Assembly: GCA_965203175.1 (NCBI GenBank)
Contig: OZ241867.1
Location: 2,464,001 to 2,528,000, forward strand
Direction of reading: 5' to 3'
Origin: Candidatus Latescibacterota bacterium
Lineage (GTDB): Bacteria > Latescibacterota > UBA2968 > UBA8231
Length of the DNA stretch: 64,000 bases
Below, piece after piece: positions 1-64,000 of the stretch. The first letter of the stretch is position 1. Every line of letters begins with the position of its first letter. The notes beneath the pieces were generated by a model. That model searched no databases. It was given only the letters and a program-made list of their open reading frames with translations, and had not been told where the DNA came from. The position numbers and the translations under genes were made by a program.

Positions 1-698
1 GGATAGTATCGCCGACTGTCTGGGGTTCCGATGCCCTCCCCGAGGGGAAAAAAGTCGGGTTCGGCAAACAGCGTGCCGGGCGATCCTAACTCCGCAGGAA
101 TATCCTCAGGCGACAATTCTCCCCGTGCCAACTCTTCGGCTCCCGTTAGCTGGATCCAGTCTATTTCTAAAAACTTTGGATGATTGTCCACGTCCTGCGA
201 GTCTCGGTATAACATCATGTCTAAATGAAAAATAAAGAGGGTATCCTGCCAGGAGATCTCGCGGTCTGGGTCTGCTGCCAGGGCGCGTAGATCTATGGTG
301 ATTTCTTCCCATTCGATGGAATAGGGTTGAAGATGTTCCCTTGCACCTTTAGGGCGGCGTCTGGTATCAGCATTGGACCAGACCATCGAGAATGGCCCTT
401 CGGTGGGGCTATGGTGGATGAGGCGTAGCCGGAGGGTGAGGCGGTCGAATAGGGCCGAATCTTTGCCGATCAACGGCGAGGTCAATCGAGCGGTGGGTCT
501 TCCACCAGGAGTTGGCGCAATGCGCCAGACACCATCGATGATTTCGCTTTGCAATGGGGTGCTAGTATGTCCATTGCTATATTGAGAACTTTCCCGGGCG
601 GTCCAGCCCCAAGTGGAGCCGTCGGCGAAATCCCACGTTAGGGCAAAGGCCCCAAGAGGAACTGTCAACGACAAAACGGCAAAGAGAAAACAGCGCAT
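1..698 (-). CDS. Secreted protein, N-terminal part (runs off the left edge)
   Basis: Not in the ORF track because its stop is outside the window. Manual translation from ATG 698 (AGGTGA RBS-like motif upstream) is open to base 1: MRCFLFAVLSLTVPLGAFA|LTWDFADGSTWGWTARE...LEIDWIQLTG. Sec signal peptide with AFA cleavage site. Confidence 0.8.
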   Translation of the reverse strand, partial: MRCFLFAVLSLTVPLGAFALTWDFADGSTWGWTARESSQYSNGHTSTPLQSEIIDGVWRIAPTPGGRPTARLTSPLIGKDSALFDRLTLRLRLIHHSPTEGPFSMVWSNADTRRRPKGAREHLQPYSIEWEEITIDLRALAADPDREISWQDTLFIFHLDMMLYRDSQDVDNHPKFLEIDWIQLTGAEELARGELSPEDIPAELGSPGTLFAEPDFFPLGEGIGTPDSRRYY

Positions 699-890
699 GG
701 GATCACCTATAGGGTTTTTGGTCGTTTTGATGCTCTGTCCGTCAACAAGATACTTGCACATTTCGTGCCACGTACCATGCCTCGCACAAAAAAATCCTTT
801 AGGATCGACCTAAAGGATTGAAAAATAGGACACTTAAAATAATATAGTGAGGCTTTCTCAAGGTGTCGCCTCAGCCGTCGGTGCAAGGTT

Positions 891-957
891 TTCCACGTTT
901 TTTCGTGGATTTTCCACGACTTTACGTGGACTTCCACGACTTTCCGTGTTGGCCACG
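891..957. repeat. Three tandem palindromes TCCACG-N6-CGTG(GA), spaced 21 and 20 bp, plus a half site
   Basis: ttccacg-tttttt-cgtgga (891), ttccacg-acttta-cgtgga (912), ttccacg-actttc-cgtgtt (932), ccacg (953). Confidence 0.75.
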
Positions 958-1010
958 CCAGTATCGGCTCTAAGAAGTTGTTGAGTTGGTAATCGTTATC
1001 GCGGCGATGC

Positions 1011-3923
1011 TCACAGCACCTTGACCGGCGTCAGCCAATTGTCGCGCGCAGCCGACGCCGCAGCAATCGCGTCTGCCGACCCCAATACCGCGACCCGGCC
1101 CGCTGCGCCGACTTGATCCAGCACCGCGGCAAACTCCGCAAAGTGCTCGGCCTTGGTGCCCAAGACTTGGTAGCGCATTTGCTGGCGATAGTCGTCGTCA
1201 ATGCCGGTCAGGTAGCGCATTAGCGAGGCGTAGCCCTTGGCGTCGGGGAGCTGGTAGGCGTCGATGTCGCCGATAGTGCCGATGATGGCCTTGGTCAGCT
1301 CATCGCTGCTGATTGGATAGTCGCGCAAGAAGGATCCGCTCTGGTTGTACACTTGTAGCGTCTCCAGCAAGTTGGGGTCGCGGTAAGACGCGTACGCGAA
1401 TACGCCGGTAAACGGGTCGAGGGAGCAAAAGGCCCCGTAGGCCCCACCTTGGACTCGCACCCGATCCCAGAGCCAAGTGGTGGCCAAGTAGCGCGTGATG
1501 ACGGCCGACGACCCGTCCAATTCGTAGCCGAGCGCGAAGAGGTTGGCCGCCTTGCCCACGTAGTTGACTTGGGCGGGGACGGTCAGGCCCTCGTCGGCCG
1601 CGGTCAGGCTCGGCGTCCAAGTTGCGGGCGAGTGAGCTTCTTGCGGCAACTCGCGCAGCAGCGCTGCTAGGCTCTGGTCGCATGCGGCGCGGTCGCCGCC
1701 GGCCACGGTCGCGTTGCACAGCATGCCCGGCCGGTTGACCAGCAGGGCGCGGATCTGCTCCAGCCGCGCCTGCACTGCTGGCCAGTCGCCGCGGATGTCT
1801 TCGATGAGCTGTCGCAAGAAGAACAGATAGCTCAAGCCGCGCATCTGCTCTGCAAGCCAGCCGGTCTCGTCGAATTGCGCGCGCAGCCGCGTTAATACCA
1901 CTCGGTGACCGCCCGGCACTAGCCCGGCCTCTGCGCTGGCCCGCTCTTCTAAGGCCATCTGCAAGAAGCGCTCCTGATCGTCGAGGCGGCCCTCCAGCAG
2001 CACGTCGCGCACAATCGCCGTCAGGTCGGCGACCCGTTCGGCCATGGCCTTGCCGCGCAAGAAGAGGTACGCCGCGGCCGGCCCGCCGCTGGGACGCGCC
2101 CCCACTAGTGAATGGGCACTCAGGCCGCCAGTTTGGCTGCCGATCCGCTGTTGCAGCTCGACGAAACTCATGCGCTTGGTGCCCATCTCCAGCAGGGCGC
2201 GGCCAAAGAGCGGGACATAGGGCACAAGCTCCTGGGGCAACACACGCAGATTATAGCCCACGTCGAGATAGGCAATGCCATTGGTGAAGAGGTCGTGGTG
2301 GAGCACTGGCACCCCGGCGATTTGGTCCTCTTGCCGAGGCACGGTCTTGATCGATTTGTCGAGGTCGCTCAGTTGCAGGCGGGGCAGCTTGGCCAGGTCC
2401 TCGGGCGAGTCGGGTTGTTCTTGCAGGTGCTTGAGCTTTTCGGTGGACGCGACTAGTTCCTCTAAATCCGCGTGGCTCATGCGCTCTCGGGCTTCTGCTA
2501 GGCGCGTGGTCTCTTCTTCCTCCAGCCGCGTCCCCAGCTCGGCATCGGGCTGCAGGACCACGGTCGTGCGGTGCGCGTTGTCTAAGAGGTGGCGTTGGAT
2601 CAGTCCCTCTAGATAGCGGTCGTCCGCCGTTAGTTTGGCCTTGAGCGCGGCGAAGGAGTCGGCAAAGCGCAAAGGCGTGAAGGGGTCGCGGTCGTAGAGC
2701 CAGTTGGTCAACAGCCGCAGCATCAGCCCCAGGCCGCGCGGAAAAGACCCGGTGTTGTTTTCCCGAAAGCGAAACTCCGCGGTGTGCAGCGCGGCCGCGA
2801 CCATCCCTTGGTCGATGCCGCCGTCCGCTAGCTCGCCGAGGTGCTGCAAGATCAGGGCTTCGACCGCATGGGTATCGCCCTGTTGCACGCCCTTGAGGCC
2901 CACGCTGAAGAACATTTGCGCCAATTCGACCTCTAGCCCGCTGCCGGTCAAATCTTCGCCCAGCCCGGAGTCAATCAGGGCCTTGCGCAGCGGGGATCCC
3001 GGGGTGCCAAGCAGCGCATGTTCGAGCACTTGGAGGGCACGGCGCTCGTCAGCGTCAATCGCATCTTGCAACAGCCAAGCAAGCACGACAAAGCACTTTG
3101 GCTCTTCGACCGCGTCTGGATCGACCGCATAGGGAAATTGCTGCCGCTTGGGCGCGGCAAAGCGCGGCTGGGTCCCGATGGTCGAGTCAACGGAATGCGC
3201 CTCGTAGTCGCTTAGATAGTCGTGCAACAGCGCGAGGCGCTGCTCGGGGTCGTCGTCACCGTAGAAGTAGATGCGGGCATTGGACGGGTGGTAAAAGTCG
3301 TCGTGGAAGCGCTTGAACTGGTCAAAGGTGAGGGCCGGGATGTGGCGCGGGTCGCCGCCGGAATCCACGCCGTAGGTGGTGTCGGGGAAGATGGATTGCT
3401 GGATGCGCTCGTCTAGGATACTCTCGGGATCGGAATACGCGCCTTTCATTTCGTTGAAGACCACGCCTTTGTAGCGCAGCGGATCGCCGGGGTCTTCTAG
3501 CTCGTAGTGCCAGCCTTCCTGTTGCAGGACTTCCGGCGTCAGCCTTGGGTAGAAGACGGCGTCAAGGTACACGTCGATCAGGTTGTAGAAATCCTGCACG
3601 TTGGTACTGGCGACCGGGTAGCAGGTTTTGTCTGGATAGGTGAAGGCGTTGAGGAAGGTGTTGAGCGAGCCTTTGATCAGCTCGACAAACGGCTCCTTGA
3701 CAGGGTATTTGCGCGAGCCACACAGCACGGAGTGTTCGAGGATATGGGCAATGCCGGTCGAATCGGCCGGCGGGGTGCGGAAGTTGATGCCAAAGACCTT
3801 GTTTTCGTCGTCGTTGATTAGCGAGACGATCTCGCAGCCGGTGCGGTGCTGGTAGAGCAAGGCGCGGGTATTGAGTTCGGGAATTTCTTCGTCGCGCAGC
3901 AATTCAAAATCGCGGCGATCCAT
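1011..3923 (-). CDS. M16C insulinase-family metallopeptidase (presequence protease PreP-like)
   Basis: Inverted zinc motif HILEH, SRKYPVKEPF, FLNAFTYPDKTCYP, RVQGGAYG, SYRDPN. Start moved to the ATG at 3923, which follows an AAAGGAG RBS. Confidence 0.95.
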   Translation of the reverse strand: MDRRDFELLRDEEIPELNTRALLYQHRTGCEIVSLINDDENKVFGINFRTPPADSTGIAHILEHSVLCGSRKYPVKEPFVELIKGSLNTFLNAFTYPDKTCYPVASTNVQDFYNLIDVYLDAVFYPRLTPEVLQQEGWHYELEDPGDPLRYKGVVFNEMKGAYSDPESILDERIQQSIFPDTTYGVDSGGDPRHIPALTFDQFKRFHDDFYHPSNARIYFYGDDDPEQRLALLHDYLSDYEAHSVDSTIGTQPRFAAPKRQQFPYAVDPDAVEEPKCFVVLAWLLQDAIDADERRALQVLEHALLGTPGSPLRKALIDSGLGEDLTGSGLEVELAQMFFSVGLKGVQQGDTHAVEALILQHLGELADGGIDQGMVAAALHTAEFRFRENNTGSFPRGLGLMLRLLTNWLYDRDPFTPLRFADSFAALKAKLTADDRYLEGLIQRHLLDNAHRTTVVLQPDAELGTRLEEEETTRLAEARERMSHADLEELVASTEKLKHLQEQPDSPEDLAKLPRLQLSDLDKSIKTVPRQEDQIAGVPVLHHDLFTNGIAYLDVGYNLRVLPQELVPYVPLFGRALLEMGTKRMSFVELQQRIGSQTGGLSAHSLVGARPSGGPAAAYLFLRGKAMAERVADLTAIVRDVLLEGRLDDQERFLQMALEERASAEAGLVPGGHRVVLTRLRAQFDETGWLAEQMRGLSYLFFLRQLIEDIRGDWPAVQARLEQIRALLVNRPGMLCNATVAGGDRAACDQSLAALLRELPQEAHSPATWTPSLTAADEGLTVPAQVNYVGKAANLFALGYELDGSSAVITRYLATTWLWDRVRVQGGAYGAFCSLDPFTGVFAYASYRDPNLLETLQVYNQSGSFLRDYPISSDELTKAIIGTIGDIDAYQLPDAKGYASLMRYLTGIDDDYRQQMRYQVLGTKAEHFAEFAAVLDQVGAAGRVAVLGSADAIAAASAARDNWLTPVKVL

Positions 3924-4010
3924 GGGGTCTCCTTTGTGGTGTATATAGAAAAAACTAGCGGGCAAACATATTGGCGGCGCGGGTTTTTATCAAGGAAAAT
4001 GGTGCCGCGT

Positions 4011-5168
4011 TCACGGCAGGGCGATTTTGCCGAGGACGACCGGGCGCTGTGCGCGGGTGACGGCTGGGATATTGCCGGTGCGGCCCATCAGCGTCTCGTT
4101 GGCAAGCACTGCGAAGGAGAGCGCCTCGCGCGCGTCTGGATCGACGCCTAGGTCGGCTAGCGACTTCACTGCTATATCTGGCAGTGCGTGTTGCAATCCG
4201 GCCATGATGCGCGGATTGTGGACGCCGCCGCCGCCGACCCAGAGCTTGGCGAACTCGCCGGGGCAGAAGCGGCGAATGCCCTCGGCAATGGATTGCACGG
4301 TAAAGGCGGTCAGCGTGGCGATCAGGTCGTCGTCGCTCCACGTGCCGCGGCGGAGAATTTCCGCGAGGAAAGGCTCGCCAAATTCCTCGCGCCCCGTGGA
4401 TTTGGGCGGCTCGCGCTGCAAGAAGCTGGTGCGCATCAGCTCGGCCAATAGGGTTTCATCGACGCGCCCGCGCGCCGCTCGTTCGCCCCCTCGGTCGAAG
4501 TGCTCGCGGCCCTCGGTGCAGTGCGCCACTGCTGCGTCGATGAGCATGTTGCCCGGTCCTAGGTCAAAGGCCCGTACTGCGCTGGCATCGGCGTTGGGCG
4601 GCAGGGCCGTGATGTTGGCGATTCCGCCGATATTGAGCAACAGACGTCTCTCGTGCCCGGCAAAGAGCAGGTGATCTACTAGGGGTATCAGCGGTGCGCC
4701 CTCGCCGCCGACGGCCATGTCAGCCGCGCGAAAGTCCGCAATGGTCACTGCGCCCGTGCGCGCGGCAATGACGGCTGGCTCGCCAATCTGCAAGGTGGCC
4801 CCGCTAGCTGGCAGATGGCGCACGGTCTGCCCGTGCGAGCCGATCAGGTCGATGGATTCGGGACTGAGCTTGGCCTGCTCGACTGCGGCTAGGGCCGCTA
4901 TTGCAAACGCCTCGCCGAGGGCGAAGTTGACCCGGCACAGCGCGTCGAGCGACGCATCCTCGGCAAAGAGGGCGAACACCTCGCGCCGCAAGTCGCTGGG
5001 CAGTGGTGTGGTGTTAAAGGACAAGATTTCGTAGCGCGTGGATTCGCCACAGCCCCACAGATCAACCAGCACGGCGTCGATCCCGTCGGCCGAGGTGCCG
5101 GACATTAGCCCGACGACCCGACGTCGTTTTTTGGCGGCCAGTTCCGCCAGCCTCAACTGCGCAGGCAT
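4011..5168 (-). CDS. anmK: Anhydro-N-acetylmuramic acid kinase
   Basis: GLMSGTSADGIDA, IGSHGQTVRH, DFRAADMAVGGEGAPL, LNIGGIAN, PPKSTGRE. Confidence 0.95.
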   Translation of the reverse strand: MPAQLRLAELAAKKRRRVVGLMSGTSADGIDAVLVDLWGCGESTRYEILSFNTTPLPSDLRREVFALFAEDASLDALCRVNFALGEAFAIAALAAVEQAKLSPESIDLIGSHGQTVRHLPASGATLQIGEPAVIAARTGAVTIADFRAADMAVGGEGAPLIPLVDHLLFAGHERRLLLNIGGIANITALPPNADASAVRAFDLGPGNMLIDAAVAHCTEGREHFDRGGERAARGRVDETLLAELMRTSFLQREPPKSTGREEFGEPFLAEILRRGTWSDDDLIATLTAFTVQSIAEGIRRFCPGEFAKLWVGGGGVHNPRIMAGLQHALPDIAVKSLADLGVDPDAREALSFAVLANETLMGRTGNIPAVTRAQRPVVLGKIALP

Positions 5169-5174
5169 TGCTAA

Positions 5175-6278
5175 CTAGGCGCGGTCGCGGGCCGAGTGCA
5201 GGTAGTAGTCGGCGACCTGCCCGTGATTGTCGATGACGTGCACGCCCGGGTAGCGAATCGTCGTCGGACACACGTGCCAAGGCACGGCGAGGAGGTAGTC
5301 GCCGACTTCGGGCTGAGGACCAGACCAGGCGAAGACGCCGTGTTCTTCGTTTTGCCTGGTCAGCTCGGCCTTTGGGTTCTGCAAGAGCTTGGCCCGGGTC
5401 GCTAGGGGGCCATCGTCGCTGATGGCCTTGGTGCCCAAGTCCGTGGTAAGCGTCTGGTGCTCGGGATAGCGATCGATCACTTGCGTCAGGACGAGGGCCG
5501 CCGATTTGAAGGGTAGCTCGGCCATTTTGCTGCCGTACCCAGCATCCCAGTACACGCAGGTGCCTGGGGAGCCGTGCATCCCCTCGGTGCGGGCGTAGTA
5601 CAAAGAGGAAAAGGAGCCGCCGCCGACGACTCGGGGCACGGCCAAGCCCTCGCCTTCGAGGGCTGCTTTTAGGCGTTGGGTATCGCGGATGTGCCGCTCG
5701 GCCGCTGCTTGGCGCGCCTTAGGCTCGGAGAGGTTATCGTGCCCGTCGTACAAGTGCAGGCCGCCCGGCGACAGGTGGGGATGTTGCGCGACTTGGCGGT
5801 AGAGATCAACTGCCGCGTCCAAGGGGGCCCCGGTGCGGAACATGCCTACGTTGAGATCGATCATTACCCGCAGCGTTTGCTGCCGCTCTTGGGCTACGTC
5901 GCCCAAGACCTGCACGTGCACAGGGGCGCTGGCAATCGCGCTGACGATCGCCTCTCTTTGCGCCAACGCGGCGAAGCGCTGCACCTTGCTTTTTTGCACC
6001 AGCGGATAGGACAGGATGGCTTCCTGTGCGCCGGCGTCGAGGGTCATTTCCAGTTCCTTGAGCGTGGCGCATTTGAACCCGGCGACGCCAGACGCGAGCT
6101 GTTTGCGCGTTACGTCGATGGACTTGTGGGTCTTGACGTGGACGAACAGATGCTCGCTGCCGCCGGCTAGTTCGCCGACTACTTTTATGTTGTGGTCAAG
6201 CTGGTCGGCAAAGACCAGCATGGCTGGTGTCTCAATGTCGTCCGGCTCGGCGACTTTGTATTCTCCTACTTCGATCAC
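5175..6278 (-). CDS. PLP fold-type III enzyme, D-threonine aldolase / D-serine dehydratase (DSD1) family
   Basis: ETPAML, HVKTHK (PLP lysine), RTG, HLYDGH, NEEHG, PWHVCPT. Probable GTG start at 6278. Confidence 0.85.
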   Translation of the reverse strand: MIEVGEYKVAEPDDIETPAMLVFADQLDHNIKVVGELAGGSEHLFVHVKTHKSIDVTRKQLASGVAGFKCATLKELEMTLDAGAQEAILSYPLVQKSKVQRFAALAQREAIVSAIASAPVHVQVLGDVAQERQQTLRVMIDLNVGMFRTGAPLDAAVDLYRQVAQHPHLSPGGLHLYDGHDNLSEPKARQAAAERHIRDTQRLKAALEGEGLAVPRVVGGGSFSSLYYARTEGMHGSPGTCVYWDAGYGSKMAELPFKSAALVLTQVIDRYPEHQTLTTDLGTKAISDDGPLATRAKLLQNPKAELTRQNEEHGVFAWSGPQPEVGDYLLAVPWHVCPTTIRYPGVHVIDNHGQVADYYLHSARDRA

Positions 6279-6413
6279 AGCTTTGCTTCCCGTTGGAGGT
6301 GGAGCGCGGAAGATAGCACAAGCCCCGACTGCGGACAAATTGGCCGCCGCGTTTTGGTGCGTTAAATTACGATTTGCAATTTTCCTACCACCCTCATCTA
6401 AAGGAAGCCTCGA

Positions 6414-7253
6414 ATGCTCAAACTAGGCTGCATGTCCCTCAGCTACAAAGACGAATTTGCCGCGAACAAGCTCGACTTGGAGCAGTTTATTGAACGCGCC
6501 TACCAGCTCGGCCTCGACGGCATCGACATTCACACGCGCGCCTTTACCTCGCTCGACCCGGCCTATCTGCGCAGCATTCGCATGCAGGCCTTCAGACGCG
6601 GGATCGCGCTTTCCTATATCGGCGTCAGCTCCAACTACGGCAAGCCCCAAGACGAGCTGGCCGCCGAAGTTGCCACCACTAAGGAGTGGATCGACGTGGC
6701 CGCGTTCATGGGCATTCCGCTGGTGCGGGTTTTTGCCGCGTGGATTCCCGAAGGCGACAGCGAAGAGGACGTGTGGGCGCGGATGATGCCCTGCTTGGAG
6801 GAAGTGGCTGCCCACGGCGAGGAAAAGGGCGTGGTGGTCGGCTTGCACAATCACAATCACGGCTGTGTCACGCGCACGGGCAAAGATGTGCGCCGCATTA
6901 TTGAGGGCGTCAATAATCCCTATTTCTCGCATATCCTCGACACGGGTCAATACGTTGGCTCGCCTGGGGCCTCGGGCCAGCGCGGGCACGAAGATCCGGC
7001 CCTCAACTTTTACGGCAGCATCGAGGAGACCGCGCCGTTGGCCGTCCACGTCCGCTGCAAGATCTATCGCATCCAAAGCGGCGTTGAAGAGTGGCTCAAC
7101 TATCCGCGCATCTTCGAGATTTTGAAGGGCGTCAACTACAATGGTTGGCTGTCGGTGGTGTACGAGGGGCAGGACGTGGAAGCAGAGGCGACCGCCGTGC
7201 CCAAGGCCGTGCGCTACTTGCGCGGCTTGATGGCCGAATACGACGCGGCGTAA
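6414..7253 (+). CDS. Sugar phosphate isomerase/epimerase (xylose isomerase-like TIM barrel)
   Basis: VRVFA, LHNHNH, ILDTGQ, YNGWLSVVYEG. Confidence 0.85.
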   Translation: MLKLGCMSLSYKDEFAANKLDLEQFIERAYQLGLDGIDIHTRAFTSLDPAYLRSIRMQAFRRGIALSYIGVSSNYGKPQDELAAEVATTKEWIDVAAFMGIPLVRVFAAWIPEGDSEEDVWARMMPCLEEVAAHGEEKGVVVGLHNHNHGCVTRTGKDVRRIIEGVNNPYFSHILDTGQYVGSPGASGQRGHEDPALNFYGSIEETAPLAVHVRCKIYRIQSGVEEWLNYPRIFEILKGVNYNGWLSVVYEGQDVEAEATAVPKAVRYLRGLMAEYDAA

Positions 7254-7272
7254 GCAGCGAGGCCCGCGCAAC

Positions 7273-7680
7273 ATGGTCGCTGCGTTTGGCACACCCCACA
7301 CCTTTGTAAAATTCTGCCTGACTGGCCTCAGCGGGGTGGTGGTCAATCTCGGTTCGTTCCAGCTCCTGCTTGAACTCGGCGTCCACAAGTATCTGGCCTC
7401 ACCCATTGCGATTGAGATATCGGTCTTTTCGAACTTTTTCATCAATAACTATTGGACCTTTGCCGACCGCGCCCTGAGCGGCCGCAAGCGGATCCGAGGT
7501 TTGCGGTTTCACATCGTGTCGCTGCTGGCCCTTGGGGTGAGTTATTCGACGTTTGTCGTGCTATCGGTGTTGTTGCCGCAAGTTGATCCGGTGTGGCTGC
7601 AAGGGTGTGGAATCGCGCCGGGGACGTTGGTCAACTACGTCCTGAATTCGTACTGGACGTTTCGGGAGGAGGGGCGTTGA
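7273..7680 (+). CDS. GtrA-family 4-TM protein (lipid-linked sugar flippase-like)
   Basis: FVKFCLTGLSGVVVN, SNFFINNYWTF, NYVLNSYWTF. Confidence 0.85.
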   Translation: MVAAFGTPHTFVKFCLTGLSGVVVNLGSFQLLLELGVHKYLASPIAIEISVFSNFFINNYWTFADRALSGRKRIRGLRFHIVSLLALGVSYSTFVVLSVLLPQVDPVWLQGCGIAPGTLVNYVLNSYWTFREEGR

Positions 7681-7725
7681 TCGGTCTTGCTTGCTGAGAT
7701 GAACAAGTACGCCTAGGAGATAATT

Positions 7726-9453
7726 TTGTCGAAACGCAATCGATCTCAAGCGCATGGTCGCGGTGCCGCCGCACGCCGAGATAAGCGCAAGCAAGCGCTG
7801 CCTTGGTCAGTGCGCCTGCGCTCGATGTCCGACCTTCTGCTGCATCCAGCCCCTCCTGATGAGCGGCCGTGGAAATTTTTGCTGCCGGTGCTTGCATTGG
7901 CCTTTGTCGCACGAGCGGCCATTGCCCTGTCTGGCGATTTCGTCCTGCATCCCGACGAAATCATGCAGTATTTAGAGCCAGCGCATCGCTTAGTCTTCGG
8001 CAACGGCGTGACCTACTGGGAGTACTTCTACGGTGCCCGTTCGTGGCTAGTGCCTGGATTGGTCGCTGGCGTCTTAAAGTTGTTCGACATCGTCGGCCTT
8101 GGTCAGCCTGCTTGGTACGTCGGCGGCGTCAAGCTCGTGTTTTGCGCGATTTCCCTGCTCATCCCGGCGGGCATGTACTTTTTTGCCCGGTGGCACTTTG
8201 GCGAAACTGCGGCGCGGGTCGCGTTGCTGATGGGTGCTTTCTGGTACGAGCTTGTCGGTTTTGCCCATAAGCCGATGACCGAGTTTGTCGCCACCGCCCT
8301 GCTGGTGTCCTTACTTGCGCTCTGTGTGCGGCCTGCGTCGGACAGACTGCGGGTGGTTTTGACGGTGTCGGTGCTGGCGGTGCTGGCGGTGGCGATCCGG
8401 GTGCAGTATGCTCCGTTGGCCTTGATAGCTCTCGGTCTGTTCTTTTTGCGCACCGAGAAGAGGACTCAACTCGTACTGGCTGCGGCCACGGTTTTTGTCG
8501 CCATCGGCGTATTTGACGCGATTACGTGGGACGGTGGTTTGTTTCACTCCTACATAGTCTACACCCGACTCAATCTCACCCTCGACGACCTGATTATCAG
8601 TGCGAGCCCGGCATGGGAGTACCTCTATTGGCTCTTAATCGCTAGTGTGGGGCTGGTATCCCTGTGTATCTTAGCGGCCTTGCGCGATCTCCGCCGTTAC
8701 GCTTTGCTGCTGACACTCATCGCCCTTACGCTCCTGATTCACTCTACACAGTCTCACAAGATGTATCGCTTCATCTTCGCCATCATTCCGCTCTATTTGC
8801 TGGTGAGCGCGGATATGCTGGCGTGGTTATGGAAGAATAAACCGCGCTCATCGTTGGGGTTGACTGCCCTCATGCTGGCGGCATCCTTCGCAGCGATTTC
8901 CCTAGCTGGCATCCTGAACGCGCTGCCGTACCAAGCCAGAGTGTATCAGTCTCATACAGGGGCGACCGGCATTGTTGGCTTCCTGCGCAATCAGGATCCG
9001 ATCTTCGCTGCGTACCGCTATCTTGCCAGTGCGCCTAGGGTTTCTGCCGTGTGGCAGGTTGACCGTCTCTATTTCAACCTACCCGGTTATTACTACCTGC
9101 ATCGCGAGATTCCGTTCTACGACGCCAATACCGGGCGTCTCATATTCGCGGATCAAGAGAAAACAGAGGTGGAAGGCATGGAAGCGATTGCAGCCTCGGT
9201 TAGCCACATCGTGTCGGCGGATCCGGCTACTTTCGCTCCCGGCTACTCGGTAGAAAAAACATTCGGCACCATCCGAATCCTAGGCCGAGATGCGGACGAG
9301 CCGGCTGTCCGCCCATGGCAGGAGTACGTCCTGACGATCGGTGGCGACAGCTTCACTAAGGTAATGCGCAAACTCTATCCCGACGCACCCATTCCTCCGC
9401 CCAATTCGGGTATCCGGTTTGCCGACGAAGCGACGGAGATAAAAGGGCACTAG
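7726..9453 (+). CDS. Alg9/PIG-B-like (GT22, GT-C fold) membrane mannosyltransferase
   Basis: HPDEIMQYLEPAHRLVFG, WEY..GARSW, HKMYRFIF, many TM helices. Exact start uncertain. Confidence 0.8.
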   Translation: MSKRNRSQAHGRGAAARRDKRKQALPWSVRLRSMSDLLLHPAPPDERPWKFLLPVLALAFVARAAIALSGDFVLHPDEIMQYLEPAHRLVFGNGVTYWEYFYGARSWLVPGLVAGVLKLFDIVGLGQPAWYVGGVKLVFCAISLLIPAGMYFFARWHFGETAARVALLMGAFWYELVGFAHKPMTEFVATALLVSLLALCVRPASDRLRVVLTVSVLAVLAVAIRVQYAPLALIALGLFFLRTEKRTQLVLAAATVFVAIGVFDAITWDGGLFHSYIVYTRLNLTLDDLIISASPAWEYLYWLLIASVGLVSLCILAALRDLRRYALLLTLIALTLLIHSTQSHKMYRFIFAIIPLYLLVSADMLAWLWKNKPRSSLGLTALMLAASFAAISLAGILNALPYQARVYQSHTGATGIVGFLRNQDPIFAAYRYLASAPRVSAVWQVDRLYFNLPGYYYLHREIPFYDANTGRLIFADQEKTEVEGMEAIAASVSHIVSADPATFAPGYSVEKTFGTIRILGRDADEPAVRPWQEYVLTIGGDSFTKVMRKLYPDAPIPPPNSGIRFADEATEIKGH

Positions 9454-9682
9454 CTACAAAAAGTACAGAACTTCTAGGTTATTAACTGGCCAAAGGAAGA
9501 CCGACAAAAGAGACGCCGCAATGATCGGTCTCATCCAAGTCCTCGCGACAGGAATGAAGACAGGTGGCCCGCAACGACGCAAAATCCCAGCGAACGGTTG
9601 AAGACTCTCCCTCGCGGCTTTTCGTTGTGGGATGCTCTGGCCTTGTGTCGCGCTTGGTTTGCTAGCAGTCGCCAGCTACTTC

Positions 9683-10561
9683 TCAGGGAATGCCCAACTC
9701 TCGCCGGTACACCTCGTCTGCGTCAGCCTGCAACTGCCAGTAGGGCACCCGGATCGTCCGCATCAATTCGCCGCGCCCTCCATCGCTGTCCTCCCAGCGC
9801 AGAATCCGATGCGGATAGGCTTTTTCCGTCCACAGCGTCCGTTGCCGCTGGCCAATGCGCAGGTCCCAACGCACGCTGGCTAGCGTGCCGGTTGCCGTCT
9901 CAATCTGCTCCTCGGCGGCCTTGTGGATCCGCCCGGTCACGGTCGCATGGGGCTTATGCGCCTGCCGAAGCTGCCAAAAGCTCGGCAGTATATCCAACTC
10001 CCGCACCTCGCCTAGGTCCATAAACGGCCCTTGCAGTTCCCTGATGCGGATCAGTAAGTGGTCCTCGCTCGCAAAATGCTCGGGCTGCTTTAGCTGATAG
10101 GATCCACGGCCCTCGCTGGCAAAATAGCTGCTGATCTGCCCGTTGATCTGCCCGCCGCTGAACAGGGCCTCGTCAAAGACCTGCCCGCACCACTCTTGCG
10201 CGCTGAACGAAATGCGTCGCAGTTCAAAGGGATGCCGCTCGCCCGCCACTTGGCTGAAAACCGAGGTCATTACCGAATAGTCGTATATCCCAGTCGTAAA
10301 GTTGAGAATGTGGTTGAGCTTGAGCGCGTAGAATTGGTCGGCTTCCGGCATCGGTGAATCGACCTTGATAAAGGTCTGTCGGTGTAGGCTCTCGGTCACG
10401 AAAATCATCACCCCGTACCCCTGCCGCAGCTCGCTGTAGCGCGGCTGGACCACCTCGTAGCTAGAGATCTCGGCCTTCCCGTCGGCCCAATGCGCATAAA
10501 AATCCACCGCATCTGCTTGGGCTACGCCGAACAATATTGTCCCTATGATCCATTTTGTCAT
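9683..10561 (-). CDS. Conserved secreted hypothetical protein
   Basis: Signal peptide MTKWIIGTILFGVAQA. Motifs WADGKAEISSY, IFVTE, LKLN, TGIYDYSVMTSVF, QEWCGQ. RBS upstream. Confidence 0.75.
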   Translation of the reverse strand: MTKWIIGTILFGVAQADAVDFYAHWADGKAEISSYEVVQPRYSELRQGYGVMIFVTESLHRQTFIKVDSPMPEADQFYALKLNHILNFTTGIYDYSVMTSVFSQVAGERHPFELRRISFSAQEWCGQVFDEALFSGGQINGQISSYFASEGRGSYQLKQPEHFASEDHLLIRIRELQGPFMDLGEVRELDILPSFWQLRQAHKPHATVTGRIHKAAEEQIETATGTLASVRWDLRIGQRQRTLWTEKAYPHRILRWEDSDGGRGELMRTIRVPYWQLQADADEVYRRELGIP

Positions 10562-10646
10562 GGCTGCCTCTCTTTCTCGTAGATCGAAATTTAATATGAA
10601 AAATACATTGACGTATCGCTCGCTGATTGACTATATTTACAGAAGT

Positions 10647-10700
10647 TTGACATACAGAACAGCCCATTGATAACTTAAACAATTATTTAGTCAATCTAAT
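10647..10700 (+). promoter_or_regulatory. Putative sigma70 promoter of feoAB overlapping a weak metal-repressor-like site
   Basis: TTGACA at 10647, TGaTAACTT at ~10668-10676. GATAACTTAAACAATTATT matches the Fur 19-mer at 12/19 positions. A TTAG-N5-CTAA palindrome follows. Confidence 0.35.
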
Positions 10701-10728
10701 TTCCGCCCAATCTAGCCGGAGCTATCGC

Positions 10729-10986
10729 GTGAAATTTCGCAAAACGCCCTGCACCTCAGATGCCCCCGCCCCCCTCGACTTGTCGCAGTTGCCTCGACAT
10801 AGCGAAGCCGTCGTCGCCGAAGTCTCGGCCCCAGCGCGCTTGGCCGCCCGCCTGCGCGAATTGGGCTTTTTGCCCGGTGAACACTTGCGCGTGTTGCGCT
10901 CTGGGACCGCGCTCATCGTCCAGGTAGGACAGACCCGCCTCGCGCTTCGGCGCAGGGATGCTGCCGCCATCCGCCTAGTCCCCTAG
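10729..10986 (+). CDS. feoA: Ferrous iron transport protein A
   Basis: RLRELGFLPG, RLALRRRDA; directly upstream of feoB. Confidence 0.9.
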   Translation: MKFRKTPCTSDAPAPLDLSQLPRHSEAVVAEVSAPARLAARLRELGFLPGEHLRVLRSGTALIVQVGQTRLALRRRDAAAIRLVP

Positions 10987-11010
10987 TTTTTCCTGCTCAG
11001 TAGGTCCTGT

Positions 11011-13143
11011 GTGCGGACGCTCGCACTTATTGGCAATCCCAATACGGGTAAGACTACGCTTTTTAATGCCCTGACCGGTCTTACACAGCGCGCCGGCAAC
11101 TACCCAGGCGTCACTGTGGAGCACAAAGTGGGGACCGTGACGCTGGATGGGGAAGGCGCGCTAGACCTGATTGACCTGCCCGGTGCCTATAGCCTCGCCG
11201 CGCACTCGCCCGACGAGATGCTGGCCATTGACGTGCTCTTGGGCCAACAGCAAGACGCGCCGCCCATAGATGGCATCTTGGCAGTCGTCGATGCCAGCAA
11301 CCTGCGGCGCAACCTCTACTTAGTCTCCCAACTCGCGGAAATAGATGTGCCCTTGGTCGTGGCCCTCAATATGGGGGACATAGCACTCCGGCGGGGCATG
11401 CGCATCGACGCCAGCGCCTTGTCTGAGGCGCTCGGCGCGCCGGTGGTGCCCGTCCTCGCCCACCGCCGAGAGGGGCTGGACGAACTGCGGCGCACCTTGG
11501 CGGCCTTGAGTGAGGATCCAGCGCCTGCACGGCCGCAGCGAGTGGAACTGCCCGACCAACTCCAGCGCGCCACCGCCGAACTGCAGGCCGCGGTCTCCGG
11601 ATCGCTCTCCTCAGTAGAGGCTCTGCGCGCCCTAGTCGATGAAGAAGGGTATGCCGAGCGCCGCTTGTTGGCATCTGCTGGCGATGGTATCACGGACCGC
11701 TTGCACGGTCTGCGCACGGCGGGTGCGGAGTCTCTGTCCGAATTGGAAAGCAGTGCCCGCTATGCTTGGATCGACGATCTGCTCGCGCAGGCGATTGACC
11801 AGCCCAGCCGCCTAGAGGGACGCCGCTCGGATCGGGCCGACCGCGTTCTCGCGCACCGCCTCTTCGGCGTGGCGATTTTTGTGTTGGTCAACGTGTTGGT
11901 GTTCGAAGCCATTTACACGTGGTCGGGGCCGCTGATGGACGGCATTGACGCGCTATTTGCCGCCTGCGGCGACCGCGCTGCTGCGCTCATCCCCCCCGGT
12001 GCCCTGCAAAGCCTCGTCGTCGATGGCCTCATCGCTGGCGTCGGCGGCGTGCTCATCTTCCTGCCGCAGATCGCCATCTTGTTCTTTTTTATCGCCCTGC
12101 TCGAAGACAGCGGCTACATGGCGCGGGCTGCACTGTTGATGGATCGGCTGCTCACCCGCGTGGGGCTGTCTGGCACGGCCTTTATGCCCCTGCTGTCCAG
12201 TTTTGCCTGCGCCGTTCCGGGCATCATGGCCGCTCGCACCATTGAAGACCGGCGCGACCGCTTTGCCACCATCTTGGTCGCGCCGCTGATGAGCTGCTCG
12301 GCGCGTCTGCCGGTGTACGTGCTCTTTATTGGGACCTTTGTCCCGGACCGCTCGCTGTTGGGTGGGGTCATCGGCTTGCAGGCGCTGACTCTGTTCGCCT
12401 TCTATTGCCTCGGCGCACTCGTTGCCATCCCGGTGGCTTGGTTGCTCAAGCGGACCTTGCTCAAGGGCGATCCCCCGCCCTTTCTGCTGGAGCTGCCTTC
12501 GTACAAGACGCCCGACCTGCGCACGGTGTTGCTGCGCGTGTACCACAGCGGCCGGGCCTTTGTCGTCCGCGCAGGCAGCCTCATCTTGGCGACGACGATT
12601 GCGATGTGGGCGCTGGCGTACTTCCCGCGCTCGGAAGCCGTGGTAGAGCGCCACCAAATTGAGCGCCAAGCGGTCGCGCCCGAAGCTCTCGACGCCTTGG
12701 CAAAGCGCCAAGCGGCCGAGCTGGTAGAAAACAGCTATCTCGGCCAAGCCGGGCATTGGGTCGCGCCGGCCGTGCGTCCTTTGGGATGGGATTGGCGCAT
12801 TGGCATGGCGGTCATCGCCTCCTTCCCGGCTCGCGAAGTCATTATCTCGGCCTTGGGCACCATTTATAGCCTCGGCGCGGGCGAGGACGAAGGCTCCGAG
12901 AGTCTGCGTGCGACCTTGGCCGCTGCTACGTGGCCGGATGGCCGCCCGATTTACACCTTGGCAGTGGCGCTGTCGATCATGGTTTTCTTCGCTCTCTGCG
13001 CTCAGTGTCTATCGACCTTGGTCGTTATCAAAAAAGAGACCGGCTCCTATGGCTGGGCCCTGTTCAGCTTTGGCTATATGACGGCCCTTGCTTATATCGG
13101 CGCGCTGGTGACCTACCAAGTCGGCACGGCGCTGGGATTTTGA
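11011..13143 (+). CDS. feoB: Ferrous iron transport protein B
   Basis: GNPNTGKTTLFNALTG, GNYPGVTVE, DLPGAYSL, LEDSGYMAR, FACAVP, SCSARLP. Confidence 0.97.
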   Translation: MRTLALIGNPNTGKTTLFNALTGLTQRAGNYPGVTVEHKVGTVTLDGEGALDLIDLPGAYSLAAHSPDEMLAIDVLLGQQQDAPPIDGILAVVDASNLRRNLYLVSQLAEIDVPLVVALNMGDIALRRGMRIDASALSEALGAPVVPVLAHRREGLDELRRTLAALSEDPAPARPQRVELPDQLQRATAELQAAVSGSLSSVEALRALVDEEGYAERRLLASAGDGITDRLHGLRTAGAESLSELESSARYAWIDDLLAQAIDQPSRLEGRRSDRADRVLAHRLFGVAIFVLVNVLVFEAIYTWSGPLMDGIDALFAACGDRAAALIPPGALQSLVVDGLIAGVGGVLIFLPQIAILFFFIALLEDSGYMARAALLMDRLLTRVGLSGTAFMPLLSSFACAVPGIMAARTIEDRRDRFATILVAPLMSCSARLPVYVLFIGTFVPDRSLLGGVIGLQALTLFAFYCLGALVAIPVAWLLKRTLLKGDPPPFLLELPSYKTPDLRTVLLRVYHSGRAFVVRAGSLILATTIAMWALAYFPRSEAVVERHQIERQAVAPEALDALAKRQAAELVENSYLGQAGHWVAPAVRPLGWDWRIGMAVIASFPAREVIISALGTIYSLGAGEDEGSESLRATLAAATWPDGRPIYTLAVALSIMVFFALCAQCLSTLVVIKKETGSYGWALFSFGYMTALAYIGALVTYQVGTALGF

Positions 13144-13144
13144 A

Positions 13145-13282
13145 ATGGACTGGCAAACGCCAGTAGCCATCGCCGTTGCCGCACTCGCCGGAGCGTACGT
13201 GTTGTGGCGTTTAGCGCGGCCTTTTTTCCGCGGCAAGTCCCAACGCGACGAATCGTTGCAGATAGGGGACTCGGACGACTAG
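13145..13282 (+). CDS. Small single-TM FeoB-associated protein (45 aa)
   Basis: Manual translation MDWQTPVAIAVAALAGAYVLWRLARPFFRGKSQRDESLQIGDSDD; starts after a 1-nt gap behind the feoB stop. Confidence 0.7.
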   Translation: MDWQTPVAIAVAALAGAYVLWRLARPFFRGKSQRDESLQIGDSDD

Positions 13283-13302
13283 CTGCGGTGATCTGGGTGG
13301 GA

Positions 13303-14385
13303 TTATCCCGCGCGACGCAAAAATCGCTTGCCCTCAAGCTGATCTACTAGGCCGTCGAGTTCCAACCTCAGCAGCACGTCGAGCAGGGTGGCGGGTGGTA
13401 GGGCGCTGTCTTGGGCGAGTTCGTCGATGTGCCGGGGTTGGCGCGACAGCAGGGCATAGACGCTCTCGTCCTCTGGCGGAAGAGTGGGTATGGGCACGGG
13501 CGCGCTTTGCGGGCGCGGTGACGCCCACATGGTCAATTCCTCTAGCACGTCCTCCACGTCCTCGACCAACTTCGCCCCGTCTTTGATGAGTTGATGGCAG
13601 CCTGCGTTGCGGCCCGAGCGCACGTCCCCGGGCACAGCGAAGACCTCGCGGTTTTGCTCCAAGGCGTGTTGGACCGTAATCAGCGCCCCGCTCTTTTGCG
13701 GAGCCTCGACGATGATCACTCCTAGGCTCAGACCGCTGATGATGCGGTTGCGGCGCGGGAAGGCTCCCCGCTCCGGTTGTGCCCCCCAAGCAAACTCGGA
13801 GACGATGGCCCCCCGTTCGCGGATTTGGCGGTAGAGTGGGGTGTGAGTGCGGGGATAGGGCACGTCGGCCCCGCAGCCCAACACGGCGATGGTGCGTCCC
13901 CCGGCCGCGAGCGCGGCCTCATGGGCCGCCGCGTCGATGCCGAAAGCCATGCCGCTGACGATGCAGATGCCTTGAGCTACTAAACTGCGGGCCAGCTCGG
14001 CGGCGATCAGCTTGCCGTTGTCCGATGCCTTGCGCGAGCCAACGATGGCCACGGTAGGAGGGGACAAATCGTCCGGCCCCAGCGCAAACAGCACGGGTGG
14101 TGGCGCGGCGATTTGGGCCAGTAGTTGGGGATAGTCCGCGTCTGCTGGAGCTAGGCAGCGTCCGCCCGCCGCGCAAAGCCGTTGCCATTGCTCGGCGGCC
14201 CAAGCAAAGTCGGCCTGTGTCGGCCGCTGCCCGGGCGCGTTGGCTCCCACAGCTGCAGTCCAATTTGCGGCGGTGAGGGCCTTTTGCGCCGAGCCAAAGT
14301 GATCTAGTAAGCGCCGCACGCGCCTGGGCGGCTCGGCTTGGCTCAGCGCGAGCAGCGCCTGCACTTCGCGCTGGGACTCAGGCAT
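13303..14385 (-). CDS. dprA: DNA-processing protein DprA
   Basis: VAIVGSRKAS, IVSGMAFGIDAAAH, FPRRNRIISGLS, VEAPQKSGALIT, REVFAVPG, C-terminal winged helix. Confidence 0.96.
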   Translation of the reverse strand: MPESQREVQALLALSQAEPPRRVRRLLDHFGSAQKALTAANWTAAVGANAPGQRPTQADFAWAAEQWQRLCAAGGRCLAPADADYPQLLAQIAAPPPVLFALGPDDLSPPTVAIVGSRKASDNGKLIAAELARSLVAQGICIVSGMAFGIDAAAHEAALAAGGRTIAVLGCGADVPYPRTHTPLYRQIRERGAIVSEFAWGAQPERGAFPRRNRIISGLSLGVIIVEAPQKSGALITVQHALEQNREVFAVPGDVRSGRNAGCHQLIKDGAKLVEDVEDVLEELTMWASPRPQSAPVPIPTLPPEDESVYALLSRQPRHIDELAQDSALPPATLLDVLLRLELDGLVDQLEGKRFLRRAG

Positions 14386-14872
14386 TTTGGAATTTCTCCC
14401 GCAGGCGTCGCTCGATACAAGGCGGCACGAACTGGTTCAACTGCCCGCCCATTTGCGCCACTTCGCGCACGACCGACGAACTGAGATACATGTACTCGGC
14501 CTTAGTCATTAGAAAGACTGTGTCGAACTCCGGCCACAGTGAACGATTGGTCAAAGCCATGGCGAACTCGTGCTCGAAGTCGGTTACTGCCCGCAGGCCC
14601 CGCACGGCCGTGCGGATGTTGTGCTGCCGCGCATAGTCAACGGTCAGGCCGTCGTGGAAATCGACCTTGGCTTGGGGCCAGTCGCTAATGGCCTCGGAAA
14701 TCATCGCCCGGCTCTCCTCCAGCGAAAAGAGCGGCTTTTTGTTGGGATTGATCGCGACCAGTAGGGTGACTCGGGAGAAGATGCCCAAGGCCCGCTCTAG
14801 GATGTTCAGGTGGCCGAAGGTGATGGGGTCGAAGCTGCCGGGATAGATAGCTGTGTCTGCAAAGCTGTTCAT
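14378..14872 (-). CDS. coaD: Phosphopantetheine adenylyltransferase
   Basis: AIYPGSFDPITFGH, RGLRAVTDFEHE, SSSVVREVA. Confidence 0.97.
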   Translation of the reverse strand: MNSFADTAIYPGSFDPITFGHLNILERALGIFSRVTLLVAINPNKKPLFSLEESRAMISEAISDWPQAKVDFHDGLTVDYARQHNIRTAVRGLRAVTDFEHEFAMALTNRSLWPEFDTVFLMTKAEYMYLSSSVVREVAQMGGQLNQFVPPCIERRLREKFQNA

Positions 14873-16257
14873 CAGGGTCCGGCCACAATGATGTCCACGG
14901 CCGCGTAGAGCCGAGCTTGAACCCAGCCGTTTTCGTCGCTTTTGACGGGCACGAGCAAAATTTCGCCGAGGGCCGCGACCTCCTCGGCCTGTTGCAACTG
15001 CTGCAAGAAGGAGTTGATCTGCTGAGGGGACCCAAGGCCCTGCAGTTTTTGCCGCTGGTAGGTGCGCGCCGGCGACATGGACCTATGGATAGGCTTTTGG
15101 ATCGACAGACTGTCTAGGCCGCTCGCATCGGCCCAGCGGGCTACCTTGCCGAAGAATTGCTCCGCTTGGCTAGCCGAGAGGGCGGCTAGTGGAGAGGTGT
15201 CCTGATCGGCAAAGCGGCCTTGGATTGCAAAGCGCAGCGTGCGCTCCTCCCGCCAAGTCGAAAACGAAACCTGCGATGGCAACGCTTGCAAGCTAAGCCT
15301 GAACATGCGCAATACTTTGTGCGAAGGGCTGGTTCCCTCTAGCCAATACTCCCCGGTCGAGTTACAGATCAGCGAAGCCACGCGAATCCCGGCGGGAACC
15401 TGTTCGTCAATCCGCATGATTTGGAGGCAGGCCGTGCTGCGCTGGGACGAGGGGGCTTGGGACGGCATTGGAGCGGGTGTGGAGGAACTGGGTGTGGCTT
15501 CTGGTTGGACCACGGGACTGGGGGCGATTTCTCGCACCGGACTCGGAGAGACCTCTTGTTGCGCCACGGGTTTAGAGAGGACCTCTTGCTGTGCCACGGA
15601 ACTTGGCACTGTATCTCGCTGTGCCACAGGACTAGGCAAGGTGTCTTGCTGTGCCGCATAACCGAGGGAGACCTCTTGCTGTGCCGCGGGCTTGGATTCG
15701 ATTTCTTGTACGGGGCTAGGCGTGGTCTCTTGTTGCGCCACGGAACTTGATGTGACCTCTTGCTGTACCATCACTGGCTTGGGCGTGGCCTCTTGTTCCG
15801 CTATGGGCTTGGGGGAGATTTCTTGTTGTACTACGGGGCTTGGTGTGGCCTCCTGTTGTGCCACGGAACTTGGCACTGTATCTCGCTGTGCCACAGACGT
15901 AGGAGTGCTTTCCTGCTGCTCTACAGGACTGGAGGCGACCTCTTGCGCCGGGCTTGGTGCGGGTTCTCGCTGCGCCGTGGGCTCAGGTATACTCTCTTGC
16001 TGTACTACGAGGCTTGGTGAGGAGTCTTGCACCGTGGGCTTGGGTTCGATTTCTCGCGGTACTACGGGACTGGAGGCGGCCTCTTGCTCTTGCCGCGCCG
16101 CGGGACTGAGGGGGGAATCCGCGCTGAAAAGCGATCCCGCCAGCGCGGGGAAGAACAGATGGAGGCCATACAGTCCTCCACAGACGACCAAGATCGAAAG
16201 CAAGGCTTTTGGCCAAGACCACCGCCGCTGGCGGTCGAGAAGATCGACGTGGATCAT
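14872..16257 (-). CDS. Bitopic membrane protein with a Gln/Pro/Ser repeat stalk and PilN/PilO-like C-terminal domains
   Basis: ATGA overlap with the pilM-like stop gives start 16257. MIHVDLL resembles the PilN N-terminal INLL motif. One TM helix, ~200 aa repeat region, then alpha/beta domains (VPAGIRVASL...WLEG). Confidence 0.7.
   Translation of the reverse strand: MIHVDLLDRQRRWSWPKALLSILVVCGGLYGLHLFFPALAGSLFSADSPLSPAARQEQEAASSPVVPREIEPKPTVQDSSPSLVVQQESIPEPTAQREPAPSPAQEVASSPVEQQESTPTSVAQRDTVPSSVAQQEATPSPVVQQEISPKPIAEQEATPKPVMVQQEVTSSSVAQQETTPSPVQEIESKPAAQQEVSLGYAAQQDTLPSPVAQRDTVPSSVAQQEVLSKPVAQQEVSPSPVREIAPSPVVQPEATPSSSTPAPMPSQAPSSQRSTACLQIMRIDEQVPAGIRVASLICNSTGEYWLEGTSPSHKVLRMFRLSLQALPSQVSFSTWREERTLRFAIQGRFADQDTSPLAALSASQAEQFFGKVARWADASGLDSLSIQKPIHRSMSPARTYQRQKLQGLGSPQQINSFLQQLQQAEEVAALGEILLVPVKSDENGWVQARLYAAVDIIVAGP
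15480..16090 (-). repeat. Coding imperfect tandem repeat, ~33 bp / 11 aa, consensus QQE(V/A/I)(S/T)P(S/K)PV(A/V)
   Basis: More than 15 degenerate units in the translation. An exact ~40-bp block (VAQRDTVPSSVAQ) occurs at ~15591 and ~15857. Confidence 0.9.
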
Positions 16258-17141
16258 CGCACTAACCCCCGCTGAGCCAGCCCGACGGCAATGGCATACG
16301 CGGACCGCTGCGTGGGCGTGGCGCTGCCGAGCAGCCTGGGATTGACTGCGGCGAGTGGATCGAGGATTGAATGCGGCACCTTCAAATGCGTGGCCAAGCC
16401 CTCGCTCCAATACACGACGCCGGCGCCCCACAGGCGTTGGAGGCTGTTGCCGCTCTCGCTCAGCAGCTTGCGTGCCGCGCCTTCTAAGGCTGCGGCCGCA
16501 TCGTCCTCTTCCTCCCAGACGCAACTGGTTAGCGCGGCCAGTTCGCCTTCCTCTGTCAGCAGGAGCCAAGCCTCGCCCATATCCGCATAAAGCAGGAGCG
16601 AGAACTTATCTTTGGCGAGCAGGTTGGCGCATTCGCCGGCGTTGTATAGGGCAAACGGCGCTAGATCCACGTCGAGCCGATCGACCGCTGTCTCCTTGCC
16701 TAGGGTGCGGTAACAGTCAAGGGCGCGGCTGCGAGCCGCGACCACAAAACCCCACTGCGATGTCAGCACAAAATCGCAGCGAAACGCCTTCGCCTCTCCG
16801 GCCAAAATCTGCTCGGACTCCCACAGGAGCTGTTCGCGGTTTTCCTGCACAGTCCCCGCCACGAGGGGCCGTCGTTGAACGAGACCCAAGCGCCGGTCCA
16901 ACGAAAAACAGGTGTTGCTGTAGTCAAAATCGTAAGTCTTTGCGAGCGTGGCTAGTTGGGCGGCTAGCCCTTGCCGCTGCTGCTTGTCGTTCAGGGCTGC
17001 CGGGTCGAAGGGCCGTTCTAGCTCGTCGGTCACCAAAACTAGTGGCCGGACGTCAGTGCGTCCAGCATCTAGGGCGGCGACGCGCACGGTTTGACCACTG
17101 ATGTGGATCCCAGTGGCTTTTGTTCTGCCAAATCCAAACAA
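16254..17141 (-). CDS. Divergent PilM-like (actin/FtsA fold) pilus assembly protein
   Basis: N-terminal ATGIHISGQTVRVA (cf. PilM GIDIG..SVK), VDLAPFALYNA, C-terminal YAIAVGLAQRG. TTG start with a strong AGGAGAGG RBS. Confidence 0.7.
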   Translation of the reverse strand: MFGFGRTKATGIHISGQTVRVAALDAGRTDVRPLVLVTDELERPFDPAALNDKQQRQGLAAQLATLAKTYDFDYSNTCFSLDRRLGLVQRRPLVAGTVQENREQLLWESEQILAGEAKAFRCDFVLTSQWGFVVAARSRALDCYRTLGKETAVDRLDVDLAPFALYNAGECANLLAKDKFSLLLYADMGEAWLLLTEEGELAALTSCVWEEEDDAAAALEGAARKLLSESGNSLQRLWGAGVVYWSEGLATHLKVPHSILDPLAAVNPRLLGSATPTQRSAYAIAVGLAQRGLVR

Positions 17142-17170
17142 TCCAACCCCCTCTCCTGCGAAGTGAACCT

Positions 17171-17560
17171 CTACTTCACTATGAGCAAAGGACGGAGCTT
17201 TTCTAGCGTCTTCGCGCCGATGCCATTGACTTCAGTTAGTTGCTCCAGCCGTTTGAAAGGACCTCGCTCGCGGCGAAAGGCGACGATCCGCTCGGCGATC
17301 TTGGGGCCGACTGCCGGCAGTGCGACTAGCTCGGCGATTGTAGCCGAATTTAGCGAGAGCGGCCCTTGTTTGGCTACTACCTTTTCGAGCGGTGGCGGCG
17401 GAGCTACCGCTCGCGGCACGACGCTGAATTCCTCTAGGCGCGATGGGCGATACCAATCGCTTACGGCGACGAGCATCCCTATGATTAGGGCCACTGTCAG
17501 GCCGATGAGCGCGCGTTGCTCGCGTTCATTAAACAAAAATATCTCCCACAACCGCGCCAA
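17171..17560 (-). CDS. comEA: ComEA-family helix-hairpin-helix DNA-binding protein
   Basis: N-terminal TM, then LNSATIAELVALPAVGPKIAERIVAFRRERGPFKRLEQLTEVNGIGAKTLEKL. Confidence 0.9.
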   Translation of the reverse strand: MARLWEIFLFNEREQRALIGLTVALIIGMLVAVSDWYRPSRLEEFSVVPRAVAPPPPLEKVVAKQGPLSLNSATIAELVALPAVGPKIAERIVAFRRERGPFKRLEQLTEVNGIGAKTLEKLRPLLIVK

Positions 17561-17569
17561 GCAATATGC

Positions 17570-20500
17570 TCAGCGGAGGAAGAACGTGCCAGAAAGCCGA
17601 ACCTCGCGGATCTTCCGCGTCTTGTCTCTGAGGAGGTCTTTGTTGTTCTCGATGCGAATCCGCCCCTCGCCGCGGAAGTTCGCACTGAAGTTATAGGTCA
17701 TGGTCAACTGCGTGCGCCAGATGTTTTTTTTGTCGTTGGGGACGCGCTCTTCGTCTCCCGTGGCGATGGAACGCGTTTCTGCTTCAAACTTCTGTTCCAA
17801 GTTGAGAGTGACGTCGCTTTTGAGGCGGCCTAGCAGGGGCAACCGCTGCGGCTTGAGATTATGAGTGATCTTGAACGTGGTAGTCACTCGCTCTCTGTCT
17901 TGGGTACCGCGCAGAGGCTGAGTGCCGCCGCTCTGTTCACCTAGTTCAAAATCTCGACTCTCCGAGGTGGAGATCACGCGTTCGATGGTCGTCGTCGGTC
18001 CCCAGCGCCAGCGGCCGTTCCACGACGCTCTGAACTCGGTTTTGGTTTCCTCAGAGACCAGGTGACCGGGCATGAGGCTGCCCGCTCCCTCGCTGGCTTC
18101 CGAGGTTTCGAAACTGGCATTTACCTGCGCGCTGTTGATCACCCTCTTTATCAAGGGAAGCCGATCGGCTCGCCCCCAACTGAGGCTCAAGCGCGGGAAG
18201 GTCCGGTCGTTGCGCAGGCGCAGCCGTTGCTGCGAAGCACCGGTATTCTCTGAGGTCTGCTCCTTGGAGTTGACCTTGATGCTGATACCAAAGGGCAAGC
18301 GCATCCCCGAGCCGGCCTCAAACGAGGCCGTCTGCGACCAAGTGTCTCGGAGGGTCAACCCTTGGGAAACTTGTCGCACCCGCAGGGTGTCTTCGAGACC
18401 GAGTTGATAGGAGAGCGAGGGCCGATGCAGCAAGTTGAAGTGGCGCGCCTTGGCGTTGTGCCGCCAACTGGCGTTGACCGGCTCGACGATGCGGCCGGTC
18501 CACCCGGCGAAACGGCGGAAGATATTGGGGCCTTTTTGCTGTTTGGTCTGGTTTTCCTTCTGTTCGGTTTGGCTTTTTTGCTGTTCGGTTGGGCCTTTCT
18601 TTGAGATTGGCTCGTCCTCGTCTGCGTCTCGATTTTGGTTTTGGTTTCGGTCGTCGGGCCGCTGTGCCCTGCGGCTTTGCCCCGGGGACTCGCCCAAGTT
18701 CTTGAGCAAGGTCGGGATTTTGAGATTGAGGCGTGCGGAAAGGTCGTTTTGATTGCGGATTTCGAGGGTCTTGAACGTCAGACCGCTGATCGGATCGATC
18801 GGGGCCACCCCGCGCCGCTGCGCTGGGTCGTTTTGCTCCTCGTAAGTGGCCTTGAAGGTGTAATTTTGGTCCAGCCACGAGACTAAGCGCAGCGAAAGAC
18901 TGAGGTCGGCCGTTTGTCGGCGCCCGACTTCGCGCCCAAAGCTCCGCTTGTCGAGGACGAATTTTTTCCGCAAATCTCGGTTGATTTTGAGATTGTAGTT
19001 GGTCGATAGACCGGTGAGTGGACTGAGCTTAGAGGCATAGGTTTCGACGAGCGTGAAGTCCTCCTGCTCGGTCGGCTCGTCGTCGCCGCGGCGCAGCAGT
19101 CGCGAGGTGCGCCGGCTGCCGTTGACCGAGTAGGTCAGGCTCGAAGGTAGCGGACGGAACTCCATCCGCGTCCAGTTGTTGGGCACGAACGACGGCAGCC
19201 AGCCCATGATCCGCACCGCTGGCTTGGGCAGGGGCATGCTGTAGTTGAAGTTCATCGTCTGAGCCTCGCGCTCGTTGATCGGGCGCACCGGGTCCGAGCT
19301 GTGTTCGCGCGAATGCGACAGCCGCAGGTTCATCTGGTCGAGGGTCCAGCGCAAGAAGAAGTTTTTGCCTTGGCGCCGGCTGATGGACACGTCGTAGAAC
19401 TCTTTGGAGCGGACGGCTTGTTGCTCTAGCTTTTCTTCGGCGGTTAGCTCTACGTCCGATCCAGGGCCGAAGCGCGGCAAGCTGGTCGTGCGGCTGACAT
19501 TTACCTTGAGTGGCATCAAAAATCCCCAGCTACTCGGCAGGAGCTTTTGCGCGTTGGTAGAGACCGCTAGCGCGGCTTCGCGGTCCGTGCTGTTGCCTCC
19601 TTGGCCGGTAAAGCTGCGAAAATTTTCCTGTCGCCAGAGCACATTGCCACCGAAGCTGGCAACGTCGGCCAGCTTGGTGTTGAGCTGAGCGTACGCGGCT
19701 AGCCCAGGGTCGTTGCGCGCCTCGTCGAGGCGAAGTTCGTCGAGCAAGACCCGGCCGCTATACGCGCGGTTTTCCGCTCGGTTGCGCAGGCCGACGCTCA
19801 GTTGCTTGATCGACTGCATCGACGGATTGCCGCGCACCCGGTAAATGGCTTCCTCGCCGCTGCGCAGGCCCGACCGCGCAAAAACTTGGTCTAGGGAGAA
19901 GCGCTCGACTTGGGGGTCGTAGCCGGCCGCGTACAGCGCTTCCAGTTCGCGTTGAGCGATCAAGGTCTTGCCGTCTAGCGGTGCCCCACGCGGATCGATT
20001 ATCCGGTAGGTGTAGTAGAACTCTCCCGTGGTGGTGTCGGCCTGCCCAGATTGCAGGAGGGCCTTGAGCTGGGAGATGACGGGCAGATCCACATCTACTT
20101 GGTTGCCCTTCCAGCCCTTGCGCCCTCCCTCCCAACCCGGGAAGATGGGGCTGATGGCCTCGTAGTAGTTGGTCGAATCCACGCCAAAGCGCACGAAGAG
20201 TACCAAGTCGCTCGAATCGCCGTGTGCGTATTCAATGGTCCCGCTCGAGTCGCCATAGACGTACATGCGCAGCCGCTCATAGCTGGTGTAGTTGGCAGAG
20301 CGGGTCAGGATTCTGGTCGCCGACATCTGGTGCCCAGGTTCTAGGTTTTCGTAGGCCAGCACCAGCGACTGCTCGCGTTCGCGGGTGCGCGACTGCACAT
20401 TGCGGCGAATCTTCACGCCGGGCGGCGGCCGGTAGCTCTGGCTCTTGTCGGTGCCGATGACCGTGATGTCGAGGATCTCGCGGTCGCCGATCGGGAAGCG

Positions 20501-23500
20501 CTCGTCGAGCCGCACTACGTCGTCTTCCTGCCATTTGTTGCCCACGATCTCCACGAGCGCGATCTCGGCTCGCACGGGGTCTTCTACCTCCGGCCGCGGA
20601 CCGCTCGAAAGCATCAGGCGCGCGTATTCGATGCGGGTGGAGTCGGGCAAGCCCACGCGCTCGACATGGGGGCCGAACAGGGGCACTCGGAGCTGACGCC
20701 AGCCCTCGTTTTGGGTGCCGGCGACCTCGTAGTCGCCCGACGACAGGTCGATCTCGTACTGGTAGTAATTGTTGCGTCGGTCGAGCACGCCGTTGCCGTT
20801 GAGGTCTTCTGTGTCTGGCCGATCGCCGCTTTCAACGTCTTTTTTGTTGTTCTCGGTTCCGTTGATATGGCGGTAGTCGTCCTCGTTGCGCTGGTGGTCG
20901 TATTTCCAGTTGTCCCCTTCGGGGTCGTCGGCCGAGCGGTTGGGGCGCAGGGGATCGGGGTCCGGGTAAAGCGCGGTGAAGGCCTGCTTCCGCTCGGCTA
21001 AGGAGCGGGTGGTGTCGAAGGCGGCGTCTTGCAGGCGCAAGTAGAAGTTCAACTCGGCCTCGTCGTCGCGGCCGTCGATACCCACGTCCTCTTCCCGCGA
21101 CACCAATCCGTCGCCTGCTGCTTGCCCGGGGAAGGGCTCGTCTTCGGTGTCGAGGCGGCCGTTGGCGATGTAGTCCTCGTTGATTTGGTCGCCCAAGTTC
21201 ACGTACAAGGTGCCTTCTCGGCCCCGGACCCATATCTCTATGAACTTGGACTCGGAAAAGTCGTTGACGGTTGAGAAGGCGAAGGAGATTCCTCCCCAAG
21301 ACTTGGGGATTTCGGGGCGCGGCGTCAGCTCCATCGCCAGGATGTCGGTGCGCCGATTTTGGGCTTCGATTTGCTCTTCTTGGTTGGGCCAAATGTCGGT
21401 GCGCAGCACTCCGTCGTAGGGATTGTACCAAATGAAGCGCGCGCGATTTTCCGCGCCAAAGCGCTCGTCCTTCGGTGCGCTGGCTGGTACCCAGCGCGGG
21501 CGGTTGACGACCAGTGAGGTGGGCCGCTCGCTGTCTTCAAAGTCGTCGATGTACCCGCGCCCCTTGGTGTTGAGATTGGGACGGCTTTGCGCGACTTCGG
21601 CATCTAAGGTCACTTCTGAAGGAACGGCCGTCTTGATCAGCGGCAGCATGTCGACGACGCGGGTGAGGAGCGGCACCTCTCTCCGGACGCGCAAGTCGAA
21701 GTTCCATATCACTGTGCGCTTCGGCTCGTTGCCCACCCGTACCCGCCGGTCGCTCGAACGTTCGTTGTTGTAGATCATGGTGCTGCCCACGCGCCCGTCG
21801 CCCTCCCAGAATTCGTACTCAGTGCGCAGTCCCAACAGGGTTTTTTGCTGACTGCCGATGTTGAAGACGTCCTCGGACTCAAAGGTAATTTCCAAGTCGG
21901 TGCCGGGATCGGCCACTTCCTGAGCGACCGAGCCGATAAACGTCACACTGCCCGTGTAATCGACTCGGTAGTCGGTATCCCGCGTCAGTGGGCGGCCGTT
22001 TAGCTGGACTTCCACGGTTTCGGGCCGGACGCCGCCGAAGATGCCGCCTAGCCGAATGCGCTGCTCCGAGGAGGCAGCGCGGACGAGGATTTTATAGCGG
22101 CTAGCCTCGATCTGGGCGCGCTGCTGCTGCTCGTTGTAGATGGCGGGGACGGGTTCGTCGAGCAGGCCGCGGTATTTGTCGGAGCGCGGATCAAAGGGGC
22201 GCTGGTCAGGGAAAATCAAGTGCCCGCGGATGTCGTCCAGCCCGATGTAGTCGGCGTCGACGACGCGGTCAGGCGCGCTACCGGGATCTTTGCCGCGCTC
22301 GTCCAAACCCAAAAGTTGCAAATAGGAGCGGCCCTGCTGCGAAAGTTGATCCTCTTGACCGGGCACTTCCTTGGCGATATCGACCTGCAAAGTCTTGGGA
22401 TCGAAGCGGCGGCCAGTGGAAAACCCGGAGGCAATGCGGTACACGTTTTTCCACTCTAGGTTCCAAGTGGGAAAACCTGGACGGGCATTGCGGGCCTTGA
22501 TCAGCTTCAGGTGCAGGGAGTCGGATTCTGCGCCCGCGTTGAGCCGAGCCGTCTCGTGTTGGAGGGTGCCATCGAAGTCCGGCGCACGAGTTTTGAAATG
22601 CACGGCCATGGCATGGGGATCGGATACGGCTCTGTTGAGGATGATATAACCAGCCTCAGCCAAGATCTCATAGTCTTCGTCCGGGTCGAGCCGGTGCCAG
22701 GTTCCCTCCTCAAAGCAGCCGCTGTTGCTCAGGCGATTGCCCGCTGAGTCAAAGCACTCGATGGTGGAAAGGGAGTCGGACGGATCGACCCAAGCAACGC
22801 CGGGCTTGGCGAACAGCTCAGCGTCATTTCTCGTATTGAAGTCGTTGATATAGACTTCAAGGCGACTGATATCGACGAAGTTTTCTGCGCCAAACTGCGG
22901 TCCATCCAACAGCCGGCGGAAGTTGGGGAGGTGGGCGCGGTAGAACTCGTGCAGAAAGAAATACGTGTTGCGGATGTATTGATAGTCTTTGAGTTGGAGC
23001 GTATCGATGGCTGCTCCGCCCTTAAAGGTCTGGCGGTTGGATTTGCTCTTTTCGTGGCTGGCGACGGTCGTAAAGGCCAGCGGGCCGACCTGCCCCTTAG
23101 TGCGGATGCCGAAGAGACCCTTGTTCTTCTGCCGGAAGCCGACGAAGCGAGTATTGGGCAGTTCTAGGGTAGTGTTGCCGGCCTGCACCTCTTGGAATAT
23201 GGAGTCCTCTTCGCCTTCGTAGTCGAGCTTGATCTGGTTGGATAGCTGATCGCCCATATTGGAGCTAAAGGCCGAACCGAAGTCTTGGGTGTTTTGGTCG
23301 ATGCGTATGTTGATCAGTTCGCCGACTTTGCCTTCCACTGTGAAATCGGATTCCTGTTCGATGCCCAGCGAGGGGAACTTGGAGCTTCGTCCGTATGAGG
23401 TCTGCACTTCGCCATCGGTCCACTCGCTCTTGCCAGAAATGATAATGGTGCGCGAACCATTGAGCGCGAGACTGGGGCCTTTGTCGCCGATAAAACGCCG

Positions 23501-23959
23501 CAGGGGCTTGGGCGCGGAAAAGGGCACAGTCCACTCAAAGCGGTTACCCTTGCGCCGACGCTGCTCGGAGGCTGTGCTGCGGAAGTCGCGGCGGATTTGC
23601 TGGTGCCAAAGCTGACGGTGCTTGGCTTGGTATTCCATGCGAAAATAGTCGTTTAGATTCACGGCGACCGCTGGTCCTTCGGCGAATCCGCTGACGCGGC
23701 GGCCGTAGTTGGCCATTCCCAATGAGTCCACCGCGGCTTGGTACGAGATTGGCGCGCGGCTGGGGGCGGGCAAGAGCGGTTGGCCAGCCCCAAAGGCGGC
23801 TTGGTGAGGGACTGTAAAGCGCTGAGAAAGCGGGCCGTACAGCGGCTCAAAGTGCAGGCCAGGCTCGGCGTGTGCCCCCGCCGCGAGCAAGCAAACACAC
23901 AGCCACTGAGACCAGGAAAGCGCTTGGAAGAAAAAGCGGAGCAACACCTCTAAATTCAC
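17570..23959 (-). CDS. sprA: SprA/Sov type IX secretion system outer-membrane translocon
   Basis: 2129 aa with signal peptide. KLDYEGEED, QAGNTTLELP, GLFGI, EWKNVY, DYRVDY, QKTLLG, RVGNEP, GYIDDFE, WYN, WGGI, FIEIW, EDVGIDG, NGTENN, PDTEDLNGNG; beta-strand-rich C-terminus. Confidence 0.92.
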   Translation of the reverse strand: MNLEVLLRFFFQALSWSQWLCVCLLAAGAHAEPGLHFEPLYGPLSQRFTVPHQAAFGAGQPLLPAPSRAPISYQAAVDSLGMANYGRRVSGFAEGPAVAVNLNDYFRMEYQAKHRQLWHQQIRRDFRSTASEQRRRKGNRFEWTVPFSAPKPLRRFIGDKGPSLALNGSRTIIISGKSEWTDGEVQTSYGRSSKFPSLGIEQESDFTVEGKVGELINIRIDQNTQDFGSAFSSNMGDQLSNQIKLDYEGEEDSIFQEVQAGNTTLELPNTRFVGFRQKNKGLFGIRTKGQVGPLAFTTVASHEKSKSNRQTFKGGAAIDTLQLKDYQYIRNTYFFLHEFYRAHLPNFRRLLDGPQFGAENFVDISRLEVYINDFNTRNDAELFAKPGVAWVDPSDSLSTIECFDSAGNRLSNSGCFEEGTWHRLDPDEDYEILAEAGYIILNRAVSDPHAMAVHFKTRAPDFDGTLQHETARLNAGAESDSLHLKLIKARNARPGFPTWNLEWKNVYRIASGFSTGRRFDPKTLQVDIAKEVPGQEDQLSQQGRSYLQLLGLDERGKDPGSAPDRVVDADYIGLDDIRGHLIFPDQRPFDPRSDKYRGLLDEPVPAIYNEQQQRAQIEASRYKILVRAASSEQRIRLGGIFGGVRPETVEVQLNGRPLTRDTDYRVDYTGSVTFIGSVAQEVADPGTDLEITFESEDVFNIGSQQKTLLGLRTEYEFWEGDGRVGSTMIYNNERSSDRRVRVGNEPKRTVIWNFDLRVRREVPLLTRVVDMLPLIKTAVPSEVTLDAEVAQSRPNLNTKGRGYIDDFEDSERPTSLVVNRPRWVPASAPKDERFGAENRARFIWYNPYDGVLRTDIWPNQEEQIEAQNRRTDILAMELTPRPEIPKSWGGISFAFSTVNDFSESKFIEIWVRGREGTLYVNLGDQINEDYIANGRLDTEDEPFPGQAAGDGLVSREEDVGIDGRDDEAELNFYLRLQDAAFDTTRSLAERKQAFTALYPDPDPLRPNRSADDPEGDNWKYDHQRNEDDYRHINGTENNKKDVESGDRPDTEDLNGNGVLDRRNNYYQYEIDLSSGDYEVAGTQNEGWRQLRVPLFGPHVERVGLPDSTRIEYARLMLSSGPRPEVEDPVRAEIALVEIVGNKWQEDDVVRLDERFPIGDREILDITVIGTDKSQSYRPPPGVKIRRNVQSRTREREQSLVLAYENLEPGHQMSATRILTRSANYTSYERLRMYVYGDSSGTIEYAHGDSSDLVLFVRFGVDSTNYYEAISPIFPGWEGGRKGWKGNQVDVDLPVISQLKALLQSGQADTTTGEFYYTYRIIDPRGAPLDGKTLIAQRELEALYAAGYDPQVERFSLDQVFARSGLRSGEEAIYRVRGNPSMQSIKQLSVGLRNRAENRAYSGRVLLDELRLDEARNDPGLAAYAQLNTKLADVASFGGNVLWRQENFRSFTGQGGNSTDREAALAVSTNAQKLLPSSWGFLMPLKVNVSRTTSLPRFGPGSDVELTAEEKLEQQAVRSKEFYDVSISRRQGKNFFLRWTLDQMNLRLSHSREHSSDPVRPINEREAQTMNFNYSMPLPKPAVRIMGWLPSFVPNNWTRMEFRPLPSSLTYSVNGSRRTSRLLRRGDDEPTEQEDFTLVETYASKLSPLTGLSTNYNLKINRDLRKKFVLDKRSFGREVGRRQTADLSLSLRLVSWLDQNYTFKATYEEQNDPAQRRGVAPIDPISGLTFKTLEIRNQNDLSARLNLKIPTLLKNLGESPGQSRRAQRPDDRNQNQNRDADEDEPISKKGPTEQQKSQTEQKENQTKQQKGPNIFRRFAGWTGRIVEPVNASWRHNAKARHFNLLHRPSLSYQLGLEDTLRVRQVSQGLTLRDTWSQTASFEAGSGMRLPFGISIKVNSKEQTSENTGASQQRLRLRNDRTFPRLSLSWGRADRLPLIKRVINSAQVNASFETSEASEGAGSLMPGHLVSEETKTEFRASWNGRWRWGPTTTIERVISTSESRDFELGEQSGGTQPLRGTQDRERVTTTFKITHNLKPQRLPLLGRLKSDVTLNLEQKFEAETRSIATGDEERVPNDKKNIWRTQLTMTYNFSANFRGEGRIRIENNKDLLRDKTRKIREVRLSGTFFLR

Positions 23960-24448
23960 ACCTATCGACGTCTATTGTTTGACATGCTCCCAAACCCCCA
24001 AGGGACGGGAGTCTGAGGCGTCAAACAGCGAGCTATCACCAAATACTTTCGGCGTGCTGCTCGCCAGTCTCAATGAAGAAAACGGTCTTTCAATTGAGGT
24101 TAGCGGAAGCGACTCAGAAGCCTTCACTTGTGGCTCGGCTGGCAAGAGCAATGCACCGAGCGGCTTCTGTATTAACCAAACGCGATAGGCGGTCTCCAAA
24201 CCCAAAAACAGGAGGATGCTGCCCAGACGAAGCGGGCAACTACCTGAAAACATAGCACGCGGCTGCGATTATTTCAAGGAAGCCCTTGCAAAAACCATTC
24301 CCGTTGTGCGGCGCAGTGCGCGTTTTTTGGACGGCGACCTAAGTCATTATATTTGAGGAAACTAGGTCCGTGGCCCGTCCGGGGTATCCCCGCTTGCGAT
24401 GGGGTGCCCTGAGTGCCGCGCACTACAGCCTTGTATCCCTTTCGACCC

Positions 24449-25855
24449 ATGACGACCCTATCCCGCTACGTGCTTAAAGAGCACGGCTGGCCCTTTGTGC
24501 TTGGCTTTGTGCTGATCCTTTTCATCCTGCTGATCGACGTCGTTTTGCAGACGATGGACCAAGTGCTGAGCAAAGGACTAACCCTGTTGGCCGCTCTCCA
24601 GCTTTTGCTTTTCAACTTAGCTTGGATCGTGGCGCTGGCCGTGCCCATGGCCGTGCTCATCGCTGTACTCATGGCCTTTGCCCGCCTCGCCGCCGATGGG
24701 GAAATCATCGCGGCCAAAGCCTGCGGAGTGAGCTTTTGGTCGCTCCTGCGGCCGGTGCTGGTAGCCGCTTTTTTACTCACCCTGCTGATGATTCTTTTTA
24801 ATGATCAGGTTCTCCCGGATTGGAATCACCAAGCCCGCGTCCTGTCGTCGAGCTTGCAACGGACGAAGGCCGCCTTGGTACTGAGGGAAAAGGAAGGGGT
24901 CTTCATACCTAACTTGGGCGACTACCATCTGCTCATCCGCCAGATTGACCCGGAGACTAACGAGCTAGCCGGCATCGCGCTCTACGACGCCTCGCGCCTT
25001 GGGCCGCCGGTGATTCTCCACGCCCCTAGGGGCCGCATCGCGCTGTTGGGAGATGGAGCGTACATCCGCTTGGAGTTGGAGGAAGGCCATGTCCAGCGCG
25101 TCGAATCCAGCCAGGAAGAGCGTTTTTTCTACGGCACCTTCGCCCGCCAAGTGCTGCACATCAAGGACGAGCGCCGCCGCTACGAGCACCGTCCCTCGTC
25201 CTATCGCAGCGACCGCGAGCTAGACATCGCGGCCATGCACCGCTTGGTGCTAGAGCGCCGCCGCGAGCAGGAGCGCGCTTACGGCCGCCTCGATTCGATT
25301 GCTGCGCGCTACCTCGAATTGCACCAAACAGACATCGCGGCCATGCACCGCTTGGTGCTAGAGCGCCGCCGCGAGCGGGAGCGCGCTTACGGCCGCCTCG
25401 ATTCGATTGCTGCGCGCTACCTCGAATTGCACCAAAGCCAGTTTGCCGACTCTACGGTCAATGAGCTAGAGCGAGAAAGGAAACAGGTGGCCGAGGCTCT
25501 GCACCGACAGTGGCGGCACATAGACCGCCGCGCGGGGCGAATCAACGAGTATTTGGTCGAGATTCACAAGAAGCTATCCATCCCGGCCGCCTGCTTGGTT
25601 TTCGCGCTGGTCGGCGCTCCATTGGGCGCGCTGATTCGCCGCCGCGGTGCCGCCGTCTCCGTCGGCGTCAGTTTGTTCTTCTTTTGGATCTACTGGATGT
25701 TCCTCATCGGCGGCGAGGAGCTAGCCGACCGAGGCTATATCCCGCCGCCTTTGGCGATGTGGGCACCCAATTTGGTCTTCGTCCTCGCCGGATGGGGGCT
25801 GTTGCGGGTGGTCGCGTACGACCGCGCTGGGCGCCGAGGGACGAAAGAGGCCTGA
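24449..25855 (+). CDS. lptF: LPS export permease LptF
   Basis: LSRYVLKE, LAVPMAVLIAVLMAFARLAADGEIIA, EIHKKLSIPAAC, MWAPN. Start moved to ATG 24449. Confidence 0.9.
   Translation: MTTLSRYVLKEHGWPFVLGFVLILFILLIDVVLQTMDQVLSKGLTLLAALQLLLFNLAWIVALAVPMAVLIAVLMAFARLAADGEIIAAKACGVSFWSLLRPVLVAAFLLTLLMILFNDQVLPDWNHQARVLSSSLQRTKAALVLREKEGVFIPNLGDYHLLIRQIDPETNELAGIALYDASRLGPPVILHAPRGRIALLGDGAYIRLELEEGHVQRVESSQEERFFYGTFARQVLHIKDERRRYEHRPSSYRSDRELDIAAMHRLVLERRREQERAYGRLDSIAARYLELHQTDIAAMHRLVLERRRERERAYGRLDSIAARYLELHQSQFADSTVNELERERKQVAEALHRQWRHIDRRAGRINEYLVEIHKKLSIPAACLVFALVGAPLGALIRRRGAAVSVGVSLFFFWIYWMFLIGGEELADRGYIPPPLAMWAPNLVFVLAGWGLLRVVAYDRAGRRGTKEA
25222..25437 (+). repeat. 108-bp in-frame tandem duplication inside lptF
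   Basis: Copies at 25222-25329 and 25330-25437; one internal substitution (CAG/CGG) and a different last base. Confidence 0.95.
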
Positions 25856-25856
25856 G

Positions 25857-26930
25857 ATGCGCATCCTCGACCTCTATTTGACGCGTCGCTTCCTGTTGTG
25901 CCTGGGGATCGCCGTGGTCAGCCTATTGCTCATTGCGGTGATTATCGACCTCACCGAAAACATCGATACCTTTATCGACTTTAAAGCTCGTCCCGAGCAG
26001 ATCTTGCTCTACTACGTCTATCGGTTGCCGTACTGGCTCATCCTAACCCTGCCCATCGCCGCGCTACTCGGCGCGCTTTTTGCCCTGACCAGCTTGGCGC
26101 GCCAAAACGAAATCACCGCTATGAAGGCCACTGGCATTAGCCTGTATCGCCTGCTAGCCCCGGTTTTCGCGTGTGCCCTCGCCGTTTCGGTCGCGGCTTT
26201 TTCCTTTACCGATTGGGTGGTTCCGTCTGCTACCTATCGGTACAATCAAATCAGCGACGAGATTAAGTCCTATCACCGCGGTGACGGCTCCCGCCGCCAA
26301 GTCCTGCTCCAAGACGCGGGCAACCAGTTCGTGTACGCCCGCAGCTACGACGCGGGGCGGCAACGCGCCGACGAAGTGTCTTGGGAGCGGCTGCACGGCT
26401 ATGTCCCGCTGGAGCGCGCCGTGGCCCGGCGCATGGAATGGCGGGAGGGCACCTGGGTGCTCTTCGAAGGCCGCCGCTTTCGCTTTGCCGCGGGCGAAGC
26501 CGTGGCGACTTCTTCCTTTGATACTCTATCCCTACCGAGCTTGTCGTTGCTTCCCAGTGACTTTGCTCGTCAGCAGAAGGACCCCGAGGAAATGAACTAC
26601 GCCGAGCTGGCCGACTACATCGCCCGCGCCACGCTCAACGGAGAGGACGCCACGCGCCAGCGAGTCGATTTGCACCTGAAAATATCCTTTCCCCTGACCA
26701 GCTTCATCATCATCGCCCTCGGCGCGACCCTCGGCGCCAATGCCCGCCGCGCCGGCTTGGCCAATAGCTTCGGCTTGGGAGTCCTGCTCTGCTTTGCTTA
26801 TTACAGTTGCGTCAAAGCTGGCCAGGCCCTCGGTTGGAATCATTTGCTTGCGCCTTGGTTGGGTGCGTGGATAGCCAACCTGCTGTTTGCCGTCTTGGCC
26901 TTAGTGCTTATGTGGCGCGTGCCCAAATAA
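25857..26930 (+). CDS. lptG: LPS export permease LptG
   Basis: MRILDLYL, LPIAALLG, LARQNEITAMKATGISL, PEEMNYAEL, KISFP, AWIANLLF. Confidence 0.9.
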   Translation: MRILDLYLTRRFLLCLGIAVVSLLLIAVIIDLTENIDTFIDFKARPEQILLYYVYRLPYWLILTLPIAALLGALFALTSLARQNEITAMKATGISLYRLLAPVFACALAVSVAAFSFTDWVVPSATYRYNQISDEIKSYHRGDGSRRQVLLQDAGNQFVYARSYDAGRQRADEVSWERLHGYVPLERAVARRMEWREGTWVLFEGRRFRFAAGEAVATSSFDTLSLPSLSLLPSDFARQQKDPEEMNYAELADYIARATLNGEDATRQRVDLHLKISFPLTSFIIIALGATLGANARRAGLANSFGLGVLLCFAYYSCVKAGQALGWNHLLAPWLGAWIANLLFAVLALVLMWRVPK

Positions 26931-26959
26931 AAAGGCCGTTCGCCCGTCGGCGAACGGCC
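26929..26959. terminator. Intrinsic terminator between convergent genes
   Basis: Stem GGCCGTTCGCC-cgtc-GGCGAACGGCC with an A-tract on the left (U-tract for the minus strand). Confidence 0.75.
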
Positions 26960-26988
26960 CTTGGGGAGACCCGAATAGGAACAGGTGC

Positions 26989-27984
26989 TCAGCGGATGCC
27001 TTGCTCTAGATGGTAAATCTTGAGCTTGAGCGAGGCCGAGCGGGATTTCCAATTTTCTAGCAGGGCTACCGCCTGCTGCCCTGCTTGGCCGTCGAGTCTC
27101 CCACTTAACCCGACTAATAGCTGTGCTAGGCGGACCACCTTGTCTTCGGAGGCATCGGAGGTGAGCCGCTCGAAGTGACCGATTAAATCGGCATCCAATG
27201 AGGTGTCGGCTCGCTGGGCTATCCCGTGCAGAAAGCGGGCGTGGCTGCGGGCGAAGGCCGCGTCCTCGCTGCACTTACTGAGCAAGTGGCGCAGCAGCTT
27301 GGCCGATGGAACCTCTTGGAGAACCTCAATGGCTATCCGCGCCGCCTGTTGCCAGACGCGGGTTTGTGCAGTCGAAACCATGGTTTGGGGCAGTCCAGCC
27401 TCGACGAAGAGCGAGAAGAGCGGTATCTGCGGCAAGTGCGCCAAGAACGCGCGCAATAGGTCCTCGTTGGGGTCGCACTTGAGGAGGCAATCGACTGCAT
27501 AGGGCACCATAGAGGGATGGGTGCGGTGAATTTTGTCTAGGAGTACGGCCGCGATGTCGGCAGGGAGGTCTGTGGCAAGTGCCGCGGTGATCGGCGCGAG
27601 AGTCTGGCGGCTGATCGGCACGCCCTGCGCCGCTTCGCGGGCGACCGCGCGCTCTTTGCTGGTTAGGAACTGGGCGACCTCGTCGCACTGGCGCAGCGCT
27701 TGCACCAAAGCCGCAGCCGGGCGGGGATCGTGCTCTTTGTGCGCCAGTCGCACGATCCGGCGCAGCATGCTCAGCGAAGACAGCCAGGAGCGATGATGGC
27801 TCAAAATGTCGATGGCCGCTAGCCGTCGGCTGTCGTCCGAGTCCTCGGCGATGGCCAAGAGCTGCTCCAAATCGTCTGCGCTGAGCACCAGTGGTTGGGC
27901 CTGTTCGCCGTGGAGCAACTGGTCCAGCGATGTTTCGGCGACCGGCGCAGCCTCTTCGCGCAAGTCGCGGATGTCCAACACCAT
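26989..27984 (-). CDS. Hypothetical all-alpha (HEAT-like) protein
   Basis: Long ORF of amphipathic helices; ATG 27984 follows an AGAGGA RBS. Confidence 0.7.
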   Translation of the reverse strand: MVLDIRDLREEAAPVAETSLDQLLHGEQAQPLVLSADDLEQLLAIAEDSDDSRRLAAIDILSHHRSWLSSLSMLRRIVRLAHKEHDPRPAAALVQALRQCDEVAQFLTSKERAVAREAAQGVPISRQTLAPITAALATDLPADIAAVLLDKIHRTHPSMVPYAVDCLLKCDPNEDLLRAFLAHLPQIPLFSLFVEAGLPQTMVSTAQTRVWQQAARIAIEVLQEVPSAKLLRHLLSKCSEDAAFARSHARFLHGIAQRADTSLDADLIGHFERLTSDASEDKVVRLAQLLVGLSGRLDGQAGQQAVALLENWKSRSASLKLKIYHLEQGIR

Positions 27985-28154
27985 AGGTTTTTGATCCTCT
28001 AGCGGTGCCCAAACGAGCAGCACAACTAGCTAAATTAACGGAAGCTACTCTATGAAATATGCAAGGGGAAAGTTCAGAAATTTATCGTGGGGATATCAAA
28101 CGTAAAACCCACTCCGCGATAAAGCAAGCGAAAATATTGCTCTCTCTTTGCAGC

Positions 28155-28604
28155 CTATGGGGACGCGCTGGCGACCTCCAGGCTGAAGGGGTCGGATTCG
28201 TCCGCCAAGCGCACATTTAAGACCCAGTCGCCGTCAATCGCGATCCAGATCTTGCGCCGCACCCGAATTCCGTCGGTCGTATGTGGCAAGAGGACCACGT
28301 CGAATTCCACTTCTCTACCGGCTGGCAGAACCCCGCCCGAAACCTCCACTCGCTGGCCGGCTGGCACGCGGGTGCGCACGATCCGCGGTGCGTCCGCATC
28401 GATCTCGTTAAGGTATGCCACCTCAAGATCGTAGGCTGTGTGGTTAGCGACCAAAACAGTCCCGTCCCGTCCGGCGGGTTCGGGGGGCGTAGGCGCAGGA
28501 GGTGCGGTGGGTGCTTTGCCGCCGCAACTGCTGAGCAGCCAAGCGGTTAGCAATAGCGCGGCTCTTACTGCGCCGCGACGTGGATCAATGCTTGGGCGAT
28601 CCAT
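28155..28604 (-). CDS. Putative lipoprotein
   Basis: Hydrophobic stretch with lipobox LSSC, Pro-rich linker, small beta domain. True start may be slightly downstream. Confidence 0.7.
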   Translation of the reverse strand: MDRPSIDPRRGAVRAALLLTAWLLSSCGGKAPTAPPAPTPPEPAGRDGTVLVANHTAYDLEVAYLNEIDADAPRIVRTRVPAGQRVEVSGGVLPAGREVEFDVVLLPHTTDGIRVRRKIWIAIDGDWVLNVRLADESDPFSLEVASASP

Positions 28605-29947
28605 TCTACCTCGTCGTCGTGCACAGTGCGCATGTCGAGCAGGAGCCGCTCGCGGGTGATGCGACCGACTACGCCCTGCCGCCTGAGTTGGCGACCTAGC
28701 TGCTCGACTCGGATCGCGTCTGGCTGGAGGGCCACGGCTCGGCTGGGGATCTCGGCTAGGGGTAGGGACCCGCTGCCGGCTTGGGCCAGCGATTCGACCA
28801 CTTCGAGGCGGAGGGCGCGGCAGCTCGGCTCGGGCAAGAGGGACAACAGTCTTTGGGCGCGCTCCTCCAGCGTCTCAACCGTTGCCCGCAGCATGACCAG
28901 CGCTGGCAGGGCCTGCGTTAGCCTGTCTGGCGGCAGGCGATAGAGCGACAACACTGCTTCGAGCGCGGCGTAGATCAGCTTGTCGCAGCGCAGGGCGCGC
29001 ATCAGCGGATTTTGGCGCACTTGCTCCACATAGGGGCGCTGGCCGGCGATGATACCGGCTTGCGGCCCGCCCAGCACTTTGTCGCCGCTGAAGCTGACTA
29101 CAGCCGCCCCGCCCTTGAGACTGGAGGCGACTACCGGCTCGGGTGGCAGCCCCCACTGCTCCAGATCAACTAGGGCACCGCTGCCTAAATCGTGGACCAG
29201 CGGTACTCCCCCTCGCTGGCTCAGAGCGGCCAAGTCCTTTAGGTCCACCTCGGCGGTAAAGCCCTGTACCCTGTAATTACTCGGATGCACCACTAAAATG
29301 GCGCCGGTTTCCGGGCCGACAGCGCGCTCGTAGTCGCGCAAGTGCGTGCGGTTGGTCGTGCCGATCTCGCGCAGTTTGGCTCCGCTGGCCGCGATGATAT
29401 CGGGCAGGCGGAATGAGCCGCCGATTTCGACCTGTTGTCCCCGCGAGACCACCACTTCCCGTCCCCGCGCCAAGGTGTCGAGCAGCAGGAGCACGGCGGC
29501 GGCGTTGTTGTTGACCACGGCGGCAGCTTCCGCAGCGGTCATCGAGCATATAAGAGATTCAACGTGCGCGACGCGCTCGCCGCGTTTGCCCGACTCCAGC
29601 TCGAATTCGAGGTTGCAATAGCCGGTGGTCACCCGCGCGACGGCTTCTTGGGCCGCTCGGGGTAGCGGCGCACGGCCCAAGCCAGTGTGCAGCACCACGC
29701 CGGTGGCGTTGACGACGCGGTGCAGCCGGGGCGTGGCCTCTTGTTCGATGCAGCGGCGCACGGCCTGCTCGATCCGCGCGTCCAAGGCCGCTCGCTCCTC
29801 GTCCACAGTGCCCGCCCGCACTTGGCGACGCACATCCGCAATGCAGCGGCGCACCTGTTCGACGACATAGGCGCGGTCGTACTCTTGCAAGAGATCGGCG
29901 ACCTGATTCAGCATCTGATCTACCGAGGGCAGGCCAGCTTCATTCAT
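28565..29947 (-). CDS. selA: L-seryl-tRNA(Sec) selenium transferase
   Basis: VNATGVVLHTGLGRAPL, VVNNNAAA, SRGQQVEIGGSFR, GTTNRTH, DLGSG, FSGDKVLGGPQAG, RALRCDK. Confidence 0.96.
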   Translation of the reverse strand: MNEAGLPSVDQMLNQVADLLQEYDRAYVVEQVRRCIADVRRQVRAGTVDEERAALDARIEQAVRRCIEQEATPRLHRVVNATGVVLHTGLGRAPLPRAAQEAVARVTTGYCNLEFELESGKRGERVAHVESLICSMTAAEAAAVVNNNAAAVLLLLDTLARGREVVVSRGQQVEIGGSFRLPDIIAASGAKLREIGTTNRTHLRDYERAVGPETGAILVVHPSNYRVQGFTAEVDLKDLAALSQRGGVPLVHDLGSGALVDLEQWGLPPEPVVASSLKGGAAVVSFSGDKVLGGPQAGIIAGQRPYVEQVRQNPLMRALRCDKLIYAALEAVLSLYRLPPDRLTQALPALVMLRATVETLEERAQRLLSLLPEPSCRALRLEVVESLAQAGSGSLPLAEIPSRAVALQPDAIRVEQLGRQLRRQGVVGRITRERLLLDMRTVHDDEVEWIAQALIHVAAQ

Positions 29948-30064
29948 GAAGGCGAAGTATAGGTTGCCCCTCTGTCGCCAGCAAGTAACCTTTGCGCTAT
30001 AGTCTTAATAACCTTATACTTGCAAGACCCCTTCCCCTGTTGTCTAATTCCAATATTTAGGTCT

Positions 30065-32068
30065 ATGTCGCGCCCGGTCTATATCCTGGTGGCGCTGCTT
30101 TTGTGTGCTTTTGCAATTGACGCCGCCGAGCGCAGGAGTCCAATCGTCCACGTGGTCAAACGAGGGGATACTCTGTCTGAGATTGCCGCGCGCTACCGAG
30201 TCTCGCAGAAGCAAATCAAGCGCTGGAACAAGCTCGGCAGCAATAGGATATACGCTGGCCAGAGCCTCAAAGTTGGCCTGCCAGTGCGAAGCGGCGATTG
30301 GTATCGCGTCCGGCGCGGCGATACCCTCTCAAAAATTGCTCGGCAGTTCGCCGTCCCGGTCTATAAGCTCAAGGCGCTCAACCGCCTCAATGGGAACGTC
30401 ATCCACGTCGGGCAGAAGCTTCGCTTGCAAACGGCCACTCCCACTCGGAGTGCCTCGATCGACGACAACGACGAAGAGCCGAGCGAGTACACGGTTCGCC
30501 GGGGCGATACCCTGTCGAAAATCGCCCTGCGATTTGACGTGGGCTTGGGTTTCCTGCGCCAGCTCAACAAGCTCAAAAGCGACCTCATTCGGCCCGGACA
30601 AAAGCTCCGCCTACGCGCTTCGCGGTTAGAGGAAGCCGTCCACGTGGTAAAAGAGGATGAAACCCTGACCGAGATTGCTCGGCGCTACCGAGTCTCAGTC
30701 AGCCAGTTGCAGCGCCTCAACGGTCTTGTTGGCGACCGGATTCTCATCGGGCAGAAGCTCCGCCTCAAGGACGCGGAGAGCACGGTACACATCGTGGAAC
30801 GCGGGGACGCGCTGTGGGAGATTGCCCGCGCGTATGGCATCAGCGTCTATCGTCTCAAGATACTCAATGGTCTCAGGTCGAACCGCATCTACCCAGGCCA
30901 GAAGCTCAAGCTCTACCCAGACGGGAAGCTTGAACCGAGTACCGCGTCGGCCGGCCCGCGACTGGCCACGTACGTGGTGCAGCGGGGCGATTACCTAGGC
31001 CAGATCGCTCGGCTACACCAGATGAGCGTGGCTGAGATCACCCGCATCAACAAACTAAAGAAGAACGCCGTCATTCACCCAGGAGACCGGCTCAAGGTGC
31101 GGCCAATGCGCTGGGTAGAATTGTCTGAAATTGACTGGGACGATCTGCAGATCCGCCGCTCTGACACGCCGAAAATTGTATCCGACAACGGCCCGTACTA
31201 CTTCTCTCGGCCCCGTAATAAGCGCCAGCCGAGCAAGAAATATTTCGAAGACCATCCAAGCTCGCCGCGTCAGACGTATCGCCAAGCAGCGCGTCTGTGG
31301 CGGGAATTCGAGCACAAGGTCGGGCGCATGGGGCGCTTGAGTTCTCGGTTGGAAGGCTGGCACATCGTCCTCGACCCAGGCCACGGCGGGCTGGACCCGG
31401 GTGCAATAGTTTCTGCTCGCGACGGCAACGGCAAAAGGCTCTATGTCGTCGAGGACGAGTACGTCTTCGACATCGCGCTGCGGGTCTATGTCTTGGCGCG
31501 CTTGCACGGGGCCCAAGTCACCATGACCCTACTCAGCCCCAACCACCTAATCCGCCAAAGCGAGCCGCCGACCCAGACCTTTGTCCACGAAAAGAACGAA
31601 GTGTACAACTTGGCCGCTTACAACCAGACCAACAAGCTCAGCGCTTGGCCGCGCGGCAGCAATCTTTCGACTCGCGTGCGCATTGCTCGCCAGGCCTTTG
31701 CCAAAGCCCCACGGGGCCGGCGCATCTTTGTCTCTCTCCACGCCGATAGCGAGCCCAAGGCCCCAGAAGCACCGCTGGTCCTATACTACAGAAGCAGCAA
31801 GAGCGGGCGCATAGATCGCGTCTCGCGCCAGTTTGCCCGCTCCCTGCTCCCGGCATTAGGAGCCGGTGCCCGCATGCGCGGACAGAACCTAGGGGTCTTG
31901 CGCAACAATCCCGCCGACGTCAAGGTCCTCATCGAAGTGCGCAACATGGCGTACCGGGACCACGTCTGGGCCCTGCGCTTTGAGGATCTGCGCCACCGCG
32001 ACGCCGAAAAGGTGGTGCGCGGCCTCCTAGACCACGCAAGGCGCGCCTCGCTCCGCGCTAGCCACTAA
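30065..32068 (+). CDS. N-acetylmuramoyl-L-alanine amidase (Amidase_3) with six LysM domains
   Basis: Signal peptide. Six V..GDTL..IA-type LysM units, then IVLDPGHGG.DPGA, FVSLHAD, VLIEV. Confidence 0.92.
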   Translation: MSRPVYILVALLLCAFAIDAAERRSPIVHVVKRGDTLSEIAARYRVSQKQIKRWNKLGSNRIYAGQSLKVGLPVRSGDWYRVRRGDTLSKIARQFAVPVYKLKALNRLNGNVIHVGQKLRLQTATPTRSASIDDNDEEPSEYTVRRGDTLSKIALRFDVGLGFLRQLNKLKSDLIRPGQKLRLRASRLEEAVHVVKEDETLTEIARRYRVSVSQLQRLNGLVGDRILIGQKLRLKDAESTVHIVERGDALWEIARAYGISVYRLKILNGLRSNRIYPGQKLKLYPDGKLEPSTASAGPRLATYVVQRGDYLGQIARLHQMSVAEITRINKLKKNAVIHPGDRLKVRPMRWVELSEIDWDDLQIRRSDTPKIVSDNGPYYFSRPRNKRQPSKKYFEDHPSSPRQTYRQAARLWREFEHKVGRMGRLSSRLEGWHIVLDPGHGGLDPGAIVSARDGNGKRLYVVEDEYVFDIALRVYVLARLHGAQVTMTLLSPNHLIRQSEPPTQTFVHEKNEVYNLAAYNQTNKLSAWPRGSNLSTRVRIARQAFAKAPRGRRIFVSLHADSEPKAPEAPLVLYYRSSKSGRIDRVSRQFARSLLPALGAGARMRGQNLGVLRNNPADVKVLIEVRNMAYRDHVWALRFEDLRHRDAEKVVRGLLDHARRASLRASH

Positions 32069-32072
32069 ACGC

Positions 32073-32110
32073 AAAAAAAGCTCCGGGAGCGTTCGTCCCG
32101 GAGCTTTTTT
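32073..32110. terminator. Bidirectional intrinsic terminator
   Basis: A7-GCTCCGGGA-loop-TCCCGGAGC-T6. Confidence 0.9.
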
Positions 32111-32131
32111 ACCTGGGTTGTGCTGTATGTG

Positions 32132-32383
32132 CTAAAAAGGTCGTTCCGCAATCAGCCGTTTAGCGGCCTTGCGGACGACTTCGGGTTCGAGGCCGGCCAA
32201 CTCGCACCAAGGATCGATCCTAGAGCTTTCGACAAAGGCCATCTCCGGGGTACCATCGGGCGTTTCCACGACCTCATCCATCTTGGATATTTCGCGTAAA
32301 GTACTGAGAATCATAGCGTTAGCAAGGCGTCGATAAGCCATCGCAATGCGTTCCACTTGGGCGATATCCTGATCTGTTCTCAT
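32132..32383 (-). CDS. Small hypothetical protein (83 aa)
   Basis: AGGAAG RBS, own AT-rich upstream region, ends at the bidirectional terminator. Confidence 0.7.
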   Translation of the reverse strand: MRTDQDIAQVERIAMAYRRLANAMILSTLREISKMDEVVETPDGTPEMAFVESSRIDPWCELAGLEPEVVRKAAKRLIAERPF

Positions 32384-32624
32384 AGCACTTCCTGCGGGGT
32401 TAAAGGGTATATGAAATGCGGTAAATAATGGGTTTAGGGTACTTCACTTCGCCTAAAAGGGTTTCCCTTCCTTTCTATAGACAAAAGAGTAGTGTTTGCC
32501 GTCTTAGCTATCTATATGGTAAGAAATTTTCGCGCAAAATTTTCAAAAAAATAACATGTGCGAAAAAAAAATAATCGCCGCACCTATGGGCGCAGCAGCT
32601 ATACTCTCTGTAACTCTTTTTTTT

Positions 32625-33644
32625 CTATATGGTTAGAGGTTCTTCTTGTCGCACGGCGCGCCCCTCGGCAGCAGCCCGGTAGAGTCGGTAAATCCACTCG
32701 ATAGTCTCCAAAGCCTCCCGTCCAAGCGAATAAGGGGTGCCCGCGCCGGCTAGGCCGCGCAAAAAATCGGCCCACTCCAGCTCCCACGAGCGATCCTCGC
32801 CTGGGTAGTCAAAGCACTCGCTGTCCGGCGCGCGACCTTGGGGATTGCGCCGCCCCACGACGGCGCGTTCCGGCCCGTAGGTTCCCCCCAAGCCCTCGGC
32901 GGAGACATAGCCATCGCGTCCGAAAACCTCGAAGCTGAAGAGGTTTTTCCACTGCGTCCAACTCGCGTGTAGCGAGGCGATCTGCCCAGTGGCCGTGCGA
33001 AAGAGTCCGTAGGCGTTGTCCTCCACGGGTGAATCCCAGAAATGGGTCTCGGCATAGCCTGCGACTTCGGCAAAGTCCCCCAAGAGCCACTTGGCCAAGT
33101 CGATTAGATGCGCTCCTTGATCTAAAAGCTCGCCGCCGCCCGCCTTCGCGGGGTTTGTCCGCCACTCGCGGTCGTAACCGGGCCGCCCGCCGTGGCCATA
33201 GCGCGCCCGGATGCTCAGCAGCGGACCGATCTCGCCCGCCGTGCAGACCTCGTGCAGCTTTTGGATGGCGGGGTGATAGCGGTGATTGTAGCCGACCTTG
33301 AGCACGCGCCCGCTCTGCTCAGCCGCGGCGACGGCCTGTCGGGCTTCTTGGGGATTGCGTCCCAGCGGCTTTTCGCACAAGACGTGTTTGCCGGCCAAGA
33401 GGGCGGCGGTGCTGATGGGGGCCAATGCGTCGTGCGTCGTCGCGACCACCGCGATGTCGAGATCGGCCGCGATTAGCTCCTCCCGCGAAGCCGCCACTGC
33501 GGCCCCGCATTCGGCGGCCAATTCGGCCGCGGCGGCCGCGTGCTCGTCGTAGATCAGGGTTACTGCGGACGCGGGATGGGCGTGGGCCGTGGCCGCCCGC
33601 CGCTGCCCCATGCGCCCCGCTCCGACGATCCCCACTTTGTACAC
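32625..33644 (-). CDS. Gfo/Idh/MocA-family oxidoreductase
   Basis: VGIVGAGRMG, HVLCEKP, VGYNHRYHP, GGGELLDQGAH. Confidence 0.93.
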   Translation of the reverse strand: MYKVGIVGAGRMGQRRAATAHAHPASAVTLIYDEHAAAAAELAAECGAAVAASREELIAADLDIAVVATTHDALAPISTAALLAGKHVLCEKPLGRNPQEARQAVAAAEQSGRVLKVGYNHRYHPAIQKLHEVCTAGEIGPLLSIRARYGHGGRPGYDREWRTNPAKAGGGELLDQGAHLIDLAKWLLGDFAEVAGYAETHFWDSPVEDNAYGLFRTATGQIASLHASWTQWKNLFSFEVFGRDGYVSAEGLGGTYGPERAVVGRRNPQGRAPDSECFDYPGEDRSWELEWADFLRGLAGAGTPYSLGREALETIEWIYRLYRAAAEGRAVRQEEPLTI

Positions 33645-34475
33645 TCAGTCCTCCTGCTGTTGGACGCGCCGCACGGCAAAGGCCTCCGTGGCCATAATCG
33701 CCTCGACATCGAAGGTTTCCCACGGATCCCAAACCGCTGACAGCAGCCGCCCCGTCAGCCCGTCTGAGCGCGCCGAAGCCAGATAGACTGCCAGCGCGGC
33801 CGGCCGCTCGCCTGTAGCGTCGCCCTCGCGCAGTAGGCGCTGATCCTGCTCCCGTTCCTGGGGACTCACGGCCGCGCCGGCCGCTAGCCGTTGGTCGAGC
33901 ATCCGCGTGTTGACCGCTCCGGGGGCAATGGTGTTGACGTCAATGCCGTGCCCAGCCACTTCTCCAGCCAAGTTCTCGCTAAAGCGCACGACTGCGGCCT
34001 TGGAGGCGCTATACGCGCTAAAGAAGGGCCGCGGCCCCACCGCGCCGCCGCCCGAGAGGTTGATGATCTTGCCGTGGTGCTGGGCGATCATGGCCGGCAA
34101 GACCTTGCGGGTGCAGTAGAAACAGCCGCCGAGGTTGATCTGTACCACCTGTATCCAAGCGTCTGGGTCGACCTCTTCCACCCGCCCTATAGGCCCCTGA
34201 ATTCCCGCGTTGTTGACCAGCACATCAACCCCACCCCAAGCTGCGAGCACGCGCTCAATGGCCGCATCTGCTTCCTCGCGCCGCCCCACATCCGCCTGTA
34301 GTTTTAACGCTGCTTGGCCTTGGTCTGCCAAAAGCGCGGCTGTCTCGTCTAGCTCTGATCCGGTGCGGGCCAAGATCGCCACGCGTGCCCCTTCCCGCGC
34401 CAAGGCCAAAGCAATGGCCCGGCCAATGCCGCGCCCTCCACCCGTCACTAGGCAACGCCTGCCTATTAGCTCCAT
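33645..34475 (-). CDS. Short-chain dehydrogenase/reductase
   Basis: TGGGRGIG, NNAG, YSASK. ATG 34475 follows a GGAGGAG RBS. Confidence 0.93.
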   Translation of the reverse strand: MELIGRRCLVTGGGRGIGRAIALALAREGARVAILARTGSELDETAALLADQGQAALKLQADVGRREEADAAIERVLAAWGGVDVLVNNAGIQGPIGRVEEVDPDAWIQVVQINLGGCFYCTRKVLPAMIAQHHGKIINLSGGGAVGPRPFFSAYSASKAAVVRFSENLAGEVAGHGIDVNTIAPGAVNTRMLDQRLAAGAAVSPQEREQDQRLLREGDATGERPAALAVYLASARSDGLTGRLLSAVWDPWETFDVEAIMATEAFAVRRVQQQED

Positions 34476-34606
34476 ATCGCGCTCCTCCGTCGCTTGAGCA
34501 AATATGGGGTGTTGGCTTGTTCTTGCCAAAGGCCAACAGGCCCGTCGTTGACCTAGCGTACCATTCACCCTAAATTAGTGTGCATACATCTTAGCGAGCC
34601 TATTCG

Positions 34607-36055
34607 ATGTCCCTGCCCAGTACTGCATCCGACCTCAAAGCGCTCTGCCTCCACATCAATGCCCATTGTCCCGCCGGTGGCCTTTTTGAAGGCGACCGCA
34701 CGCATCTCCACCCGGACAGCAATCTGCCGTGGCGCATTGCCCCAGAGCCGTTCTGGCTCTCGCCGGCGCAATATCGCTACCTAGACCAACTCGGCGGCGT
34801 CCTACATCAGTTTTACAAGGCCTCCAACCAGCTCTACCACCAGAGCGTCAAAGGCGTTGAGCCGCCTTGGATTCACGAGTACTTGGACTTGGGCAAACCC
34901 AGTGCCGTGCGCGAAATGGGCCTCTGGAATCGCATCAAGTCCCAATTGCCCTTGGTCATCCGCCCAGACCTGCTGCTGACTGAGGACGGCTTCAAGTTAG
35001 TCGAGCTGGACGCCATCCCCGGCGGCATGGGCTTCACCGCCCAAGTCTCGGAGGTCTATGCCGACCTCGGCTACGACATCATCGGCGGTGCCCGCGGCCT
35101 GATTGACCCATTCTACGAAGCCATTGCCGCTGCCGCCAAGGTGGATGAGCCGCATTTTGCCCTCTTCGTTTCGGATGAGTCCGAGGCCTATCGCCGCGAA
35201 ATGGAATGGCTGGTCGAGCGCTTGCAGGCGGCCGGCAAACCGGCCCGCAGTGCCCACCCGCGCGAGGCCCGCTTTGACGAAAATGGCCTCTTCCTCCAAG
35301 GCGCGGACGATCCGGCCCCTTGGCGCATTGACGCGGCCTATCGCTTCTTCGAACTGTTCGACCTCAAAAACATTCCCAAGGCCGAGCTGTTTACCTATTT
35401 CACCAAGAAAAATGCCCTGTGCTTAACCCCGCCGCCGAAGGCATATCTCGAAGAAAAGCTCTGGTTGGCGTTCTACCACCATCCCGCGCTCAAATCCTAT
35501 TGGCGCCGCGCCTTGGGCAAGGAGCCTTTTGCCGCCTTGGACAGCTTGATCCCGCGCTCGTGGATTGTCGATGCGCGGCCGCTGCCGCCTCACGCCATTA
35601 TTCCCGGCCTCGACATAGGCGGCCAGCCCGTCAGCGACTGGCAGCAGTTGAAGCAGCTAACTAAGAAGCAGCGCGAACTGGTGCTCAAGCCCTCGGGTTT
35701 TTCCAACATAGCGTATGAGAGCAAGGGCGTGTCCATTGGCCACGATTTGTCCGAAGCTGAGTGGGCCGAGCGCGTGCAAGAGGCCCTCGATCGTTTTGAT
35801 CACCAGCCCTATATCTTGCAGGAATTCCACAAGGCCGCCCGCCGCACCGTGCGCTACTACGACTTTGAGCGCGACGAGGTTGTGCCCATGCGGGGCCGGG
35901 TGATGCTGCGTCCCTATTACTACGTCATCGGCGATGCGCCGCGCCTGTGCGGCATCCAAGCGCTAGTGTTTCCGGCCGACAAGAAGATCCTGCACGGCAT
36001 GGTTGACGCTGCGATTATGCCCTGTGCTGCGTCCGCGGAAAAATCCCTTTTCTGA
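34607..36055 (+). CDS. Glutathionylspermidine-synthase-like / circularly permuted ATP-grasp amide ligase
   Basis: IRPDLLL, LVELDAIPGG, LVLKPSG, YILQEF. Confidence 0.6.
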   Translation: MSLPSTASDLKALCLHINAHCPAGGLFEGDRTHLHPDSNLPWRIAPEPFWLSPAQYRYLDQLGGVLHQFYKASNQLYHQSVKGVEPPWIHEYLDLGKPSAVREMGLWNRIKSQLPLVIRPDLLLTEDGFKLVELDAIPGGMGFTAQVSEVYADLGYDIIGGARGLIDPFYEAIAAAAKVDEPHFALFVSDESEAYRREMEWLVERLQAAGKPARSAHPREARFDENGLFLQGADDPAPWRIDAAYRFFELFDLKNIPKAELFTYFTKKNALCLTPPPKAYLEEKLWLAFYHHPALKSYWRRALGKEPFAALDSLIPRSWIVDARPLPPHAIIPGLDIGGQPVSDWQQLKQLTKKQRELVLKPSGFSNIAYESKGVSIGHDLSEAEWAERVQEALDRFDHQPYILQEFHKAARRTVRYYDFERDEVVPMRGRVMLRPYYYVIGDAPRLCGIQALVFPADKKILHGMVDAAIMPCAASAEKSLF

Positions 36056-36060
36056 CCGCC

Positions 36061-37110
36061 ATGATTTCCCTAGACGAAAAACTAGCGCATCTCGAAGACA
36101 TTCTGCGTCCCATGAGGCAGGTGCTGGTCGGCTATTCGGGCGGGGTCGATAGCGCCACGCTGGCGGTGGCGGCCCAGCGGGTGTTGGGCGAGGGGGCCAT
36201 CTGCGTCACTGCGGACTCTGAGAGCTATGCTACCGGCGAGCTAGAGAAGGCCACTGAGATCACCCGCGAGTTCGGCATCCGCCACGAGGTGGTCAAGACC
36301 CGCGAGTTGGACAACCCCGACTACGCCAAAAATGCGCCCAATCGCTGCTACTACTGCAAGCAAGAGCTCTTCACCCACATGGAGCAGCTAGCGCGTACCC
36401 TCAATATCGGTTACATCCTCTACGGCCAAAACGCCGACGATATCGGCGATTTCCGCCCTGGGGCTGCGGCTGCCCGCGAGCGCGGCGTACACGCGCCCTT
36501 AGCCGAAGCGGGCCTGACCAAGGCGGACGTGCGCGCCCTAGCCAAGCGCTGGGGGCTGACGGTGTGGGACCGCCCGGCCATGGCTTGCCTCTCGTCGCGC
36601 TTCCCCTATGGCACGCCCGTTACCGCCGAGGGCCTGCGCCAAATCGACCGCGCCGAGCGCTATCTGCGCGAGGTCTGCGGCTTCGATCAGGTCCGCGCCC
36701 GCCACCACGAGACGCTGTCGCGCATTGAGTTGCCCGCTGAGGACTTGACGCGCCTGCTCGGCGACTCGGGTGCGCGCCGGTCTTTGCTGGAGCACTTGCG
36801 GGGAATTGGCTATCTGCAAACTACCGTCGATCTGTGCGGCTTCCGCTCCGGCAGCATGAACGAGGCGCTGCTCTCCATCGCCGACTCCGGTGCCGACGAG
36901 CCGCTCTTTGCGCGGGTCAACCCGCTGCTCGCAGCCCATTCGCTGCTGCCGGCCGCGTACGAGCAGCGCGACCAGATGCTCGTCCTGCGCTTGCCCACAG
37001 CAGCCATTGATCGCCTTGCTGAGGCCCCGTTGCGCTCAGCCCTAGTGGCCGCGTTCGCCGATTTGGGCTTGCGCTATATTGCCCTCGAATTAGACCCCTT
37101 GGATACATGA
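36061..37110 (+). CDS. larE: LarE-like PP-loop sulfur transferase with a C-terminal extension
   Basis: YSGGVDS, NRCYYCK, DFRPG, ACLSSRFPYG, GFRSGSMNE. Confidence 0.88.
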   Translation: MISLDEKLAHLEDILRPMRQVLVGYSGGVDSATLAVAAQRVLGEGAICVTADSESYATGELEKATEITREFGIRHEVVKTRELDNPDYAKNAPNRCYYCKQELFTHMEQLARTLNIGYILYGQNADDIGDFRPGAAAARERGVHAPLAEAGLTKADVRALAKRWGLTVWDRPAMACLSSRFPYGTPVTAEGLRQIDRAERYLREVCGFDQVRARHHETLSRIELPAEDLTRLLGDSGARRSLLEHLRGIGYLQTTVDLCGFRSGSMNEALLSIADSGADEPLFARVNPLLAAHSLLPAAYEQRDQMLVLRLPTAAIDRLAEAPLRSALVAAFADLGLRYIALELDPLDT

Positions 37111-37640
37111 AACGCGAAATCGCGCTGTTCGGGGCGCAGTGCCTCCGCCAGAGGTGTGCTCGGGTCGCAGAGGTGGATGACGCCATTCGCGCCCTCGTCG
37201 CCGACCTCTTCGACTCCATGCGCGCAGCGGAGGGGGTTGGGCTTGCCGCCCCGCAGATTGGCGTCCTCAAGCGGGTCTGCGTCGTCGATGTGACCGTCCA
37301 TCAGCCGGACTGCCAACCCGTGGCCTTGATCAACCCCAAGGTCACAGGCCACGAGGGCGAGCAAATCGGCGAGGAGGGTTGTCTGAGCTTTCCCGACCTG
37401 TACGGCGATGTCAAGCGCTACGCTTGGGTCGAAGTCGAGGCCATTGGCTTGGATGGCCAGCCTTTCAAAACCTCGGGCGAAGGCTTTTACGCCCGCGCCC
37501 TCCAGCACGAAATCGACCACCTCGACGGCAAGCTCTTCATCGACCACCTCAGCCCTCTCAAGCGCCAGCTCATGCGCGGCGCGCTCAAGCGGTTGAGAAA
37601 AGAGAGTCAGGCCAAAGCCTCGGCCATTGACATTACTTAG
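37107..37640 (+). CDS. def: Peptide deformylase
   Basis: GVGLAAPQIG, EGCLS, QHEIDHLDG. Confidence 0.97.
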   Translation: MKREIALFGAQCLRQRCARVAEVDDAIRALVADLFDSMRAAEGVGLAAPQIGVLKRVCVVDVTVHQPDCQPVALINPKVTGHEGEQIGEEGCLSFPDLYGDVKRYAWVEVEAIGLDGQPFKTSGEGFYARALQHEIDHLDGKLFIDHLSPLKRQLMRGALKRLRKESQAKASAIDIT

Positions 37641-37669
37641 TCTGGCTCTTACCTTTCACTTCAAGAAAT

Positions 37670-37746
37670 GGGGGCGTAGTTCAGTTGGTTAGAACGTCGG
37701 CCTGTCACGCCGAAGGTCGCGAGTTCGAGTCTCGTCGTCCCCGCCA
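37670..37746 (+). tRNA. tRNA-Asp(GTC)
   Basis: Acceptor stem GGGGGCG/CGTCCCC, anticodon arm TCGGC-CTGTCAC-GCCGA, TTCGA T-loop, encoded CCA. TTGACA-N17-TACCTT promoter at 37627-37655. Confidence 0.98.
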
Positions 37747-37837
37747 TTTTGTTAAGCTCCTTTAGCGCGCTTTGCGCGATTGAGGAGCTTTTCTTTTGCT
37801 AATTCCTACTCTCTTTTACATGCGAGAAAGGTACAAA

Positions 37838-38749
37838 ATGCAAGATCGCATCCGCGAAATTCTAAGTTGGTATGGCAGCGACAACCCCGGCACCTTGACC
37901 AACTTGGCGCGTCTGCTCAACCACGGTGCGCTCGGCGGCACGGGCAAGCTGGTTATCCTGCCCGTAGATCAGGGCGTTGAGCACGGCCCTGGGCGCAGCT
38001 TTGCTCCCAATCCGCCCGCGTACGATCCGCGCTATCACTTTGAGTTGGCCATTGACGCTGGCCTCAATGCATACGCCGCCCCGCTCGGGTTCCTCGAAGC
38101 GGGTGCGCGCGACTACGCCGGCGATCTGCCGCTGATCCTCAAGCTCAACAACCGCGAAAACCTCCACTCCGACGCAGACCCCACCCAGTCGCTCACTGGC
38201 TCCATTTCCGCCGCTCTGCGCCTAGGTTGCGTTGGCATCGGCTACACGGTCTATCCGGGTTCGGCGCTACGGCAGGAGATGTACGAGAAGCTGCAAGCCT
38301 TGGCCGAAGAGGCCAAGCGGTACGGTTTGGTCGTGGTGGTCTGGTCTTATCCGCGCGGCACGGACTTGAGCAAGGATGGAGAGACCGCGCTCGACGTCAC
38401 GGCGTACGCCGCCCAAATCGCCGCCCAGCTAGGGGCCCATGTCATCAAGGTCAAACCGCCTACGGCCCACATTGAGCAAGACGAGGCTCGCAAGGCGTAT
38501 GCGGATGTGCCGGCTGGCACTTTGGCCGAGTGTGTGAGCCACGTGGTGCAATCGGCGTTCAATGGGCGGCGCGTGGTGATCTTTTCTGGCGGCCCGGCCA
38601 AGGGCGAAGAGGAAATTATCGCGGAGATCACCGGCATCCGCGATGGCGGCGGTTTTGGCTCTATCATCGGCCGCAATGCCTTCCAGCGCGAGCGCGGGCA
38701 GGCTCTGGATCTGTTGCAGCGGATTGTGAGGATCTACGCGGACAAGTAA
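37838..38749 (+). CDS. fbaB: Class I fructose-bisphosphate aldolase (DhnA/FbaB type)
   Basis: ILPVDQGVEHGP, LILKLN, VWSYPRG, VIKVK, IIGRNAFQR. Start at ATG 37838. Confidence 0.93.
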   Translation: MQDRIREILSWYGSDNPGTLTNLARLLNHGALGGTGKLVILPVDQGVEHGPGRSFAPNPPAYDPRYHFELAIDAGLNAYAAPLGFLEAGARDYAGDLPLILKLNNRENLHSDADPTQSLTGSISAALRLGCVGIGYTVYPGSALRQEMYEKLQALAEEAKRYGLVVVVWSYPRGTDLSKDGETALDVTAYAAQIAAQLGAHVIKVKPPTAHIEQDEARKAYADVPAGTLAECVSHVVQSAFNGRRVVIFSGGPAKGEEEIIAEITGIRDGGGFGSIIGRNAFQRERGQALDLLQRIVRIYADK

Positions 38750-38764
38750 TAGCGAGACTCTTAA

Positions 38765-39577
38765 ATGCACATCACCGACGCCCAGCTCGCTACGTACAAA
38801 GAACAGGGCTTCCTGATCGTCGAGAACTTCCTTACCAAAGACGAACAGCAAGCTGCGCTCGATGGCTTCTTCACCCATTTTGCCCCGCCCTACGACCAAT
38901 ACCTAGCCAACGACCGCCGCAACGACACCCCCCAGCAAAGAGTCTTCCCTTGGGACCACTCCGGCCTCAATCACGTCACCGTTCATCCCGATCTGATTGA
39001 CGGGGCCGAGCTGGTCTTAGGTACGCGCGAGATTCGGCTCTGCGAGGGCCATCTAGGCATGAAATACGCCGGCGAGGAATACGGGACCAATTTTCACATT
39101 GACTACGGCAACAACACGCTGGGACCTATCATCGAGCCCGACGACTTTATGAACTTGGTTTGTTTCTACTGCTTCGACGACGTCGAGGAAGGGATGGCAC
39201 CGATCCGCATGGTGCCCAAGGGCCGCTCTGACGCGGAAGCCGTGCCGATGATCGTCCCCGGCGGCTCGGTGTGCCTCTACAGCGTCTTCACCCGCCACGC
39301 TGCCTCCGATTTCACCGCGCCAGCGGGGCACCGCCCGGTCATGTGGGTGGGTTTCACCCGCAAGGACCGCCCTTGGGACGGCGGTCGCACCTTCACGTAT
39401 AAAAGCGGTGCCCAGGGTGCCGCCATGAATCGCTTCATGGCTGAATCCACCCCGCGCCAGCGCGAACTACTGGGCTTCCCGCCGCCGGGAGACCCGCTGT
39501 GGACGGAAGAATTTATCGCGGGGATGGCGACGCGGTATCCGGGATTCGACGCGGAACCGTATTACGCAGCCAAGTAA
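38765..39577 (+). CDS. Phytanoyl-CoA dioxygenase (PhyH) family 2OG-Fe(II) oxygenase
   Basis: YKEQGFLIVENFL, HID...H facial triad. Confidence 0.8.
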   Translation: MHITDAQLATYKEQGFLIVENFLTKDEQQAALDGFFTHFAPPYDQYLANDRRNDTPQQRVFPWDHSGLNHVTVHPDLIDGAELVLGTREIRLCEGHLGMKYAGEEYGTNFHIDYGNNTLGPIIEPDDFMNLVCFYCFDDVEEGMAPIRMVPKGRSDAEAVPMIVPGGSVCLYSVFTRHAASDFTAPAGHRPVMWVGFTRKDRPWDGGRTFTYKSGAQGAAMNRFMAESTPRQRELLGFPPPGDPLWTEEFIAGMATRYPGFDAEPYYAAK

Positions 39578-39583
39578 AGAATA

Positions 39584-40597
39584 CTACACGCCCTGCAGTT
39601 CCAACTCGTCTTTGTGGTGGCAGGCGGCCAGATGCGACTCGCCCTCTAGCGCGGGCATCTGCTGGCTGCATAGGTCGCTTTTGTAGCGGCAGCGCGGCGC
39701 GAACGCGCAGCCTTGGTCGTCGGCCGGCGTTGGTTCGCCAGACTCGCTGGCGTCTTCGTCTTCTTCCATCCACGAGGCGTGGGGGTCGGGTGCGGGCGCG
39801 GCCTCTAGCAACATGGCCGTATAGGGGTGCTGCGGTTGGGTGAAGAGGATTTCGGTTGCGGCCTGTTCCACGATTCGGCCTTGGTACATGACGGCCACTT
39901 CATCGCAGAGATAGCGCACCACGCTCAGGTCGTGGGCGATAAAGAGCAAGGTGAGGTCGAGGTCGGTCTGCAATTGGCGGAGCAAGTTGAGGATCTGCGC
40001 TTGCACGCTGACGTCGAGTGCGGAGACTGGCTCGTCGGCGACGATGAGCGACGGGCTCAAGGCCAAGGCGCGGGCAATACCGATGCGCTGGCGCTGGCCG
40101 CCGGAGAAGGCGTGCGGATAGCGGCGCGCATATCTGGGGTCGAGTCCCACTCGCTCCATTAGCTCGCCCACGCGCGCGTGGCTGTCGCGCGCCGACCAGC
40201 CGTAAGACCGGAGCGGCTCGGCGATTAGATCGCGCACTGGCATGCGCGGATTTAGGGATGAGTACGGGTCTTGGAAGATCATCTGCATCTGCCGGCGAGC
40301 TTGGACGACTTCGCGGCGGCCGAGTTGGGCCATATCGACGACCTGCCCGTCCTGTTGGCGAAAGAGGATTTCCCCAGCGGTCGGGTCTAGGGCGCGGAGA
40401 ATCATTCGCCCGGTGGTGGTCTTGCCGCAACCGCTCTCGCCGACCAGCCCCAAAATTTTGCCTTGGGCAAGCGAGAAGCTCACGCCGTCTACGGCCTTCA
40501 CCCAACCCGTCTGTCGCTGTAAAAGCCCCCGGTGCACGGGAAAGTGCTTTTTTAACCCTCGTACTTGCAGGAGGGCGTCTGTGGCCCCATTGGACAT
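39584..40597 (-). CDS. Oligopeptide ABC transporter ATP-binding subunit (OppF/DppF-like)
   Basis: GESGCGKT, FQDPYSSLNPR, FSGGQRQR, ADEPVSALD, HPYT. Start at ATG 40597. Confidence 0.95.
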   Translation of the reverse strand: MSNGATDALLQVRGLKKHFPVHRGLLQRQTGWVKAVDGVSFSLAQGKILGLVGESGCGKTTTGRMILRALDPTAGEILFRQQDGQVVDMAQLGRREVVQARRQMQMIFQDPYSSLNPRMPVRDLIAEPLRSYGWSARDSHARVGELMERVGLDPRYARRYPHAFSGGQRQRIGIARALALSPSLIVADEPVSALDVSVQAQILNLLRQLQTDLDLTLLFIAHDLSVVRYLCDEVAVMYQGRIVEQAATEILFTQPQHPYTAMLLEAAPAPDPHASWMEEDEDASESGEPTPADDQGCAFAPRCRYKSDLCSQQMPALEGESHLAACHHKDELELQGV

Positions 40598-40601
40598 CGG
40601 G

Positions 40602-41609
40602 CTAATCCCCTCCTTCTTCGGTGTGGATGAAACAACGGGTGTGGTGATGTGGTCCCACTTCTGCCGACGCGGGCATTTGCTGCTCGCAAATGGAGCCGAC
40701 CTTTTGCGTGCAGCGGGTGTGGAAGGGGCATCCCTCGGGCAGGGCGTACGCGCTGGGGACGCTGCCTTCAATTGGCTCGATGTGCCGGCGTTTGCCCGTC
40801 AGGCTGGGGATGGATTGCAGCAGGGCTGCGGTATAGGGATGCGCCGGGCTGTCGAAAATTGCGGCTACCGGCCCCTCTTCGACGATCCGCCCCATGTACA
40901 TCACATAGACGTATTCGACTGTGTGCGCGATCACGCCTAGATCGTGGGTAATCAGCATGAGCGCCAGTCCTAGCTCGCGCTGGAGCCGCTGGATTAGCTT
41001 GAGCACCCGCGCCTGCACGGTTACGTCGAGCGCTGTGGTTGGCTCGTCGGCGATTAAGAGCCGCGGATTGCTCGCCAGGGCCATGGCAATCATCGCCCGC
41101 TGGCGCATCCCCCCCGAAAGCTGGAAGGGATAGTCGTCGGCGCGGTCCTGCGGATCGGGGATGCCGACTAGGTGCAACAGTTCGACGACTCGCTGCCGCG
41201 TTGCTTCTGAGGATAGCGAGTCGTGGAGTTGGATCATTTCGGCGATTTGGTTGCCAATGGTGTGCACCGGCGAGAACGCGGTCATTGGCTCTTGGAAGAT
41301 CATGGAGATGTCGCCGCCTCGGATCTGGTGCATCTCGTCGCTGTGCGCGTCGAGTGCGGCGAGGTCGATTTCGCGTTCGTCCAGCTTGCGGCGGTAGCGG
41401 ATGTGGCCGCTGGTAATCTCGGCTGCTGGCGGCAAAATCTGCAGCAGGGCGTTGGAAGTCATGGTTTTGCCGCAACCGCTCTCGCCGACGATGCCCACAG
41501 CTTGGCCGGTGTTGATGCGGAAGCTGACGCCGTTGAGCGGCCGCACCACACCCTCGTCGCGGGTGATGCGCACGCTTAGGTCGTGGACGTCAAGGAGGGG
41601 AGAGGTCAT
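40602..41609 (-). CDS. Oligopeptide ABC transporter ATP-binding subunit (OppD/DppD-like)
   Basis: GESGCGKT, FQEPMT, LSGGMRQR, ADEPTTALD. Confidence 0.95.
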   Translation of the reverse strand: MTSPLLDVHDLSVRITRDEGVVRPLNGVSFRINTGQAVGIVGESGCGKTMTSNALLQILPPAAEITSGHIRYRRKLDEREIDLAALDAHSDEMHQIRGGDISMIFQEPMTAFSPVHTIGNQIAEMIQLHDSLSSEATRQRVVELLHLVGIPDPQDRADDYPFQLSGGMRQRAMIAMALASNPRLLIADEPTTALDVTVQARVLKLIQRLQRELGLALMLITHDLGVIAHTVEYVYVMYMGRIVEEGPVAAIFDSPAHPYTAALLQSIPSLTGKRRHIEPIEGSVPSAYALPEGCPFHTRCTQKVGSICEQQMPASAEVGPHHHTRCFIHTEEGGD

Positions 41610-41615
41610 AAGTGG

Positions 41616-41816
41616 CTAAGCGGTCTCGAATTCCAAAGCGGAGAGATTCAGATTGGACGAGCGCTTCGACAGATAGAGCATTTCCACGCCCACCACTTCG
41701 TTCGATTCGTTGTAATCGAGGACCACTCCCGGCGAGACCTCTTCGGACTCGACGATGGTAGAATCATCGAGGCGCAGATAGAGTGCGTCGGCTTTTTTGT
41801 CGACATGCAGTTTCAT
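41616..41816 (-). CDS. DUF2283-family protein (putative antitoxin)
   Basis: DKKADALYLRL, ESEEV.PGVVLDYN, VVGVEML. Confidence 0.85.
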   Translation of the reverse strand: MKLHVDKKADALYLRLDDSTIVESEEVSPGVVLDYNESNEVVGVEMLYLSKRSSNLNLSALEFETA

Positions 41817-42045
41817 AATTTTCCTCTCATGTTTCGGTCAAAAAATACGCTCACTACCCGCCAAGGTGCAACGCGGGTATTGACAGCGACGCGCAGTATT
41901 CGGTTGTCCCGTTCTGGGATAGAACGAAAAAAACGCTCCACCTCGGGTCGTTTGGATCGGGCATGCGCAACGTCGGTTCGGCTACTACCCGTTCAACCCA
42001 CTCCATGGGGATCATCCGTTCGGCCATCGCATGAACCGCGTGCTT
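41813..42045 (-). pseudogene. DUF4258-family (RelE-like) putative toxin, start lost and frameshifted
   Basis: Manual translation KHAVHAMAERMIPMEWVERVVAEPTLRMPDPNDP, a 1-nt deletion near 41943, then VERFFRSIPERDNRILRVAVNTRVAPWRVVSVFFDRNMRGKL*. ATGA overlap with DUF2283. Confidence 0.8.
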
Positions 42046-42247
42046 TGAACCTATTATTTAATTCTTCGATTGCATCATCGGCTATGGGCAGAAACCACGC
42101 CACATAGCCGTCCGGCGTTACCCCTCCATACGTAGCAAACCGCTGATTGGTATAAGGAGGTGAAGCAACGACCAAGTCCACCGAGTTCGACGCAATATGC
42201 TGGAGCTGTTCTGCGCAGTCGCCAAAGTATAGCGTCCAATTTCGCAT
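41993..42247 (-). pseudogene. N-terminal fragment of a beta-class N4/N6 DNA methyltransferase
   Basis: LYFGDC, SVDLVVASPPY (motif IV), YVAWFLPI. Homology stops after ~55 aa; no SAM-binding FxGxG. Confidence 0.8.
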
Positions 42248-42265
42248 GGCCTTTTCCACGTCTAA

Positions 42266-43372
42266 CTAATGGCTCGCATACGGATCGGCTGCGTCGCGCA
42301 TGCCATCGCCGACCAAGTTGAAGGCCAAGACCGCGATGACCACGAAAAGCCCCGGCAGCAAGAGCCACGGTGCCATGGCCACGGCCTGAAAGTTCTGCGC
42401 CTTTTGCAGCAGCACCCCCCAGCTAACCACGGGTGCCCGCAGCCCAATCCCCAGAAAACTCAGCGCGGTCTCGCCGAGGATCATGCCCGGCACCGCTAAG
42501 GTGGCCGAGGTGATCACGTGGCTGAGGAACGACGGCAGCAGGTGTTTGAAAATGATCTTCAACTCGTGGGTGCCCGACAGGCGGGCGGCAACCACGAAAT
42601 CCTCGTCGCGCAGCGACAGAAAGCGGCCGCGCACCACCCGCGCCAACCCAGTCCAGCCCATCAGCGAGAGAATGATGGTGACGCCGAAGTAAATATGCAG
42701 CGGCGGCCAGTGTGCTGGCAGCGCCGCGCTCAACGCCATCCACAGCGGTAGCTGCGGCACAGCCATCAGGACTTCGATCATCCGCTGCACTATCACATCG
42801 ACCCAGCCGCTGTAATAACCCGCCAATCCCCCGAGCAGGATGCCGATGAGGAAGGTCAGGGCCACGCCGATTAGCCCGATGGTGAGAGAAATGCGCGCCC
42901 CATGTATAATTCGGCTGAACAGATCGCGGCCCAAATCGTCGGTGCCAAAGAGGAACAACGGCCCGCTACCCGCGCTGAACAGGTGAAAGTCCGCATTGAA
43001 AAGTCCCCAGAATTCGTAGGCTGGGCCGCGCGCGAAAAAGCGGATCGGATACACGGCCTCGGTATCGACGAGATACTCGCGTTGCCACGGGCCGGCGGCC
43101 GTGTCTTGCCGCACGCCGTGGACAAAGGGTCGCCAGTGAAAGCGCCCCTCGCCGTCGAAAAAGCGGATCTCCTGCGGTGGACAGAGAACGTATTGCGCGT
43201 GGCGCTGGTCGGGCTGGTAAGGCGAGATAAATTCGCACAGGGCCGCGAGGCCGTAGAGCGCGATCAGCACCGCACTGCCGGCTAGCGCCAGCCGATGGCG
43301 GCGGAAGCGCATCCACATCAGACGCCACTGCGAGGCGTCGGCTAGTTGGGTTGTGGGGCGGTCTTCACTCAT
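42266..43372 (-). CDS. Oligopeptide ABC transporter permease (OppC/DppC-like)
   Basis: FGTDDLGRDLFSR, ARVVRG, ETALSFLGIG, FNLVGDGMRDAADP. Confidence 0.95.
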   Translation of the reverse strand: MSEDRPTTQLADASQWRLMWMRFRRHRLALAGSAVLIALYGLAALCEFISPYQPDQRHAQYVLCPPQEIRFFDGEGRFHWRPFVHGVRQDTAAGPWQREYLVDTEAVYPIRFFARGPAYEFWGLFNADFHLFSAGSGPLFLFGTDDLGRDLFSRIIHGARISLTIGLIGVALTFLIGILLGGLAGYYSGWVDVIVQRMIEVLMAVPQLPLWMALSAALPAHWPPLHIYFGVTIILSLMGWTGLARVVRGRFLSLRDEDFVVAARLSGTHELKIIFKHLLPSFLSHVITSATLAVPGMILGETALSFLGIGLRAPVVSWGVLLQKAQNFQAVAMAPWLLLPGLFVVIAVLAFNLVGDGMRDAADPYASH

Positions 43373-44348
43373 AGCGGATGCGCGGGTCGGCAATGGCCAA
43401 GAGAATGTCCGACAGCAGGGTGCCTATTATCGTCAGGACGCTGAGCATGAGCAGGAAACTGCCCGCCAAATACATGTCTTGATTGCGCAGGGAGTCGAGC
43501 AGCAGGGGGCCGGTCGTTGGCAGGCTCAACACTACGCTGGTGATGGCCGAGCCGGAGATCAGGTGCGGCAGCATCCAGCCGACCGTGCTGATAAAGGGAT
43601 TGATGGCAATGCGCAATGGGTACTTAATCACCAAGCGGACCGGACCAAGGCCCTTGGCCAGCGCTGTGGTTACGTAGGGCTTGCCCAGCTCGTCGAGGAG
43701 ATTGGCGCGCATGATTCGCATCAGCCCGGCCATGCCGGCCGTGCCGACGACCACGGCCGGGATCCACAGATGCCCGAGCAAATCGCCGAATTTGGCCAAG
43801 CTCCACGGCGCACTCGCGTACTCGGGGGAAAACAGTCCGCCCACGGCAATCCCAAACCACTCGTAGCCCAGGTACATCAAAACCAGCGCGAGCAGGAAGT
43901 TGGGCGTCGCCAGACCGACGAAGGCCGCGAGGGTCGCTGTGTAGTCGAGCACCGAGTACTGGCGCAGGGCCGAATAGATGCCCACCGGAAAGGCCACCAG
44001 CCAAGTCAACAAGGTCGCGGTCGAGGTAATCAGCAAGGTGTAGCCAAGCCGCTCCCAGATCAGGTTGTTGACCGACTGGCCGTACATCACTGAATAGCCC
44101 ATATCGCCTCGGAGGAAGCCGCCCATCCACTTGAAGTATTGGATAAACATCGGGTCGTCGAGGTGGTAGCGGGCGCGCAGGGCGGCGATTTGTTCCTCGG
44201 AGATGTCTTGGCCCTCGGCCTGCAGCTCTTGCAGGCGCGACGTGATGATGTCCCCGGGTGGCAACTGGATGACGACGAAGACCAGCACCGAAACGGCCAG
44301 CAGGGTGGGGATCATAATCAGGACGCGGCGGATGATGTAGTTAATCAT
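43365..44348 (-). CDS. Oligopeptide ABC transporter permease (OppB/DppB-like)
   Basis: YIIRR, PGD, QYFKW, GDMGYS, YVTTALAKG, DPRIR. Confidence 0.95.
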   Translation of the reverse strand: MINYIIRRVLIMIPTLLAVSVLVFVVIQLPPGDIITSRLQELQAEGQDISEEQIAALRARYHLDDPMFIQYFKWMGGFLRGDMGYSVMYGQSVNNLIWERLGYTLLITSTATLLTWLVAFPVGIYSALRQYSVLDYTATLAAFVGLATPNFLLALVLMYLGYEWFGIAVGGLFSPEYASAPWSLAKFGDLLGHLWIPAVVVGTAGMAGLMRIMRANLLDELGKPYVTTALAKGLGPVRLVIKYPLRIAINPFISTVGWMLPHLISGSAITSVVLSLPTTGPLLLDSLRNQDMYLAGSFLLMLSVLTIIGTLLSDILLAIADPRIRYE

Positions 44349-44351
44349 GGC

Positions 44352-46313
44352 TCAGTCTTGTTGCAGGTACCAAGTCTCTGGATAGTAGGGCCAAGACCAG
44401 CGCGAATCCCACCCCCAATAGCCCTGGCGCGGGACATTGCGCAGCCGGTTGCTAACGATGACCGGGTGTGGCCCTAAGCCGATGACGCCGAGCGCCCACA
44501 GGTTTTCGGCTTGGCTCTGGAGAATTTTCTTGCCCATGGCGATGCGCTCTTGGAGGTTGGATGTGCGGCGCAGCACCTCCCACCAGGCGATTAGGTCGCG
44601 GACCTTGCCGGGCGGCATCCAGCCACGCGCTCCGTCCGACCGGTACCACCGCGACCACTCCGGCCATTGGGTCACCTCCTGCCCCACGTGCATGGGCACG
44701 TACCAAAAAGGCTCGATGGGAAAGAGGATGTCGGCATTGCGATCGGCGTGCCAGATGCTCATGTCCATGACTCCGCCCCGGGTGCGGATGCCTTGCAGCG
44801 CGCCGCTTATTTGCTTGCGGTTGATGTGCAGCCCCACTTCGCGCCAGTGGGCGGTCACCAAGTCCACGGTAACTTGCTTTGGCGTCTCCCCGATCGTGTA
44901 CTCCAGCGTGATTTCGAGGGGGCGGCCATCGGGATGGTCGCGCCGGCCATCGCCGTTGCGGTCGATCAGTCCCATCTCGTCGAGCAGGGCGCGGGCGCGT
45001 TGCGGATCGTACTCGGCCCAAGCTGAGGCAAAGGAAGGCTCAAAGTAGCGGCTCGAAGATACGACCGTCAACTGGCGCGGGATCCCCTGCCCGTAATAGG
45101 CAATGTCGTTGATCTCCACGCGGTTGATGGCCAGCGAGAGGGCGCGACGAAAGCGCACGTCCTGAAAAATCTGCCTGAGCCGCTCGTCGGGGTGGGTCAT
45201 ATTAATCATGAAGGTCACGTCCGAGCCGTAGGGACGGGGCCAGAGGTAGGTCTCATAGCCGTTGTCCTGCTCGAAGCGCTTAAACAGCGGGATGTCGGCG
45301 GTCTTAAACTGCCGCCCGGCAAAATCGATCTGTCCGGTGGCGGCCTTGGCCGCCATGATCTCGGGGCTGTCAACTCGCTGGACTTCGAGGTAATCTATAT
45401 AGGGCAGTTGATTGCCGGCTGGATCTACTTTGGGGTAGTAGGGGTTGCGGCGGTAGCGGACGCGCGTCGAAGTCTTGCTGACCACCACGTAAGCGGTCTG
45501 CACTGGCTTGTAAAAGACCATTAGATCGCGCGTGCTGACAACGGCTTGGAAGTAGGTGCGCCAGTCTTGTAGGCCGAGTTCCACTGCTTCGCGCTCTAGC
45601 TGATCCGCGTCGGTAAAATCGGGATGATAGCGGCGCATAAAGTGCGCTGGTGCCGACAGATGCGAGCTGTTGTGGGCGAGGTGCTTGACAAAGAGCGGCA
45701 TCGGCTGGGGAAAGTGATAGCTAAAAAGGTGGGGGCTGTGTTTTTCGATGCGAGCCCCCTTAAAGCGGGGTGATACCACGGGCGTGAGGCTTTTGTTCAT
45801 GTGGACGCGATCGAACCAAAAGACAAAGTCGTCGGCCGTCACTGGGTGCCCGTCGGACCACTTGTGACCGGGCCGGAGGAAGACCGTCAGGGTCTGCGCG
45901 TCGTTGTGATACTCGACCCGCGCGGCAAAGTTGGGCAGGGTTAGCTGGAGCTGTGGCCCCGGACGCAGGGTTCCTTCGGGTACATTGAGGAGTTGTTCGC
46001 CGGCGAGGAAGAGCCGAGCGGTACCCCCGTAGGTCCCAATCCCGTCGATTGGCTCGACGACAATCGGGTCATCGGGGAGCCGCTCCTCCACGGGCGGCAA
46101 CTCGCCAGCGGCCACGAGTTCGTCGAGCATGGGCGACTGACGGAAGGTCGTCAAGCCGACTTCCGAGGCCGTGCGCGGCGGGTGGAACCAGCTTTCTGGC
46201 CACGCTGTGCGAGGTATGTCGCCCTCGGCCGCTGGGTGCGCCGCTTGACTTTCCCGGCCGCATCCTACTAGAGCCATGAGCATTAGCAGGAACCCGGCCT
46301 GCACTCCATTCAT
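44352..46313 (-). CDS. ABC substrate-binding lipoprotein, family 5
   Basis: Lipobox LVGC, LPPVEERLP, KWSDGHPVTADD, RNPYY, GNQLPYID, FRRALSLAINR. The ORF track over-extends the start; probable ATG 46313. Confidence 0.93.
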   Translation of the reverse strand: MNGVQAGFLLMLMALVGCGRESQAAHPAAEGDIPRTAWPESWFHPPRTASEVGLTTFRQSPMLDELVAAGELPPVEERLPDDPIVVEPIDGIGTYGGTARLFLAGEQLLNVPEGTLRPGPQLQLTLPNFAARVEYHNDAQTLTVFLRPGHKWSDGHPVTADDFVFWFDRVHMNKSLTPVVSPRFKGARIEKHSPHLFSYHFPQPMPLFVKHLAHNSSHLSAPAHFMRRYHPDFTDADQLEREAVELGLQDWRTYFQAVVSTRDLMVFYKPVQTAYVVVSKTSTRVRYRRNPYYPKVDPAGNQLPYIDYLEVQRVDSPEIMAAKAATGQIDFAGRQFKTADIPLFKRFEQDNGYETYLWPRPYGSDVTFMINMTHPDERLRQIFQDVRFRRALSLAINRVEINDIAYYGQGIPRQLTVVSSSRYFEPSFASAWAEYDPQRARALLDEMGLIDRNGDGRRDHPDGRPLEITLEYTIGETPKQVTVDLVTAHWREVGLHINRKQISGALQGIRTRGGVMDMSIWHADRNADILFPIEPFWYVPMHVGQEVTQWPEWSRWYRSDGARGWMPPGKVRDLIAWWEVLRRTSNLQERIAMGKKILQSQAENLWALGVIGLGPHPVIVSNRLRNVPRQGYWGWDSRWSWPYYPETWYLQQD

Positions 46314-46506
46314 CAAAATTATACCACGCAGAAAGAGGCGCGCCGCCTGAGGGCGGCTAATAATTGAGGTCAAACAGTCTAAAGCGATTGCGCCGATTGC
46401 GCCAGAGGGCGCGGAAGAGAACGGTTGCACCCATTGCGCCAAACGGCGCGGCGACCTACTTTTCTTAGGCACCAACATATGCACCAATACGTGAGGAGGT
46501 GGCGAT

Positions 46507-46845
46507 ATGAAACTGCTAATGTGCGTAGTGAGACCCAACGCACTAGACGCGATCAAAGAGGCGTTGAGCGCATTGGGCGTCCAAGGCATAACGGTCAGCG
46601 AAGTCAAGGGTTTTGGTCGCCAGAAGGGCCACAAGGAGATATATCGCGGTGCCGAGTACGTCGTCGATTTTACTCCCAAGCTCAAGGTCGAGGTGGTGGT
46701 GAGGGACGACCTCGCTGAGCAGTGCTTGAGCGCTGTGCGCGAGGCCGCGCAGACGGGCCATATTGGCGACGGCAAAATTTTCGTATTGTCGGTGGATGAG
46801 GTAGTGCGGATTCGCACCGGGGAGACAGGCGACGCGGCTATTTAA
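46507..46845 (+). CDS. glnB: Nitrogen regulatory protein P-II (GlnB/GlnK)
   Basis: EVKGFGRQKGHKEIYRGAEY, TGHIGDGKIFV, RIRTGE; GAGGAGG RBS. Confidence 0.95.
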   Translation: MKLLMCVVRPNALDAIKEALSALGVQGITVSEVKGFGRQKGHKEIYRGAEYVVDFTPKLKVEVVVRDDLAEQCLSAVREAAQTGHIGDGKIFVLSVDEVVRIRTGETGDAAI

Positions 46846-46915
46846 CCCCCTGCGACGCTGATTTAGCGGGCGGGACGCCCTAGCGGTAACCATTAGAAAC
46901 AGCAATTACCCCGAC

Positions 46916-46952
46916 GCGGGCGAGGGATAAAGTTCCCTCGCCCGCTTTTTTT
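46916..46952 (+). terminator. Intrinsic terminator
   Basis: GCGGGCGAGGGA-taaagt-TCCCTCGCCCGC-T7. Confidence 0.9.
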
Positions 46953-46963
46953 GCCAAAAGTGC

Positions 46964-47007
46964 TTGACAAGTCTCTTTTGGTACTGTATTAATGACTTAA
47001 GACAGTA
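46964..47007 (+). promoter_or_regulatory. Sigma70 promoter overlapped by a YtrA-type operator palindrome
   Basis: TTGACA(46964)-N17-TATTAA. Inverted repeat TACTGTATTAA-tgac-TTAAGACAGTA (46982-47007, one mismatch). Confidence 0.8.
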
Positions 47008-47036
47008 AATCACTCGTACAATTCGAGAAGACGCTT

Positions 47037-47456
47037 ATGGCTAAACGCAAGATTGCACATGGAGGGGATGCGCTGCATCTGCGCCTCGATACTGCCGGAG
47101 GGGTGCCGATCTACCTGCAACTGATCGAACAGATCAAGTACCACATCGCCACCGGCACCCTCAAAGCCGACGACGAGTTGCCATCGGTGCGAGCCGTGGC
47201 CAACGCCCAGCTAATCAACCCGAACACCGTCGCCCGCGCTTACCTCGAATTGGAGCGCGAGGGCGTCATCTATAAAAGACGCGGCATGGGAACGTATGTC
47301 GCCGAAAAGGGGGTTTCTATGAGTACTGAAGAGCGGCTGAATATCGTTCGCAACTTAATGGAAAAGGCACTGGTGGAAGGGACGCAGCTTGGGCTGGACG
47401 CGGCGAGCCTGCGCCGAGTGTTTGAGGAAACCCTAGAAAAATTCAGCAGCCAATAG
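47037..47456 (+). CDS. GntR-family regulator, YtrA subfamily
   Basis: PIYLQL, LPSVR, INPNTVARAY.ELE, RGMGTYV; short C-terminus; heads an ABC operon. Confidence 0.93.
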   Translation: MAKRKIAHGGDALHLRLDTAGGVPIYLQLIEQIKYHIATGTLKADDELPSVRAVANAQLINPNTVARAYLELEREGVIYKRRGMGTYVAEKGVSMSTEERLNIVRNLMEKALVEGTQLGLDAASLRRVFEETLEKFSSQ

Positions 47457-47467
47457 GAGAAGCAACT

Positions 47468-48364
47468 ATGGCAGCAGCGGCGATTCGCATCGCAGGCTTG
47501 GTTAAGACCTTTGGCAAGCATCGAGCGGTAGATGGGCTAGACTTAGAGGTGCCCGAGGGCAGTATCTTCGGCTTTCTAGGGCGCAATGGGGCTGGCAAGA
47601 CCACGACCATCAAAATACTGATGAATATGCTCAAACCCACCGCCGGCGCGGTGGAGGTGCTGGGTCAAGATCCGCACGTCCACGAAAAGAAACTCAAGGA
47701 GCGGGTGGGCTACATCTCGGACAATCCGGTGCTGTACGACTGGATGAAGGTCGAGGAGGTGGCGTGGTTTGCCGGGCAGTTGTATCCGCGCTGGGATCAG
47801 CAGAAGGTCGCCGCGCTGATCGAGCACTTTGGGCTGGACCCCAAGCAGAAGATCAAGCACCTGTCGCGGGGCATGAACGCCCAACTCAATCTGGCCTTGG
47901 TGCTGGGCCACGACCCAGAATTGTTGATCCTCGACGAGCCAGCTTCGGGCTTGGACGTAATCGTGCGCCGCGACGTGCTCGAAAGCATAATCCAAGTCAT
48001 CAGTGCGGAAGGCCGAACGGTGTTTTTCTCTTCGCATTTGGTCCACGAGGTCGAGCGGGTGGCCGACCAAGTCGCCATTATCGACCAGGGCAAGCTGTTG
48101 GTCTGCGGCGAGTTGGACGCGGTGCGGCAGCAGATCAAACGAGTGCTGGTGCGGGCCGAGGACGCGGTGGATTTTGCCGGGGTGACCGGGCTGCGCGGCG
48201 TGCAAGGCGAGGGCCGCCAGCGGCTGTTGACCGTTTTCGATTACGGAGACGAGTCCAAGGCGCAGATCGAGGCGGCAGGCGGACAGGTTGTCGAGGTGAT
48301 CGACTTGAGCTTAGAGGAGAGCTTCGTCGAGCACGTGACGCCGCAAGGGGAGCTTCCGTCGTGA
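47468..48364 (+). CDS. ABC-2 type ATP-binding protein (YtrB-like)
   Basis: GRNGAGKTT, LSRGM, ILDEPASGLD, SSH. Confidence 0.95.
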   Translation: MAAAAIRIAGLVKTFGKHRAVDGLDLEVPEGSIFGFLGRNGAGKTTTIKILMNMLKPTAGAVEVLGQDPHVHEKKLKERVGYISDNPVLYDWMKVEEVAWFAGQLYPRWDQQKVAALIEHFGLDPKQKIKHLSRGMNAQLNLALVLGHDPELLILDEPASGLDVIVRRDVLESIIQVISAEGRTVFFSSHLVHEVERVADQVAIIDQGKLLVCGELDAVRQQIKRVLVRAEDAVDFAGVTGLRGVQGEGRQRLLTVFDYGDESKAQIEAAGGQVVEVIDLSLEESFVEHVTPQGELPS

Positions 48365-50247
48365 GGGCTTGGCGCGCATTGCTGTGGAAGGAAAGCCGCG
48401 AGGAACTGCCGGGGGTGCTGGTGGGGTTGGGACTATGCACGGTGGTGGTGGCATTGCGGCAGAACGCGGGGTTCAACGAGGACTTTGCCCCAAACTTTAA
48501 TGAGTGGATTGCGATCTTTGTCGTGGTGTACGGTATCGGGCTGGGCATGCACTTGGTCGCCAAGGAAAGCAGCAAGGGCACCCTGTCGTTTTTGCTGGGC
48601 AAGCCCTTGTCGGCCGTGGAGGTGTTGCTGCCCAAGTATGCCGTTGGCGCAGCAGCTCTGTTGGTGGTGACTGCTGGGGCTTGGGCGACGGTGTATCTGG
48701 ACTTGGAGGGGCTGGCGTCTAAGGGCTATAGCATCTACGGCAATAGTGGTGCTTGGTCCCCCGATCTAAAGCGGCTCGCCGAGGAGGTAGGCTATGTCAA
48801 CATGTTGCTTTTTTCTTTTACGTCGGTGCTGGCGATCTATAGCCTGATCTTCGCTAGCTCGCCGGTGACTGACCACCCGCTCAAGGGGGCCGCCTTGGGC
48901 ATTTTGCTACTGATCGCTTTGGGTATAGGTATAGAAGCCAGCAACCTGCTTGAGTATTTCCCCGCACTCAAGCCAGCCTTCTACTTCAATATCGGAATGG
49001 GCAAGGATAAGATCGTCCGCCTGGTGGGCGATCCTTGGCTTTATTTTGTGCGGTTAGGTGCGACAGTGGCGGCGATGGCAGCCGGTGTGGCCGTTTCCAT
49101 AGCACTTTTGCGCCGCTTCCGCGGAGCTAGTCTCGGCTGGAAGCCTATTGTCTCCGGCTGGCTGGCCCTGATCGCTTTCGCAACCGCGATGAATTTGACT
49201 TCTGCTCCCCCCCTGCCGAAACCGGGACCGCTAAGTATTCTAACCCCCGAAGAAGGGGCCTATCTCGACTTGGCCGTCGTTGGAGATCGGGGGTATGTGG
49301 CGACTGAAGGGGGCTTGGCTGTCGTGGATTTGCGCGATCCTACCAAACCTGAACCACTAGCGGCCGTGGAGGCACCGCTGTGGTCAATGCGCCGGATCGC
49401 GGTCGTGGATTCGCTGGCCTATCTCCTCGGCCAGCGCAAGGGCTTGCCCGCCGACAGCCTCGGTATCGCCGTCTTTAGTGTTGGCGATCCGGCCCACCCG
49501 GTCTTCAAAGGGTACCGAATAATCGGCGACGATATAAATACATCTTGGGACTGGAATCGCTGCGGCGCAGGGCTGATCCTCAACGGACGCTGGGGCGGCA
49601 AGTTGGGAATAGTGTCATTTGCGTTAGATGCGGAAGGGCTGCCAGCACGGGCTGATGAATTAGTCGTCGAAGAGCTAGAAGCAGACTATGAGAATGACCC
49701 CACGTCCGGTTGGTGGGCACACAAACTGTCCATGCACATACACAACGAGCGAATATGGGTAGGGTACGGAGCCGGTTTCCTCGCGGTGGATGCCCGGAAT
49801 CTGGAGGCGCTACAAGAGGCTGTGCGGGTGGAAATGGGCGACTACAACAGCGATTACGATGTACATAAGAGCCGCCTGATAACCCGTGAGGGCAACACGC
49901 TCTACGTCCAACGGTACTGGCCCGGGGACCTAGTAGCCTTCGACATCACTGACCCCAATGCGCCACGCGAGATCGGATACTGGTCTTTTAGTGCTTGGAA
50001 TACGATAAAAATAATTGACGGCTGGGTGTACAGTACGGGATTGAATGGGTTATCCGCGTATCGGCAGACCCCTTATCACACCTACGAGTACGTGGGTTAT
50101 TGGCACGCGCCCGACGAGCTACTGTCTTTGCCTTCCTTCGCGTCTGGATGGAGACGGCTCCATCTCGTCCGCGACCATTTCTACACCTTAATCGGGCGTT
50201 CGCTCATGGTGTTCCCGCTGGAGCAGGCCCAAGGAGGCCGGCTATGA
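48361..50247 (+). CDS. ABC-2 permease fused to an extracytoplasmic LVIVD-like beta-propeller
   Basis: GTG 48361 overlaps the previous stop (the track start is over-extended). LLWKE.RE, KESSKGTLSFLL.KP, several TMs, then GLAVVDLRDPTKP, IAVFSVGDPAHP, LVAFDITDPNAP. Confidence 0.8.
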   Translation: MRAWRALLWKESREELPGVLVGLGLCTVVVALRQNAGFNEDFAPNFNEWIAIFVVVYGIGLGMHLVAKESSKGTLSFLLGKPLSAVEVLLPKYAVGAAALLVVTAGAWATVYLDLEGLASKGYSIYGNSGAWSPDLKRLAEEVGYVNMLLFSFTSVLAIYSLIFASSPVTDHPLKGAALGILLLIALGIGIEASNLLEYFPALKPAFYFNIGMGKDKIVRLVGDPWLYFVRLGATVAAMAAGVAVSIALLRRFRGASLGWKPIVSGWLALIAFATAMNLTSAPPLPKPGPLSILTPEEGAYLDLAVVGDRGYVATEGGLAVVDLRDPTKPEPLAAVEAPLWSMRRIAVVDSLAYLLGQRKGLPADSLGIAVFSVGDPAHPVFKGYRIIGDDINTSWDWNRCGAGLILNGRWGGKLGIVSFALDAEGLPARADELVVEELEADYENDPTSGWWAHKLSMHIHNERIWVGYGAGFLAVDARNLEALQEAVRVEMGDYNSDYDVHKSRLITREGNTLYVQRYWPGDLVAFDITDPNAPREIGYWSFSAWNTIKIIDGWVYSTGLNGLSAYRQTPYHTYEYVGYWHAPDELLSLPSFASGWRRLHLVRDHFYTLIGRSLMVFPLEQAQGGRL

Positions 50248-52112
50248 GCGCCTTGTACGCGTTGTTGTGGAAAGAGGGCCGCGAAATCCTGCCCAAGGTC
50301 CTGGTATTTGTCGCGCTCGCCGCACTGGTCTATCTGATGCGGCACAATGCCGATTTCAACCGCATCTATGTAAAAGGATTCGAAATTCTGATTATGGGTG
50401 GTCTAGTGATGATGGCGATGGGGGCTGTGGACGCCATCGCTCGCGAGCGCAGCACAGGCACCCTATCCTTCCTCCTAGACAAGCCGGTGGCGGGCACGAC
50501 GGTGCTGGCCGTCAAGTTTTTGGTGGGACTTGGCGGGCTGCTGTTGGTTGCGCTAGTAGCTTGGGCGACGGTGTACCTAAACTTGGACAGTCTTGAGACG
50601 AACCCCGATTGGCAAGCATATAAACTGGTCACCGTGCAGAGTATCGACTATGCCTCAATGGTCGCCCTGTCATTTACTCAGTATTCGTTGCTCTACGCTT
50701 TAATTTTTATCAGCTCGGTGGTCACAGATCACCCTGTCAAGGGCCTCGCCATGGGAATTGCGCTGGCCGTGGTGTTGGGGGTTTTACTCATAGGCCCGGC
50801 GACGGCCGTCTTTCCAATTCTCAAGCACTACCCGCTCGTCGCAATCGGCGATAACCAAGGGCATCTGGTGAGCTTAGCGATGGACTCAGCTCGGTTTTGG
50901 GTGAAAGTCTTGGTTAGTCTGGGTCTGACAGCGGCAGCACTAGCGGTGGCGGTGGTGCTGTTGCGCCGCTACCGCGAGGCAATTCTCTCGTGGCGCACGG
51001 TGGTGATGGGGTGGGTTGCAGTCCTTGCCGTCATCCTTGCCGTCTCCTATGTCGAGGTCTCTGGGGACAACCAGCGGATGCCCGCCGGGATATTAGAACG
51101 CCCCGTTAATGGGGCCTATATGGACCTCGTTATCCATGGGGAGTTTGCCTATATGACCACCGGAGAAAGAAGTATCGCCATCGCCGCCCTGAACGACCCA
51201 CAGCAAATGCGCCTGCTCGGCAGCACTACATCCAAGGACTATGTATTGAGCAGTCAGGGGCTACCATCGAGCGAAATATGCGTAATCGATTCGCTGGCCT
51301 ACATCGTCGGATGGCGCAAAGGGCTGCCCAGCGACAGCCTCGTGGTGACGGTCTTCGACGTCAGCGATCCGACCGCGCCCACGCTCAAGGGCCACCTCAT
51401 GTTCGCCGCCGTCAAAAAGGCGAAGAGGCACTACCAGTACTGGGGAGCCACGGACGGCGGTTTGCTCTTGGTCCGCGAGCGGGGCGACGCCGTGATCGCC
51501 GAGGCTTTTGCCCTCGACGCCGAGGGAATGCCGGTAGCAGGCGATGAACAGGAACTCATGCCCATTCCCAATTCCGACTCCCCTTGGGAGCGCCGGTGCC
51601 ATGTACGGGTGCGCGGCAGTCGCGCCTACGTTGGGACTGAGCGCGAATTGGTGGTCCTCAATGTGGCCGATGCACGCGCTTTGCGCGAGATCGGGCGGCA
51701 TACGCTAGAGTCCTTTCGGGGTCGGACGTACTACGATTCTAGGCTGGTAGCTATCGAGGACGACAGGCTTTATGTCGAGCGCTTTTGGCCGCACGAGTTA
51801 GTCGAGTTCGATATCACCAATCCCGACTCATTGCGCGAAGTAGGATACCTGCCGTTGTCTCAAAGCGATAGGCTGGACCTTGTGCAGTTGCTGATTGCCA
51901 ATGGAGTAGCCTATGGCCGAATAGGCCACTCAGACGTCAAGGCGAGAGCGTGGACTATAGCCGGATATGGGGCACTTATCGAGGGAGATCCCTTGATTGC
52001 ACCTGAAGAACCCGATAGGGAGCACTCTTGGAGTTTCAACGCCATGTCTGTGGCCAATGGGTATCTCTACGCGACGAGGCGCGGTGCGCTGCTGGCGTAC
52101 CGTTTGGACTAG
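50244..52112 (+). CDS. Second ABC-2 permease / LVIVD-like beta-propeller fusion (paralog)
   Basis: ATGA overlap at 50244. LLWKEGRE, RERSTGTLSFLLDKP, VTVFDVSDPTAP, LVEFDITNPDS. Confidence 0.8.
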   Translation: MSALYALLWKEGREILPKVLVFVALAALVYLMRHNADFNRIYVKGFEILIMGGLVMMAMGAVDAIARERSTGTLSFLLDKPVAGTTVLAVKFLVGLGGLLLVALVAWATVYLNLDSLETNPDWQAYKLVTVQSIDYASMVALSFTQYSLLYALIFISSVVTDHPVKGLAMGIALAVVLGVLLIGPATAVFPILKHYPLVAIGDNQGHLVSLAMDSARFWVKVLVSLGLTAAALAVAVVLLRRYREAILSWRTVVMGWVAVLAVILAVSYVEVSGDNQRMPAGILERPVNGAYMDLVIHGEFAYMTTGERSIAIAALNDPQQMRLLGSTTSKDYVLSSQGLPSSEICVIDSLAYIVGWRKGLPSDSLVVTVFDVSDPTAPTLKGHLMFAAVKKAKRHYQYWGATDGGLLLVRERGDAVIAEAFALDAEGMPVAGDEQELMPIPNSDSPWERRCHVRVRGSRAYVGTERELVVLNVADARALREIGRHTLESFRGRTYYDSRLVAIEDDRLYVERFWPHELVEFDITNPDSLREVGYLPLSQSDRLDLVQLLIANGVAYGRIGHSDVKARAWTIAGYGALIEGDPLIAPEEPDREHSWSFNAMSVANGYLYATRRGALLAYRLD

Positions 52113-52189
52113 GGGCAAGACTAAGGAAGGCGGACCTAGGGACGACGGAGTTCCTATTTCAAGAAGGTTTTCGACCAAGGAGAAGTCTG

Positions 52190-52372
52190 ATGAAACTATA
52201 CCTTAGCCTGTTCGTCGCCCTGCTCAGCACAGCGAGCGTGAGGCTGGCCCAAGCACCACGCGCCGCGACCATCACGGGAAAGATACACAACCCCCCAGCG
52301 CGAGAAATCGAGTTCGGCTACCGATCCTCGCTGTCGCCAACAAGGTCTGAACACCCAAGCGTGTTCCTTTGA
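52190..52372 (+). pseudogene. Truncated N-terminus of a TlpA-like paralog
   Basis: AAGGAG RBS, signal peptide, then ATITGKIHNPPAREIEFGY (cf. AIITGEIRDPTSREITFSY in 52491..54473), then a stop. Confidence 0.7.
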
Positions 52373-52490
52373 CGATTGAATTGTTGGATTCGCAAGTATC
52401 ATCGCCGCAGATATGATATTCAAGGAAAGGAAAGCGACGGAATTATCTGCGGGCCTTGTCAATGCACACACCCTGAATGGAGGAAGCCTC

Positions 52491-54473
52491 ATGACGAACA
52501 CATACGGTAGTATCCTAATGGCCATACTAATCGCGTCGAGCGCTTGTCTAGCCAGCGCGCAGAGCCAGTCATCGGTTGCGATCATCACTGGCGAAATTCG
52601 GGATCCAACTTCGCGGGAAATCACGTTTAGCTACCAACCACCGTCGGCGCTAGGAAGCGCTGAGGAGCGGGTTGTGCTCGACAGCCTGAACCGCTTCGCC
52701 TGCGAGCTGCCCGTCATTCGGGGATCCCTAGGCTGGGTCTACTACGATGAAGGGCGGTCGATCTTCTTCATCGAACCCGGTGACAGTCTGCACGTCGTCG
52801 TGGAGGAGGGCGCTTACTCGTTTAGCGGCCCCAATGCGGACAACAGCCGCTTCATTGCCGAGTTTATCCCGCGATTTTCCACCCCGCTCGACTACGAGGA
52901 TCTGGAGGTGGAGGATTTCAAGCGCCAAATAGACCAACGGCGGCGAGACGAGTTCGAGTTTCTGGCCGAGTGGCGCGAAAAATACGCGCTCTCTCCGGTT
53001 TTCATCGACTATGCAACGGCTTTCTTCAACTACGAATGGGCCGAATTCATGATTTCCTATCCGATGGATTATCGCCGTGCCAACGGCTACAAAAATAGAA
53101 ATATCCCCCCGGAGTACTACGACTTTCTCCAAGAAATCCCCTTGGTGGATGAAAAGTCCATAGGCGTACCAACTTATCACTCCTTTCTGGAGCGGACCTT
53201 GGCCTGGGAGTTGGACAAGGCTCCGAGATCATCTAGTACGATGTCTGACATATGTGACATGTTGGGTTTGGCGCTGTCGGAGGAGACCAAGGCTCAACTC
53301 GACTCTCTGTACGAAGAAGAGGGCCGACGGCCCAAGCTGTCGAAAATGGTCAATCTGTCAGCGGTTGGTTTGTCGCCGCCGACCCAGGCTCAACTAGATT
53401 CCCTCTACGAAGAGAATAAATCGCTCAAGCTATCCCAGATGTTCGATTTGTCGGCGTTTGGTCTTTCGCAGACCGCCCAAGCCGAATTCGACTCATTCTT
53501 TGAAAGAAATGGTAGATCGTATAGCTCCACCTCTTCGAGCAAGGAAGAAGTGGCTAGGGTGGATACAACGGGCGGGGGATTGATGTTTTTCCTGCCTGCA
53601 AATGAAGAGACAGATAGTTTTGAACAGATGGAGTCCTTCAGTAAGACGCCAAAATTGTCCGAACTAATCGATTTGTCAGCGGTTGGTCTATCGGCAGCGA
53701 TCCAGGCCGAACTCGATTCCCTGTACGAACATCGCCAGCCGCTCAGGCTGTCCGAGAAGATTGATCTATCGGGCTTGGGGCTAGCGGATGCCATTCAGGC
53801 CCAACTCGATTCAATATATGCCACAGGACGCTGGACAGTCTGGCACTTTTCGAAGAGGTACGATTTGGCCAAGAAAAAACTGGAGGGGAGAGTACTCTAC
53901 TGGTTTCTGGCGGAAGAAGTGATCAGTGGGTTTGAGCGCGGTAGCAAAGCCTTTGCGTTGGCCCAGCGCAAGTGGGAAGATTTCCAAGAGATCAACCCGT
54001 ACCCGGAATACACCGAGGCCATCCAAGCAGTTATATATGAGGCCCTGAATCTACAATCTGGGCAACCCGCACCTGCTTTCACTCTCCACGACCTCGACGG
54101 TCAGCCCGTATCGCTGAGTCAGTTCAAAGGCCAAGCGGTTCTGCTCGACTTCTGGGCGAGTTGGTGCGGGCCGTGTATCATTGACCTGCCCGATATCCGC
54201 AAAATCAAGGAGAAAACGAATGCTCTGCCGGTCGTCTTCCTCAACATGTCGCTGGACGAGGATGAAGCCGCTTGGCGAGGGGCCATCACCGAACACGAAA
54301 TCGAAGGCGTCCATGTGCGCGCTGACGGTTTTGGCTCAGACGTCGCCAAGTCCTACCAGGTGAACGCCTTGCCCTCGTATTACTTAGTGGACTCGCAAGG
54401 ATTGATCGTAGATCGTCTGGATGGCGTAAGGGGTACAGACGCGATTGTCGCGATGATCGAGAAGAGCTTGTGA
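52491..54473 (+). CDS. Secreted TlpA/ResA-like thiol-disulfide oxidoreductase with a long N-terminal region and five internal ~30-aa repeats
   Basis: Signal peptide; APAFTLHDLDG, LLDFWASWCGPC, LPSYYLVD. ATG 52491 follows a GGAGG RBS. Confidence 0.88.
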   Translation: MTNTYGSILMAILIASSACLASAQSQSSVAIITGEIRDPTSREITFSYQPPSALGSAEERVVLDSLNRFACELPVIRGSLGWVYYDEGRSIFFIEPGDSLHVVVEEGAYSFSGPNADNSRFIAEFIPRFSTPLDYEDLEVEDFKRQIDQRRRDEFEFLAEWREKYALSPVFIDYATAFFNYEWAEFMISYPMDYRRANGYKNRNIPPEYYDFLQEIPLVDEKSIGVPTYHSFLERTLAWELDKAPRSSSTMSDICDMLGLALSEETKAQLDSLYEEEGRRPKLSKMVNLSAVGLSPPTQAQLDSLYEENKSLKLSQMFDLSAFGLSQTAQAEFDSFFERNGRSYSSTSSSKEEVARVDTTGGGLMFFLPANEETDSFEQMESFSKTPKLSELIDLSAVGLSAAIQAELDSLYEHRQPLRLSEKIDLSGLGLADAIQAQLDSIYATGRWTVWHFSKRYDLAKKKLEGRVLYWFLAEEVISGFERGSKAFALAQRKWEDFQEINPYPEYTEAIQAVIYEALNLQSGQPAPAFTLHDLDGQPVSLSQFKGQAVLLDFWASWCGPCIIDLPDIRKIKEKTNALPVVFLNMSLDEDEAAWRGAITEHEIEGVHVRADGFGSDVAKSYQVNALPSYYLVDSQGLIVDRLDGVRGTDAIVAMIEKSL

Positions 54474-54522
54474 GTAATCTGAGCAGGCGTCTCTTGAGCC
54501 GAACCTGAATGGAGAAAGGCCC

Positions 54523-55279
54523 ATGACGAACCGATACGGTAGTATCCTAGGAAGCGTTCTTAAAACTCATTTCAGTTGGTGCGTCGCTTGAGTATCAAAT
54601 GAATCATCGCGATGTAGATAAACGCTTCACTGTTACACGGCAAGACCTCGTAGTATTTGGCGTGGACTCCACCGTCTTCCAACAGCCAAACGACGAAGTC
54701 AGCAGAGGCCAGAGATACCCGGTTTTGGCTCGGTAAACAATGCCATTGATCACCAAACGAACATCGCACAGCGGCCGACCCGGACCACCGCGATGCCAAC
54801 GACATCGAAGCTATCGAGGCGACGTTGGCCAAGGCGCTGGTTCTACAACCGGGATAACCCGCGCCTGACTTCACGCTCGACGACCTCGATGGCCAGCCGG
54901 TATCGCTGAACCAATTCAGAGGGAAGGCGGTATTCATTGATTTCTGGACAAGTTGGTGCGGCCGTGTATCGGCGATTTGCCCTATATACAGAAAATCAAA
55001 GCAGAGATGGCCGAGCAGCCGGTCGTCTTCCTCAACATCTCGTTGGACGACGATGAGGAAGCTTGGAAGAAGGCGGTTGCCAAATACGAGATCAAAGGCG
55101 TCCATCTGCGGGTGGCTGGCTGAGATACGGACGTAGCAAAAGCCTATAGCATCCGCAGTTTGCCTTCGTATTATGTGGTGGATGCACAGGGGCGGATCGC
55201 GGAACGGCTGCGCGCAATGCACGATACTCAAGGGATCGTCGCCAAGATCTCGGAGAGCACCAAAGCAGCGGGCGGCTGA
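54523..55279 (+). pseudogene. IS-disrupted TlpA-like paralog
   Basis: First 9 codons MTNRYGSIL (with RBS) at 54523. Thioredoxin domain at ~54803-55279 has an in-frame TAA, a 1-nt deletion in WCGPC and a TGA at a Trp position. Confidence 0.85.
54547..54798 (-). mobile_element. Internally deleted IS5-family element remnant
   Basis: Minus-strand fragments GGPGRPLCDVRLVINGIVYRAKTGYLW (N-terminal motif) and KYYEVLPCNSEAFIYIAMIHLILKR* (C-terminal motif). An end-like sequence TTTTAAGAACGCTTC abuts CTAG. Confidence 0.75.
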
Positions 55280-55304
55280 TCGCCAGACTAGCCGAGGTTT
55301 AAGG

Positions 55305-55337
55305 AAGAGGGGTCGGGATTGCTCCCGGCCCCTTTTT
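55305..55337 (+). terminator. Intrinsic terminator
   Basis: AGGGGTCGGGA-ttgc-TCCCGGCCCCT-TTTT. Confidence 0.75.
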
Positions 55338-55404
55338 GCGCTATCATCGGAATGCTTTGGTGCCGAGGGGAAAATGGAGCAGCCTCTAACAGGGACAAAA
55401 GCCG

Positions 55405-56706
55405 ATGAAGCGATACCTTAGCATCCTCGTCGCCCTGTGCGTCTTCGTCGCTCTGTTCATACAGTTTAGCGGCAAGGACGTGGACAACAACCACTTCGTC
55501 GCCGAAATGCCACCCGAGTATTTCGCCTTCCCCCTTGACGAGGACATCATCCGCCAAGCGGGACAGGGGCGGCGGGATGGGGTCGAGTGGTACGCCGAGG
55601 GGCGCAAAAAAAACGTGCTTTTTCCAAGCACTATCGACTATGAGATAGCCGATCCCCACAATAAAAACATCGCTATAGGGTACTATCTACAAGATGTTCC
55701 CTTGGCCAATGAAGAGTCTATGGGTGTGGACAGTCGCTCCCTAGACTGGAATTTCGACAAAGAGCCTAAAACCCCTACCCTGTCTAAAACATTCGATTTG
55801 TCGGCAACTGCTTATGCCCAACTCGACTCGAGTACATCGAAAAGCGGACGGCAGCCCCGGTTGTCGCAAATGATCAACTTGTCGAAGCTTGGTCTGTCGG
55901 CAACTAATCAGACCCGCCTCGATTCCCTGTATGCAAATCGCCGTTCGCTCAGACTGTCCGAGATATTCGACTTATCGCAATTCCGTCTATCGGCCGCCCG
56001 AGCCGAACTCGACTCCTTCTACGAAAGATCGGATAGATCCTATAGGATCGTCTCTTCGAGTGCGGAATACGCGATTATTGATACGACAGGTAGGAGGTTG
56101 ACGCTCTACGTACCAATGGACGAAATGGACGACAAAGGTTATCTACGCACTTCGCCCTCGCTCTCTGAACATCTCGATTTGTCGGGATTGGGTCTGTCGG
56201 CAGCGGCTCAAGCCCAACTCGACTCCATGTACGAACGTCGCCGCCCAGTCAAAGCATTTGAGGAACTCGATTTGTCGGGAATGTCTGCTCCCGACTTTAC
56301 CGCCTATGACCTCGATGATCAGTTAGTATCGCTGAGCCAGTTCCAAGGGCAGGCGGTCTTTCTCTACTTCTGGGCGAGTTGGTGCGGGCCATGTATCAGC
56401 GCGCTGCCCGATCTCCAAAACATCAAGCAAAAAGTGGCTGGTCAGCCGGTCGTCTTCCTCAATCTGTCCTTGGACAGCGACAAGGGCAATTGGAGGCAGG
56501 CGATCGCGAAGCACCGGATCGAAGGCATTCACTTGCGAGTGGGTGGCTGGAGTTCGGACGCCGCAATAGCCTATAGTGTGGGCCGGTTGCCTTCGTATTA
56601 TTTGATAGACGCCCAAGGGCTAGTTGTAGAGCGGCTGTCTAGAGTACGGAATACCCCGAAGGTCGTCGCCAAAATTGCCGAGAGCGTATATCCGTCGGGT
56701 GGCTAA
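55405..56706 (+). CDS. Shortened TlpA-like paralog with the same internal repeats
   Basis: N-terminal signal/TM; LSxxxDLSxxGLSxxxQAQLDS repeats; FLYFWASWCGPC, LPSYYLID. Confidence 0.82.
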   Translation: MKRYLSILVALCVFVALFIQFSGKDVDNNHFVAEMPPEYFAFPLDEDIIRQAGQGRRDGVEWYAEGRKKNVLFPSTIDYEIADPHNKNIAIGYYLQDVPLANEESMGVDSRSLDWNFDKEPKTPTLSKTFDLSATAYAQLDSSTSKSGRQPRLSQMINLSKLGLSATNQTRLDSLYANRRSLRLSEIFDLSQFRLSAARAELDSFYERSDRSYRIVSSSAEYAIIDTTGRRLTLYVPMDEMDDKGYLRTSPSLSEHLDLSGLGLSAAAQAQLDSMYERRRPVKAFEELDLSGMSAPDFTAYDLDDQLVSLSQFQGQAVFLYFWASWCGPCISALPDLQNIKQKVAGQPVVFLNLSLDSDKGNWRQAIAKHRIEGIHLRVGGWSSDAAIAYSVGRLPSYYLIDAQGLVVERLSRVRNTPKVVAKIAESVYPSGG

Positions 56707-56762
56707 TCGCCAGACTAGTCGAAGGTCACAAAGAAGGGTCGGTAAGCTGGTAATAGGTCGAC

Positions 56763-56803
56763 TTTTGCTCTTAAGTTACTTATTTCGTAACTTAAGAGCA
56801 AAA
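56763..56803. promoter_or_regulatory. Perfect 17-bp inverted repeat, likely the AbiEi autoregulatory operator
   Basis: TTTTGCTCTTAAGTTAC-ttatttc-GTAACTTAAGAGCAAAA; the last A is the A of the ATG. Confidence 0.8.
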
Positions 56804-57462
56804 TGCAACAATTAACCGAACAGATTATCCGATTATCTCCCCCAGGAGGACTCTTCGACCATACTGTCATAGGCAATCTGTTCGCCGATGCGTCCCCAGG
56901 GGCCAGAAAGCAGCTAATTCACCGGGCTACCCGCGCTGGCGAGATTCTGCGCCTCAAACGGGGATTATTTACATTGGACAAAGTGTTCCGCAAGTCCGAA
57001 CTCCATCCCTTTGCCCTTGCAGCCGTGCTGCATGCCCCTTCGCATATCAGCCTCGAAACCGCCCTTTGGCACCACGGTCTCATTCCCGAAGCTGTTTACC
57101 AGATCAGCAGCGTTACCACTGCGCGCAGTCAGACTGTTTCAACCCCCCTAGGCGTCTTCTCTTTTGATCGAGTTCCATCGCTCCATCCCCGGGCCGGAGT
57201 TGAGGCGACTCAGCTAGAGAGAGGCGAGTGGGCGTTTATTGCCTCGCCGTTGCGCGCCATTGCCGACGCCGTGTACCTCCACCGAGAAATTGGCTGGAAG
57301 CGAGATGGTCTGAGTTATTGTACCGAGTCCCTGCGGATTGAGGAAGACGATCTGGCCCAGATCTCCTTTGCACATAGCGAAGAAATTTGCGCTGCCGTAC
57401 GCAATCGCAGGACGAGGGCCTATCTGGAGGGACTCGAAAAGGCGGTGAACCATGTTTCATGA
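56803..57462 (+). CDS. abiEi: AbiEi-like type IV antitoxin / transcriptional regulator
   Basis: ILRLKRGLF, PSHISLETALWHHGLIPEAV, ISSVT, IASPLRAIAD; overlaps abiEii. Confidence 0.85.
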   Translation: MQQLTEQIIRLSPPGGLFDHTVIGNLFADASPGARKQLIHRATRAGEILRLKRGLFTLDKVFRKSELHPFALAAVLHAPSHISLETALWHHGLIPEAVYQISSVTTARSQTVSTPLGVFSFDRVPSLHPRAGVEATQLERGEWAFIASPLRAIADAVYLHREIGWKRDGLSYCTESLRIEEDDLAQISFAHSEEICAAVRNRRTRAYLEGLEKAVNHVS

Positions 57463-58315
57463 TGTGGTCGCGGCCAAGCTCGGCGAATACGATCTAGGCA
57501 ATGCAGTGGAACAGGAAAACGCATTGCAGGAGTTGATGCAGCACTATATTCTAGCCAGCTTGTCCCGCGCCGGACTGTTTGCAGAGGCCATGTTTCACGG
57601 TGGAACGTGCCTGCGCATCGTCTATGGTATAAACCGTTTTTCACAAGACCTAGATTTTTTGTTAAAGAAGCCCAATCCGCACTTTGTTTGGCAGCCTTAT
57701 TTGGCAAGGGTGCAGCGCGATTGCGCCCAAGAGGGGATCGACTTTGAAATCCAAGACAAATCGGATGTCGATGGGGCAATGCGCAAAGCCTTTGTAAAAA
57801 CGGATTCTATCGGCAAAGTGATGACCCTAGGGCTTCCCTACGGGCGACAGGCCCAAAGAAAAATTCGGGTAAAGCTCGAAATCGATACCAATCCTCCAGA
57901 GGGATCCCGTTTTGAAACCAGTTATATCTCGTTCCCGGTGACGGCTCCTATCACCGTTCAGTCCCTAACTTCGGGTTTTGCTACCAAATCCCATGCGCTG
58001 TTGTGCCGCACCTATACCAAAGGTCGGGACTGGTATGATTTAATTTGGTATGTAGGACGCCGAGTTGAGCCCAATCTCAAACTCTTGGCCAATGCCCTCT
58101 TGCAGCAAGGACCTTGGAAAAATAAAAAGCAGGAAATCACTGTGGCGTGGCTGCTAAATGCCCTGCGCGACAAGATCGGCACCATTGACTGGCGAGTCGC
58201 CCGCAGCGATGTGCAGCGCTTTCTGCCGACCAAGGAACAAGCGGGATTGCAGGTGTGGAGCGAGAACTTCTTTTTGCACCAAGTCACCCAGATGGAGGGC
58301 TATTTGGCCGATTAA
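57452..58315 (+). CDS. abiEii: AbiEii-family nucleotidyltransferase toxin
   Basis: FHGGTCLR, RFSQDLDF, KLEIDTNPP, K.HALL.R, KGRDWYD. Confidence 0.92.
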   Translation: MFHDVVAAKLGEYDLGNAVEQENALQELMQHYILASLSRAGLFAEAMFHGGTCLRIVYGINRFSQDLDFLLKKPNPHFVWQPYLARVQRDCAQEGIDFEIQDKSDVDGAMRKAFVKTDSIGKVMTLGLPYGRQAQRKIRVKLEIDTNPPEGSRFETSYISFPVTAPITVQSLTSGFATKSHALLCRTYTKGRDWYDLIWYVGRRVEPNLKLLANALLQQGPWKNKKQEITVAWLLNALRDKIGTIDWRVARSDVQRFLPTKEQAGLQVWSENFFLHQVTQMEGYLAD

Positions 58316-58393
58316 CTAAAAAATACTTTTTGAGTTACCTTGTACGAACGGTTGAATAAATCCTCTATACTCGTTCAACGAAAGCCAACGCAC

Positions 58394-59143
58394 ATGACCA
58401 CAGCGATATTTGCCGGGCGCACCGCCTTGGTAACGGGCGGCAGTCGCGGCATCGGCCGCGCCATCGTCCAAATGCTGGCCGAACACGGAGCCAAGGTCGC
58501 CATCAACTACCAACACAACGCCGAGGCCGCGCAGGAAATCTTGGCGCAGGTCGAGTCGTGCGGCACCGAGGGCATGGCCGTCCAAGCCGACGTGTCGCAG
58601 CAGGCAGAAGTCGAGCAGATGATCGCCCAAGTGCGCGCGGCATTCGGGCCGGTCGAACTGCTGGTCAACAACGCCGGGATTGCCTATACCCAAGAGCACG
58701 GCGAGTTCGGCTTTGCCGAGTGGGATAGGATGTTTGCGGTCAACGTCCACGGGCCGTTTTTGACCACCTGGGCCGTCAAGGACGAGATGATCGCGCGGCG
58801 CTTTGGGCGGATTGTCAATATCTCCTCGCTGGCCGCTTGGCTGCTCAAGCCGAACATGATCCACTACGCTACGACGAAGGCAGCCGTCATCGCCTTCACT
58901 CGGCAATGCGCCCAAGCGTTTGCCGAGCACAATGTGCGAATCAACTGCCTAGCGCCGGGGCTAACGGATACCGAGCTGGCGCGCTCGGCCAACCCCGGCC
59001 AAGTCGCCGAGCTCATCGCCAGCACTCCGCTGGGACGGATGGCCGATCCGGCGGAGATGGCGTCGGTGGTTCGCTTTTTATTGTCTGAAGAATCCAGTTT
59101 TGTCACCGGACAGACGATTACCGCCTGCGGCGGCCGGTCGTAG
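58394..59143 (+). CDS. Short-chain dehydrogenase/reductase (FabG-like)
   Basis: TGGSRGIG, NNAG, NISS, YATTK. Start at ATG 58394. Confidence 0.92.
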   Translation: MTTAIFAGRTALVTGGSRGIGRAIVQMLAEHGAKVAINYQHNAEAAQEILAQVESCGTEGMAVQADVSQQAEVEQMIAQVRAAFGPVELLVNNAGIAYTQEHGEFGFAEWDRMFAVNVHGPFLTTWAVKDEMIARRFGRIVNISSLAAWLLKPNMIHYATTKAAVIAFTRQCAQAFAEHNVRINCLAPGLTDTELARSANPGQVAELIASTPLGRMADPAEMASVVRFLLSEESSFVTGQTITACGGRS

Positions 59144-59154
59144 GTAGAAAGGCT

Positions 59155-60525
59155 ATGGCGATGCACAGCGAAATATACGCGGCCTACGGAGCGGCGCGCC
59201 CCCGGTCGCAGGAGTACTTTGCCCGCGCCTGCAAGACGCTTGGCGGTAAGGTGGGACACGACCTGCGCTATGCAACGCCGGTGCCGCTCTACATCGAGCG
59301 GGGGGCCGGTGGCCGCAAGTGGGATGTCGATGGCAATGAGTACATCGACTTCCTGCTTGGGAATGGTGCCCTGCTCTTAGGGCACGCACCCGCCGAAGTC
59401 GTAGAAGCCATCGCTGAAGCGGTGGGGCGTGGAACGCACTTTGGCAATGATCATCCACTGCACATTGAGTGGGCCGAGCGCATACAGGCGCTGGTTCCCT
59501 CGGCTGAACGAGTGCGTTTGGTCAATTCGGGGACGGAGGCGACCCTGCTGGCGCTGCGCTTGGCGCGGGCGTTTACCGGCCGCCGCAAGATCCTGCGCTT
59601 TGCCGGCCACTTTCACGGGTGGCACGACGACGTGATGCGCGGCGTGCAGCCGCCCTTTGACGCGGACGGCTCGTTGGGCATCCCGCCGCACGTGCGCGAG
59701 CACGTGGTCTGCGTGCCAGCGGGGGATGCGGATCAAGTCGCCGATGTCCTCGACGCCGACAGCGACATTGCGGCGGCGATTATCGAGCCGTCGGGAGGGT
59801 CGTGGGGAAGAGTGCCTTTGGCGCCGGAGTTTTTGCGCGATTTGCAAACAATGACCAGCGCGCGCGGGGTGATATTGATTTTCGACGAGGTAGTTACCGG
59901 CTTCCGCTTTAGTCCGGGCGGTGCGCAAGTGCTCTACGGGCTGCGGCCGGACCTGTCTTGTTTTGCCAAGGTGGTCGCCGGCGGCATGCCCGGTGGGGCC
60001 GTGGTGGGCCGAGCGGACATTATGGAACTCTTCGATGTGACGGGCGACGCCCGCCCGCGGGTGACGCATCAAGGGACTTTTAATGGGGCACCGCTTTCGG
60101 CCGCGGCTGGGATCGCCGTGCTCAAGCGCGTGGCCACGGGCGAGCCGATAGACCAAGCCAACGCCCGCGCCGCTGAACTGCGCGCTGCCTGGGACGAAGT
60201 ATTGGAGCGCCGAGGCATCGCAGGGTACGTGTACGGGGTGTGTTCGACCTTTCACGTCTATTTTGAGACCGATCGTCAGCGCGTGCAAAAGGCCCAGAGC
60301 CGGGCGGATTTGCACACGACCGAGGCTGACCGGCTCAAAGGGATGCCGGGGAAGCTGATCGAAGAGTACCAGCGCCATCTGCGCTTTTACGGGGTCGATA
60401 ACATGAGTTCCACCGGCGGCGTACTCTCATCGGCGCACACGGCTCAAGATGTCGAGGAGGCGACCGCGGCGTTTGCCCAGACGGTTGATTCGCTTTTGGC
60501 GCAAGAGTTGATTCTGACATTGTAG
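59155..60525 (+). CDS. Class III aminotransferase (glutamate-1-semialdehyde aminomutase-like)
   Basis: WDVDGNEYIDF, NSGTEAT, FHGWHD, IFDEVVTGFR, AKVVAGGMPGG, HQGTFNG. Confidence 0.9.
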   Translation: MAMHSEIYAAYGAARPRSQEYFARACKTLGGKVGHDLRYATPVPLYIERGAGGRKWDVDGNEYIDFLLGNGALLLGHAPAEVVEAIAEAVGRGTHFGNDHPLHIEWAERIQALVPSAERVRLVNSGTEATLLALRLARAFTGRRKILRFAGHFHGWHDDVMRGVQPPFDADGSLGIPPHVREHVVCVPAGDADQVADVLDADSDIAAAIIEPSGGSWGRVPLAPEFLRDLQTMTSARGVILIFDEVVTGFRFSPGGAQVLYGLRPDLSCFAKVVAGGMPGGAVVGRADIMELFDVTGDARPRVTHQGTFNGAPLSAAAGIAVLKRVATGEPIDQANARAAELRAAWDEVLERRGIAGYVYGVCSTFHVYFETDRQRVQKAQSRADLHTTEADRLKGMPGKLIEEYQRHLRFYGVDNMSSTGGVLSSAHTAQDVEEATAAFAQTVDSLLAQELILTL

Positions 60526-60603
60526 CACTGCGGCCTTGCCGTATGGCGCAGTCACTCGTACTTTTGGTTACAATCCCTTGACATTTTGCCGCGAGGAACG
60601 TCT

Positions 60604-62079
60604 ATGGCCGAAGTCGTTCGCCACAACTGTGGTTTGACCGTAGCCCACTCTCTGCACGACGCCTACCGCTTTATTCATTCGCTACAGCATCGGGGCCGGG
60701 AGGCGGCCGGTATTGCTGCAGTAGGCGATGGCCGCATCGACGTGATCAAGTGGAAGGGCGGGGTCTCGCGCTTCGACGTAACCGACCTCCACAAAATTTT
60801 CCTCAGCCCCAACTACCACACCTACATGGCCCACGTGCGCTACGCCACTCGCGGCTCGAAGGACAAAATCCTCGAGGAAGCGCATCCGCACGTCATCGGC
60901 GGTTCGGTCGAACACCGCGACAATCACATCCTGATCTGGGACTGCGATGTGGCGGCCGTCCACAACGGCCAAGTTGACCGGGCCTTCTTCCAAGACTCGG
61001 CTCCCTTGCCCCTGTATTCGAGCTGCGACACGGAGGCTCTGCTCTACCTCTACCGCGAGCGCGGCGCGCACAACTTCCTCAAGGAAGTGCCCGGTGCCTA
61101 TACCTTGGCCATTGCCGACAAGCGCGAGCGCGATGTGATCGCAATCCGCGACCGCACTGGGATTAAACCTGGAGTGCTCGGCTGGAAAGACGGCAAGTAC
61201 GTGATGGCCTCGGAGGACATCGCCTTCCGCAAAAACGGTGGCGAATACGTCGAGGACCTGGAACCGGGAGCGATCTACTCTCTCACGCCCGAAGGGAACT
61301 ACAACAAGGAAGTTGTGGTATCGACCAACCTCGCTTATTGCTTTTTTGAATGGAACTACATCACCGACCTCGACTCGATCATCAACGGCGTCAGCGTGCG
61401 CCGCATCCGCGAATCGCTGGGAGAGATGCTCAGCGAGGAATTTCTGCCGCCCGACGTCGATCTGGTTACGTACTTGCCGCGCTGTCCCGAGGTGGCGGCC
61501 CGCGCCTACGCCAAGCAGGCGGAACTGCCCTTTGAGCCCGTGTTCTACAAGATGCGCGGCGAGCGCTCGTTCCAAGGCTCGACTGCTGGCGAGCGCAAAG
61601 AGTCGATCGACCAGAACCTGCACCTTTTGCCCGGGATGGCGCAAAAGCTCAAAGGCAAGACCGTAATCCTGATCGATGACAGCATCATCCGCGGCAACAA
61701 TTCCAAGCGCGCCTGCGACCTGCTCTACGAGGAAGCTGGCGTCGGGCAGGCCTATTTGGTGAGTTACACGCCGCCGATTGGCATTATTGGCGATGATGGC
61801 GTGCCGAGGGGATGCACCTTTGGGGTGGATATGCCGCCGGACCCGCCGCCGGGCGACGAGTTTATCGCGCGTGGGCGCACGGCCGAGGCCATCGGCGAGG
61901 CAATGGGGATGCCCGTGATTTACTTGTCGCGGCAGGGGATGCTAGATGCCTTTGTGCGCGCTGGCCTGCCCGAGCGCGATTTGTGTACGTACTGCATAGG
62001 CGGGCGCATGCCCTTTGAAGCGGCCGGATCGCTGATCCAAATTGGCGACAGGCCCCAGCTCGACTTGTGGCGGGCTTGA
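60604..62079 (+). CDS. purF: Amidophosphoribosyltransferase (divergent)
   Basis: Propeptide then CG, LQHRGRE, HVRYAT, HNGQ, DTE, CFFEW, LIDDSIIRG (PRPP loop), CTYC. Confidence 0.85.
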   Translation: MAEVVRHNCGLTVAHSLHDAYRFIHSLQHRGREAAGIAAVGDGRIDVIKWKGGVSRFDVTDLHKIFLSPNYHTYMAHVRYATRGSKDKILEEAHPHVIGGSVEHRDNHILIWDCDVAAVHNGQVDRAFFQDSAPLPLYSSCDTEALLYLYRERGAHNFLKEVPGAYTLAIADKRERDVIAIRDRTGIKPGVLGWKDGKYVMASEDIAFRKNGGEYVEDLEPGAIYSLTPEGNYNKEVVVSTNLAYCFFEWNYITDLDSIINGVSVRRIRESLGEMLSEEFLPPDVDLVTYLPRCPEVAARAYAKQAELPFEPVFYKMRGERSFQGSTAGERKESIDQNLHLLPGMAQKLKGKTVILIDDSIIRGNNSKRACDLLYEEAGVGQAYLVSYTPPIGIIGDDGVPRGCTFGVDMPPDPPPGDEFIARGRTAEAIGEAMGMPVIYLSRQGMLDAFVRAGLPERDLCTYCIGGRMPFEAAGSLIQIGDRPQLDLWRA

Positions 62080-62104
62080 CAGAGAGACATTTTGTACAGC
62101 CGAA

Positions 62105-62139
62105 GCGGGCGAGGGTGATTCCCTCGCCCGTATTTTTTT
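62105..62139 (+). terminator. Intrinsic terminator (same stem as 46916)
   Basis: GCGGGCGAGGG-tgatt-CCCTCGCCCGT-a-T7. Confidence 0.85.
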
Positions 62140-62155
62140 GGAGAAAGTTGGCCTT

Positions 62156-63838
62156 CTAGTCCCGTACGACGGCTAGACGGTGCAATGCCGTCTGACCGTC
62201 GGCTTCTAGGAGGAGGTGATAGATGCCGCTGGCGACGAACTTGCCGGCAGCGTTGCGCCCGTCCCACGGTACTACGTGGTTTTCGCGGGCGGCGCGGGGG
62301 CCTAAGTCTTTCCACCAGACCAAGTCGCCGTTGGTCGAAAGGATCGACAGGCGGGTCTGGGCGCTAGGGGCGGCCAAGTCGAAGACTAGGTGGGTCTGTC
62401 GGTGTTGGCCGAGGTGGAAGGGATTGGGGTAGCTGGGTTCGAACAGCGTGGCGAGGGCCGCCTGCGCGTCGGTCAGATCGGGGTCGAATTCCACGGACAC
62501 TTGGTAGGGATAGGCCACGCCGTGATCTTCGGCCGAGGAGATTACCAAGACGATCTCTTCGTACTGGTCCCAGTCAACGACGCGAATCGTCGGCTCGGCA
62601 ACCGGCCGCACCGCGATGCTGTCGGGACCGATTAAAAGCAGATGGCGACGCCAAGCACCAAGGGAGGCTGCAAAAGCAAGGGTGACGCCGCCTGGGCGGA
62701 GCTGGGGCGCGAGGCGTAGATAGCTGCTGCCGGTGGCGTCGAGCAGGCTCGAATCGCGGACGACTGCCTTGGCAGCGACTGCGAGGTCGTGGGTGGGGAC
62801 GAGCGGATATTTGTCCCCTTCGGCGTAAAATCCGCGGCGATGGCGGCGGCCGGTGAAGTAATTCCAGACGGCAAATTCGCCAATAGCAACGCCCAAGCCG
62901 CCCGGCTCAACGCGGCGGATGATGTGGTCGAAATGATCGAGACTGGCGCTTTGGCGCTCCTTGAGTTCTTCCCAGATCAGGCGGTTGAGATCGCGACCGT
63001 AGTGCTGGTCGAGGAAGTGGGAAAAGATTGCACTGCCGTAGGTGTGGGAGGCATTGACGTTGGAGTTGAGGGCGCGGTGGGGTATGCTGAGGAAGTGCAA
63101 CAAATACTGGAGATAATCGTCGATTTGTGGATAGGCCACTTCCTCCATCCAGGTCGAAGTCGATTCCTGCCACCAACTGCCCTCTCGCCCTGCGTAGTAG
63201 CCGAACTGAATGGCGTGGTGGAACTCGTGGGCGATGGTCACGCGCAGGGCGTCTAGCCCGCGAGTCTGTACGTAGCTGGGATCGGTGAAGTTGTTGTCGA
63301 TTTCGAGGTGGCTGTGCGTGACCGCGTTGGACGATCCGGGATAGGCACAGCCGTAAATAGGATCCGAGAACCCACAGCCTCCGTGCCCTAAGTCTATGAC
63401 GTAAACGTCGTATTCTTCGCCGCCGCCCAAGCCGTTGTCCGAAGGCGGCGGGTTGTAGCCAAGCTGTTCTACTTCCAACTCCCAAGTGCTGTCGAGGACG
63501 GTTGCGGCTAGGTCAATGTAGTCTGGGATGCCGTTGGCATCGTCATCGGTAGGATCAACCGCGTCGCTACCTTCGGTGTCGTAGTGGACGCGGAAGTGAC
63601 CCGAGGGGGTTAGCAAGCTGTGCTGAGTGCTAGGCCGGCGCTGTACGAGTTTTAGACGCTGGTGCTCGGTGCTCAGCTCTGAGATCGCGCTCATGGCTTG
63701 GAGCACGTAGGGGGTGCCGCAGCGCCGGGCGGACGGGGTGCTTTCTGCATGGCCGTCCACCGTGCCGAGAGACAACAGGACGATGAGCAATTTGGACACG
63801 ACAGCAATACCTGCCCGCTCCGCGCAAAACCCTTTCAT
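62156..63838 (-). CDS. Secreted zinc metalloprotease (MXAN_6640-like) with a C-terminal FlgD-Ig/T9SS-type sorting domain
   Basis: Signal peptide; HFRVHY, D.NGIPDY, AHEFHHAIQFGY, WWQESTSTWME. C-terminal SYPNPF...WDGRNAAG..VASGIY...RLAVVR. Confidence 0.85.
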   Translation of the reverse strand: MKGFCAERAGIAVVSKLLIVLLSLGTVDGHAESTPSARRCGTPYVLQAMSAISELSTEHQRLKLVQRRPSTQHSLLTPSGHFRVHYDTEGSDAVDPTDDDANGIPDYIDLAATVLDSTWELEVEQLGYNPPPSDNGLGGGEEYDVYVIDLGHGGCGFSDPIYGCAYPGSSNAVTHSHLEIDNNFTDPSYVQTRGLDALRVTIAHEFHHAIQFGYYAGREGSWWQESTSTWMEEVAYPQIDDYLQYLLHFLSIPHRALNSNVNASHTYGSAIFSHFLDQHYGRDLNRLIWEELKERQSASLDHFDHIIRRVEPGGLGVAIGEFAVWNYFTGRRHRRGFYAEGDKYPLVPTHDLAVAAKAVVRDSSLLDATGSSYLRLAPQLRPGGVTLAFAASLGAWRRHLLLIGPDSIAVRPVAEPTIRVVDWDQYEEIVLVISSAEDHGVAYPYQVSVEFDPDLTDAQAALATLFEPSYPNPFHLGQHRQTHLVFDLAAPSAQTRLSILSTNGDLVWWKDLGPRAARENHVVPWDGRNAAGKFVASGIYHLLLEADGQTALHRLAVVRD

Positions 63839-63867
63839 CGCCCTGCTTCCTTTCCTGAGTTGGGACA

Positions 63868-64000
63868 CTATTCGCCCAGCATTTCGACCCAGCTTTCAGG
63901 GTCGTCGCCGTCAATTCCGACGATCAATTCCAAGGTTTGTTCCATCCACAAGGTGTCCCCCGGCATCAATTCGCTCAGCGGGCCGACGTTTTCAATTTCG
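63868..64000 (-). CDS. C-terminal end of a CDS entering from the right edge
   Basis: Open frame EIENVGPLSELMPGDTLWMEQTLELIVGIDGDDPESWVEMLGE*. Confidence 0.65.
   Translation of the reverse strand, partial: EIENVGPLSELMPGDTLWMEQTLELIVGIDGDDPESWVEMLGE

Follow-up and report, generated by a model that had tools for sequence, protein, structure and literature searches.

The locus described here raises the question of what three genes resembling components of DNA uptake and pilus alignment do directly downstream of the gene for SprA, the outer-membrane translocon of type IX secretion (T9SS). It lies in a 64,000-nucleotide stretch of a Candidatus Latescibacterota bacterium genome (contig OZ241867.1, positions 2,464,001 to 2,528,000; hereafter the window) and touches two wider questions: how type IX secretion proceeds in FCB lineages that have no recognisable PorK/L/M/N motor and ring, and how DNA passes the envelope in FCB bacteria that have neither pili nor secretins. 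A PilM/PilN(O) paralogue beside sprA and comEA, with no pilus ATPase, constitutes a concrete candidate answer to either. Six co-oriented minus-strand genes encode SprA, a membrane-anchored ComEA-type helix-hairpin-helix (HhH) protein, a PilM-like protein, a PilN/PilO fusion-like protein, CoaD and DprA, and are listed here with their divergent neighbours:

17570..23959, minus strand: sprA, T9SS outer-membrane translocon SprA/Sov, 2129 residues (TIGR04189, PF14349)
17171..17560, minus strand: comEA-like, 129 residues (PF12836, TIGR00426)
16254..17141, minus strand: pilM-like, cytoplasmic actin-fold protein, 295 residues (profile and fold)
14872..16257, minus strand: pilN/pilO fusion-like bitopic protein, 461 residues (translation, AF2 and VIA-align)
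14378..14872, minus strand: coaD, pantetheine-phosphate adenylyltransferase (TIGR01510, 190.9 bits, cut-off 103.3)
13303..14385, minus strand: dprA, DNA-processing protein A (TIGR00732, 249.8 bits, cut-off 191.15; PF02481, 256.9 bits; PF17782, 54.8 bits)
24413..26930, plus strand: lptF and lptG, divergent to sprA and outside the operon (PF03739, 260.6 and 290.5 bits)

All six identities proposed in the earlier note, including the PilM and PilN/O calls, proved right when curated models and profile and fold searches were applied, and the orientation, the gaps of 9 and 29 bp and the three start/stop overlaps that it described were borne out on reading the DNA. The sprA TGA is followed after 9 bp by TTG 17560, a 29 bp gap (17142-17170) separates comEA from the pilM-like gene, and the remaining junctions comprise an ATGA overlap (16254-16257) between the pilM-like and pilN/O-like genes, a TGATG at 14872 between the latter and coaD, and an 8 bp overlap (14378-14385) between coaD and dprA. 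The pilN/O-like frame starts with ATG, and a longer TTG frame extends to 16569. Neither intergenic gap contains a terminator-like site, in agreement with the earlier reading (18 such sites were counted, where shuffled sequence gives 15.2 +/- 3.9). Concerning transcription as one operon, RNA-library contigs among the pieces listed span the comEA/pilM-like (X1, X2) and coaD/dprA (X1, X3) junctions, while the listed pieces are uninformative on the sprA/comEA junction; these contigs derive from relatives at 90-99% identity, may stem in part from DNA, and do not suffice to establish one continuous transcript.

SprA, encoded by a single-copy gene, matches TIGR04189 with 615.4 bits (cut-off 200; residues 415-1906 on model positions 366-1978) and PF14349 with 84.5 bits. 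The genome also encodes a PorU sortase (NF033707, 632 bits, cut-off 420), a PorV-family protein (NF033709, 223 bits, cut-off 90), a second PorV/Q-like protein and proteins bearing T9SS type-A C-terminal sorting domains (103 TIGR04183 matches at E<=0.001). The T9SS that has SprA as its translocon therefore looks functional. Profile searches for GldL, GldM and GldN found no match in the window's genome (G000), and GldK searches of 13 genomes gave in all 13 only generic FGE-sulfatase partial matches (<=100.7 bits; cut-off 350). Of 81 Latescibacterota genomes drawn, 76 have SprA and none a GldM_1st match above the cut-off, so that the module and GldM show no complementary distribution. Divergent motors may be missed by these models, since in a control phylum with 34 SprA-positive genomes GldL and GldM matched in no more than 9. 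A reduced T9SS set of Sov, PorU, PorV, PorQ and PorZ without PorKLMN is described for 'Incertae sedis' Bacteroidetes in the available portion of PMC7323717.

The ComEA-like protein displays a short N-terminal tail, a single transmembrane (TM) helix and a periplasmic HhH domain. It scores above the cut-offs of TIGR00426 (60.7 bits, cut-off 53.1) and PF12836 (70.7 bits, cut-off 27), and below that of the full-length comE subfamily model TIGR01259 (60.5 bits, cut-off 152.35). The N-terminal MF(xF)NRxEQ and the TM helix are conserved across an 18-row alignment (A5), and all 19 orthologues matched by sequence pattern have an ATG directly at MF(xF)NRxE. The same N-terminus results from a TTG at 17536, which is in frame and has GGGAG ahead of it, and the real comEA start is thus probably TTG 17536, giving 121 residues and a gap of 33 bp after sprA. 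A full-length ComEC (DUF4131, Competence and Lactamase_B) is encoded elsewhere in the genome; ComEC was matched in 10 of 14 control genomes. Two further HHH_3 proteins of 92 and 210 residues are encoded, so competence may rely on another copy than the sprA-linked one, and the weight of the competence genes is lowered by the fact that DprA, ComEC and ComEA-type proteins are common in bacteria not known to be transformable.

Neither the pilM-like nor the pilN/O-like frame, taken singly, matches a Pfam or NCBIfam model. The PilM-like protein gives no PF11104 match at E<=0.01, and its relatives L035, L037 and L074 score 15.3, 26.9 and 38.1 bits, respectively (cut-off 27). Profile A1 searched against the PDB retrieves PilM structures (3jc8, E=1.8e-15 over profile positions 7-293; 2ych, 1.1e-6; 5eox, 5.9e-6), and a Foldseek search with the AF2 model (pLDDT 91.1) returns PilM in all ten best rows (TMq <=0.76), with FtsA next-best. 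The protein, encoded by a single-copy gene, is about 60-100 residues below PilM chain lengths. His13, invariant in the eight A1 sequences, aligns to the phosphate-1 Asp/Glu (GLDIG/GLEIG) of 3jc8 and 2ych; this replacement of an acidic residue suggests that the PilM-like protein, a cytoplasmic actin-fold scaffold, has probably lost nucleotide binding.

The PilN/O-like protein comprises an MIHVDLL N-terminus, a TM helix, a spacer of about 200 residues rich in Pro, Gln, Glu and Ser and built of units of roughly 10 residues, and a pair of ferredoxin-like domains in the C-terminal 195 residues (14875-15459). The conserved N-terminal peptide of PilN is of the MIRINLLP type. In the AF2 model (pLDDT 88.8), C-terminal residues 98-194 superpose on PilO 2rjz (VIA-align Z 10.4, rmsd 2.1 over 92 residues), on 3jc8_Oa (Z 10.1) and on 5uvr (Z 8.1), while residues 6-84 resemble the periplasmic domains of EpsL, XcpY and PulL (Z 10.3, 9.0 and 8.2, respectively), PulM (Z 6.8) and PilN 4bhq (Z 6.1). 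The PilO-type domain is not a separate protein; it is fused behind the PilN-type domain in one chain, which the Pfam models for PilN (PF05137) and PilO (PF04350) do not match. An orthologue of 265-461 residues follows the pilM-like gene in all 24 loci of the genus, and orthologues begin with peptides such as MIRVELL, MIRINLL or MIKINLL. Beyond the genus, a PilN-type frame (MIRINLL, MIKINLL, MIRVNLL or similar) lies directly 3' of the pilM-like gene in families f1, f5, f6, f7, f9 and f10; in f2, f3 and f4 that gene is followed by an NYN-domain, rsmD or coaD gene, with no recognisable PilN/O gene. A PilN/O search of five genomes gave no match, in a weak search in which nothing matched at all.

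The window's genome, a single contig rated 93% complete, contains no match to a secretin or to a T2SSE (PilB/PilT-type) ATPase, a model that as a control matched in 13 of 14 genomes, and outside the locus PF11104 reaches only 21.8 bits. Neither a canonical pilMNOPQ nor a recognisable PorK/L/M/N was found in the searched genome. A T2SSE match is missing from 43 of the 59 genomes that bear a PilM-like gene, which argues that the module is independent of pili. In f10 a second PilM match lies beside a T2SSE gene (G092 C201, G113 C37, G116 C13 and G119 C67), and in G092 and G113 another lies beside sprA. By this distribution, the sprA-linked module is a paralogue separate from the PilM/PilN of type IV pili; it stands alongside a canonical PilM copy in genomes that have the ATPases, and is retained in those in which no ATPase was found.

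The PilM-like gene is present in 59 of the 81 genomes and, in 48 of these 59, follows closely after sprA in the same orientation. This linkage spans at least eight GTDB families, between which SprA is about 30% identical to that of the window, and so reaches well beyond close relatives. The six genes form one conserved Latescibacterota string, sprA, comEA-like, pilM-like, pilN(/O)-like, in some genomes rsmD, then coaD and, at more distance, dprA, and its recurrence across the phylum places the gene order far beyond chance. The tightest pair is comEA and the pilM-like gene (side by side in 20 of 22 Latescibacterota genomes, and likewise in 17 of another 20 loci), while dprA lies within 6 kb in nine of the ten f1 loci, the tenth stopping at a contig end, and is also found in f4-type loci. 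Several results speak against SprA and the module being necessarily coupled: two Ignavibacteria-type genomes carry a comEA-pilM-rsmD-coaD block without sprA, with comEA and pilM-like one gene apart and away from sprA, and SprA occurs without a PilM-like gene in f8 (5/5), f13 (3/3) and G125. Among 31 sprA-downstream stretches of that neighbouring phylum, none contains comEA, pilM-like, coaD or dprA, although positive controls matched.

The ComEA-like, PilM-like and PilN/O-like proteins look like one self-contained module. The best explanation, held tentatively and somewhat short of probable, is that it represents a putative inner-membrane platform without a pilus, co-expressed with sprA, for the handling of DNA in the periplasm. 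The PilM-like protein would act as the cytoplasmic scaffold, and the MI(R/H)V(D/E)LL peptide of the PilN/O-like protein is of the kind that docks into PilM. On the periplasmic side, a long flexible spacer would bear the fused PilN/GspL-type and PilO-type domain pair, next to the bitopic ComEA-like protein with its predicted DNA-binding HhH domain. The platform, spanning inner membrane and periplasm, would hold ComEA-bound DNA and hand it to ComEC and DprA, an outcome comparable to the pilus-free transformation of some Bacteroidota. Any physical part of SprA is left out of this proposal. A role in DNA handling only would not explain why the module lies next to sprA in 48 of the 59 genomes.

Synteny without shared function is a possible but rather unlikely alternative, in which a slowly rearranging housekeeping region, lptG-lptF and then divergently sprA-comEA-pilM-pilN-rsmD-coaD, holds genes with unrelated jobs, PilM and PilN perhaps acting together elsewhere in the envelope or in division. 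The string does carry housekeeping genes, coaD and, in relatives, rsmD, as the earlier note had recognised for coaD, and of the 22 Latescibacterota genomes behind loci L033-L060, 15 likewise have lptF/lptG as divergent neighbours, so that the whole region is syntenic. G120 has kept both sprA and comEA-pilM despite an IS110 insertion that splits them by about 484 kb, and the place of FtsA directly after PilM in the fold search also suits this alternative. It sits poorly with an order kept between families of such divergent SprA and with the retention of very short gaps and overlaps; moreover, the second, canonical PilM of some genomes points to a dedicated role for the sprA-linked paralogue.

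A direct engagement with SprA, with the module as an undescribed trans-envelope partner that forms either the alignment platform of a PorKLMN-less T9SS or a DNA-uptake machine whose secretin is replaced by the SprA barrel, also appears rather unlikely. Both mechanisms stem from the earlier note; positive evidence was obtained for neither, and the findings that it had named as contrary (linkage confined to close relatives, a complete PorKLMN motor with a separate pilMNOPQ, a transcription break after sprA) did not refute them. As the platform, considered improbable, the three proteins would align the translocon in a phylum that lacks a PorK/L/M/N motor and ring, and the PilN/O-like protein would reach the outer membrane with its long spacer, as PilNOP reaches the PilQ secretin. 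The same-strand, short-gap adjacency to sprA throughout the phylum, the failure to recognise GldK/L/M/N beside PorU, PorV-family and sorting-domain proteins, the retention of the module without a pilus ATPase, and an architecture of TM helix, Pro-rich spacer and globular domains that suits a periplasm-spanning tether all favour it. However, f8, f13 and G125 have SprA but neither the PilM-like gene nor GldM, which means that the module does not serve as a general substitute, and with no PilB/T partner and with His at the acidic phosphate-1 position the PilM-like protein has no evident energy supply. No T9SS role is known for a DNA-binding HhH domain, the comEA-pilM pair stands apart from sprA in the Ignavibacteria-type genomes, and the poor reach of the GldL/GldM models means that divergent motors were possibly overlooked.

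Passage of DNA through SprA, or SprA with PorV, while the ComEA-like protein ratchets it from beneath, is more doubtful still: ComEA-like, ComEC and DprA without a secretin or T2SSE ATPase, a comEA start 9-33 bp past the sprA stop, the phylum-wide order and an outer-membrane DNA route described as unknown for pilus-free FCB bacteria in the available part of PMC8459023 would fit, but the literature searched gave no earlier example of SprA transporting nucleic acid, the 31 neighbouring-phylum stretches are devoid of the other genes, and the transposon screen of Riemerella in that part yielded a CarboxypepD_reg-type outer-membrane barrel and lists no T9SS gene, 'T9SS' and 'SprA' occurring 0 times in its text.

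The module proteins are small and suited to co-folding, pull-down and DNA-binding tests. Even if synteny alone accounted for the linkage, the locus would still present an orphan PilM-PilN/O module that is independent of an ATPase, and PilN and PilO joined covalently.

Several known systems bear comparison with the locus. The genome shares with the Bacteroidota T9SS (SprA/Sov, PorV, PorU, PorK/L/M/N) SprA, PorU, PorV-family and PorV/Q-like proteins and type-A sorting domains, and differs by the lack of recognisable GldK/L/M/N; no T9SS locus with comEA, pilM or pilN was found in the literature searched. Riemerella anatipestifer, a member of the FCB group for which a search turned up no pilus homologues, is transformed independently of pili and requires ComEC, DprA and a periplasmic HhH protein, according to the available part of PMC8459023. 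In contrast to the Latescibacterota module, that part of PMC8459023 reports no PilM/PilN-like component, places the transformation genes outside any sprA operon and proposes as outer-membrane route a CarboxypepD_reg barrel with a surface protein, not SprA.

The GspL-GspM proteins of type II secretion (EpsL, XcpY, PulL, PulM) provide the best fold matches of the first periplasmic domain, although the genome has no GspE or GspD. GspL illustrates that domains of type II secretion can be fused in one chain. Its fusion joins PilM-like and PilN-like parts, in contrast with the present module, where the PilM-like protein is separate and the PilN-type and PilO-type domains are joined.

A further close system is the PilM-PilN-PilO(-PilP-PilQ) assembly of type IVa pili (Pseudomonas aeruginosa, Myxococcus xanthus, Thermus thermophilus; 5eou, 3jc8, 2ych, 2rjz, 4bhq). 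Differences involve a genome without PilP, PilQ secretin or PilB/PilT, fusion of the PilN- and PilO-type domains behind the long spacer, a shorter PilM-like protein with His for the Asp/Glu of GLDIG/GLEIG, and the adjacency to sprA and comEA, with the paralogue beside a canonical copy in f10. The likeness extends over the PilM-type actin fold, an N-terminal peptide of PilN type ahead of a single TM helix, the PilN/GspL-type and PilO-type periplasmic ferredoxin-like domains and the pilM-then-pilN gene order.

The six genes that open with sprA, which encodes the outer-membrane translocon of type IX secretion (T9SS), are arranged as follows in order of transcription:

17570-23959, minus strand, SprA, ORF of 2129 aa
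17171-17560, minus strand, ComEA-like protein, ORF of 129 aa
16254-17141, minus strand, PilM-like protein, ORF of 295 aa
14872-16257, minus strand, PilN/O-like protein, 461 aa counted from the ATG
14378-14872, minus strand, CoaD, ORF of 164 aa
13303-14385, minus strand, DprA, ORF of 360 aa

Read from the DNA, the sprA stop codon is followed after 9 bp by a TTG at 17560, the comEA-like and pilM-like genes are separated by 29 bp (17142-17170), the pilM-like and pilN/O-like genes overlap in ATGA (16254-16257), the pilN/O-like gene meets coaD in TGATG at 14872, and coaD and dprA overlap by 8 bp (14378-14385). All junctions agree with those of the earlier note, which had proposed an apparent operon without internal terminators; the latter point also stands, as terminator-like hairpins (18, against 15.2 +/- 3.9 in shuffled sequence) are not in excess and none falls in the intergenic gaps of the string. 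Because all 19 comEA orthologues of the pattern-matched set carry ATG exactly at MF(xF)NRxE, and an in-frame TTG at 17536 with GGGAG ahead of it gives the same N-terminus, the true start of the window gene is probably at 17536. A longer PilN/O-like start at TTG 16569 was rejected, since 24/24 orthologues start at MI(R/H)V(D/E)LL.

SprA, the HhH region of ComEA, CoaD and DprA exceeded curated cut-offs, and neither the PilM-like nor the PilN/O-like protein individually matched Pfam or NCBIfam. A profile of eight PilM-like orthologues matched PilM in the PDB, over the full length in Myxococcus xanthus (3jc8, E=1.8e-15) and also in Thermus thermophilus (2ych, 1.1e-6) and Pseudomonas aeruginosa (5eox, 5.9e-6). 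The ten best Foldseek rows for its AlphaFold2 model (pLDDT 91.1) are PilM, with FtsA after them. Relative to solved PilM chains the protein is shorter by roughly 60-100 residues, and an invariant His replaces the acidic residue of the PilM motif GLDIG/GLEIG, a substitution suggesting that nucleotide binding would be impaired.

The PilN/O-like protein starts with MIHVDLL and a hydrophobic helix, continues through about 200 residues rich in Pro, Gln, Glu and Ser, in units of roughly ten residues, and ends in a conserved domain some 195 residues long. In the genus, an orthologue of 265-461 aa follows the pilM-like gene at 24/24 loci; as both ends of these orthologues are conserved, it is presumably the spacer that varies in length. 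One contig from RNA library X3 (record 18) leaves out 409 bases of the spacer region (15732-16142), with 91 other letters between, which fits the strong interspecies length variation of the gene; TRF identified no repeat beyond a degenerate 30-nt one at 15584-15662. The C-terminal model (pLDDT 88.8) comprises two ferredoxin-like domains. By VIA-align, residues 6-84 resemble the periplasmic domains of EpsL, XcpY and PulL (Z 10.3, 9.0 and 8.2) and PilN 4bhq (Z 6.1), and residues 98-194 resemble PilO (2rjz, Z 10.4; 3jc8, Z 10.1), the PilO and GspL matches being clear by this method only. Plain Foldseek gave no E-value better than 2.1e-3, its PilO rows having probability 1.00, and the profile of this domain (A4) retrieved only chance-level rows from PDB sequences (E 0.74 or worse). 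The domain had no match in genomes G025, G027, G030, G040 and G041, a weak result because the profile derives from a single genus. These profile and fold matches bear out both names given from the sequence, and the most fitting description of the PilN/O-like protein, as modelled, is a PilN followed by a fused PilO-type domain.

Conservation of gene order was assessed in several samples. A locus search based on an 11-row alignment, with two peptide patterns that restrict its reach to motif-bearing relatives, returned loci L033-L060 from 22 Latescibacterota genomes, of which 20 display the order sprA-comEA-pilM-like; in one of the other two the contig ends before sprA, and L051 has no sprA within 10 kb. 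At L051, in genome G120, an IS110-family transposase gene (8445-9527, plus strand) lies directly upstream of comEA, and sprA is ~484 kb from comEA-pilM, the only broken linkage seen on an intact contig. Across 81 genomes drawn evenly from the phylum, SprA was matched in 76 and the PilM-like model in 59, and coordinates were compared by hand. In 48 of the 59 the PilM-like match shares its contig and strand with SprA and lies downstream, 1.1-3.3 kb from where the main SprA match ends (roughly position 1600-1980 of the 2319-position model). These 48 cover eight GTDB families (f1, f2, f4, f5, f6, f7, f9 and f10), so the linkage extends well past close relatives; the other 11 comprise G120 and ten genomes with the two matches on different contigs or without a SprA match.

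Twenty further loci have comEA between sprA and the pilM-like gene in 17 cases. A PilN-type ORF (MIRINLL, MIKINLL, MIRVNLL or similar) directly follows the pilM-like gene in f1 genera, f5, f6, f7, f9 and f10, with rsmD and/or coaD after it, and at f1 loci dprA is at most 6 kb away in 9/10, the tenth stopping at a contig end. In f2, f3 and f4 the slot after the pilM-like gene is taken by an NYN-domain gene, rsmD or coaD.

L033:9405-10163, L039:9333-10133 and L035:3132-4733, NYN-domain protein (families f2 and f3)

The NYN-domain protein, predicted to be of RNase type and with an N-terminal coiled-coil region, is encoded downstream of the pilM-like gene; its gene occupies the pilN/O slot of the window in f2 and comes after rsmD and coaD in f3.

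Other features of the window were recorded a few kilobases past lptG and in a segment of lower G+C (52000-58400, 0.53-0.54 against ~0.60), which may be an acquired island:

28565-29947, minus strand, selA, selenocysteine synthase gene, past lptG
30020-32068, plus strand, protein with six LysM repeats and an Amidase_3 domain, past lptG
52413-54473 and 55405-56706, large proteins with C-terminal redoxin/thioredoxin domains, low-G+C segment
57452-58315, AbiEii-type nucleotidyltransferase toxin gene, preceded by a 219-aa ORF (56803-57462)

The window genome, one contig of 6.58 Mb with a completeness rating of 93%, encodes one SprA, a PorU sortase (632 bits) adjoining a PorV-family protein (223 bits), and a second PorV/Q-like protein; the type-A T9SS sorting domain is matched in it 103 times. 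Five tandem ORFs of ~680-750 aa, each ending in such a domain, lie just before the window (contig C1, 2453768-2462871), within 10 kb of its start, and the last window ORF (62156-63868, minus strand) has a FlgD_ig-type C-terminal domain. Secreted cargo genes are clustered near the sprA region. The missing PorKLMN and PilQ, which the earlier note had recorded for the window, were also not found genome-wide: searches retrieved no GldL, GldM or GldN, no specific GldK (generic, partial FGE-sulfatase matches only, in 13/13 genomes), no secretin, no PilB/PilT/GspE-type ATPase (T2SSE family) and no canonical PilM. A full-length ComEC (DUF4131, Competence and Lactamase_B) is present, alone amid housekeeping genes. 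The PilM-like and PilN/O-like proteins are each single-copy, and two extra ComEA-type HHH_3 proteins occur, of 210 aa (C1:3315-3947) and of 92 aa (C1:218815-219093), the latter presumably resembling the small, soluble, periplasmic ComEA type. GldM_1st was above cut-off in 0/81 Latescibacterota genomes. Among 41 control genomes (G041-G081) drawn from the phylum holding an Ignavibacteria MAG, SprA was matched in 34, and GldL and GldM_1st in the same nine genomes only. It seems that either divergent motors escape the GldL/GldM models or many genomes have SprA without GldLM; a reduced T9SS set without PorKLMN is noted for 'Incertae sedis' Bacteroidetes in PMC7323717.

T2SSE is present in 27/81 genomes of the even draw (f10 13/13, f13 3/3, f1 4/14, f4 0/6, f2 0/24), and 43/59 genomes with the PilM-like protein have no match to it. 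In f10 a second PilM match lies beside the T2SSE gene (G092 C201, G113 C37, G116 C13, G119 C67), and G092 and G113 have a separate PilM match beside sprA. Because of these two observations, the sprA-linked PilM/PilN pair is a distinct module, found alongside a canonical pilus machine and retained where that machine has been lost. The reading of the pair as what is left of a former type IV pilus operon was rejected, as f10 genomes have the T2SSE-side PilM besides the sprA-linked one.

Outside the phylum, the PilM-like model matched 2/41 control genomes. Both display (hrcA-)grpE-dnaJ-comEA, a membrane protein of ~155 aa, pilM-like, rsmD and coaD, far from sprA.

L061:9503-9973, plus strand, and L074:10329-10787, minus strand, conserved membrane protein of 152-156 aa between comEA and the pilM-like gene

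The two membrane proteins share 36% identity (E=4e-30), and neither matches Pfam; by eye, the N-terminal hydrophobic helix and the next helix look pilin-like. Downstream of sprA, 31 control stretches (4 shorter than 4.5 kb) revealed no comEA, pilM-like, pilN/O, coaD or dprA gene on that side, the three positive controls being matched.

Four metatranscriptome libraries labelled sponge metagenome contain contigs 90-99% identical to the region. Among the pieces listed, which stop short of the sprA/comEA junction, comEA/pilM-like is bridged in libraries X1 (16626-17232) and X2 (16626-17492), and coaD/dprA in X1 (14269-14527) and X3 (14331-14518). The bridging contigs come from relatives and may include DNA, and a single transcript is not provable from them.

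The comEA-like and pilM-like genes form the tightest pair and recur in two phyla. PilM, PilN and PilO are scaffold proteins. DprA and ComEC would complete an inner DNA route. A ComEA-type HhH domain binds periplasmic DNA in transformable Vibrio cholerae (PMC3879209), and pilus-free transformation of Riemerella depends on ComEC and DprA as well as an HhH protein (PMC8459023). On account of this pairing, DNA binding, inner route and precedent, a putative pilus-independent platform for DNA handling in the inner membrane and periplasm, co-expressed with sprA, ranks highest, and is held tentatively; it leaves the phylum-wide position right behind sprA unexplained. Synteny without shared function is somewhat doubtful as an account; in its favour are the presence of coaD and rsmD as housekeeping passengers and the divergent lptF/G neighbours, conserved in 15/22 genomes. 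An alignment platform serving a T9SS in which no PorKLMN motor is recognised, one of two readings offered in the earlier note, is unlikely: SprA occurs without a PilM-like match in f8 (5/5) and f13 (3/3), so the module is not required for SprA, and since GldM is likewise unmatched there, module and GldM are not complementary in distribution. The other, passage of DNA through SprA itself, is improbable.

The literature search, with subscription journals mostly outside its scope, found no description of this arrangement, of a link between SprA and PilM/ComEA, of T9SS in Latescibacteria or of T9SS composition in Fibrobacter. Compared with known systems, the folds and families underlying the putative DNA-handling platform are all familiar and the arrangement is new, comprising an orphan PilM-PilN(O) paralogue independent of any pilus ATPase, a long spacer leading into covalently fused PilN-type and PilO-type domains, and, in a phylum without recognised PorKLMN, a conserved operon that unites comEA with the gene for the T9SS translocon.
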